Of a DNA stretch of 29,738 bases, positions 1 through 29,738 are shown piece after piece. How positions within the stretch are numbered: the stretch's first letter is position 1; the number at the start of each line of letters is the position of its first letter. This DNA is from a virus (Duplodnaviria; Caudoviricetes). A program made the position numbers and the translations under genes. The notes under the pieces were generated by a model that had not been told where the DNA came from, searched no databases, and saw only the letters and a list, made by a program, of their open reading frames with translations. The stretch lies in IMG/VR virus record IMGVR_UViG_3300035135_003029, positions 1-29,738 of that record, one strand, 5' to 3'.

Positions 1-159
1 ATTGCTGAGAGTAGGAGCTTGGTTTACAACCTTAGCTAATACTGGCCCAATAAATTCAGCCAAAGCTACTTGAGCTTCATAAGCGACATCACGATTCTTG
101 GAGGCCATAGCCTTCACAAGTTCGATTTGTTCTGGTGTTCTTTTTAATGTAATTTTCAT
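1..159 (-). CDS. Probable major capsid protein, N-terminal 53 aa (continues beyond window start)
   Basis: ATG at 159 after an AAAGG RBS-like motif; reads MKITLKRTPEQIELVKAMASKNRDVAYEAQVALAEFIGPVLAKVVNQAPTLSN without a stop; follows TerL-portal-protease-head gene order. Confidence 0.6.
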   Translation of the reverse strand, partial: MKITLKRTPEQIELVKAMASKNRDVAYEAQVALAEFIGPVLAKVVNQAPTLSN

Positions 160-186
160 TTTAAATTTTACCTTTCTTTATTAAAA

Positions 187-876
187 TTAAGCAGCATCCA
201 ATTTTACGATGAAGTAAGATCCGCTTACTTGCAGACCTGCTTTTCCAAAAACGTTAGTACCGTTGTTCACAGCATCATTACGGTAACCTGCTCCGATAAC
301 TGTTCCGATGACATTGTCTGTGGCACCAACGGAATTTCCAGCAATACCAGAAGCTCTTCCGTGCAAGTGGGGAACCAAACGGTCGCCTACTTCTGCATCA
401 ACAATAGCATCATCAGTAAGGGAGATCAAACCACGAGAAAGAACAGGTACGGCTTCACCGGGAAGTACTCCGTAAAGTTCGTCCTTCTTGATTGGGTTGT
501 AAAGAAGATTTTCTCCAAGCTCATCACGAGCAACTGTTTGACGAAGAGTTACACCCAAGCAAGGATCTGTAGCTGCGCTAACAGGCTCTACAGAAAGAGA
601 AGCTTGAGGGTAAGTGTTTCTTCCAACATGTGGATAATCGGTTTTGCCAAGCAAACTTGTAGGGTTGCTTGTTACGTCGACGGGATCCCAGTCGGAACTT
701 CCATCATTTAAGTTTCCAGCCGAAACTTTTACAAATACACCGGCATCACCTTGTTTTGTTGAACGCTTGTCAGCATCCGACAAATCAATAAAATCATCAA
801 GATTTCCAGCACTTTTGAATAAGTTTACGACTTCATGTTCATCGTAATCACGAAACGGTAATAGTCTAATAGCCAT
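187..876 (-). CDS. Putative head decoration/capsid-associated protein
   Basis: 229 aa, Gly/Val/Asp-rich beta-type sequence with AAGGA RBS; lies between protease-scaffold and the probable MCP. Confidence 0.5.
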   Translation of the reverse strand: MAIRLLPFRDYDEHEVVNLFKSAGNLDDFIDLSDADKRSTKQGDAGVFVKVSAGNLNDGSSDWDPVDVTSNPTSLLGKTDYPHVGRNTYPQASLSVEPVSAATDPCLGVTLRQTVARDELGENLLYNPIKKDELYGVLPGEAVPVLSRGLISLTDDAIVDAEVGDRLVPHLHGRASGIAGNSVGATDNVIGTVIGAGYRNDAVNNGTNVFGKAGLQVSGSYFIVKLDAA

Positions 877-892
877 TTTTTATTCCTTTATT

Positions 893-2431
893 TTAGTAGT
901 TAATAGTTAAATTGTCTTCGGAGAAAGCTTTTTGAAACTTTTCCTTAAGAGTAAGCTCTTGATCGGAGGCTTCAGCATTATTGTTGCTAATTGCTTCTTC
1001 TTCAGATGCCTCAACTTGCTCAATTGCTTCTTCTACAGCTTCTTCTTCACTTTCGGTAGCAGAAGATTTAAGTTCTTCTAAACGTTTTTCAACGGCTGCG
1101 GCAAGCTTTGAGTTAAACTCTTCTTCTTGAGCTGCGATAAAGTCTTTGCTTTGATGCTTAAGTACTACAGTCAATTTTTCTTGAAATGCAGCAAAGGCTT
1201 CTTCGGTTTCATCAAGAGACTTCAGTTCTTCAGCAACTACTTTACGACTAGCATCGTCAAGTTCGTATGCATCTTCAATGGCAGACATGCGAGAATCAAA
1301 TCTTGCAATAGCTTCTGCTTGCTTTTGCTCTTGTTCTAAGGATGATACACGTTCTGTTGCAGAAGCGAGCTCTTCTCTCAATTGGTTAAGTTGCTCAGCT
1401 TGCTCTTCGGCAGCTTTAGCTAACTCAGCCTTTTCGTTTTCGAGTTGCTCTTTTTCTTGTACGAAAGATTCATTTCGCTCCAGAATAGCATCATTAATTA
1501 TTTTAGATACAGTAGCCACCGCTTCTTCAGAGAATTTCTTGTTAGAAACTTTCTCTTCCAGAGCTGACACTAAGTTATTGAGAATTTCGTTATTTTCCAT
1601 AATAATAGTACTTTTTTTGTTAGTTACATCAGAATTGATGTTTTGTGAAATATTTTTTTCATTTTTTTCCTCTATTAGATCGTCTTCATACCCCGAACTC
1701 ATCACGATACCTTTAACATTTGCGGCTGGATTAGCTGTAAATCCTATGCCTAGGGGATATATGTCGCCAACAATCAATCTGTGCAATGGTGAGCCGTCTT
1801 TCATTTTTCCGTCACCACCAAAAGCTTTCAAGTTACCTTTAAGCTCTTCAATTAAATTTTCATCTTCAATGATTTCAGCTTCTTTTAAGTTGTCGCTACC
1901 TGCTGCGATTTTAAAATCATTAAAACCAATTTCCCAGCTTGCGGAAACTTGATGATAGAATTCACTTTCTTCATCTGCGGATTGTTCTACTAAATTCGCA
2001 AACTCTGGGTTAACAGTTTTATATATTAATGAAGCTAAAGCAATATTAAAAGGTTCATTTAAATCTTCTACCTCTTCGGGGCTTAGTATTTGGTTGTCCA
2101 AAAAGCTAGAAAATGAAGCTGAAACAATATGGCCAACAACTTTTTGTTTTTGATGTTCTATGTTTGTTGGTTTATGTTTAAACTGATCAAGAATTTTAAC
2201 AGCTGATTTAGAATCTATTCCGTCTCCATTTTTATTAAACGTATTAACAACTGCAGCATTAAATGCAACAGCAAGTAAATCCATATTCTTCTCTAAATCT
2301 ACATCTTTTGGTATTATACCTTGCAGTGAATCTAAAGAAGCTTTACTAATATTTAAATCTGGTGAGTCAATTTCGCCAGAAGCTAAAATGACATTCGAGA
2401 AATTAGTAGTGTATTTAAATTTTTGACTCAT
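893..2431 (-). CDS. Prohead protease-scaffold fusion
   Basis: N-terminal KPTNIEH / SASWEIGF / GIGFTANPAA motifs resembling HK97/S78-type head proteases; acidic Glu/Ala/Lys coiled-coil C-terminal half; directly downstream of portal. Confidence 0.7.
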   Translation of the reverse strand: MSQKFKYTTNFSNVILASGEIDSPDLNISKASLDSLQGIIPKDVDLEKNMDLLAVAFNAAVVNTFNKNGDGIDSKSAVKILDQFKHKPTNIEHQKQKVVGHIVSASFSSFLDNQILSPEEVEDLNEPFNIALASLIYKTVNPEFANLVEQSADEESEFYHQVSASWEIGFNDFKIAAGSDNLKEAEIIEDENLIEELKGNLKAFGGDGKMKDGSPLHRLIVGDIYPLGIGFTANPAANVKGIVMSSGYEDDLIEEKNEKNISQNINSDVTNKKSTIIMENNEILNNLVSALEEKVSNKKFSEEAVATVSKIINDAILERNESFVQEKEQLENEKAELAKAAEEQAEQLNQLREELASATERVSSLEQEQKQAEAIARFDSRMSAIEDAYELDDASRKVVAEELKSLDETEEAFAAFQEKLTVVLKHQSKDFIAAQEEEFNSKLAAAVEKRLEELKSSATESEEEAVEEAIEQVEASEEEAISNNNAEASDQELTLKEKFQKAFSEDNLTINY

Positions 2432-2446
2432 AAATATATTTATACA

Positions 2447-4525
2447 CTATTTTTTAACATTTTTACTATGATAGAGTATAGCAGACGGATAATCAGTTAA
2501 TTCGTGTTCTGCCGCAATTTCTAAAACATCTTTAATTGTTGATAGTTTTTCTATGTTGTCTACATTTTTTATACAAGATAATACTGTACGCTTCCATTGA
2601 TTCTGTTCTTTGGCACATATAACCGATTCACATAAAGTAGATACTAAATCTTTTTGTTGATCATTTAATTCTTTTAATTTTTTATTTTCTTTAAATTTAT
2701 CAAATGCATAAGATTGAAATTCTTCTATTTTATATATAGTGTCTTGTATATTCTTTTGACCATATGTTGCGGTAGCTTGTAGAGGTATTTGGTTAGTACC
2801 ATTTGGTCTACCGGGAGACTTCTGAGTTTTATTGTCAGTTTCTTTGGGCTTGGGTTGTTGCTGTTGTTGAACTTGTTTTTGGTTCTCCATACCCTCTCTC
2901 TGTATATCAAGCTGCTCTTCAGATATTTCTCTATCTTTTTCAGACTGAACGCTCTCGATCATGGGTATACCTCCAACCAATGGATTGTAGTATCCTTTTT
3001 CTCGTTGTTCGATATAGCCTTCTTGCTGTTCGGAAAGTTCTTTTGGGTTTGGGTACAATCCTGTCTGCATAGCCTTAATACCTTGCTCTGGAGTAAGTAT
3101 ACCAATTTCCAGCAATCTGGTAATAACTCTCTGGAACTGCACTTCATCCTTGATATCAATCTCCTCGAATCTTGCAGTTGGGTAGCTTTTAAGCCCCATG
3201 TTTCTACATACTTCTTTGATTTGAGGTTGTAAGAAATCGTTTAAAAATGAATTACGAGATTCTTTTAGCCTTTCTAAAAATATTTCAGCCTTAACTTGTG
3301 TGTTAGAGAATTTCTCGCTACCAACAATTACATTCTGCAAACCTTCCTTAATGTCTTCATTTACAATTTTATACTTTTCTGAACCAAGAACTTTATTTAA
3401 ATCAGGAATAACGAACTGAGCTTTAGTAGTATAATCAGCAATGAGCGCTCGACCAACACTTTCATTCTTAAATAACTCTTGCATTGCTTTAAGGTTATTA
3501 GGGTTAACTCCGCCTTTGTCGGGCTCAGTTCCCATTGTTATTAAAAGTATTACATTCTCTACAGTTCTACATATAGCCTGATCAATCTTCTTTAACTCCA
3601 GCTTCCAATTAATATCATCCAAGACAGGAAAACCAAAAGGTATAGCAAAAGGTTCATAATCTTGTTTTTTGTAAAATGAATAAATTAATTTCTCTGGATC
3701 TAGTTGAATTTTCAGACCGTCAGTAGGAAAGTTTCCATCTTTGATTTGTTTTTTGATGTCTGCTGGTAGCGAGTCAAATACTTTTTTATCTTCATCTGTT
3801 TTAGGTGACCTCAGTCTTTCCAGTTCATAGTGAGATAATATTTTTTTGTAGACTCCAGATTCAAAAGCTGTAGCCTTATCAGCAACAACATCATAAGGAT
3901 TTAATAATATATACTTAACAGGTATTTGTCCGGGCTTTAAAGATTGAGATGCATATACATAGTTTAGTTTTAGTAAGTCTTGACTATTAAACTTTCCGTC
4001 AACTCTATACATGAACACATTACCTGAGCGGTAATATTCTCTGAAGTATTGATCTTTAATTGACCATATATTAATTTTTTTTAGCCATCCCTCAATAAAT
4101 TTCTTCGACCTCTCATTTTCGCCTTCTATGCAAATTGGAGAGTTTGCGAATTCAGCCATAATATCAATTGCATTTCTGAATATCGCAATATTTGCATATG
4201 CTTTTTGGCACAGTTCTATTGCGTCTCTAACATTAACTCCGTCGCCAGAATAATCGTATGGCAATAAACCACTTCTAATATTAGTAAACCTATTTACCTT
4301 ATCTTTTGAGGTGATAGCATTCCTTCTCTGCCCACTTTGCGAACTGTATGCAGCTGTTCTTTGAGTATTTGCATTGCTGGTTTGTACATAAAAACTGTCA
4401 CCAGCTGTCTCTGGTAATGTTTCCATTGAGCCCATAGCATGCAATATATCTTCTATGGGTTTATCGTTTTTATGGAATTGATTCCAGTAATCAGACCTTT
4501 TAGTATACTTTCTTTTTTCTTTCAC
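2447..4525 (-). CDS. Portal protein
   Basis: 692 aa immediately downstream of TerL; helical portal-like segments (FRNAIDIMAEF, REYYRSGNVF, LTPEQG) and a low-complexity tail. Confidence 0.75.
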   Translation of the reverse strand: MKEKRKYTKRSDYWNQFHKNDKPIEDILHAMGSMETLPETAGDSFYVQTSNANTQRTAAYSSQSGQRRNAITSKDKVNRFTNIRSGLLPYDYSGDGVNVRDAIELCQKAYANIAIFRNAIDIMAEFANSPICIEGENERSKKFIEGWLKKINIWSIKDQYFREYYRSGNVFMYRVDGKFNSQDLLKLNYVYASQSLKPGQIPVKYILLNPYDVVADKATAFESGVYKKILSHYELERLRSPKTDEDKKVFDSLPADIKKQIKDGNFPTDGLKIQLDPEKLIYSFYKKQDYEPFAIPFGFPVLDDINWKLELKKIDQAICRTVENVILLITMGTEPDKGGVNPNNLKAMQELFKNESVGRALIADYTTKAQFVIPDLNKVLGSEKYKIVNEDIKEGLQNVIVGSEKFSNTQVKAEIFLERLKESRNSFLNDFLQPQIKEVCRNMGLKSYPTARFEEIDIKDEVQFQRVITRLLEIGILTPEQGIKAMQTGLYPNPKELSEQQEGYIEQREKGYYNPLVGGIPMIESVQSEKDREISEEQLDIQREGMENQKQVQQQQQPKPKETDNKTQKSPGRPNGTNQIPLQATATYGQKNIQDTIYKIEEFQSYAFDKFKENKKLKELNDQQKDLVSTLCESVICAKEQNQWKRTVLSCIKNVDNIEKLSTIKDVLEIAAEHELTDYPSAILYHSKNVKK

Positions 4526-4572
4526 AATAGATAATACACAAAGTCAAGTGAAAAGTCTATAAAAGTTAAAAG

Positions 4573-6432
4573 TTAACTTATAAACATTGGCGCAAAAGTA
4601 GAAGGTATCTCTTGAGCTTTTGTGTTATTCATGTCATAGAATATTTTTACCATCCAGCTACCTAGTACCAATGCAGAGTAAGAGTCTTTTCTAGCTTTGT
4701 CTGGTCCCGATTGCCTTCTTAACTCTATAGGTAACCCAAAAGTTTGAGTGCCTTGAGGTGAAGTTGTTATCTGAATTAAGGCACACTGATTTTTGGTCAT
4801 GTTCATCATGTCATACTGATGTTCTATAAAGTCTATCATTTTTGCAGCACCACTTTGCTTTTGTTCATCATCAGAAAGTCTCAAAAACTTTAATTTATCA
4901 ATTGGGATTTTTTTAGCTCTTTGTTTATTATAGGCTTCGTCAATAGCCCTTGACCCAAACCAAATTCTTTTGTGGTCAAAATTCGCCTGAAGTAACTCAT
5001 TAGCTCGCCTAATCCAGTCTGATGTTGGTTTACGTAATATTAAATATTTATGATTTTTCGGGTCGTATTGAGCTTTAGCTGTCCTAAGTTCTTCTTTATA
5101 TGTGTCCATTTTATCAAAGTCGCCATCAATTGATTGGATTTTTATATTATTTGACTTAAATAATTCACTTTCATTTACAGCATTAATAAATTGAACACCT
5201 CCATTATAGTCTCCTACTATTGCTATAATATTGAAGTTTTTAATTAAATAGAAAAAATAAAAAATATGATCCCTTAAAGGCGTGCCAGACATGGCATAAG
5301 AGTGAACCAATGTAGATGTACCCCTGTCTTTATGGTACTTTAAAACCTGCATGGCGAAATCATCACTACTCTCACTTTCGGACCAAGATGGGTCAAAAGC
5401 TAATATATATTCGTCCTGAGGGTTACCTTTGATTTCTACATGGGGCTCTTCTCCATCTGGTACAGTACAAGCAGCCATTCTTGAAGTCTTGAAATATCCA
5501 GAGCTATCATCCGTAAATAAAGCCCCAAATTCTCGCTCAAACTGAGATTGACTCATGGTAGCTTTTGCTTGAGTGATCAAGTTTTGATCGTACAATTGTT
5601 TTGGAGCGCAGTCATATGAAAATTGCATAATTGCACGTGTAGCTTTATCTGTTTGATTATTTATTAAATCCTCAAACTGAGTATACAATTTGTACATGTA
5701 TTCAAACTTATAACTGGCTGAAGAGAGCATAATCAATTTATTGTTTGGCCAAACATATCGCTCTTCTTCTGTCATTTTACCTTGCTCGATCAATTTAGTT
5801 TCTAAGTTATACAGATTTTCTCTTTGAGTTGGGTTTTCAACAACAGACAAAAACGGAACTATAACCTCGTTATAAATACTTTCAGGCATCAATAAAAACT
5901 CATCAATAATAATCCTATGGAAACGAAAACCACGAAGCTTAGAGCCGTCACCTAGAGGTAAAGCCCTAATTCTACTTCTACCTATTTCCATTAACCACTC
6001 GTCATTACTTTTTGATTTTTTTGTGATACAGCTAGCTAGCATTGCCGCTTCTGGCTTGTTTGCTATATCTTCTATCTTTTTGAAAATTTGCTTAGATTGC
6101 CTAAATGATGCTGCTAGTATACCAATCTCAACGCCTTGATTTATGATGGCGTCTAAAAATGCATAAACTCCAGTAGTAAATGATTTACTCATACCACGAC
6201 TCCATACCCCCATGAAATAATCCGTTTCGAACATAGCTTTAATTGCCATGTGCTGAAAGGGAAATAGATCCACACCAGCTATTAAGTTAGTAGTAAATGT
6301 AATATTGTCTTTTAAGAATTTATATAAATTTTCTTTAGCTTCTTTTTCGTCCAAAAAGCCCTCAAGATTTAAAATTTCTTGGTTTACATCGACCTTCTGC
6401 CTACGATTTTGATTTCCTTTACTCCAAGCCAT
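4573..6432 (-). CDS. terL: Terminase large subunit
   Basis: LFPFQ adenine-binding motif, Walker A-like SRGMSKS, LRGFRFHRIIIDE Walker B, FEREFGALF, RNase H-like LAFDPS and C-terminal KDSYSAL. Confidence 0.92.
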   Translation of the reverse strand: MAWSKGNQNRRQKVDVNQEILNLEGFLDEKEAKENLYKFLKDNITFTTNLIAGVDLFPFQHMAIKAMFETDYFMGVWSRGMSKSFTTGVYAFLDAIINQGVEIGILAASFRQSKQIFKKIEDIANKPEAAMLASCITKKSKSNDEWLMEIGRSRIRALPLGDGSKLRGFRFHRIIIDEFLLMPESIYNEVIVPFLSVVENPTQRENLYNLETKLIEQGKMTEEERYVWPNNKLIMLSSASYKFEYMYKLYTQFEDLINNQTDKATRAIMQFSYDCAPKQLYDQNLITQAKATMSQSQFEREFGALFTDDSSGYFKTSRMAACTVPDGEEPHVEIKGNPQDEYILAFDPSWSESESSDDFAMQVLKYHKDRGTSTLVHSYAMSGTPLRDHIFYFFYLIKNFNIIAIVGDYNGGVQFINAVNESELFKSNNIKIQSIDGDFDKMDTYKEELRTAKAQYDPKNHKYLILRKPTSDWIRRANELLQANFDHKRIWFGSRAIDEAYNKQRAKKIPIDKLKFLRLSDDEQKQSGAAKMIDFIEHQYDMMNMTKNQCALIQITTSPQGTQTFGLPIELRRQSGPDKARKDSYSALVLGSWMVKIFYDMNNTKAQEIPSTFAPMFIS

Positions 6433-7357
6433 TTTTATCTATATAATATTGTAAGTCTACATCCCATAATTTTTTACCTAATGTTAATATTTTTGGTATG
6501 ATAGACTGTGAGTTTGCTCTACTTCCAGTAAATACGAATTGACAATGCCCAGCAAATTCATGAGTTAAAACTCTCATATTATGATAAACAAAATCTAAAC
6601 TTGATTTATGTGGGCCAAACAAATTGTTTTTGTAAATTTTAGACATATTACTTTCGATGACTATGAACAGATAAGAGTCAAAGTCTTTTACTCTTTGTAG
6701 CTCTCTCTTGAACCTTTGGAACCCCCCAGACAATGTCCCCTTAAAGTCTTGTTCGGCTTTTCTGTCTACATATGTATAGTTGTAATTTTTACCCCCTACA
6801 GTATAGTCTCCAAAGTCAAGTTTAAGCGATTCTGATTTATTGAAAACTAAAGGTTTTTGCTCCCTAGTATCGATTAAAATATTCAAGTCTTCAAATAGAG
6901 AATCGTCCTCAAAAAAGGATTTGTCAATAGCGGATTTGTATAAAGGTTTTACTCCAGCAAGTTCACAAACTTTGCCATAGGAGCCAAAGATATTTTTATA
7001 TGTATCAATGTCTGGCAACTTAGCATTAATAAGCTCTATGTGATTTGGGGCATATTTTAAATCTTTATTCTTGATTCTTTGTTTTAATTTTTGTAAAATA
7101 TATTCAGCTACTTCCTCTTTAGGTTTTTCTTTGCACCATTTCAATAGTTGTCTTCTATTATAAAAGTCGTAATTGAAATAATGTTCTTTCTTTTTAAATG
7201 GTAATGGATCTCCAGTTAATTTGTTGTATCTAGGATAATATGTTGTATAATATGTAGCTAAATCCAACTTATGTTTTTTAAGATGTATATGTAGTCCTTT
7301 TTCTGTGTCAAATTCTTCGTGACACACTTGACATTTAAAGCTAACGTTTTTCGCCAT
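6419..7357 (-). CDS. C2H2 zinc finger plus ERCC4/XPF-type nuclease domain protein
   Basis: N-terminal CQVC-x12-HLKKH; C-terminal LIDTREQKP...LDFGDY...VDRKAEQDF matching ERCC4 motifs (DxRE, GDY, ERKxxxD). Confidence 0.75.
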   Translation of the reverse strand: MAKNVSFKCQVCHEEFDTEKGLHIHLKKHKLDLATYYTTYYPRYNKLTGDPLPFKKKEHYFNYDFYNRRQLLKWCKEKPKEEVAEYILQKLKQRIKNKDLKYAPNHIELINAKLPDIDTYKNIFGSYGKVCELAGVKPLYKSAIDKSFFEDDSLFEDLNILIDTREQKPLVFNKSESLKLDFGDYTVGGKNYNYTYVDRKAEQDFKGTLSGGFQRFKRELQRVKDFDSYLFIVIESNMSKIYKNNLFGPHKSSLDFVYHNMRVLTHEFAGHCQFVFTGSRANSQSIIPKILTLGKKLWDVDLQYYIDKNGLE

Positions 7358-7697
7358 GATACTCCTTTGCGTGACCCTCTGCGACGAGGATTCTGTTTAA
7401 GCTTACTCCTCGCTTCCATATTTCTCCCAAAACTCTACCATATTTACCTATACCATGTGACTGTAAAATTAAGTCCTCACAGCAAAGCTCTTTTAATCTT
7501 TGCTTGGCTGCTAGACCTAATTTCTTTTCTTCCTTATTTCTCGTTCTTGATTCTGGGGCATTAATTCCGCTTAATCTGACTCTGACTTTAATCTTCACAT
7601 TAAAACCTAAATCAACCAATACATCTAAAGTGTCACCGTCTACAATCTTAATGACCTTATCTATTTTATAAACAAATAAATTTTCTTTATTTATCAT
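7341..7697 (-). CDS. Thermonuclease (SNase-like) family protein
   Basis: VDGDT, VRLSGINAPE, GKYGRVLG and NRILVAEGHA staphylococcal nuclease motifs. Confidence 0.9.
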   Translation of the reverse strand: MINKENLFVYKIDKVIKIVDGDTLDVLVDLGFNVKIKVRVRLSGINAPESRTRNKEEKKLGLAAKQRLKELCCEDLILQSHGIGKYGRVLGEIWKRGVSLNRILVAEGHAKEYHGEKR

Positions 7698-8743
7698 TAT
7701 ATTACATCGTTTTTAGATATGCCTAATATTCTAGACTTCCATTCGTTCATTGATTCTAGATGGTCTGCTTCTTCCTTGATAGCTTGTTTTTGCATATCTG
7801 CCATTTTTACCATTAGCTTCCTTTCCTCTTCATTCTGAAAACTTTCTACTAAAGATAGTATTGATGCATTTTGATCTTGACGCTGAGATATTCTCTTCGC
7901 TCTATCTCCAGCAAGCCTTTGGATTAGTGATTCTTGCCTTTTTTCGCACTGATTATATTCTTCACTTTTTGTTTTTAAAAGCTCTGATAGTCTTACTGTT
8001 AACTCTTGTTGTTCGTCAGCTTCATCAAACATCCTATTTAACTTTTCCATATGTGACGATATATTTTTTAAGTTAATATAATCAACGCAAACGTTAACAT
8101 ATAAATTAATTTCATCAGCGCTTAAATCAGGCTTGTCCCATGTCGCGCGAATGAATTCAGCTTCAAATAAATCTTGATCTTCGTCCTTGTGATAATTACT
8201 AATAATTTGGGTAAATCTAGGTGACTTCAAAAATCTAAATAAAGATTCTATAGATTTTCTCTCCATAGCTTTCATCTCCCCTTCAACTAAGCCAGCATCT
8301 GTGTAATCATTAACTCTATCAATGCATTCGCCAATATCTTTTGGTCCGTCATATTTATTTCTTTGTTGCCTATTTTCTTCCCTCTTTCTTTTCTTGACTG
8401 CATCCAAGTAGCTTCCTACAGCTCTTTGCTCTTTCCCAAGCTTCCTTACAGTTTCATCTGGAAATAATAATTGTGCTATTTGAAAGCTACTCATGCCATC
8501 TTGAGAGTATTGCTCGATAAATGACTTTTGTTCATCTGTTAGTACAACTGGAGCGACTTCTGGATGCTTTGTTGTTTTGTATTTTATTTCTTTCGATGCT
8601 AAATAAGCCCTAACTGCCCTTCCTTGTTTTGACCTACCATCTATAGTACCATCCTTGAAGGTCGAACGCGTCAATTCTATAAGGTCTGGTATCTTTGCAA
8701 AATTTTCGTCAATAAATTTCTCTTGTTCTTCTGTTAATTTCAT
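7697..8743 (-). CDS. Hypothetical protein (HTH-like N-terminus, coiled-coil C-terminus); candidate terminase small subunit
   Basis: 348 aa; repeated LTEEQ/LTDEQ helix starts, GMSSFQIAQLLF HTH-like segment; upstream of TerL. Function inferred from position only. Confidence 0.35.
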   Translation of the reverse strand: MKLTEEQEKFIDENFAKIPDLIELTRSTFKDGTIDGRSKQGRAVRAYLASKEIKYKTTKHPEVAPVVLTDEQKSFIEQYSQDGMSSFQIAQLLFPDETVRKLGKEQRAVGSYLDAVKKRKREENRQQRNKYDGPKDIGECIDRVNDYTDAGLVEGEMKAMERKSIESLFRFLKSPRFTQIISNYHKDEDQDLFEAEFIRATWDKPDLSADEINLYVNVCVDYINLKNISSHMEKLNRMFDEADEQQELTVRLSELLKTKSEEYNQCEKRQESLIQRLAGDRAKRISQRQDQNASILSLVESFQNEEERKLMVKMADMQKQAIKEEADHLESMNEWKSRILGISKNDVI

Positions 8744-9435
8744 AATAATATATCTTTATTTTTTATTATTTTAATAACTTTTTCTTTGAAAAACTTCCTC
8801 ATATTTTTTATTTGCTTGTATCCAGCAGTCCTACCTTTTTCGTTACTTTTGTAACCCAAATGCTTAGCTACGTCTTCTTCTGTTTTGTTTTCTATAAAAA
8901 GCATTACATAGATTTCATAATGTTTGGGTGATAACTCTTTTTCTAGGTGGCCCTGAACTTCTACAATAGCTCGATCTATATTAAATGTATCAGCTTTAAA
9001 CATGCTTGATTCATATTCTTGTGCGTCTAGCCTTAATGGAATTTTTACATCGTGAGCACTTTTTTTACTTTTTTCCCATTTGGCATACAGTGGACAAGTG
9101 TTGTCTTGAGCTCCACTTTTAGTAAAAGAACATAAGTTTTCTCCAGACATAGAGCTATCAAATGGACAGCTGGAACAAGGTTTAGCAAAATTTAAATAAA
9201 AATTTCTTAAAATATTTTTAAATTGATTGCTTATAATTTTATTTATCCAAGGCTTTAATTCCCTAGACTGATCCCACTGATCCCATTTATGATAAATGTG
9301 TAATCGAATAATTTGCTCTACATCTTCGAAAGATATCCATGGTATTGAGTCTAAAAACCATTTATTTTTTCTCTTCCGAATCTCTTCATTTATTATGTCA
9401 ATCTTTTCCTCGTAAGTTATTTTTTTCTCAGTCAC
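8740..9435 (-). CDS. Phage RNA polymerase sigma-like factor
   Basis: Region-2-like FEDVEQ...KWDQWDQSRELKPWINKIISNQFKNILR; region-4-like HTH KTEEDVAKHLGY. Confidence 0.7.
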   Translation of the reverse strand: MTEKKITYEEKIDIINEEIRKRKNKWFLDSIPWISFEDVEQIIRLHIYHKWDQWDQSRELKPWINKIISNQFKNILRNFYLNFAKPCSSCPFDSSMSGENLCSFTKSGAQDNTCPLYAKWEKSKKSAHDVKIPLRLDAQEYESSMFKADTFNIDRAIVEVQGHLEKELSPKHYEIYVMLFIENKTEEDVAKHLGYKSNEKGRTAGYKQIKNMRKFFKEKVIKIIKNKDILL

Positions 9436-9770
9436 TTGTTCTTCCTAGGCCTCCCTCTTTTGCGTTTAGGAGTATTACTTACACTATTTTCTTCTGGTGG
9501 TGGTAATATTGAGCCTAAACTAAAAGAGTTAGTGTCTACTTCAATATCATATTCTAATTGACTAATATCAGGAACTTCAAAAATATCTGTACCATCTTCA
9601 TCATCAATAGTCATCTCCATTGCTCTAGAATGCATTCGAAGATCTTCTTCTGGTTCTGGTCTATTTATTTTAGCACCGGCTAAAGGTTGACCGCAACTGG
9701 TGCAAAAATTTGGCTTGGTCGAAGTGTACTCGTGCTTAGTACCACAATGCTGACAATATGTTTTTAACAT
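9432..9770 (-). CDS. Zinc-ribbon protein with C-terminal AT-hook
   Basis: YCQHCG...NFCTSCG zinc ribbon, acidic middle, terminal PKRKRGRPRK. Confidence 0.65.
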   Translation of the reverse strand: MLKTYCQHCGTKHEYTSTKPNFCTSCGQPLAGAKINRPEPEEDLRMHSRAMEMTIDDEDGTDIFEVPDISQLEYDIEVDTNSFSLGSILPPPEENSVSNTPKRKRGRPRKNK

Positions 9771-9801
9771 AATTAATATTAAAAACGTATCTAATTAAAT
9801 T

Positions 9802-10383
9802 CTAAATTAAATAACCACTAATAATAATAGACTGGGTAAATAGTATTTTTTTTTGCTCTTTTGTCAGTTTATGTTTTTTATTAAAATCAATAGAAAGTAA
9901 ACCAATAATATTTTTATTTAATGTTCTAATTCCTATGGCATAAGAGGACTTTGCACCTCTTGAATCAAACCAATTTTTACATAACAATGTTTCAGATTTT
10001 TCTACATCATCCAACTCAAAACCTCCATCATCAATAGCTTGCTCAACAAAATTATTAAATGTACTAATTCTTAGGTTTTGAAGGTTTAGGGATTCTGCAC
10101 TTACTCCAGCAGCTAAAGCCTCATATGTACAACTAAATTTCTGTTGGCTTCCTCCACTGTAGAAATGATCTCCATTATGAAATTCATATACATGTACTCT
10201 GCTAGCATTTAATTCCGATAACAGAAAATCTACAGCTTTTTGTATGTTATTATTTTGTTTTGTATATGTAACAATGCAGTGCTCTTTTTTTGCTGCTCTT
10301 TTTTGTAACAACTCTTTAATAAAGATGCCAATAATAGTAGTGCTAGCAACAATACAAGAAGATAAAATTATAGACCAGTCCAT
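9802..10383 (-). CDS. Membrane-anchored GAF-like domain protein (T4-type holin-like)
   Basis: N-terminal TM helix, then ASRVHVYEFHNG ... IIGLLSIDF GAF-like pattern, an architecture like T4 holin T. Confidence 0.5.
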   Translation of the reverse strand: MDWSIILSSCIVASTTIIGIFIKELLQKRAAKKEHCIVTYTKQNNNIQKAVDFLLSELNASRVHVYEFHNGDHFYSGGSQQKFSCTYEALAAGVSAESLNLQNLRISTFNNFVEQAIDDGGFELDDVEKSETLLCKNWFDSRGAKSSYAIGIRTLNKNIIGLLSIDFNKKHKLTKEQKKILFTQSIIISGYLI

Positions 10384-10398
10384 TTATTTCTAAATACA

Positions 10399-11070
10399 CT
10401 AAAACCTCCTATCTGCACTAGTATAATCATAACTATTTTGACTTCGCCACCAATAATCATATGTTATTCTCCAATGAGTGTTGCTTTTTAATTCTGTCAA
10501 GTAGGGAGAAAAGGGGTATCTCGTAGCCATTAAGAAAAATCTTCTTTGTGAATCAAGTCTTAATGCATCTACTACCATTCCTTCTCTTGTTCTTAGTCCG
10601 AAATTCCTAGGATCTCCATAACCGTTATCCTCCCACCATTTTGGATAGTAAAAAAGTTGATAGTAATAACCGTAAGACCCATATCTGAAGTGAGTTTGAC
10701 TAAAATAACGTGCTGGGTAAAAACTATAATTATCGTAATAAGGAGGGTTATAAGTCCACATCCTAACATATCCACTCGCAGAGTCATAAGCCACACTGGG
10801 TGTCGTTGTTATACAGGCATTAATCGTGAATCTACCATCTTCTATTCTTTGAGAGGGGCGATAATCTCGATCACTTGGGTCCCAAGCTTCTCTTACATAT
10901 TTATGAAAGTAATCAAATCTATGCTTCCTTTCTTCAAGTGTGCTAGGAGAAAGTATGAAGTTTCGGATTTGAAACCAGTCGATTGCCGCTCTGTTTAGGT
11001 AACCTTGAGTAGCTAAATAGTTAGTGATACCTATATCACTATAATGAATGTCTCTCGGTATGAATGTCAT
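10399..11070 (-). CDS. Hypothetical Tyr/Trp/Arg-rich protein
   Basis: 223-aa ORF tightly packed in the minus-strand operon; no recognisable motif. Confidence 0.6.
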   Translation of the reverse strand: MTFIPRDIHYSDIGITNYLATQGYLNRAAIDWFQIRNFILSPSTLEERKHRFDYFHKYVREAWDPSDRDYRPSQRIEDGRFTINACITTTPSVAYDSASGYVRMWTYNPPYYDNYSFYPARYFSQTHFRYGSYGYYYQLFYYPKWWEDNGYGDPRNFGLRTREGMVVDALRLDSQRRFFLMATRYPFSPYLTELKSNTHWRITYDYWWRSQNSYDYTSADRRF

Positions 11071-11074
11071 AATA

Positions 11075-13354
11075 TTAAACTATAATAAACTCAAAGGGGA
11101 ACTCTGGAGGAGTTTCCGTTGGTGTTTGGGTAGGTGTATTGGTTTGAGTTTGAGTGGGTGTGTTTGTTGGGGTGTTCGTATTTGAAGGTGTAACGGTTTG
11201 TGTTGGGGTTTGGGTTTGAGTCTGTGTCTGAGTTTGTGTCTGAGTTTGTGTCTGGGTCTGAGTTTGTGTTTGTGTCTGAGTTTGTGTCTGAGTTTGTGTT
11301 TGGGTTAAGGTAGGTGTTTGAGTCTGTGTTTGGGTTTGTGTCTGGGTGACTGTTTTAGTAGGGGTTTGAGTTACGGTTGGTGTAGGAGTTAGGGTTTGAC
11401 TTGGTGTGTTGGTGACTGTTTGAGTGACTGTTTGCGTGGGTGTCTGAGTTTGAGTCTGTGTCTGTGTCTGGGTAGCTGTTTCTGTAGGAGTTTGGGTTTG
11501 AGTTAAAGTATGTGTTGGGGTATTTGTTTGTGTTTGGGTTACGGTTGGTGTTTGAGTTAAAGTTTGCGTTGGAGTTCTAGTCTGCGTCTGTGTTTGAGTC
11601 TGGGTTTGGGTCTGTGTTTGCGTCTGAGTCTGGGTTGCTGTTTCTGTAGGTGTCTGAGTTTGTGTTTGAGTTTGAGTAACTGTTTCAGTCGGTGTGTGTG
11701 TCTGGGTATTGGTGACAGTTGGTGTTTGGGTTTGAGTTAAAGTGTTTGTTGGGGTTGAGGTTCTGGTTTGTGTCTGAGTTTGAGTCTGAGTAACTGTTTC
11801 TGTAGGCGTTTGGGTTTGAGTTACAGTTTGAGTTGCGGTCTGTGTTGGGGTTTGTGTTTGCGTTTCAGTTTGTGTTGGAGTTTTTGTTACGGTTGGGGTT
11901 TGAGTAATCGTTTCAGTTGGAGTAGCTGTTTGAGTTATTGTTTGTGTCGGAGTAGAGCTTACTGTTTGTGTTTGAGTTCTTGTTGTAACAGGTGTGCTTG
12001 TTACGGTCTCAGTTATAGTTGGTGTTACTGAAGGGGTTTGAGTTATAGTTGCAGTCTGACTTGCTGTTTGGGTTATTGTTTGTGTCTGGGTAACTGTTTC
12101 TGTAGGTGTCTGAGTTTGTGTTTGTGTCTGTGTTTGAGTTTGGGTTTGTGTGACCGTCTCAGTCGGAGTTTGAGTTTGTGTGACCGTCTCAGTCGGAGTT
12201 TGAGTAACAGAAGGTGTTACTGTCTGAGTTTGTGTGTTAGATGGGGTAACTGTAGGTGTTTGAGTGTTAGTTGATGTTTGTGTAATGGTTGGCGTATTTG
12301 AAGCTGTTGGAGATGGAGATGCGGTAGGGGTAGCTCCGGGAGCAACAGTTCTAGTGATAGTTTGGGTAGGTGTAGCAGTTTCCGATGGGGTTTGGGTCCG
12401 AGTAACGGTATATGTAGGGGTGTGGGAGGGGGTATTGGTTGTTGAGGCTGTTTGGGTTATTGTTTGAGTTTGGGTCTGTGTTTGTGTAGGGGTGTTGGTT
12501 TGAGTCTGGGTTTGTGTAGGGGTCTGAGTTAAAGTTTGTGTTGGGCTTGCTGTTTGAGTCTGTGTCTGAGTTTGGGTCTGAGTTGGGGTCTGCGTTTGGG
12601 TTTGTGTTTGAGTTTTAGTAACCGTACTGGTTGGTGATAAAGTGCTAGTAGATGTTATAGTTGGAGTTTGAGTCTGGCTTTGAGTGACTGTTGGGGTCTG
12701 AGTTAAGGTTTGACTTGGTGTTAAGGTACAGGTTCGTGTTACAGTTGCACTGTTAGTAGCTGTCGGGGTTACTGTTGGGGTTTGGCTCTGTGTTGCGGTT
12801 TGAGATATTGTTGAAGACGGAGTTGCTGTTTGAGATATAGTGCTAGAAGGGGTAACTGTCTGTGTCTGTGTGTTAGATGGGGTTACAGTTTGAGTTTGGG
12901 TTTCACTGGGAGTATTACTTGCGGTAACGCTTGCTGTATGCGACCTTGTTGGATTTGGAGTACTTGAGTGTGAAGGAGTGACGGTGTTACTTGGAGTATT
13001 CGATGGGGTATTTGTTTGCGATGCAGTATTAGTGGGTGTGGCTGTGCTTGTTTCGGTAACAGTTGATGTAACGGTCGGAGTTTGTGTATGACTAGGCGTG
13101 TTTGAAGGTGTTACAGTATTACTTGGGGTGTTACTTGGCGTAACACTTGGACTTGCCGTATTCGAAGGAGTATTGCTTGGAGTAGCTGTATTAGAAGGGG
13201 TATTGCTTGGGGTTGCCGTGTTGGACCTTGTAATAATAGGGGTAGAGGTGTGAGACGGGGTAACAGTTGGTGAAGCAGTATGCGACGGAGTTATATATTG
13301 TAGAGCCTCTACTCCACAAATTTGCCGAATTGTCGCACTATACTTACAACTCAT
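11075..13354 (-). CDS. Thr-rich low-complexity (TQ/TP repeat) protein, possibly virion-associated
   Basis: 759 aa, nearly all T-x dipeptide repeats (TQTQ, TPSNT, TPTETVT); short unique N- and C-termini. Confidence 0.75.
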   Translation of the reverse strand: MSCKYSATIRQICGVEALQYITPSHTASPTVTPSHTSTPIITRSNTATPSNTPSNTATPSNTPSNTASPSVTPSNTPSNTVTPSNTPSHTQTPTVTSTVTETSTATPTNTASQTNTPSNTPSNTVTPSHSSTPNPTRSHTASVTASNTPSETQTQTVTPSNTQTQTVTPSSTISQTATPSSTISQTATQSQTPTVTPTATNSATVTRTCTLTPSQTLTQTPTVTQSQTQTPTITSTSTLSPTSTVTKTQTQTQTQTPTQTQTQTQTQTASPTQTLTQTPTQTQTQTNTPTQTQTQTQTITQTASTTNTPSHTPTYTVTRTQTPSETATPTQTITRTVAPGATPTASPSPTASNTPTITQTSTNTQTPTVTPSNTQTQTVTPSVTQTPTETVTQTQTPTETVTQTQTQTQTQTQTQTPTETVTQTQTITQTASQTATITQTPSVTPTITETVTSTPVTTRTQTQTVSSTPTQTITQTATPTETITQTPTVTKTPTQTETQTQTPTQTATQTVTQTQTPTETVTQTQTQTQTRTSTPTNTLTQTQTPTVTNTQTHTPTETVTQTQTQTQTPTETATQTQTQTQTQTQTQTQTQTRTPTQTLTQTPTVTQTQTNTPTHTLTQTQTPTETATQTQTQTQTQTPTQTVTQTVTNTPSQTLTPTPTVTQTPTKTVTQTQTQTQTQTPTLTQTQTQTQTQTQTQTQTQTQTQTQTQTQTQTQTPTQTVTPSNTNTPTNTPTQTQTNTPTQTPTETPPEFPFEFIIV
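12144..12204. repeat. Exact 30-bp tandem duplication inside the TQ-repeat gene
   Basis: GTTTGTGTGACCGTCTCAGTCGGAGTTTGA occurs twice in tandem. Confidence 0.85.
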
Positions 13355-13355
13355 G

Positions 13356-13739
13356 TTAAGCGGGTTTGATTCTTGATGTTATTTGCTTATCAAAAGTTAT
13401 AGTACCAGATACAACTGTAAAAACTTCATCCGTAGAAACAATTCTTGCTACCTGTACATCATATTGATAAGTTCCATCCAAAATGTCTTTAGATTCTGCA
13501 CTTTGAATAGTTATTCTAATTTTTCCGTCAGGTAAATTTGTAATTCCGCCATCTTTTTTATTGTTTTTTTTGATAATAGCTAAACTATCGTCATTAGGTG
13601 GAAGGTTAATGGATCCGTGAAACGGTTTCTTGATAGTAAAAAATATCAAGTGTTCATTGGCATTGATTGGACCATTACAGTCTTTAATTTCGACTTCAAA
13701 TGAAGATGAATCTCCTACGGTTATATTAAAATCAGACAT
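13356..13739 (-). CDS. BppU-like (baseplate upper protein N-terminal-like) structural protein
   Basis: ITVGDS...FTIK...GKIRITI...GTYQYDVQV...TVVSGTITF pattern typical of BppU-N-like domains. Confidence 0.55.
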   Translation of the reverse strand: MSDFNITVGDSSSFEVEIKDCNGPINANEHLIFFTIKKPFHGSINLPPNDDSLAIIKKNNKKDGGITNLPDGKIRITIQSAESKDILDGTYQYDVQVARIVSTDEVFTVVSGTITFDKQITSRIKPA

Positions 13740-14019
13740 CGTTATTCTTCTTTCTTTGTAAAAAATTTGATACAGTTAATAATGCTGCAACTAAACCCAA
13801 AATTCCATAAAATGCCCACAATGGTTCAGTATACACTATATTACTCTTCTTGGCAACCTTAAATTCTTTTTCTGAAATAGTACCACTACTATCTATGTCC
13901 ACTTCTTCAAATTTCACTATCTGAGGCTTATTGATTGACTGTTTTGGCTGAAGCTTTTTAATTGTGGAAGTACAACCTACAATAAATGTTAATAAAAATA
14001 TGTATATTAGGTGTTTCAT
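13732..14019 (-). CDS. Lipoprotein with EF-hand-like loop and C-terminal TM helix (u-spanin-like architecture)
   Basis: Likely start MKHLIYIFLLTFIVGC (lipobox) at 14019 overlapping the upstream stop; DIDSSGTISEKEF; C-terminal LWAFYGILGLVAALLTVS. Confidence 0.5.
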   Translation of the reverse strand: MKHLIYIFLLTFIVGCTSTIKKLQPKQSINKPQIVKFEEVDIDSSGTISEKEFKVAKKSNIVYTEPLWAFYGILGLVAALLTVSNFLQRKKNNDV

Positions 14020-14450
14020 TTTTTTGTGGGTATTGCATAGAATCCTATTACCATAAAACATAAATCCATAAAAGATGCAAGCATTAAACCTCCAGTTAGC
14101 TCTACCTGTACCCAGTCCGTGCCACCAAATATCCATGTGAATAAACCGAATTTAGCATTATCTCCTCTAGGCATCAATACGTCATATGTGATGTGCGGGT
14201 TCATTGCATAATATATCATTAAAAAACACATTGTGAACGTAATCGACATAAACAGTATTCTTCTGGTAACCTTCACAAAAGGGTCATCAGCTCTTTTGTT
14301 TTGCCCATCTATCATAGCTTTAAGCATTTCAGCATCTCTAGCTGCAAGCATCATCTGATCTTGCCTCTTTTGCTCAAGCCAATAATTAATTAAATTAGCG
14401 CCAACTTTAATGCCAGCACCAATAACTGTATTCATTATACTTCCAAACAT
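14016..14450 (-). CDS. Multi-pass membrane protein, holin-like
   Basis: Amphipathic N-terminus, DPFVKVTRR, two hydrophobic helices, VIGFY C-terminus. Confidence 0.5.
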   Translation of the reverse strand: MFGSIMNTVIGAGIKVGANLINYWLEQKRQDQMMLAARDAEMLKAMIDGQNKRADDPFVKVTRRILFMSITFTMCFLMIYYAMNPHITYDVLMPRGDNAKFGLFTWIFGGTDWVQVELTGGLMLASFMDLCFMVIGFYAIPTKK

Positions 14451-14480
14451 ATAATGATATACACTTTATTTAAAATTTAA

Positions 14481-15188
14481 CTAATGATTTTCCGAACCAA
14501 TTTTTTTAATAACGTATGAAAGTAGTGGACTTCTCTTGATGTCTTCAAATCCAAACGAAAAACACTGAATGCCTTTCTTTTTACTTTCATCATCGTCAAA
14601 GAGGTTAAACATGGGCTTAAATCCGCTTTTTCCATTAATGTCGCTCTGCATGTAGTCGCCAGATATAAATAGCTGACTACCTTCACCTAGTCTTGTCATT
14701 AGGGTTGTGAGCTCTTTGTATGTAAAATTTTGTGCCTCATCTGCGATAACAATCTTATTAGTCCAACTTGCTCCCCTTAAGAAGTTAACAGGCATGGCCT
14801 GTATTCTTTTTTTATGAATCATATCACTTACGATAGTGCTTGATCTTGGTAGCAACTCTCTTAGTTTGTCGTCAAGTGGTGCCATATATGGATTGAATTT
14901 TTCATCTATATCACCGGGCAATGCTCCCATACCCTTTTCAGCGCTTTCTATAACTGTCCTTACATAAAGTAAATCGAGCTGGTCGTCAGCTTTCATTCTT
15001 TTGAGGGCAGAGTAGACCGCCATAAACGTTTTAGTGGATCCTGCAGGCCCAGATATGAAAATAATTTTATTATGGTCATCTAGAGCGAGCCTTACGAGAT
15101 CTTTCTGCTTGTCAGTGAGGCCAATATTTTTGATAGTTATTTTTTGTCTCAACTGCTGTATTTCTAGTTCAGGTTTTTTCTTTGGCAT
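14481..15188 (-). CDS. phoH: PhoH family ATPase
   Basis: GPAGSTKT, GALPGDIDEKFNPY, FLRGASW, IADEAQN, TRLGEGS, GDYMQSD. Confidence 0.93.
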   Translation of the reverse strand: MPKKKPELEIQQLRQKITIKNIGLTDKQKDLVRLALDDHNKIIFISGPAGSTKTFMAVYSALKRMKADDQLDLLYVRTVIESAEKGMGALPGDIDEKFNPYMAPLDDKLRELLPRSSTIVSDMIHKKRIQAMPVNFLRGASWTNKIVIADEAQNFTYKELTTLMTRLGEGSQLFISGDYMQSDINGKSGFKPMFNLFDDDESKKKGIQCFSFGFEDIKRSPLLSYVIKKIGSENH

Positions 15189-15302
15189 TTTAAAGTATAT
15201 CGTTTGCGATATTCAACATAATATACACACATATAATCATATTAAGCTGAAAATTCCAACACGAAATTCTTTTTAAGAATTATTTCGTATTTTTTATTAA
15301 TT

Positions 15303-15851
15303 TTATTTTTTATTAACAGATTCAATAAAGTCATAAAAAATTCTATTTCTCTTGCTTGGATTGGAATAAAACCAAACCCATGCATAACTATTTTTAATTT
15401 TTTGTATTTTATCTTTCAACTCATCTATATTAGATTGTAGTAAATTTAATTCGGCTGTTGTTAACTCTGATACGTTTACTTTTATGCTCGCATCCTTGCC
15501 AGCATCCAAAAGTTCTTGCAAGTTACCCTCTTTGCGAGCCTTGGTCGCCGCAGTATATATTTGTTTTGAATTTTCTTTTTGTTCTGCTTTATCAGGATGA
15601 GTACTTGTCACTATGTTTCTAAATATCTTTTTGAAAGAAGAAGATGTACTATTAATGCGCCCGACATTTTGAGACTCAAACTCTGTTTCTGTAAATGGAT
15701 CGCCAAGATCGTTATCTGCACAAAATTTAATTACATTAATTGTAAATTGTTTTCCAATTTCATCAAACTGTATTTTAATGTTATTGTATTCTTCTTTATA
15801 TTCTTTCCATTCTTTTCTTAATGCATAGTATTGTTTCTTTATGTAAGACAT
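15303..15851 (-). CDS. J-domain-like protein
   Basis: FKKIFRNIVTSTHPDK (HPD motif) flanked by coiled coils. Confidence 0.6.
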   Translation of the reverse strand: MSYIKKQYYALRKEWKEYKEEYNNIKIQFDEIGKQFTINVIKFCADNDLGDPFTETEFESQNVGRINSTSSSFKKIFRNIVTSTHPDKAEQKENSKQIYTAATKARKEGNLQELLDAGKDASIKVNVSELTTAELNLLQSNIDELKDKIQKIKNSYAWVWFYSNPSKRNRIFYDFIESVNKK

Positions 15852-15873
15852 GAAATGTGTATATATTATATAT

Positions 15874-16674
15874 ATGGATTTAAGACAATCTATTCCAGAG
15901 TTTTTTGATTTTTTTCATTCTATGGATATTGATGTATATCCTATTCTATTGAGACACGATACAGAATTTTACTCAAAAGAGAACTTGAGGATTCTTTTTT
16001 TATTAACAGATGCAGATCACGAGATTAAAACGAAACCTAATGAAATTATACTGAGAACCAGTGGATTAATGAGTGAAATGAAAAAAACAGAAAATGAATT
16101 TGTATTGCCTTATTTCTTTGAATCGCTATTAGAGCCTTATAAACCATTAAAGAAAGAAAGTGCGCGACCAAAGGTCGGTTTTTGTGGACAGCATGGATGG
16201 GTTCCTCATAGAATTGACTCTATTAAGGAATTAAGTAAAAGTAAATTAATTGATGACGATATAATTTTAAGAAATGCATTTTGGGGAGGTAGTCCTAATG
16301 GTGAACAAGTAAGAAAAGAATTTTTTGATAATATTGAAAGAAATCATTTTAATTTATGTTGTAGAGGTCATGGAAATTTCTCTATGAGATTTTATCAAGT
16401 CCTATCTGCTGGTAGAATACCTGTCTTTATTGAATCTGATATGCCTTTACCTCTTGATGATTTAGTTGATTATAATGAATTTTGTATTATTGCAAAAAAC
16501 CCAAGACATTTATCGAAACTAATTTTAGAAGCTTGGGAGAATAATGATATTGAAGGAATGCAACAAAAGGCCGCCGACTTTTATCACACAATGATCAGTC
16601 ATAAAACTTACCACAAGCATTTAATTAAAGACCCAAGGTTTATTAATATACTTAAAAAATATAACAAAATTTAG
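15874..16674 (+). CDS. Exostosin/GT47-like glycosyltransferase
   Basis: VGFCG, FNLCCRGHGNFSMRFYQVLSAGRIPVFI...PLPL motifs; likely start ATG 15874. Confidence 0.8.
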   Translation: MDLRQSIPEFFDFFHSMDIDVYPILLRHDTEFYSKENLRILFLLTDADHEIKTKPNEIILRTSGLMSEMKKTENEFVLPYFFESLLEPYKPLKKESARPKVGFCGQHGWVPHRIDSIKELSKSKLIDDDIILRNAFWGGSPNGEQVRKEFFDNIERNHFNLCCRGHGNFSMRFYQVLSAGRIPVFIESDMPLPLDDLVDYNEFCIIAKNPRHLSKLILEAWENNDIEGMQQKAADFYHTMISHKTYHKHLIKDPRFINILKKYNKI

Positions 16675-16848
16675 ATTAAAATAATAAAACTAAACTTTTT
16701 TCACTTTTTTTCATTTTTTTCCTTACGTTTTCGCCGAAGAGCCCCACTATAGGTAATATCGATAAATTAAATTTCATTCAAACCAAAACTATTTGGTGCG
16801 AGTGATCACAATAATAAATATCAATATTAACCCAAAAATATATATAAT

Positions 16849-17190
16849 ATGAAATACCGTAATACAAATGTATCAGTAATCAAGATTGGTCAAGCAGCTA
16901 GCAAACGTTTAAAAGAATTGTTGGTTGAAAAAGCAGGCGACGAAAAGCCAGTCACAACAATCGTTGAGTATCTAGGAGGTCTAATGCTATATACTGACTA
17001 TACAAAGAAGCAAATGGAGCACTGTACGCGCATTTTAGTGGGTGCTGCTGTCTCGAATAGGTATGAAGATCTCTCTAGGGTGTTAGCTTATTACTTTATG
17101 CTTGATGAAATAGCGCGCCGAATTCACGAAACAGGAGAAATAATGAATCAAGAGTATTGCGAAATAATGCACACCCTTGATTTAGTTTAA
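16849..17190 (+). CDS. Hypothetical protein
   Basis: 113-aa ORF with plausible composition. Confidence 0.6.
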   Translation: MKYRNTNVSVIKIGQAASKRLKELLVEKAGDEKPVTTIVEYLGGLMLYTDYTKKQMEHCTRILVGAAVSNRYEDLSRVLAYYFMLDEIARRIHETGEIMNQEYCEIMHTLDLV

Positions 17191-17382
17191 GGGTTTATCT
17201 TCAGTAATTAGTTCGGATTCAAATGCTTGAATTTGATGGCGCCCCCGAAATTGGGGGCTAACCATCTCAACAATAGTATGTTTTTTGTTTTCGTGCATAG
17301 TTTCAATGAGTATCTTGGCACGATGAGTGCCCCATTTTGTATGCACATAGCAATACCTATCAGGTATTGGTTTTGGTTTCAT
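17182..17382 (-). CDS. Hypothetical protein
   Basis: 66-aa ORF convergent with 16849..17190. Confidence 0.5.
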   Translation of the reverse strand: MKPKPIPDRYCYVHTKWGTHRAKILIETMHENKKHTIVEMVSPQFRGRHQIQAFESELITEDKPLN

Positions 17383-17419
17383 GACGATTTAAATTGAATT
17401 TAACTAAATTTTAATTTAA

Positions 17420-17656
17420 TTAAATTGCTAATTCTTCATGTTTGACTGGTCTATTTAATGTTATAATACAATGTAAGTCATCTACCCTTCGTAGAGAATC
17501 CAATGTATATCCATATTTGACCATTGACTTGATAAATGCGAACTTGTATTCGCGTTCTATTTCTATTGCTATCTTAGTAGGAACAGAATCAACCCCGAAA
17601 CCAGAGTACCACACGTTGTCGCTGTACTCGGAACAGACTGATAATATTGTATTCAT
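17420..17656 (-). CDS. Hypothetical protein
   Basis: ORF; likely ATG at 17656 downstream of a GTGTA motif. Confidence 0.5.
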   Translation of the reverse strand: MNTILSVCSEYSDNVWYSGFGVDSVPTKIAIEIEREYKFAFIKSMVKYGYTLDSLRRVDDLHCIITLNRPVKHEELAI

Positions 17657-17862
17657 ATCTGCAATATAGTACACCTATTTCGCCGCCGACTTATTAGATA
17701 ATTCTAATAGGAGTTTTTCCGGGGAGATTGAAATAGGCCACCCCCCGGCTATATGTCAAGCATAAAGTTGCGAAATTTTTCAAGAAATGGGGTGGGTACT
17801 TTTCTCAAAAAATAATTAAAAATAAGTTTGACGTTAGTTGTTTTTTTGCTTATGTTGTTTAT

Positions 17863-17979
17863 ATGAAGATAACTGAATTCCTTAAACAAATGAAAATCGA
17901 ATCCTTAGCAATAACTAAGATTAAATCAGAACTTAATAAAAAAAGTTTGACATTAGTTAAAACACGTGGCATTTTATAA
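17863..17979 (+). CDS. Small hypothetical protein (38 aa), not in ORF track
   Basis: MKITEFLKQMKIESLAITKIKSELNKKSLTLVKTRGIL*; TTGACG-17-TATGTT-6-ATG. Confidence 0.55.
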   Translation: MKITEFLKQMKIESLAITKIKSELNKKSLTLVKTRGIL

Positions 17980-17981
17980 TT

Positions 17982-18305
17982 ATGAACTTAACAATAGATA
18001 ACTTAAAAATGGATCAAGTCGATTACGTCGACTCTAATGTTGTAAATGTTTTCTGTCAGTTTGACACAGGAAAAGGTTACTATGAGGGCGGGCTTAGCGC
18101 TGACGTGGTAGTAAGAGAAGAAGATGGTTATATTCTTGTCGATGCTGTAAAAATTAACTTTGTAGAAGACGAAAACGAAGATCAAGTTGAGTTTGCTTGT
18201 GATGCTAAAGCATTGGAAAGCAAGCTTGAGAAACTACTTGATCGTGTGTTGCATAGCCCATTAATGAATGAAAATGAAGATCAGCTAGTCGAAGCATTAA
18301 GTTAA
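17982..18305 (+). CDS. Acidic hypothetical protein
   Basis: 107 aa; TTGACA at 17947, 35 nt before the ATG. Confidence 0.7.
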   Translation: MNLTIDNLKMDQVDYVDSNVVNVFCQFDTGKGYYEGGLSADVVVREEDGYILVDAVKINFVEDENEDQVEFACDAKALESKLEKLLDRVLHSPLMNENEDQLVEALS

Positions 18306-18346
18306 TGCTTGACAGAATGCCATTACTAGACTAATCTAACAACACA

Positions 18347-18565
18347 ATGCAAATTAAAAAGAAAACAAAATACTTACTCACCACATCAGAAGACAAGCAC
18401 GTCATAGTGGCAGAAGTACCACATAACTACAAGCACAACGACAAAGAGTATGCTATCAGCAAGGACATGGTAGATGCTAACGTCAAGAGTGGTTTACTTA
18501 CAGACATGACAGGAGAACTTGATTGGGATGGTAGAATTTGGATACTAACAGAGGATATATCATAA
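18347..18565 (+). CDS. Hypothetical protein
   Basis: 72 aa; TTGACA-17-TAATCT upstream. Confidence 0.65.
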   Translation: MQIKKKTKYLLTTSEDKHVIVAEVPHNYKHNDKEYAISKDMVDANVKSGLLTDMTGELDWDGRIWILTEDIS

Positions 18566-18795
18566 TGACAGACACAAGATACAACGGATGGAAGAACTGG
18601 GCAACTTGGAACGTAGCGCTATGGCTAGGCAACGACGAGAGTCTTTACAAGATGGCTCGCAGGTTTGTCAACTATAAAGATTTAGCCCAAGAGCTAGTGG
18701 ATTACGGCGTGCCTGTTACCCCTGATGGGGCAAGCTATACAGACCCTGACCTTGACACTTACGCTCTTGACGAGTGGCTAATGGACGAGTTCTAA
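18565..18795 (+). CDS. Conserved-looking phage hypothetical protein (YNGWxNWxTWNVALW)
   Basis: Start at 18565 overlaps upstream TAA; motif recalled from small phage early proteins. Confidence 0.7.
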   Translation: MTDTRYNGWKNWATWNVALWLGNDESLYKMARRFVNYKDLAQELVDYGVPVTPDGASYTDPDLDTYALDEWLMDEF

Positions 18796-18802
18796 TATGC
18801 CA

Positions 18803-18869
18803 TAAGTCGCTTACAGTCAACGACTTAGGCGGCGCGCGCCGGCCTAAGTACTTGATAATCAAGCACTTA
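18803..18869. repeat. 67-bp double-palindrome element, copy 1
   Basis: TAAGTCGCTTACAGTCAACGACTTA-GGCGGCGCGCGCCGGCC-TAAGTACTTGATAATCAAGCACTTA. Confidence 0.95.
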
Positions 18870-19037
18870 CGAAACATCTGTACAAGATCCGCGCCAATGC
18901 GGGCACATATAGCGCCGGCTCCGGCAGTAGGATTGTGCAATAAAATAATTCCGAAATAAATGCAAATAAGTTTGACGTGAGCTGTTTTTCTGTTTATATT
19001 GTTTTTATAGTTAATAATTAAACAAAGGAAAATTAAA

Positions 19038-19229
19038 ATGAACACATACGACAAAGGCGACATTCTCATCTCACGCGACAACAAAATCCTTGAGTACAAG
19101 GGGCAAGTTAATCACCCCGATCTCGGTATCATTGCGAAGGTGCGGATCTACCGCACAGACAGAGAAGTGGGTATCCGCTTTGCGGATGTTACAAGACATC
19201 CCTTCTTTGCTGAAACTAAAAAGTGCTAA
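19038..19229 (+). CDS. Hypothetical protein (small beta-barrel-like)
   Basis: 63 aa; AAGGA RBS and TTGACG-17-TATATT promoter upstream. Confidence 0.7.
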   Translation: MNTYDKGDILISRDNKILEYKGQVNHPDLGIIAKVRIYRTDREVGIRFADVTRHPFFAETKKC

Positions 19230-19280
19230 ATAAGCGCGATTTAATTTGACTTTAATCATTAAATAGACGATAGTAGTAAT

Positions 19281-19433
19281 ATGACAGAACAATTAGAAAC
19301 ATTCATGACAGAAGAACTCGGTATCATCGACCGCTTGGGCACAGACCCACTTGACGGGCTTGACCTCTTTGAGGACGTAGGCGGTAACGTATGGACACTT
19401 GACCAAATCATCAACGAATTTAATAACCAATGA
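19281..19433 (+). CDS. Small acidic hypothetical protein (50 aa), not in ORF track
   Basis: MTEQLETFMTEELGIIDRLGTDPLDGLDLFEDVGGNVWTLDQIINEFNNQ*; TTGACT 35 nt upstream; ATGA overlap with next gene. Confidence 0.65.
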   Translation: MTEQLETFMTEELGIIDRLGTDPLDGLDLFEDVGGNVWTLDQIINEFNNQ

Positions 19434-19654
19434 GCGCTGAAAGAGTACCATACCCCGAACTAGACTGCGCCCTTGCTATGAGTAAGGCGCGTGGCAATCT
19501 TAACTTTCTTGTTAATGTAATAAAAGAAGGATGGTGCGAAACGCACACCAAAGCGCAAGCTGTACAAGATGCACATTCTGCACTAGTAGAAGCGCAAAAA
19601 GAATACGAAAAAGTCTTGACTTTACTCAGAGAATCCACTAATGTAAATGTATGA
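19430..19654 (+). CDS. Hypothetical protein
   Basis: 74 aa; ATGA overlaps on both sides. Confidence 0.65.
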   Translation: MSAERVPYPELDCALAMSKARGNLNFLVNVIKEGWCETHTKAQAVQDAHSALVEAQKEYEKVLTLLRESTNVNV

Positions 19655-19815
19655 TAACGATTGCAAAGAATAAAAACTTCTCGAATTGGTTCGACCTTAG
19701 GGTCTTTGGTCAACTAGTAGACCAATTCAGTAACGAACAACGCGCCATGCACATGGCTAGACGTATACGTCGTAAAGAGTACCCCAAGGCTACCATTAAA
19801 CTCATAGAGCAATGA
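19651..19815 (+). CDS. Small basic hypothetical protein (54 aa), not in ORF track
   Basis: MITIAKNKNFSNWFDLRVFGQLVDQFSNEQRAMHMARRIRRKEYPKATIKLIEQ*; TTGACT-17-TAATGT-6-ATG. Confidence 0.65.
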   Translation: MITIAKNKNFSNWFDLRVFGQLVDQFSNEQRAMHMARRIRRKEYPKATIKLIEQ

Positions 19816-19882
19816 TCTTCTTAATTGTGAGCGGAATATGTTGCTCCGCCTATGTACTCACAAGGAAGCCACATTGAACTAT

Positions 19883-19904
19883 CCCCCCGAAAGGGGGGTT
19901 TTTT
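19883..19904 (+). terminator. Rho-independent terminator
   Basis: CCCCCC-GAAA-GGGGGG-TTTTTT. Confidence 0.85.
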
Positions 19905-19922
19905 GTACTACTAAAAGTTCCG

Positions 19923-19989
19923 TAAGTCCTTGAATATCAACAACTTAGGCCGGCGCGCCGGCTGTAAGTCGTTGTATAACAACAACTTA
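19923..19989. repeat. 67-bp double-palindrome element, copy 2
   Basis: TAAGTCCTTGAATATCAACAACTTA-GGCCGGCGCGCCGGCTG-TAAGTCGTTGTATAACAACAACTTA. Confidence 0.95.
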
Positions 19990-20055
19990 CGACAAAATAA
20001 AAATAATTGCCAATATGCTTGACGTCAACCCCCTTATCCATTAGGTTGTTAGTAT

Positions 20056-20178
20056 ATGAAAAACAAAGCTAAAATAAAAGTGAGGATTCCAATGGTCTTT
20101 ACTAAAGCCCGTCCTCATAAGCTAAAAAACAAGGTTCTGCCTCGCAAGGCAAAACACAAACAAAGGATATATGCATGA
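20056..20178 (+). CDS. Small very basic protein (40 aa), not in ORF track
   Basis: MKNKAKIKVRIPMVFTKARPHKLKNKVLPRKAKHKQRIYA*; TTGACG promoter at 20019; ATGA overlap with next gene. Confidence 0.6.
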   Translation: MKNKAKIKVRIPMVFTKARPHKLKNKVLPRKAKHKQRIYA

Positions 20179-20384
20179 GTAAGCACAATACTAATAACAT
20201 GGTCAAGGTAATGAAGCAACTTAAAAAGTGCCCCGACATTACCTCTATTCAGCAAACTAAAAAAGGTTACATGATACAAGCCAAATGTGGCGAGCAACAC
20301 TTGATTCACCAAGGATCAAATTGTTACCACCCTTTACGCCGTTGGTGCAAAACCTTTACTTCTCTTAAAAACTTAACATTCTAA
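20175..20384 (+). CDS. Hypothetical basic protein (HicA-like size and pattern)
   Basis: 69 aa, helix-beta3-helix-like pattern; family assignment weak. Confidence 0.55.
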   Translation: MSKHNTNNMVKVMKQLKKCPDITSIQQTKKGYMIQAKCGEQHLIHQGSNCYHPLRRWCKTFTSLKNLTF

Positions 20385-20388
20385 AAAT

Positions 20389-20706
20389 ATGAAAAAAATT
20401 ACAATCTCACTCTCTCTTCTTCTTTTCTTTTCTTCTTTCTCTTATGGTAAAGATAAGTTTCGCATTGGCGTACGTGAATTTGACACCATGTCTGATGTTA
20501 GAAAATATGTAAAAGGAGTTAAAAAGAGAATTGATGAAAGTTTCCCAAGGCACGATCTCAAGGTTGAGCTTGAAAAGGTAAACAGGAGAAGGTTTGTAAT
20601 CAATAGAGAAACAACTTTAGCTGAGTCAGGCGTGCGTGGCAATATGATGCGAATTATTCCACCACAAAACGAAGACAGATACGGAAGAAAAAAATGTGAT
20701 AAATGA
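20389..20706 (+). CDS. Hypothetical secreted protein
   Basis: Signal peptide MKKITISLSLLLFFSSFSYG. Confidence 0.6.
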   Translation: MKKITISLSLLLFFSSFSYGKDKFRIGVREFDTMSDVRKYVKGVKKRIDESFPRHDLKVELEKVNRRRFVINRETTLAESGVRGNMMRIIPPQNEDRYGRKKCDK

Positions 20707-20742
20707 CTTGACTTCCTCAACCAATTAGCTTACTTTAATAAT

Positions 20743-20925
20743 ATGACAACATTACAAGAACTCACCGAAAGAATCAACGCCCTTCAAGACAGAATTGAAG
20801 CTAACATTGAAGCCGCTGAAGCGGGTAGCATCTCAGCACGACAAACAATTATCACTTGCGAAGAAATGAAAATGGAAATTTCTGATGCCATTGATCAAAT
20901 GGGCATTAATGCTTGCTTAGTATAA
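20743..20925 (+). CDS. Hypothetical coiled-coil protein
   Basis: 60 aa; TTGACT-17-TACTTT-6-ATG. Confidence 0.7.
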   Translation: MTTLQELTERINALQDRIEANIEAAEAGSISARQTIITCEEMKMEISDAIDQMGINACLV

Positions 20926-20940
20926 CCGCCAAAGTTTACC

Positions 20941-21007
20941 TAAGTCCTTGGTAATCAGGGACTTAGGCCGGCGCGCCGGCTGTAAGTCGTTGAATATAAA
21001 CGATTTA
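20941..21007. repeat. 67-bp double-palindrome element, copy 3
   Basis: TAAGTCCTTGGTAATCAGGGACTTA-GGCCGGCGCGCCGGCTG-TAAGTCGTTGAATATAAACGATTTA. Confidence 0.95.
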
Positions 21008-21081
21008 TGAAATAAAAAATAATTCAAAATAAATGCGAATATGCTTGCTATACCCTGCCAGATGGGCTATGTTGTTTGTAT

Positions 21082-21315
21082 ATGATTAGTAAGTACTCAC
21101 ACTTCGACCGCAACGATAACGCCCTTGCAAATGAGCAAGCTCGCCAAATGGCAGAAATCAACAGGGAGATCGCCCGCACGAATCAAGCCCTCGCAGAAGA
21201 GCGCTACCTTGAGGAGCAAGCTCTAATGCAAGAGGTTCACCGCAACCACGAAGAGCGTTGGCACGATGCCTACGAAGACTTCGACTACGGCTACCATGAC
21301 CAATACGACTTTTAG
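21082..21315 (+). CDS. Hypothetical protein with acidic/aromatic tail
   Basis: Only gene between element copies 3 and 4; TTGCTA-17-TATGTT upstream. Confidence 0.65.
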   Translation: MISKYSHFDRNDNALANEQARQMAEINREIARTNQALAEERYLEEQALMQEVHRNHEERWHDAYEDFDYGYHDQYDF

Positions 21316-21317
21316 CA

Positions 21318-21384
21318 TAAGTCGTTGGTAGTCAGGCACTTAGGTGCCGCGCGCCGCCGTAAGTCGTTGAATATCAACAACTTA
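21318..21384. repeat. 67-bp double-palindrome element, copy 4 (at the convergence point)
   Basis: TAAGTCGTTGGTAGTCAGGCACTTA-GGTGCCGCGCGCCGCCG-TAAGTCGTTGAATATCAACAACTTA. Confidence 0.95.
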
Positions 21385-21393
21385 CGACAACTT

Positions 21394-21507
21394 TTACCAA
21401 AATTTCTCTTCGTTGTCGTAGTCTACCATGTCTTGATAAGCCATGTACGCAACCATTGCGGGAGTTGTCAAGAAAAAAATTGCAACTAATACTTCTAAAA
21501 TAATCAT
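21394..21507 (-). CDS. Small membrane protein (37 aa), not in ORF track
   Basis: MIILEVLVAIFFLTTPAMVAYMAYQDMVDYDNEEKFW*; ATGA overlap with upstream gene. Confidence 0.55.
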   Translation of the reverse strand: MIILEVLVAIFFLTTPAMVAYMAYQDMVDYDNEEKFW

Positions 21508-21770
21508 GAGTAAAGCCCTTTCATTTCATCGCTAATGCCAAAATCTAAATCCTCTTCATCAATAGATTCAGCGGTTGGCTTGTAATCAATTAGAGAAACT
21601 TCGTCTTCGATGTCGCACTCTTGAGCATCTAATAAGCCATGCTCGCCCAAAACTTCTTCGGACTTAATTTCCTCGATGAAGTCAGCAACTGACTTGGTGG
21701 CTGAAACCTTTTGTGAGCTTTCTGCCGCGTGTTTAATAACTGCGATTCGTTGTTCTTCTGTTAATGTCAT
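21504..21770 (-). CDS. Acidic hypothetical protein
   Basis: 88 aa, Asp/Glu-rich; TTGACT-17-TACCTT-6-ATG. Confidence 0.7.
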   Translation of the reverse strand: MTLTEEQRIAVIKHAAESSQKVSATKSVADFIEEIKSEEVLGEHGLLDAQECDIEDEVSLIDYKPTAESIDEEDLDFGISDEMKGLYS

Positions 21771-21791
21771 AATAATAAGGTAATCTAGTTT

Positions 21792-22136
21792 TTAGTGAGA
21801 GTCAACAAGTTTTTTGTTAAAATCTGCTCGCATTGCTACAAGCAAATCTTCGTGAGCTTTCCCATCCATCTCAAATTGATGCATAAGTGATGTCACTCTG
21901 TGTGGCTCTTGCCAACCTAGCACATCATCAGAAACAGATAATGGAACGAAGTTTTTATCTTCATTAAATACTGCAACTTCAAAAGTATCGGGATAACGAC
22001 CATAAAATGGTTGAAATGCTCCATCATCGTTGCCCGCAATAACCGAGAATAAATATCCATTGTCAAGTGTGAGCGATGCACTCCATCTTCTGATAGAGTC
22101 ATCGTAAGTGAATTTTAAATCATCGAAGTTTTTCAT
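21792..22136 (-). CDS. Phage hypothetical protein (FEVAVF...DDVLGW motif)
   Basis: 114 aa; TTGACA promoter upstream. Confidence 0.7.
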   Translation of the reverse strand: MKNFDDLKFTYDDSIRRWSASLTLDNGYLFSVIAGNDDGAFQPFYGRYPDTFEVAVFNEDKNFVPLSVSDDVLGWQEPHRVTSLMHQFEMDGKAHEDLLVAMRADFNKKLVDSH

Positions 22137-22169
22137 ATAATAATAAACTAAATTAGTTTGTTTTGTTTG

Positions 22170-22409
22170 TCAAGCTACTTCAGCTAAATCTTTTGCCAAT
22201 GCTCTTTCTGCATCTACTTGTTGTTGTAATAAGTTGAGTTTGTTGAGTAAACCTTTGTAGCCGATATAGTCACCACGAAAGTGACCTTTCCATACTCCGT
22301 CAACTCGTTGAAATGTTACATCCCAAGCGCTCTTGTAGTCATATGTTCTAAGTAAGCCATTAGGTAAGCGCTCAAAGTAGAATTCTTTTCCGTTGTCTTT
22401 AATTGTCAT
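22170..22409 (-). CDS. Hypothetical protein
   Basis: Likely start MTIKDNGK at 22409 (TTGACA-17-TACTTT-6-ATG). Confidence 0.65.
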   Translation of the reverse strand: MTIKDNGKEFYFERLPNGLLRTYDYKSAWDVTFQRVDGVWKGHFRGDYIGYKGLLNKLNLLQQQVDAERALAKDLAEVA

Positions 22410-22440
22410 AAGTATAAAGTAGTTTAGTTTTTGCTCTGTG

Positions 22441-22623
22441 TCAAATAGAAACACGAATAAATTCTGTGGTAATGTTGCCAACATCGGCGCGGATGAAGTG
22501 GATCAAATCTTTTTCTAATGCTTCCTCGACCACAGCAAGGTGGTCTTTGAGTTTGCTATCATAGAGCCAAATCTCTCCGTCTTGGGTTGAATTGATAAGT
22601 TCAATAAGTTCTCTTGTCGTCAT
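22441..22623 (-). CDS. Hypothetical protein
   Basis: 60 aa; TTGCTA-17-TATTGT-6-ATG. Confidence 0.65.
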   Translation of the reverse strand: MTTRELIELINSTQDGEIWLYDSKLKDHLAVVEEALEKDLIHFIRADVGNITTEFIRVSI

Positions 22624-22687
22624 ATATATACAATAAGCGAGCCGGCAACTGATAGCAAGAAAAAAAGCAATTAAGTGAAAGTTTTCG

Positions 22688-22754
22688 TAAGTCGTTGAAT
22701 ATCAGGCACTTACGCCGGCGCGCGCCGCCTAAGTCGTTGAATATCAACAACTTA
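22688..22754. repeat. 67-bp double-palindrome element, copy 5
   Basis: TAAGTCGTTGAATATCAGGCACTTA-CGCCGGCGCGCGCCGCC-TAAGTCGTTGAATATCAACAACTTA. Confidence 0.95.
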
Positions 22755-22775
22755 GGAGACTTTTTTGGGGTTGAC

Positions 22776-23504
22776 TTAGTGGGCTAAGTACGCTATACCC
22801 TTTTTGCAACCCTTAATAAAGCAGAGGTTGCAATTATGGGCTTGACAAGTCGCAAGAATTTTGCCGTCCTCGCCTTTAACGTAAGTTGCGGGGCAAACAA
22901 AATGCCCGTCTTGCTCGGCTTTTGCCTTGCTAGTATAAACCGAAGTGCCCGCGTCGAGTCCGTCTACTTGAGGGGCTGGCTCATCTACATAAATTGCGCT
23001 TGGCTTAATGCAAACGTTTTTAAGGCTAGCTAACTTTTGCAAGTGTGGAAGTTGCGAGTCGCGCTTCCATTCCCTAGTTGGAAACCAAAAGCGAATTGTT
23101 GGGAATTGCTCACAAATCTTAATCCACGCGGCAATATACTTGGGGGAAAACAAATCGCCCGAATCATGAACGCGAAACAAATCTGTGTTTGTCTTTTTGA
23201 GTTGCTTTTTGTTTCCGTGCTTGTCAAAATACTTTGCGCGAATTTGCTTGCACATCTCATCAATAAAAGTTTGCCCGTTGTCTTGGTGCAAAGACTTTGT
23301 GATAAGATCCGCCTTGCCTTGTAAACTTGCCTTGACGTTAGCAAACATATAGAAACCCTTGCAAGCGTAGCAAGAATCACAAATAAACTTTTTGCCCGCT
23401 TCTTTAATCTTTGCTAATAGCTGCGCGGCTGGGCAATACTTGAAAGCGGGAATGTTGAATGAATAGCAAGGCATCTTGCTTGGGTTGGATAGTAAGTTAA
23501 TCAT
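22776..23504 (-). CDS. Gp88-like (radical SAM-related, Cys-rich) phage protein
   Basis: SKMPCYSFNIPA, CP...CDSCYA, FRVHDSGDLFS, FWFPTRE, C-terminal CxxxxCxxC. Confidence 0.75.
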   Translation of the reverse strand: MINLLSNPSKMPCYSFNIPAFKYCPAAQLLAKIKEAGKKFICDSCYACKGFYMFANVKASLQGKADLITKSLHQDNGQTFIDEMCKQIRAKYFDKHGNKKQLKKTNTDLFRVHDSGDLFSPKYIAAWIKICEQFPTIRFWFPTREWKRDSQLPHLQKLASLKNVCIKPSAIYVDEPAPQVDGLDAGTSVYTSKAKAEQDGHFVCPATYVKGEDGKILATCQAHNCNLCFIKGCKKGIAYLAH

Positions 23505-23525
23505 AATACTAAAGTAAACTAATTT

Positions 23526-23726
23526 TTAAACTAAGGCAAACACTAAATCCTCAAAAAAATCAGGCTCTAACCCGAACTCGTCGACAAATAAAGTTTCCCA
23601 TTCAAATGGGTCACCGCCTTGATTCAAATCAAGAGCCATTTCAGAGAAAAAAGCGCTCACTTGCAATTCCGCGTCTTCAAGGCTTAAGCCGTCACGCGCC
23701 ATTAGGATTTTTACTATTCTTTGCAT
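23526..23726 (-). CDS. Acidic phage hypothetical protein (LMARDG...EFGLEPD)
   Basis: 66 aa; TTGTGT-17-TACTGT-6-ATG. Confidence 0.7.
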   Translation of the reverse strand: MQRIVKILMARDGLSLEDAELQVSAFFSEMALDLNQGGDPFEWETLFVDEFGLEPDFFEDLVFALV

Positions 23727-23791
23727 AAGTATACAGTACCACCAAACCTAACCGAACACAAGAAAAAAGTGAATTAAATCGAAAGTTGTTG

Positions 23792-23858
23792 TAACTCGTT
23801 GAATATCAACGACTTCCGCCGGCGCGATTTTCATAAGTTGTTGATTATCAAGGACTTA
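23792..23858. repeat. 67-bp double-palindrome element, copy 6 (degenerate core)
   Basis: TAACTCGTTGAATATCAACGACTTC-CGCCGGCGCGATTTTCA-TAAGTTGTTGATTATCAAGGACTTA. Confidence 0.9.
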
Positions 23859-23880
23859 CGAAAAAACTGAGGGTAAAAGC

Positions 23881-23910
23881 AAACCCCCGCCGGCGGTGCC
23901 GACGAGGGTT
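23881..23910 (-). terminator. Probable terminator hairpin
   Basis: AACCC-CCGCCGGC-GGT-GCCGACG-AGGGTT imperfect stem followed by TTTGCTTTT on the minus strand. Confidence 0.55.
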
Positions 23911-23959
23911 ATATTTAGGGGATATATATTTGCAAGCTATATATTTACGCGGCCCGTAT

Positions 23960-24115
23960 TTACAAGCTACGCTTTTCTAATTCATACAACTTTAGTAGTA
24001 GTTTATAATGACGACGACGTTCATCATGATACTTAGGAGTATTATCCCCGTACATTTCACGAACAGCTAGCTTGTGGCCAAGCTCTCTGAGCTCCATTTT
24101 TAGTGACTCTATCAT
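23960..24115 (-). CDS. Hypothetical protein
   Basis: Likely start MIESLKMEL at 24115 just after the upstream stop. Confidence 0.55.
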   Translation of the reverse strand: MIESLKMELRELGHKLAVREMYGDNTPKYHDERRRHYKLLLKLYELEKRSL

Positions 24116-24117
24116 AA

Positions 24118-24351
24118 TTAAGCTTTGTTTAAGGATACGATTCTGTCGTAACGAAAGGAACGAACTCCTTCTTTGTTGTAACACCAAGACTTAAAGCCCA
24201 CCACAGCTTTACCTTCTTGCTTGTTGCCGAATTCATTACGGTGACTGGGTTTTGATATGGTGTACATTTCAGTGTTCCCGTCTGCAGCTGTGTACACAAC
24301 TTGATAGCGGGAAATAAAAAGATTAAGAATTGACTTCAATAAGTTCTTCAT
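24118..24351 (-). CDS. Small WYL/Sm-like domain protein
   Basis: C-terminal WCYNKEGVRSFRYDRIVSL resembles the WYL RxFRxDRI motif. Confidence 0.55.
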   Translation of the reverse strand: MKNLLKSILNLFISRYQVVYTAADGNTEMYTISKPSHRNEFGNKQEGKAVVGFKSWCYNKEGVRSFRYDRIVSLNKA

Positions 24352-24568
24352 TGTTGGATCCTCCTACAGGGTTTAAGTTATAGTGATTGTAAGCATCAGT
24401 CACTTCTTGTGCTGATTCGAAACTTACAGAAATAATGTCTCGTTCATCATATGGGTGGTAAGGAGTCTCCGACTCCTCAAAGAACAATTCCCAAAGCTCA
24501 CTCGCTTCATCCCATTCGGGTAAACCTAATGGCTTACCAACACAAACAGCTTCTATGTACTTATGCAT
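24323..24568 (-). CDS. Acidic hypothetical protein
   Basis: Likely start MHKYIEAV at 24568 with a GAGGAAGAAG upstream. Confidence 0.6.
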   Translation of the reverse strand: MHKYIEAVCVGKPLGLPEWDEASELWELFFEESETPYHPYDERDIISVSFESAQEVTDAYNHYNLNPVGGSNNEELIEVNS

Positions 24569-24782
24569 TAACTTCTTCCTCTTGTTCGATGTGAATGCCA
24601 AAGTGGTGTGCTAGCTCAGACAAGCTATCTTTAGAGCCTTTGTCTGAGAAGAAGTTGAAAGCAAAGTTTACCAACTTTTCGCGCTCGCTTTCTCTCATAT
24701 GTTTAATCTCTTCGTATATGTCGAAGATTGTGCAATTCCAATTCCAACTCTCTACCATATCTTCCATTTCTTGTTTTGTCAT
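24561..24782 (-). CDS. Hypothetical protein
   Basis: 73 aa; AGGAG RBS. Confidence 0.7.
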   Translation of the reverse strand: MTKQEMEDMVESWNWNCTIFDIYEEIKHMRESEREKLVNFAFNFFSDKGSKDSLSELAHHFGIHIEQEEEVNA

Positions 24783-24784
24783 AA

Positions 24785-24979
24785 TTATTCTCCTTGTAGT
24801 AACTTTTTGAATTGATCGTAAACTTTTTGTTTACTGCCCTTGAGTCCAAACTCCTCCTTAATAATAGAGTAGCAACTTCTGCCCCTAGTAAGCCTAAGAC
24901 CCATGATTTCTCCTTGCAATCCTTTAAGCAAAGTACGTTGACGGAATGATTCGATTTGTTTGGGTGTGTCTAATATCAT
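24785..24979 (-). CDS. Phage hypothetical protein
   Basis: 64 aa; GGAG RBS; ATGA overlap with upstream gene. Confidence 0.7.
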   Translation of the reverse strand: MILDTPKQIESFRQRTLLKGLQGEIMGLRLTRGRSCYSIIKEEFGLKGSKQKVYDQFKKLLQGE

Positions 24980-25203
24980 AGTGATGCTCCCTCCATTGAG
25001 CCGTTAAGGCATAGTTCGTGTTCTAGTGATTGTAGGTCAAGTATGAGGTCACTTAATGCTTCCTCTGCTGATTGAACTGTGAATCCATCTACGCCAAGTT
25101 CTTTGCCGCGCTCGACATTGATTCTATCCATTGCATCGGCATACCTCATGTTGCCTTCGCAAAGTTGGCGAATGGTTTGTATTATCTTTTCTTGTGTCAT
25201 CAT
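24976..25203 (-). CDS. Hypothetical protein
   Basis: 75 aa; TTGACA-17-TATATT-6-ATG. Confidence 0.7.
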   Translation of the reverse strand: MMTQEKIIQTIRQLCEGNMRYADAMDRINVERGKELGVDGFTVQSAEEALSDLILDLQSLEHELCLNGSMEGASL

Positions 25204-25217
25204 ATAAACAATATAGC

Positions 25218-25421
25218 TTACCTTAGGGCTGTTGTCAACTCATTTTGAAACTTTTTTGCTTCGACTAAATCTTTTAGGTCAAAGCTAATAGAAACAAGGT
25301 TGTCGTTAATGTTTTTCATGACCTTGACGAGATCCTCCATGTTTGCATGTCTACGGTGTTCTAGCATCTCATCACTGAGTCCGTCAATGGCGAATTTAAT
25401 TGCTTTTAATTCTTCTTTCAT
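25218..25421 (-). CDS. Hypothetical coiled-coil protein
   Basis: 67 aa, abuts upstream stop. Confidence 0.65.
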   Translation of the reverse strand: MKEELKAIKFAIDGLSDEMLEHRRHANMEDLVKVMKNINDNLVSISFDLKDLVEAKKFQNELTTALR

Positions 25422-25616
25422 TTAATCTGTCTTTACCTCCTCTAATAATGAGTCTAATTGTAGTTCTGCTCTATACTTAAGCTCGGTTGGATCGAGAATA
25501 AATATGTTGCCGTTGATATGTAATGTGAATTGATTATTGTCAGTTGTGACTGAGTATTGGTTTTCCGTAAACCAATCTTTTGCATACTTAATTGTTGTTT
25601 GTGATAGGTTGTTCAT
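25422..25616 (-). CDS. Hypothetical protein
   Basis: 64 aa; ATGA overlap with upstream gene. Confidence 0.6.
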   Translation of the reverse strand: MNNLSQTTIKYAKDWFTENQYSVTTDNNQFTLHINGNIFILDPTELKYRAELQLDSLLEEVKTD

Positions 25617-26014
25617 GGTATGTAGGCGGTTACTTGGTTGTGTGATAATAAAACTTCATCTGCATAGTATACAAACTTCTCGGTATCCTTGTCAACAAAA
25701 GTCTCATACTTGTATGGATTATATGTTACCTCAGTTGCGGGTCTGTCTGTGTTTACATTCTCGGCATCTTGAAGATAGCCCTTCACAAAAGCATGAACAT
25801 TCTTGCGCTTCTCACGAAGAACCTTTTCTCTGCCCTTGATGTCAACATGAAAATAGCAATCCCAAAGTCCGATACTATCGCCTTGTGGGATGTGAGCCTT
25901 AACTAAACCATGTTGCTTGATGCTCCAACAATCCTTGTGTAGATTCTTGTAAACATATACAGGACGATTCTTCTTGATGATGTATCGTGGGTCGTGTTGG
26001 TTTCTCTTAATCAT
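25613..26014 (-). CDS. Conserved-looking phage hypothetical protein (VYxNLHKxCWS...KNVHAFVxG...YNPYK)
   Basis: Likely start MIKRNQ at 26014 (TTGCGG-17-TATTGT-6-ATG); motif recalled from many phages. Confidence 0.75.
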   Translation of the reverse strand: MIKRNQHDPRYIIKKNRPVYVYKNLHKDCWSIKQHGLVKAHIPQGDSIGLWDCYFHVDIKGREKVLREKRKNVHAFVKGYLQDAENVNTDRPATEVTYNPYKYETFVDKDTEKFVYYADEVLLSHNQVTAYIP

Positions 26015-26079
26015 ATAACTACAATAAGGTAGTTTCTTAATTACCGCAAGAACAAAATGCAATTAAATGCATTTTGTTG

Positions 26080-26146
26080 TAAGTGTCTGTATATCAATGA
26101 CTTACGGCTCGCGCGCCGGCATAAGTCGTTGAATATCAACAACTTA
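26080..26146. repeat. 67-bp double-palindrome element, copy 7
   Basis: TAAGTGTCTGTATATCAATGACTTA-CGGCTCGCGCGCCGGCA-TAAGTCGTTGAATATCAACAACTTA. Confidence 0.95.
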
Positions 26147-26161
26147 CGGAAAGTTTCGGGC

Positions 26162-26192
26162 AAAAATAAAACCCCTCCCCGAAGGGAGGGGT
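26162..26192 (-). terminator. Rho-independent terminator
   Basis: Minus strand ACCCCTCCC-TTCG-GGGAGGGGT-TTTATTTTT, downstream of the DUF932-like gene. Confidence 0.85.
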
Positions 26193-26205
26193 ATGACACA
26201 ACTAC

Positions 26206-27075
26206 TTACACCTCAACCAATTCGTTCTCTACCACTTCCATGTCAAGAACATTCTCGACATGATTGTGAACATTGAAGTCTACGTACCCATCAAGTAATG
26301 AGTGTAGCGCATCAGAGCGATTTGGGAGTTGAACAAGATTACCTTTGTATACCTCTGTAAAGGCATTATAAAGGGAGTTGACATTTCTGTCGTGAAATTC
26401 GGGGTGATCGGATGATTCCCATTGATTCACAACATCAAGGAGTTTGGTTTTAGGCAAAGCACCCATTTGAACCGCTTTGACAATTAAGTCATTTGCATAG
26501 ACATTTCCAATAGAACGATTTTTGTATGCATCAATACGAGCATCTTGACCATTCCAAAAGCCAAACAACTTACCAAGCGCACGATTGATGGTGAAGTTGA
26601 GATCGTCTAAAATGTTGCGAGTGTGACGACGCGCAAGTTTGATTGTATTGGTGAAGATAAGATTGTCACAGACGAAAGGTGCATCACCTGCACACAATCC
26701 CGCAGGGAATTTTTTGTCGTGAGAGTTACGAATACCAACCACACAACCACGATCAGTAGAAACACGATTGACGTGATCAATGGCAAACAAACCAAAGTAA
26801 TGATTGTCGTGAGAAGCTAATGAGTGAATCTCATCTTGAATGCGGAAACCTTGAGAGGTTAAGGCATTGCGAGTGCGATCAATCAATTCAGCATGAGCGA
26901 TTGGTTGATAAGAAATGGTGCGCTCACCATTGGCATTTTCTTTTTTGCGGAACTCAACAGGTGGAGTTGGTACAGCGCGAATCTCGTCAATATCGTAGAG
27001 TTTGTGATTACCTCCGCAAATGTGCAAGTTAACAGATTTGTGAGGAGCGGTATTGGTGTTTTCTTCAATGTTCAT
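26206..27075 (-). CDS. DUF932-like family protein
   Basis: YQPIAHAELI, GIRNSHD, FVCDNL, RRHT, SLYNAFTE motifs. Confidence 0.75.
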   Translation of the reverse strand: MNIEENTNTAPHKSVNLHICGGNHKLYDIDEIRAVPTPPVEFRKKENANGERTISYQPIAHAELIDRTRNALTSQGFRIQDEIHSLASHDNHYFGLFAIDHVNRVSTDRGCVVGIRNSHDKKFPAGLCAGDAPFVCDNLIFTNTIKLARRHTRNILDDLNFTINRALGKLFGFWNGQDARIDAYKNRSIGNVYANDLIVKAVQMGALPKTKLLDVVNQWESSDHPEFHDRNVNSLYNAFTEVYKGNLVQLPNRSDALHSLLDGYVDFNVHNHVENVLDMEVVENELVEV

Positions 27076-27113
27076 AATATCTATAATATAGTAGTTGTTG
27101 TTGTTGTCAATAG

Positions 27114-27353
27114 TTAATTTTTATAAATTCTGTTTTCTTTTCCTTCGAACATAGTCTCAAAGGCATAGGCTTTTTTTGCAACCTCATCAATATAAGCGCG
27201 AATCAAACTATAACCAATTAAGTCACGTGTGTCAAGGTCTAATTTGTTAAGGACATTCCACTCAAGCATATCCATTGCAAGTTGAACTCCCTCCATTGAA
27301 TCTAAATTGTCAAAGTTGGGAGCTTTGTTTTCATAATCTTCGTTTAACTTCAT
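27114..27353 (-). CDS. Hypothetical protein
   Basis: 79 aa; TTGCGG-17-TAGTAT-6-ATG. Confidence 0.7.
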   Translation of the reverse strand: MKLNEDYENKAPNFDNLDSMEGVQLAMDMLEWNVLNKLDLDTRDLIGYSLIRAYIDEVAKKAYAFETMFEGKENRIYKN

Positions 27354-27418
27354 ATATACATACTAGGCTAGTTTTTAAAAAACCGCAAGAAAAAAGTGAA
27401 TTAAAATGAAAGTTGTCA

Positions 27419-27485
27419 TAAGTTGTTGATAGTCAGGCATTTATGCCGGCGCGCGCCGCCTAACCCCTTGGTAGTCAACGACTTA
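27419..27485. repeat. 67-bp double-palindrome element, copy 8
   Basis: TAAGTTGTTGATAGTCAGGCATTTA-TGCCGGCGCGCGCCGCC-TAACCCCTTGGTAGTCAACGACTTA. Confidence 0.93.
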
Positions 27486-27727
27486 CGAAAGTTTTTTCAA
27501 TTTAATTTGAAATAATTTTAATTTAATTTAATTTAAGTGTCAGGTATCATATTTGTATTGTATTTGATTGTTATTTAATTGATATCTAGTCCTTAAGGTA
27601 TTCTTTAGCTAATATAGTAAAAAAGGATAAGGTCCCTAGAATGAGTATTGATTCTATTGCCATGTATATTCATGATAGTAATTATAGTATATGTGGGGAT
27701 CTAGAAGTAGACCCACCGGGTTTTCGG

Positions 27728-28018
27728 TTAAGCTCTTAAGCCTTCAATTGCTTGCTTAACAGCAAATGGAACGAAAGGCGAAGTTGCCATTCCATCTAAT
27801 GTTCTTGCTGGAATCGATACATCACGAACATAGTCGCCCGTTTCCTCGACATATTCCATTCTAGCTTTAGTGTCGCAGGCTTGAGCTATATATCTGTCGC
27901 GCCCGCATCTAATAAGAAGGGGGAGGTTGGGCATCTCAACTTCTAATGAATCGAGATCTTGCGCTGTAACGAAACCAAATTGTTGTTTGGAGAGAACTTT
28001 TAATAATGTGTTAATCAT
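27728..28018 (-). CDS. Hypothetical protein
   Basis: Likely start MINTLL at 28018 (TTGACA-17-TATTGT-6-ATG). Confidence 0.7.
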   Translation of the reverse strand: MINTLLKVLSKQQFGFVTAQDLDSLEVEMPNLPLLIRCGRDRYIAQACDTKARMEYVEETGDYVRDVSIPARTLDGMATSPFVPFAVKQAIEGLRA

Positions 28019-28055
28019 AAAAATACAATAATGGATCATGCGTGGTTTGTCAAAT

Positions 28056-28092
28056 AAAAAAACCCCGACCTAGCAGAGGCACTAGATCGGGG
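28056..28092 (-). terminator. Rho-independent terminator closing the candidate ncRNA
   Basis: Minus strand CCCCGATCTAG-TGCCTCTG-CTAGGTCGGGG-TTTTTTT. Confidence 0.85.
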
Positions 28093-28432
28093 CTGAACGA
28101 TTGGCGAGAAAATAGATGTGGGGAGGGACTACTGAATACCCTCAACTTTCGGCGTGAACATCAGTTCATTGGTTAACCTACTCGAACTACACTTGGATTG
28201 GGTCATCCTACCTCAGACATTTGTCCATCGGCACTCCACCACAGAGAAGCATATACCTTACCCCGCACACGAAGGGGTATTCGGTCACCCACAGGAAGGA
28301 TTATAAGCCCTTCCAAAGTTTATAGAGCAAGTCGGCGCCCGATACTCAGTTGCCAACTTATTTGCTCCAAATTAAAATGTTAAAGATCAATTTTATTTTA
28401 TTTAATTGAGTTTGGTTCTCAATTTTGATTAT
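28056..28432 (-). ncRNA. Candidate structured non-coding RNA (family unknown)
   Basis: Consensus promoter, leader hairpin, boxA-like TGATCTTTAACA, several GC-rich hairpins, no minus-strand ORF >=60 aa, terminator. Confidence 0.65.
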
Positions 28433-28438
28433 TTATAT

Positions 28439-28467
28439 ATTATACTATTTATCTTCTGAATTGTCAA
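28439..28467 (-). promoter_or_regulatory. Perfect consensus sigma70 promoter
   Basis: TTGACA-attcagaagataaatag(17)-TATAAT on the minus strand. Confidence 0.85.
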
Positions 28468-28750
28468 GTAAAACTTTAATTCTTTCGTAAATATCTTCTA
28501 CATTGAATTCGTGATAATAATCTACATTGTCTTCTCTGAAATATACTTGATACAACTCATCATCACCTTCAACCTTGATTCTTGGGGTCACTGGGGCTTT
28601 GGTGTTGTATCTATCTGCATATTCTTCCCTAGTAATCTTCTCTATTTCGTATCCATCATTAATAAGACGATCAACATAGGGTTCAACAATACCACATGGG
28701 GGGCATTTTCCCTTACTCTTATCAAAATATATATAATAACCTTTTTTCAT
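28445..28750 (-). CDS. Thioredoxin/glutaredoxin-like protein
   Basis: CPPC after a beta-strand, later TPRI cis-Pro-like motif. Confidence 0.5.
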   Translation of the reverse strand: MKKGYYIYFDKSKGKCPPCGIVEPYVDRLINDGYEIEKITREEYADRYNTKAPVTPRIKVEGDDELYQVYFREDNVDYYHEFNVEDIYERIKVLLDNSEDK

Positions 28751-28756
28751 GTATAT

Positions 28757-28954
28757 TTATACACATTTTTTGGCTAACCTCAATGCCCTTTGTGCTTGTA
28801 TTTCTTTAAGTCTTTTATCTGCCTCCATTTGTTGTGCGATTATACTATCTTCGACTACTGAGCCGAAGTTGGCAAACTTTGCGCCACGAATGTAGTGACC
28901 ATTCTTGACATTGTTCATAATAGAGGTTGCTTGGGCACATTTAGCGAGATTCAT
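28757..28954 (-). CDS. Hypothetical protein
   Basis: 65 aa; AAAGGAA RBS. Confidence 0.65.
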   Translation of the reverse strand: MNLAKCAQATSIMNNVKNGHYIRGAKFANFGSVVEDSIIAQQMEADKRLKEIQAQRALRLAKKCV

Positions 28955-29075
28955 AACTTTCCTTTCGTTGGTGATTAATAATATAGAACTACTATAAGGG
29001 GGTAATAGAATAAAGTCAACAATTAATTTGAATTTCTTTAATTTAAATCAAATTTAATTTGAATTAAAACATAAA

Positions 29076-29393
29076 TCATTGATTATCAACATCTTCAGTA
29101 GTTTGCCCTGCCTCAGCTAATAGCTTATCTTGTAGCATATCATTAACATAGTATGTGTTGTTGAATATGCCTGTGGCGCGCTTACCTTCGTTGGTAATCT
29201 TATTTAACTCAGACTTGATAGCAGTTATTTCGTTATTTGCGAGTTCCTCGATCTTGTTTGCACTAATCTTCTCTCCTGTTTTCTTATTTACAAGAGAATC
29301 GTTTGCATTTAAATCGGCGCGCATTCTCTTTATTTCAGAACGTATATGTAAAATATCGTCCAACAATCTATTTATGTCTTTTGCAATACTCAT
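29076..29393 (-). CDS. Hypothetical coiled-coil protein
   Basis: Likely ATG 29393, TTGACA 35 nt upstream. Confidence 0.65.
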   Translation of the reverse strand: MSIAKDINRLLDDILHIRSEIKRMRADLNANDSLVNKKTGEKISANKIEELANNEITAIKSELNKITNEGKRATGIFNNTYYVNDMLQDKLLAEAGQTTEDVDNQ

Positions 29394-29476
29394 ACCAATC
29401 ACTATATGTGTTATTTCGCCAATGTCAAATAAAATTTCAATAAATTTATTTCAAAATAATTACATTTAAATTTAAT

Positions 29477-29689
29477 TTAAGTTATTTCGCTATAATTCAT
29501 TTGCAAATCAAATGGTGGAAATAGCAATATCATATTTGGGTGCATGAAGATCGCAGTTCGGGGCGCAACATTATTCTCTATTATCTCTATATCTTCAACC
29601 ATGTACTCTTCTGAGTCCAATAGATTGCTAAAACCCTCATCATTATCCATCCAATACTCTACATACTCGTCATATTGGTTTTGGTTCAT
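29477..29689 (-). CDS. Acidic hypothetical protein
   Basis: 70-aa ORF. Confidence 0.55.
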   Translation of the reverse strand: MNQNQYDEYVEYWMDNDEGFSNLLDSEEYMVEDIEIIENNVAPRTAIFMHPNMILLFPPFDLQMNYSEIT

Positions 29690-29738
29690 CTTATTTAAGT
29701 TTATTTCACTCGAAATTAATTCAAATTTAGTTAAATTA

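Follow-up and report, generated by a model that had tools for sequence, protein, structure and literature searches.

Eight copies of a repeated intergenic element divide the early region in the window (the whole stretch of 29,738 nucleotides analysed here, from an uncultured aquatic phage). These elements are probably docking modules for a host protein that boost the early promoters and double as recombination linkers of the PeSL (promoter-early stem-loop) kind, rather than parts of an integron. Each of them can be read as two mirrored IHF-consensus sites around a genome-specific GC-rich spacer, placed at a fixed distance before most of the early-type promoters. Both the IHF consensus and the fixed promoter link were overlooked in the initial annotation.

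Copies, geometry and distribution of the element

Eight intergenic copies of 25+17+25 bp had been described before, and an arm-N17-arm matrix recovers them with the same starts and layout. The elements and the single arm carry no strand assignment:

18803..18869, element 1 (arm-core-arm); nearest -35 box on its right at 102 bp
19923..19989, element 2; after a terminator at 19883-19898, promoter 29 bp rightward
20941..21007, element 3; promoter 37 bp rightward
21318..21384, element 4; without promoter, head-on meeting point of two transcription directions
22688..22754, element 5; minus-strand promoter 29 bp leftward
23792..23858, element 6; after a minus-strand terminator at 23882-23910, promoter 30 bp leftward
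26080..26146, element 7; after a minus-strand terminator at 26171-26192, promoter 30 bp leftward
27419..27485, element 8; promoter 30 bp leftward
29072..29096, weaker solitary arm; a TTGACT promoter-like site lies downstream of it at 29019 (minus)

The scores of the eight copies are 55-70 bits, against 15.5 for the next-ranked place and -2.2 for the highest of 50 Markov shuffles; copies left out of the matrix are still within the top eight of the window. The single ninth arm reaches 18.7 bits versus a shuffle maximum of 14.3. The arms are imperfect palindromes (14-22 of 25 positions self-complementary) and the cores are GC-rich (11-17 G+C per 17 bp) in AT-rich DNA (window GC 36.7%), both as first described. 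The genes between the copies are indeed small, but the blocks hold 1 to 9 ORFs and not the 1-8 genes counted earlier. Separate terminators lie upstream of three of the eight copies, and the other five have no strong terminator just upstream. An Rfam and tRNA scan of the window gave only manA (28113-28314) and no tRNA, and an RNA or tRNA feature was rejected on this ground. Four of the cassette genes are named below:

18538..18795, plus strand, DUF7249 gene; runs up to element 1 and is reversed in most relatives
22776..23504, minus strand, GP88-family gene; its cassette served as bait for relatives
25613..26062, minus strand, phage L5 gp82-like gene; first gene in the 9-ORF cassette
26206..27075, minus strand, cassette of a DUF932-like gene; 0.97 as an Atlas lead, no Pfam match at 1e-3

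The arm motif recurs in dozens of aquatic phage contigs, with the element repeated 7-21 times, and in two complete 200-kb genomes the elements are restricted to about 9 kb. A sister lineage (L101) has the same layout, as 25-26-25, with another palindrome as an arm that is not IHF-like. An exact double-arm scan of 185,579 genomes gave three loci, by which a host chromosome repeat was rejected: two are short phage-like contigs with many elements, and the third, in an Entotheonella chromosome, has just one pair, whose spacer is A+T-rich. No whole element was found in cultured phages or plasmids, and a literature search found no description of the family. The terminase is closest to those of the Bacillus phages Slash and Staley, at 25%. 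The relative G004 carries a DnaE-type polymerase; its HPF-like and ClpB-like genes, taken as host pointers, identified no host.

Arm sequence and the IHF consensus

The IHF binding consensus of E. coli is WATCAR-N4-TTR, as given in the available portions of the sources (PMC8421141; 10.1101/382655). Against this consensus, which may not be that of the host, 12 of the 32 half-sites in the window are exact and 29 of 32 have at most one mismatch. Across 545 distinct elements, 77-82% of the halves are at most one mismatch away, and in the arms the A of TCA and the TT hardly vary. The other half of each arm is the mirrored consensus without an A-tract, and a mild right-left bias is left. Canonical IHF sites are asymmetric, some with an A-tract in the other half. 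The elements share with IHF sites the consensus and the place upstream of an early promoter, whereas they are mirrored, lack the A-tract half, are paired around a GC core and occur in series; the binding itself is predicted. The early promoter Pe of phage Mu is reportedly activated by IHF. The likeness lies in an IHF-type site upstream of an early promoter used by the host polymerase, and such a site at Pe is described in the accessible part of PMC3820752.

An IHF/HU gene was found in 0/8 related records, which would make the binder a host protein, likely one of the IHF family that bends both arms. The earlier suggestion of paired double-stranded protein sites is supported, since hairpin covariation is absent: the arm-to-arm pairing has a z of -7.4 over 335 elements and the within-arm pairing a z of -2.2, by which a hairpin or cruciform was rejected. 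The core halves have a z of -7.1, with the cores unoriented in that comparison, which inflates the null. The elements can fold (z -2.0 to -4.7), but pairing with their own partner does not exceed that with shuffled partners. On the other hand, the proposal that both arms face the same side of the helix fails across relatives, because the arm spacing is genome-specific within 41-58 bp (41-43, 45-48, 50, 52-53 or 58 bp).

Promoters beside the elements

Seven of the eight window elements have a promoter-like site downstream, often with a weak -35 box:

18972..19000, plus strand, sigma70-like promoter TTGACG, following element 1
20019..20047, plus strand, promoter-like TTGACG-N17-TAGGTT; ATG 8 nt later, predicted leaderless
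21045..21073, plus strand, promoter-like, weak -35 TTGCTA, predicted leaderless
22630..22658, minus strand, promoter-like, weak -35 TTGCTA, predicted leaderless
23733..23761, minus strand, promoter-like, weak -35 TTGTGT, predicted leaderless
26021..26049, minus strand, promoter-like, weak -35 TTGCGG, predicted leaderless
27360..27388, minus strand, promoter-like, weak -35 TTGCGG, predicted leaderless

Most elements end 27-31 bp ahead of predicted leaderless promoters. The distance from arm to -35 peaks at 30 for arm spacings of 41-43 and 53 and at 27 for spacings of 45-48 and 50, with secondary peaks at 16-20 and 36-41. A Rayleigh fit to the distances has two maxima, about 10.9 and 12.75 bp, and the distance peaks were therefore relied on instead of a period. 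Only 16% of the element-linked promoters carry TTGAC, versus 64% of the others; their -35 box is the weaker one at 57 of 61 loci, and their upstream tract is richer in A+T (0.81 versus 0.72). The bent element would help RNA polymerase to use such weak promoters. The RNA run X24 reached 3 of 30 bins and is too sparse to show expression. A promoterless element is kept at the head-on junction in all 15 mapped loci, which speaks against activation alone, and stop codons there often lie 0-13 bp from the arm.

A parallel is found in Stenotrophomonas phage DLP6, whose paired repeats were termed 'phage promoters' (KU682439.2; PMC5349666). DLP6 is a cultured, unrelated, T4-like phage of a gammaproteobacterium. 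It has 31 copies of the identical 13-base IHF word, paired in runs within which the copies are 25-26 bp apart. The end of 13 of 15 runs lies 11-12, 21-22 or 32 bp short of a -35 box of TTTACT type, in helical phase with these weak boxes. In contrast to the elements, the DLP6 copies are asymmetric direct repeats that follow the direction of transcription genome-wide, the mirrored arm has no match there, and the phase to the -35 box differs by about half a turn.

Gene exchange and a possible terminal repeat

It had been proposed that cassettes are shuffled, and the comparison of relatives bears this out: modules stand in differing orders across 15 loci, and their junctions concentrate at the elements. 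Of 195 permuted junctions, 89 touch an element versus 28.6 expected (about 3-fold), as do 15 of 26 inverted ones versus 4.3, the loci being mutually related and the counts not independent. Plain promoters without an element are equally enriched at permuted junctions (64/195 versus 20.7 expected), which makes the element dispensable for shuffling; a preference for elements over plain promoters is seen in inversions only. The near half of an element is co-inherited with the adjacent gene (excess identity 0.44-0.68 versus 0.07-0.23, 268 pairs). Pooled switch-point counts, in which 2 of 13 triples had one family split, were taken as examples only.

The element and its promoter likely serve together as short homology for general recombination, which would reorder, drop or flip cassettes. 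The likely route is through RecA/UvsX-like, RuvB-like and resolvase functions; G004 encodes RecA-like (UvsX-like), RuvB-like, Holliday-resolvase and SSB proteins. The suggested analogy with the PeSL cassettes of T4-type phages (PMC2839356; PMC4122927) fits these junctions. In both systems the repeated unit is intergenic, includes a sigma70-like promoter preceded by an A+T-rich tract and lies among small genes in a variable region; both exchange genes by recombination between units, and neither has an identified dedicated recombinase. The elements differ in that each is a rigid pair of IHF-type palindromes flanking a GC core, with no hairpin covariation; their promoters have weak rather than consensus -35 boxes and are predicted leaderless, the cassettes also invert, the terminator stem-loop is not part of the repeated unit, and the phage, with the polymerase type and terminase given above, is not T4-like.

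Read depth is about 2-fold over the stretch that contains the whole array in two runs that perhaps share the window's source, with the flanks covered only briefly; runs with small word shares were left unused. This doubling hints at a long terminal repeat:

17900..29400, no strand assigned, candidate long direct terminal repeat with the whole array inside; about 2x read depth, edges approximate

The array may lie in such a repeat, whose two copies could mispair. According to the available part of PMC3896407, the host-takeover module of SPO1 lies in an 11.5-kb terminal redundancy; like the array here, it is a cluster of small early genes, comparable in size and apparently within a terminal repeat. 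No such element is reported in that part, and the terminal repeat here is predicted from read depth. One polarity of the arms persists along the genome where transcription changes direction, in 35 of 48 elements and at 22 of 26 loci. Strand mutation bias was rejected as its cause, with skews near zero at intergenic and fourfold sites.

Alternative readings and meaning

The main role of the element may instead be to separate neighbouring early units as a boundary to which protein is bound (roadblock, insulator or topological barrier), or to give direction to DNA entry or replication as a landmark, with the promoter spacing secondary. We consider this unlikely, although the head-on elements with their nearby stop codons, the five window copies without a strong terminator just upstream, the single polarity despite near-zero skew and the confinement to about 9 kb, a candidate terminal repeat, all fit it. 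The sharp -35 distance, the weak -35 link and the DLP6 parallel favour promoters, and a shared polarity is also expected from homogenisation of direct repeats. Less probable still is that the arms bind another phage- or host-encoded dimer and match IHF by convergence. The conserved 'N4' bases (CGAC) and the perfect mirror symmetry exceed the IHF consensus, L101 swaps the arm for a different palindrome, and IHF in the host is putative; yet it is the positions of the IHF consensus that stay invariant, the unrelated DLP6 uses the identical word, and no nearby gene convincingly follows the type of core or the spacing (Spearman at best 0.39 and 0.52).

Integron attC sites bound arrays of small genes, are two-armed with a variable centre and are used by the tyrosine integrase IntI; their cassettes are promoterless and co-oriented. 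The elements resemble them in the small genes and the two-armed sites with a variable centre, but lack the fold covariation, and their cassettes come with promoters of their own and lie in either direction. A dedicated site-specific recombinase of integron or shufflon type, which would cut in the palindromic core while IHF assists by bending, is the least plausible reading. Linkage does fall most steeply across the core centre, cores carry a lineage-specific central palindrome such as GCC(A/T)GGC, single cassettes are flipped between two elements in relatives, and elements are preferred in inversions. Still, tyrosine recombinases including IntI (PF00589) are absent from 8 of 8 related records, 6 of them at least 90% complete, serine resolvases (PF00239) from 4 of 4, and both from the 148 of 195 G004 ORFs scanned. 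Core length spans 16-33 bp among close relatives, with differences of 1-2 bp inside genomes. In contrast to shufflons and invertases, no single crossover position or linked recombinase is seen; switches also fall inside arm 1 and past arm 2, although the core centre may be preferred. No joints, such as those of excised mini-circles, occur at 97% in contigs of runs X1, X2, X5 and X24, with the strain at about 100-fold depth in two runs, contigs being prone to drop rare variants. The integron-like system first suggested is disfavoured.

The preferred reading, docking modules that boost promoters and link cassettes, must also accommodate the non-IHF arm of L101, the mirrored instead of asymmetric sites and a spacing out of helical step across relatives. 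More tentatively, the elements could be widespread, undescribed phage 'punctuation marks': two exchangeable docking sites for host nucleoid proteins around a lineage-specific GC core, set one-way along the first-entering terminal repeat. Once folded by the host protein, they might activate the weak early promoters, shield head-on units from each other and direct the shuffling, with the arm word replaced upon a move to a host with another nucleoid protein.

If the preferred reading is true, lytic phages recruit a host DNA-bending protein across a whole genome segment to start their first genes. It would explain at the level of sequence how a large family of aquatic phages, so far uncultured, reshuffles its early genes. 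The parallel in DLP6, a cultured phage whose paired repeats were read as promoters, offers an immediate test of activation. The arm motif also marks where the early region of these phages lies, and possibly where their genomes end.

The element array and its early-type promoters

The window covers 29.7 kb of a phage genome and includes a terminase gene (4573-6432), PhoH, a sigma-like gene and a manA RNA. An arm-core-arm matrix scan recovers the eight 67-bp elements (two 25-bp arms around a 17-bp core) at the positions of the initial annotation; they score 55-70 bits, far beyond chance, as shuffled sequence reaches -2.2 at most. A ninth arm, single, lies at 29072. Plus-strand genes stand left of the element at 21318 and minus-strand genes right of it, the array being two head-on sets of small genes. 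Further features are:

28113-28314, minus strand, manA RNA motif (Rfam RF01745, 71 bits), adjoining the array in many relatives too
15850-16674, exostosin GT47-like glycosyltransferase, beside PhoH
11075-13354, minus strand, 759-aa Thr/Gln/Pro-rich low-complexity protein with TQTQTP repeats, mucin-like, among late genes

The early-type promoters follow the pattern TTG-N20-TA-N3-T, with an ATG 5-9 bases further on. Most small early-type genes at 17828-28053 lack a Shine-Dalgarno and start 6-9 bases past a TA-N3-T box, and because the ATG lies so close to this box the early-type mRNAs are predicted to be leaderless. G004, a related phage genome with 195 ORFs, also has a gene for a ribosome-binding protein of the HPF/S30AE type (L126:11748-12065).

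The gap between the end of the element and the following -35 box is 29-30 bp for five of the eight elements, 37 bp for one and 102 bp for another, whose promoter has a leader; the remaining element lacks a promoter. In a set of 65 non-redundant loci, the commonest distance is 30 bp (spacing between arm centres of 41-43 or 53 bp) or 27 bp (45-48 or 50 bp), with minor groups at 16-20 and 36-41 bp. TTGAC occurs in 16% of element-linked promoters versus 64% of the others, its share being lower with an element in 57 of 61 loci; the window has one of six versus nine of ten. IHF has an activating role at the early promoter of phage Mu. This promoter, with its IHF site (PMC3820752, in part), is the textbook parallel to the element-promoter pairs of the window.

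IHF-type words in the arms

Each arm half, read from the centre outward, gives the IHF consensus WATCAR-N4-TTR (PMC8421141 and 10.1101/382655, in part). IHF introduces two kinks into DNA, 9 bp from each other. Against this E. coli consensus, 12 of the 32 window halves are exact and 29 have at most one mismatch. In relatives, 77-82% of 2,180 halves are at most one mismatch from the same E. coli consensus, and the A of TCA and the TT are fixed at 99-100%. By the lambda H' site, the arm mirror axis, on the W, presumably lies midway between the kinks. An IHF or HU gene was found in none of eight related records, so that an arm binder of the IHF kind would be a host protein. The arms were rejected as hairpins, pairing with their own partner being below that with shuffled partners.

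In the cultured Stenotrophomonas phage DLP6 (KU682439.2), reached by a literature search for the arm words, the same IHF word accounts for 31 of 34 IHF-consensus matches. The 31 copies form runs of words 25-26 bp apart, of which 13 of 15 end 11, 11, 12, 21 (three runs), 22 (five) or 32 (two) bp before a TTTACT-type -35. An example is:

KU682439.2 (L267-L270), 87587-87680, paired repeats of DLP6

The DLP6 authors give the paired motifs as promoters (PMC5349666, in part); they probably represent tandem IHF sites that keep helical phase with promoters of the sigma70 type. DLP6, an unrelated T4-like phage, speaks both for a protein of the host and for an action on weak promoters that depends on phase. 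On the other hand, its sites are asymmetric, unlike the mirrored arms, and its phase to the -35 differs by about half a turn from that of the window phage family.

Spacing and cassette exchange in relatives

A variable-gap scan of IMG/VR gave, among the matches listed, 80 loci on about 56 contigs, one being the window's own phage. Relatives were added with baits from two cassette genes, and 115 selected loci hold 752 elements. The arm is conserved, and core and spacing are genome-specific (41-43, 45-48, 50, 52-53 or 58 bp), 293 of 335 distinct elements keeping the modal spacing of their locus. Phages whose GP88, a cassette gene product, is 95-98% identical to the window's have spacings of 42, 48 or 53 bp; the placing of both arms on one helix face, proposed earlier from the 42-bp spacing, is therefore not general. 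Two relatives with complete 200-kb genomes have all their strong arms inside about 9 kb. An Entotheonella chromosome has one intergenic arm pair (L123:5001-5072), in which the arms lie 47 bp from each other and the spacer is A+T-rich. Two short contigs binned as Flavobacteriaceae and Acetofilamentum (L124, L125), with 6-7 elements each, are pieces of this phage type; they are likely mis-binned and give no host evidence.

In a sister lineage (L101, GP88 60%) the IHF arm is absent, and 25-26-25 elements carry the palindrome CCAGCCC...GGGCTGG, spaced 51 bp in seven pairs. This arm-GC core-arm layout with a non-IHF palindrome spans L101:5821-20263 and occurs in L098-L105 and L121; the layout outlasts the arm word. 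Tandem CTTATGCATAG-type repeats adjoin some sister-phage copies.

The suggestion that the phages shuffle cassettes agrees with gene content and order in relatives: 15 loci hold the same modules in many orders, with single cassettes flipped between two elements, and junctions are enriched at elements. In 101 loci, whose kinship makes the counts overstate independence, elements lie at 89 of 195 permuted junctions (28.6 expected), 176 of 514 gain-loss junctions (72.8) and 15 of 26 inverted junctions (4.3); plain promoters lie at 64 (20.7), 130 (51.8) and 2 (2.5), respectively. The elements are chimeric, the gene-side half moving with the gene (excess identity 0.44-0.68 versus 0.07-0.23, 268 pairs). 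Linkage drops most steeply in the core, and some individual switches fall in arm 1 or past arm 2.

An integron-like mechanism, also proposed initially, is not borne out, with tyrosine recombinases in none of eight related records and serine resolvases in none of four. The 148 of 195 G004 ORFs scanned with Pfam include RecA-like, RuvB-like, Holliday-resolvase and SSB genes and no site-specific recombinase. Contigs of two sequencing runs, in which the strain has about 100-fold depth and rare variants are dropped, contain no recombination joints. The array is not an integron. The switch positions and the lack of recombinase and joints fit homology-driven exchange, as proposed for the PeSLs (promoter-early stem-loops) of T4-type phages (PMC2839356 and PMC4122927, in part), by which cassettes are likely shuffled here; the mirror symmetry of the elements would permit flips. 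A one-gene cassette is duplicated element-to-element, against its neighbours' direction, at L085:9171-9705 and 12005-12540 and at L087:9193 and 12229. G004 encodes a C5-cytosine methyltransferase (L127:7657-8769). Core centres such as CC(A/T)GG, GC(A/T)GC and GCGC presumably resemble C5 methylation motifs.

Polarity, candidate terminal repeat and probable role of the elements

Arms take the majority orientation of their locus in 85% of cases versus a null of 64%. For elements that precede leftward promoters, the better match to the rightward ones is the unflipped one in 35 of 48 cases (22 of 26 loci; two of four in the window). Strand skew is near zero. A promoterless element occupies the head-on junction in all 15 mapped loci. 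Activation alone explains neither this nor the arm polarity. In relatives, the 15-bp tract that precedes an element-linked -35 box is T-rich (63%) at promoters of one genome direction and A-rich (48%) at those of the other; this tract thus follows the genome strand as the arms do.

Read depth, counted on error-free contigs, roughly doubles over 17900-29400: run X1 has 43.9 to the left of 18.0 kb, 68-97 within the array and 53 at 29569, and the corresponding values of run X2 are 54, 89-116 and 67. The window may itself derive from these two runs, and flank coverage is short. In-array bins of equally low GC still have high depth. The depth edges lie close to the promoters at 17828 (plus) and 29428 (minus), the outermost ones that point inward. 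This pattern suggests that 17900-29400 is an 11.5-kb terminal repeat, like that containing the early module of SPO1 (PMC3896407, in part). Mispairing between two such terminal copies in the window phage would render the elements uniform within a genome. Related, almost pure A+T tracts of the TTTAATTTAA-type occupy 17385-17424, 27487-27536, 29029-29068, 29441-29480 and 29696-29735, some of them close to where the doubled depth begins or ends; they are possible ends, origin or packaging signals.

The analogy to PeSLs drawn in the initial annotation stands for the mode of working but fails on the stem-loop and the phage group. The searched literature, which leaves out most subscription papers, contains no description of the mirrored twin element. 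On balance, the elements are rather probably pairs of docking sites for an IHF-family protein of the host, which likely assist weak early promoters and also act as PeSL-like linkers.

Follow-up and report, generated by a model that had tools for sequence, protein, structure and literature searches.

The window, by which we mean the whole 29,738-nt stretch of phage DNA analysed, carries on its minus strand a manA RNA (Rfam RF01745) that is already catalogued; what sets it apart is its stand-alone layout, with a boxA-like leader, a slot for hairpin cassettes and an intrinsic terminator. The locus forms a self-contained non-coding unit in a region of small genes that have promoters of their own, and we are confident that it stands alone. 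We think it probable that manA is here the gene of its own non-coding operon in a large aquatic phage, and that the RNA acts in trans and not as a switch of the next gene.

manA became a riboswitch candidate in 2010 and has stayed an orphan since. The available part of Weinberg 2010 (PMC2864571) lists it, for marine metagenomes and cyanophages, as cis-regulatory and probably a riboswitch, and places it in the 5' UTRs of metabolic, ibpA and photosynthesis genes, both in T4-like cyanophages and in gamma-proteobacteria. The same cis-regulatory, probable-riboswitch view is repeated in the accessible part of PMC9964418. A 2026 preprint (10.64898/2026.07.01.735769; available in part) added RNA-only cages with no attached biology, reporting that manA forms octamers, decamers and a pentamer-based 60-mer cage through kissing loops. 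All of that work was done in vitro, manA keeps its label of putative cis-regulatory element there, and the words 'in vivo', 'circular' and 'terminator' are absent from its main text as available. In the open-access literature, supplements largely outside, we found no account of a boxA-led or circular phage manA. The locus family described here argues that manA, at least in this setting, is a free, processed RNA.

The structured RNA is manA

The core at 28113..28314 (minus strand) matches the full manA model (positions 1-192) with 71.1 bits, against a gathering score of 55.2, and an E value of 2.1e-16. The manA cut-off was also passed by 40 of 40 relatives scanned, in which no other Rfam family except tRNA was found. 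Within the window's unit no other family came near a gathering score, tRNA, tmRNA, RNase P and SRP RNA included, in agreement with the earlier note, which had recognised none of these four. That note had proposed a novel structured RNA of ~300-370 nt and had held that an Rfam hit would remove its novelty. Because manA matches over the full model, a new RNA class is ruled out, while the identification as a structured RNA stands. Nor is the locus a single RNA of that size; it is a small operon of leader, cassette hairpin, ~204-nt manA and terminator. The wider proposal, of a structured RNA that is phage-borne and non-coding, has a promoter of its own and carries a conserved boxA-like leader, is supported across relatives, and every element that had been picked out on the minus strand is there.

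Taken between its predicted start and the U run, the unit is 377 nt long and folds better than each of 100 shuffled versions (z -3.1), and the GC-richer non-coding stretch noticed earlier is borne out by a GC content of 0.495 at 28100-28299 versus 0.27 at 28300-28499. A small protein, which had been named as an alternative explanation of the region, was rejected: the longest sense stop-free stretch is 38 codons, no sense frame is open across the core in any of 66 loci, and core lengths among relatives vary modulo 3. With RF01745 the locus shares the full-length match, the conserved loops, the multi-stem fold and the aquatic phage setting; it differs in being a closed transcription unit with a boxA-like leader, a cassette slot and a terminator.

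Source phage and relatives

The source contig is a virus record that is 21% complete and carries a terminase, PhoH and a sigma-factor-like gene. It belongs to a group of phages of ~130-210 kb whose terminase reaches at most 25% to cultured relatives, none of them close. Direct blastn of the stretch against 50,697 phage records returned no relative. Pattern scans yielded two manA groups, the window's type and a cyanophage type that often sits among tRNAs. The 5' pattern gave 168 matches. In 73 of them a script did not find the 3' motif or the closing stem; these, which are chance matches, truncated contigs or variants, were removed, and the remainder resolved into 66 distinct manA cores. The locus L068/L167, which is 99.98% identical to the window, was not counted as independent. 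Across these 66 the layout is kept: sigma-70 promoter, hairpin, boxA-like site, slot, manA and terminator.

The host was not reached by searches with the terminase and PhoH or with the pyrophosphatase of the complete relative G002. A genome scan with an extended boxA-like motif gave 20 matches, none beside rRNA, and likewise no host; one of the 20 is a binned phage contig with manA.

Promoter, leader hairpin and boxA-like site

The unit begins with a sigma-70 consensus promoter on the minus strand (-35 at 28467-28462, -10 at 28444-28439), which matches at 12 of 12 positions with a 17-nt spacer, confirming the perfect TTGACA-17-TATAAT read from the sequence earlier. It is the sole 12/12 site among 39 promoter-like matches in 20000-29738, and predicts a transcription start at about 28432. 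Of the 52 relatives with at least 450 nt upstream, 49 have a promoter-like site ahead of the boxA-like motif, and the loci that keep a near-consensus promoter have manA 62-97% identical to that of the window. Behind the promoter lies a leader hairpin (28404..28424, minus strand; z -7.4) followed by an A-rich spacer. This is the AATTGAG/CTCAATT hairpin of the earlier note; its TGAGAA..CTCA form recurs in 48 of 52 relatives, and it is boxB-like by position.

The boxA-like element that had been proposed at 28378..28389 (minus strand) is present as TGATCTTTAACA, and 64 of the 66 distinct loci have it; one of the two without it has only 28 nt upstream. The site matches E. coli boxA at 11 of 12 positions and its first 8 letters are those of B. 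subtilis boxA, as given in the available part of PMC13753749, and either sequence may not be that of the host. Its invariant letters are those common to the two bacterial boxA sequences. The motif pattern was tuned on the manA loci themselves, and we also ran the search in reverse. There, 47 viral loci match the leader pattern and a script re-found 41 distinct ones; manA follows in each of the 38 that have a promoter (28 by script and 10 by eye, two of the latter cut by a contig end), and the 3 without a promoter lie in other sequence, not before manA.

Elsewhere in the loci the motif occurs 3 times in 432,614 letters. Genome-wide the 12-mer is not enriched, with 0-3 copies versus 1-5 for a reversed control; therefore only the position of the motif is informative. 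The site lies mostly ~71-91 nt behind the -35, while its distance to manA ranges from 9 to 317 nt. We found it before 0 of 6 tRNA genes checked and before 0 of 13 cyanophage-type manA RNAs, and the latter show that manA does not need it. The arrangement resembles the rrn leader antitermination system (PMC13753749, available in part) in having a strong promoter, a 5' hairpin and a boxA-like 12-mer before an untranslated stable RNA. It differs in being phage-borne and in standing before manA and tmRNA and not before tRNAs, and Nus binding is here putative. In the same source, as far as available, boxA is known also before suhB and CRISPR arrays.

Covariation of the manA fold

The alignment comprised 37 cores under 92% identity, out of the 66. 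Its 58 named pairs are paired in 93.6% of cells, against 39-50% in slid controls, and 30 of them show double-sided changes, a level that 0 of 500 shuffles reach. Compensatory changes across homologues, the check that had been suggested for a structured RNA, are thus present in the manA fold. The stems GGAAGG/CCTTCC, TACCCC/GGGGTA and GAGGG/CCCTC, all listed from the sequence beforehand, covary among relatives. The P1 hairpin (28294..28314, minus strand) has double changes in 4 of 7 pairs. The P3 loop pairs at long range on the same strand (28271-28267 with 28157-28153), with double changes in 4 of 5 pairs and 97.8% pairing in the 37 sequences; the top covarying pair of the whole alignment, 28271 with 28153, belongs to this helix.

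Three other proposed pairings needed amendment. The GAGCAA/TTGCTC stem is present, but outside the manA core, in a separate cassette hairpin (28368-28324). The TGTGGG/CCCACA long-range pairing is present and invariant and spans 177 nt (28293-28117), not ~190. The TGAAC/GTTCA match is also present, but it has 1 double change and its two strands are overlapped by better supported pairings, the P3-loop helix and the loop-loop match described below; it may therefore not be the real pairing.

That loop-loop complementarity, a candidate kissing loop on the minus strand (28165-28161 with 28135-28131), has 4 nearly invariant core pairs and 1 double change, which alone is weak evidence. Loop pairs that we assign, under a putative loop numbering, to the L3-L8', L8-L9' and L5-L7' contacts of the cryo-EM manA oligomers (10.64898/2026.07.01.735769, available in part) are present here as complementary sequences. 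Of these mapped contacts L3-L8' covaries strongly, L8-L9 is invariant and L5-L7 is only 67.6% paired in the alignment, patterns that do not distinguish contacts within a molecule from contacts between molecules. In the loop after P6, a one-base deletion at window position 28203, seen in the RNA and in other runs, is a common strain variant.

A slot for exchangeable hairpin cassettes

The slot between the boxA-like site and manA is either empty or filled with 1-3 closed hairpin modules. The modules are of several recurring, interchangeable types separated by short U-rich linkers, and none is in Rfam; content is highly variable among loci. The slot yields several uncatalogued small RNA motifs. 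The window's own cassette, which we call module A (28324..28368, minus strand), is a bulged stem with the conserved apex CTGAGTATCGG and matches no Rfam family. It occurs in 11 of 66 loci. Its 12 inner pairs are paired in 100% of these 11 sequences and 3 of the pairs have double changes, which 0 of 500 shuffles equal; the count is confined to the inner pairs, the outer stem being out of register between two subtypes. A scan for module A found 6 viral loci, each directly before a manA start. A pairing of the cassette apex with the last loop of manA was considered and dropped; the apex is self-paired in 11 of 11 sequences.

At least eight other cassette types recur, each with inner motifs that are conserved and a closing stem that varies (in slots of L155, L161, L162, L190, L193, L197, L217, L224, L234 and L264), and several of them end, as judged by eye, in a T-loop-like word. 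A GUAA-loop version of a similar apex caps intergenic hairpins in the unrelated-looking phage contigs L410, L411, L415 and L419.

The boxA-like core and the apex motif recur at tmRNA genes

A tmRNA is present in all 4 complete relatives; in 3 of them a boxA-like core stands immediately ahead of the gene, and in one it is lacking. With 6 of 6 additional loci of related tmRNAs, the core immediately precedes 9 of 10 such genes in related phages. There the last letter of the site lies a few bases short of the mature 5' end. The module A apex recurs in the tmRNA of G002, where it is part of a ~30-nt insert without counterpart in the three remaining complete relatives; the apex is also present in 6 further phage tmRNAs that were picked by that pattern. 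On its own the insert folds no better than shuffles (z +0.3). An apex motif that is shared and movable between the slot and tmRNA tentatively suggests a protein-binding role. Some related phage tmRNA genes have unusually long tag frames, in part with the apex-bearing ~30-nt insert; long-tag loci are L405:1501-1897 (minus strand), L403, L404, L402, L409, L412, L414 and L416-L418.

Terminator and downstream gene

The strong terminator of the earlier note holds up as an intrinsic terminator (28056..28094, minus strand; stem 28094-28061) with a 15-pair stem and a U run (z -5.6). It lies at most 160 nt downstream of manA in 52 of 58 relatives. The promoter of the next gene (28025..28053, minus strand) starts right behind its U run and serves a small ORF (27728..28018, minus strand; ATG 28018, likely leaderless) that is not part of the RNA unit and has no Pfam or PHROG match. 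Among the relatives a -35/-10 pair follows 45 of 52 terminators, and in 38 of these 45 an ATG sits 6-7 nt behind that -10, a spacing typical of leaderless messages. The description of manA as the 5'-UTR of a metabolic gene does not fit this arrangement of a terminator, a separate promoter and a gene without recognised function.

In line with its cis-regulatory label in Rfam, manA could act as an attenuator or riboswitch, using the intrinsic terminator to regulate the gene downstream. The order of an aptamer-like domain and a terminator, together with the 2010 rating of manA in the available part of PMC2864571, would fit such a switch, as would the same downstream gene family in 37 of 56 loci, a synteny that also counts against the stand-alone reading. 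In the other 19 of the 56, however, the downstream gene differs, and the ends of the RNA contigs described below fit an excised RNA. We found no conserved antiterminator: the 5' arm of the terminator pairs with manA better than shuffled arms do in 1 of 52 loci (p<=0.05), and the best sites are scattered. Because the next gene is self-promoted and leaderless (38 of 45) and the antiterminator appears in one locus of 52, the riboswitch reading fails here, and we give it very little credence.

Some loci have further conserved structured elements between manA and the terminator (L158, L193 and L251, behind manA; L194, L234 and L248; L256; L359), with no Rfam match in those scanned. Likely leaderless small genes, with an ATG 6-7 nt behind a consensus -10, occur elsewhere too, for example at window positions 29402, 28018 and 27075; of the promoter-like sites, 5 of 9 in the window and 13 of 48 in G002 show this geometry.

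Candidate RNA ends and a possible circle

Parts of the stretch are contained in 20 RNA runs. We examined 8 of 24 listed public runs, as contigs, which show neither strand nor level; runs of small share were left out of the naming of habitats. Run X1, an environmental RNA data set, contains a 200-nt contig of depth 661 that is identical to the window save for one gap. It runs from 28182 to 28114 and then, with no extra letter, from 28317 to 28186, a head-to-tail joint with 69 letters on its shorter side. The putative mature RNA of ~204 nt would thus extend over 28114..28317 (minus strand), with both ends before WUU. The RNase E core motif is RN|WUU (PMC5222698, available in part). This motif precedes manA in 56 of 65 loci, and in 61 of 66 the closing stem is followed after 2-3 nt by WTT (TTT itself having been the search anchor); the X1 joint falls exactly at these RNase-E-like places. 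Positions 28317 and 28114 are candidate exact ends for a native construct, and the joint raises a testable circular form.

A contig of depth 3 in run X7 joins the cassette hairpin to manA in linear order. Contig stops at 28313 (X2, X3, X8 and X20) were rejected as 5' ends because they fit a graph branch 30 letters into a segment common to many strains. Contig holes prove nothing, and the uncovered flanking genes, leader and terminator in X1 were given no weight. The earlier suggestion of a highly expressed RNA may be right, on the contig depth in this one run.

The X1 joint is possibly a circle or a library artefact. Mature manA might be a covalently closed circle, made by ligating the nuclease-cut ends and stabilised by its circularity, and we hold this as a tentative reading that is rather unlikely to be correct. 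It would explain a joint at that depth with one gap, and in the fold the two ends lie side by side, with P1 stacked on the closing stem. The DNA of manA contains no such junction among 419 loci; tandem DNA copies were rejected as its source, the one junction-like string in those loci lying outside manA and none of them having two manA cores. Yet the joint is found in 1 of 8 runs and missing from the other 7, and a contig gives no share of joined molecules, so that a rare template switch would assemble if the linear ends had no other continuation. RNA ligases of the RtcB, Rnl1 or Rnl2 families were also not matched in the 4 complete relatives (the Rnl1 search being without a positive control).

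Proposed mode of action

Host polymerase would likely transcribe a ~377-nt precursor, which is likely trimmed to a stable ~204-nt RNA. The boxA-like site probably loads host NusB/S10 and would thereby protect this RNA, which is not translated, from Rho or help it to fold. With somewhat more assurance we propose that a nuclease of the RNase E type cuts the U-rich linkers, freeing manA and the cassette hairpins. Chances seem even that loop-loop pairings then build oligomers, as seen in vitro for other manA RNAs. The prediction is that manA works in trans, either as a scaffold that assembles itself or as a protein decoy. Its function could conceivably be to titrate or decoy a host protein or defence factor early in infection, an assignment that we make with some reserve; no target or partner protein of the RNA came to light. 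The most far-reaching version, in which an rRNA-style operon yields a circular, cage-forming manA plus exchangeable hairpin RNAs, one of them grafted into tmRNA, as a variable decoy arsenal against host factors, is speculative and we think it unlikely.

Two other views of the unit bear on this scheme. Instead of loading Nus factors, the boxA-like site could direct how stable-RNA precursors are processed or folded. The site is rich in U and stops just short of the mature 5' end of related tmRNAs, and in empty-slot loci it lies about 10 nt before manA, as a processing signal might. Its position is nevertheless fixed to the promoter and 5' hairpin and not to manA, from which its distance varies over the 9 to 317 nt given above, and its invariant letters are those that the E. 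coli and B. subtilis boxA sequences have in common; we judge the processing role to be a minority prospect. The variability of cassette content would also be expected of a selfish or neutral RNA array with no role in infection, but the dense compensatory changes in the manA fold and the near-consensus promoter kept across diverged manA loci weigh against it, and we regard such an array as extremely improbable.

Repeats elsewhere in the window

The small-gene region is punctuated by a 58-nt repeat (family D2) in which palindromes flank a GC-rich core, present in 8 copies at 18817-27490 of the window, for example at 27433-27490. AT-rich repeated tracts (family D3) lie upstream of promoters at window positions 27488-27538, 29009-29069, 29432-29492 and 17381-17431.
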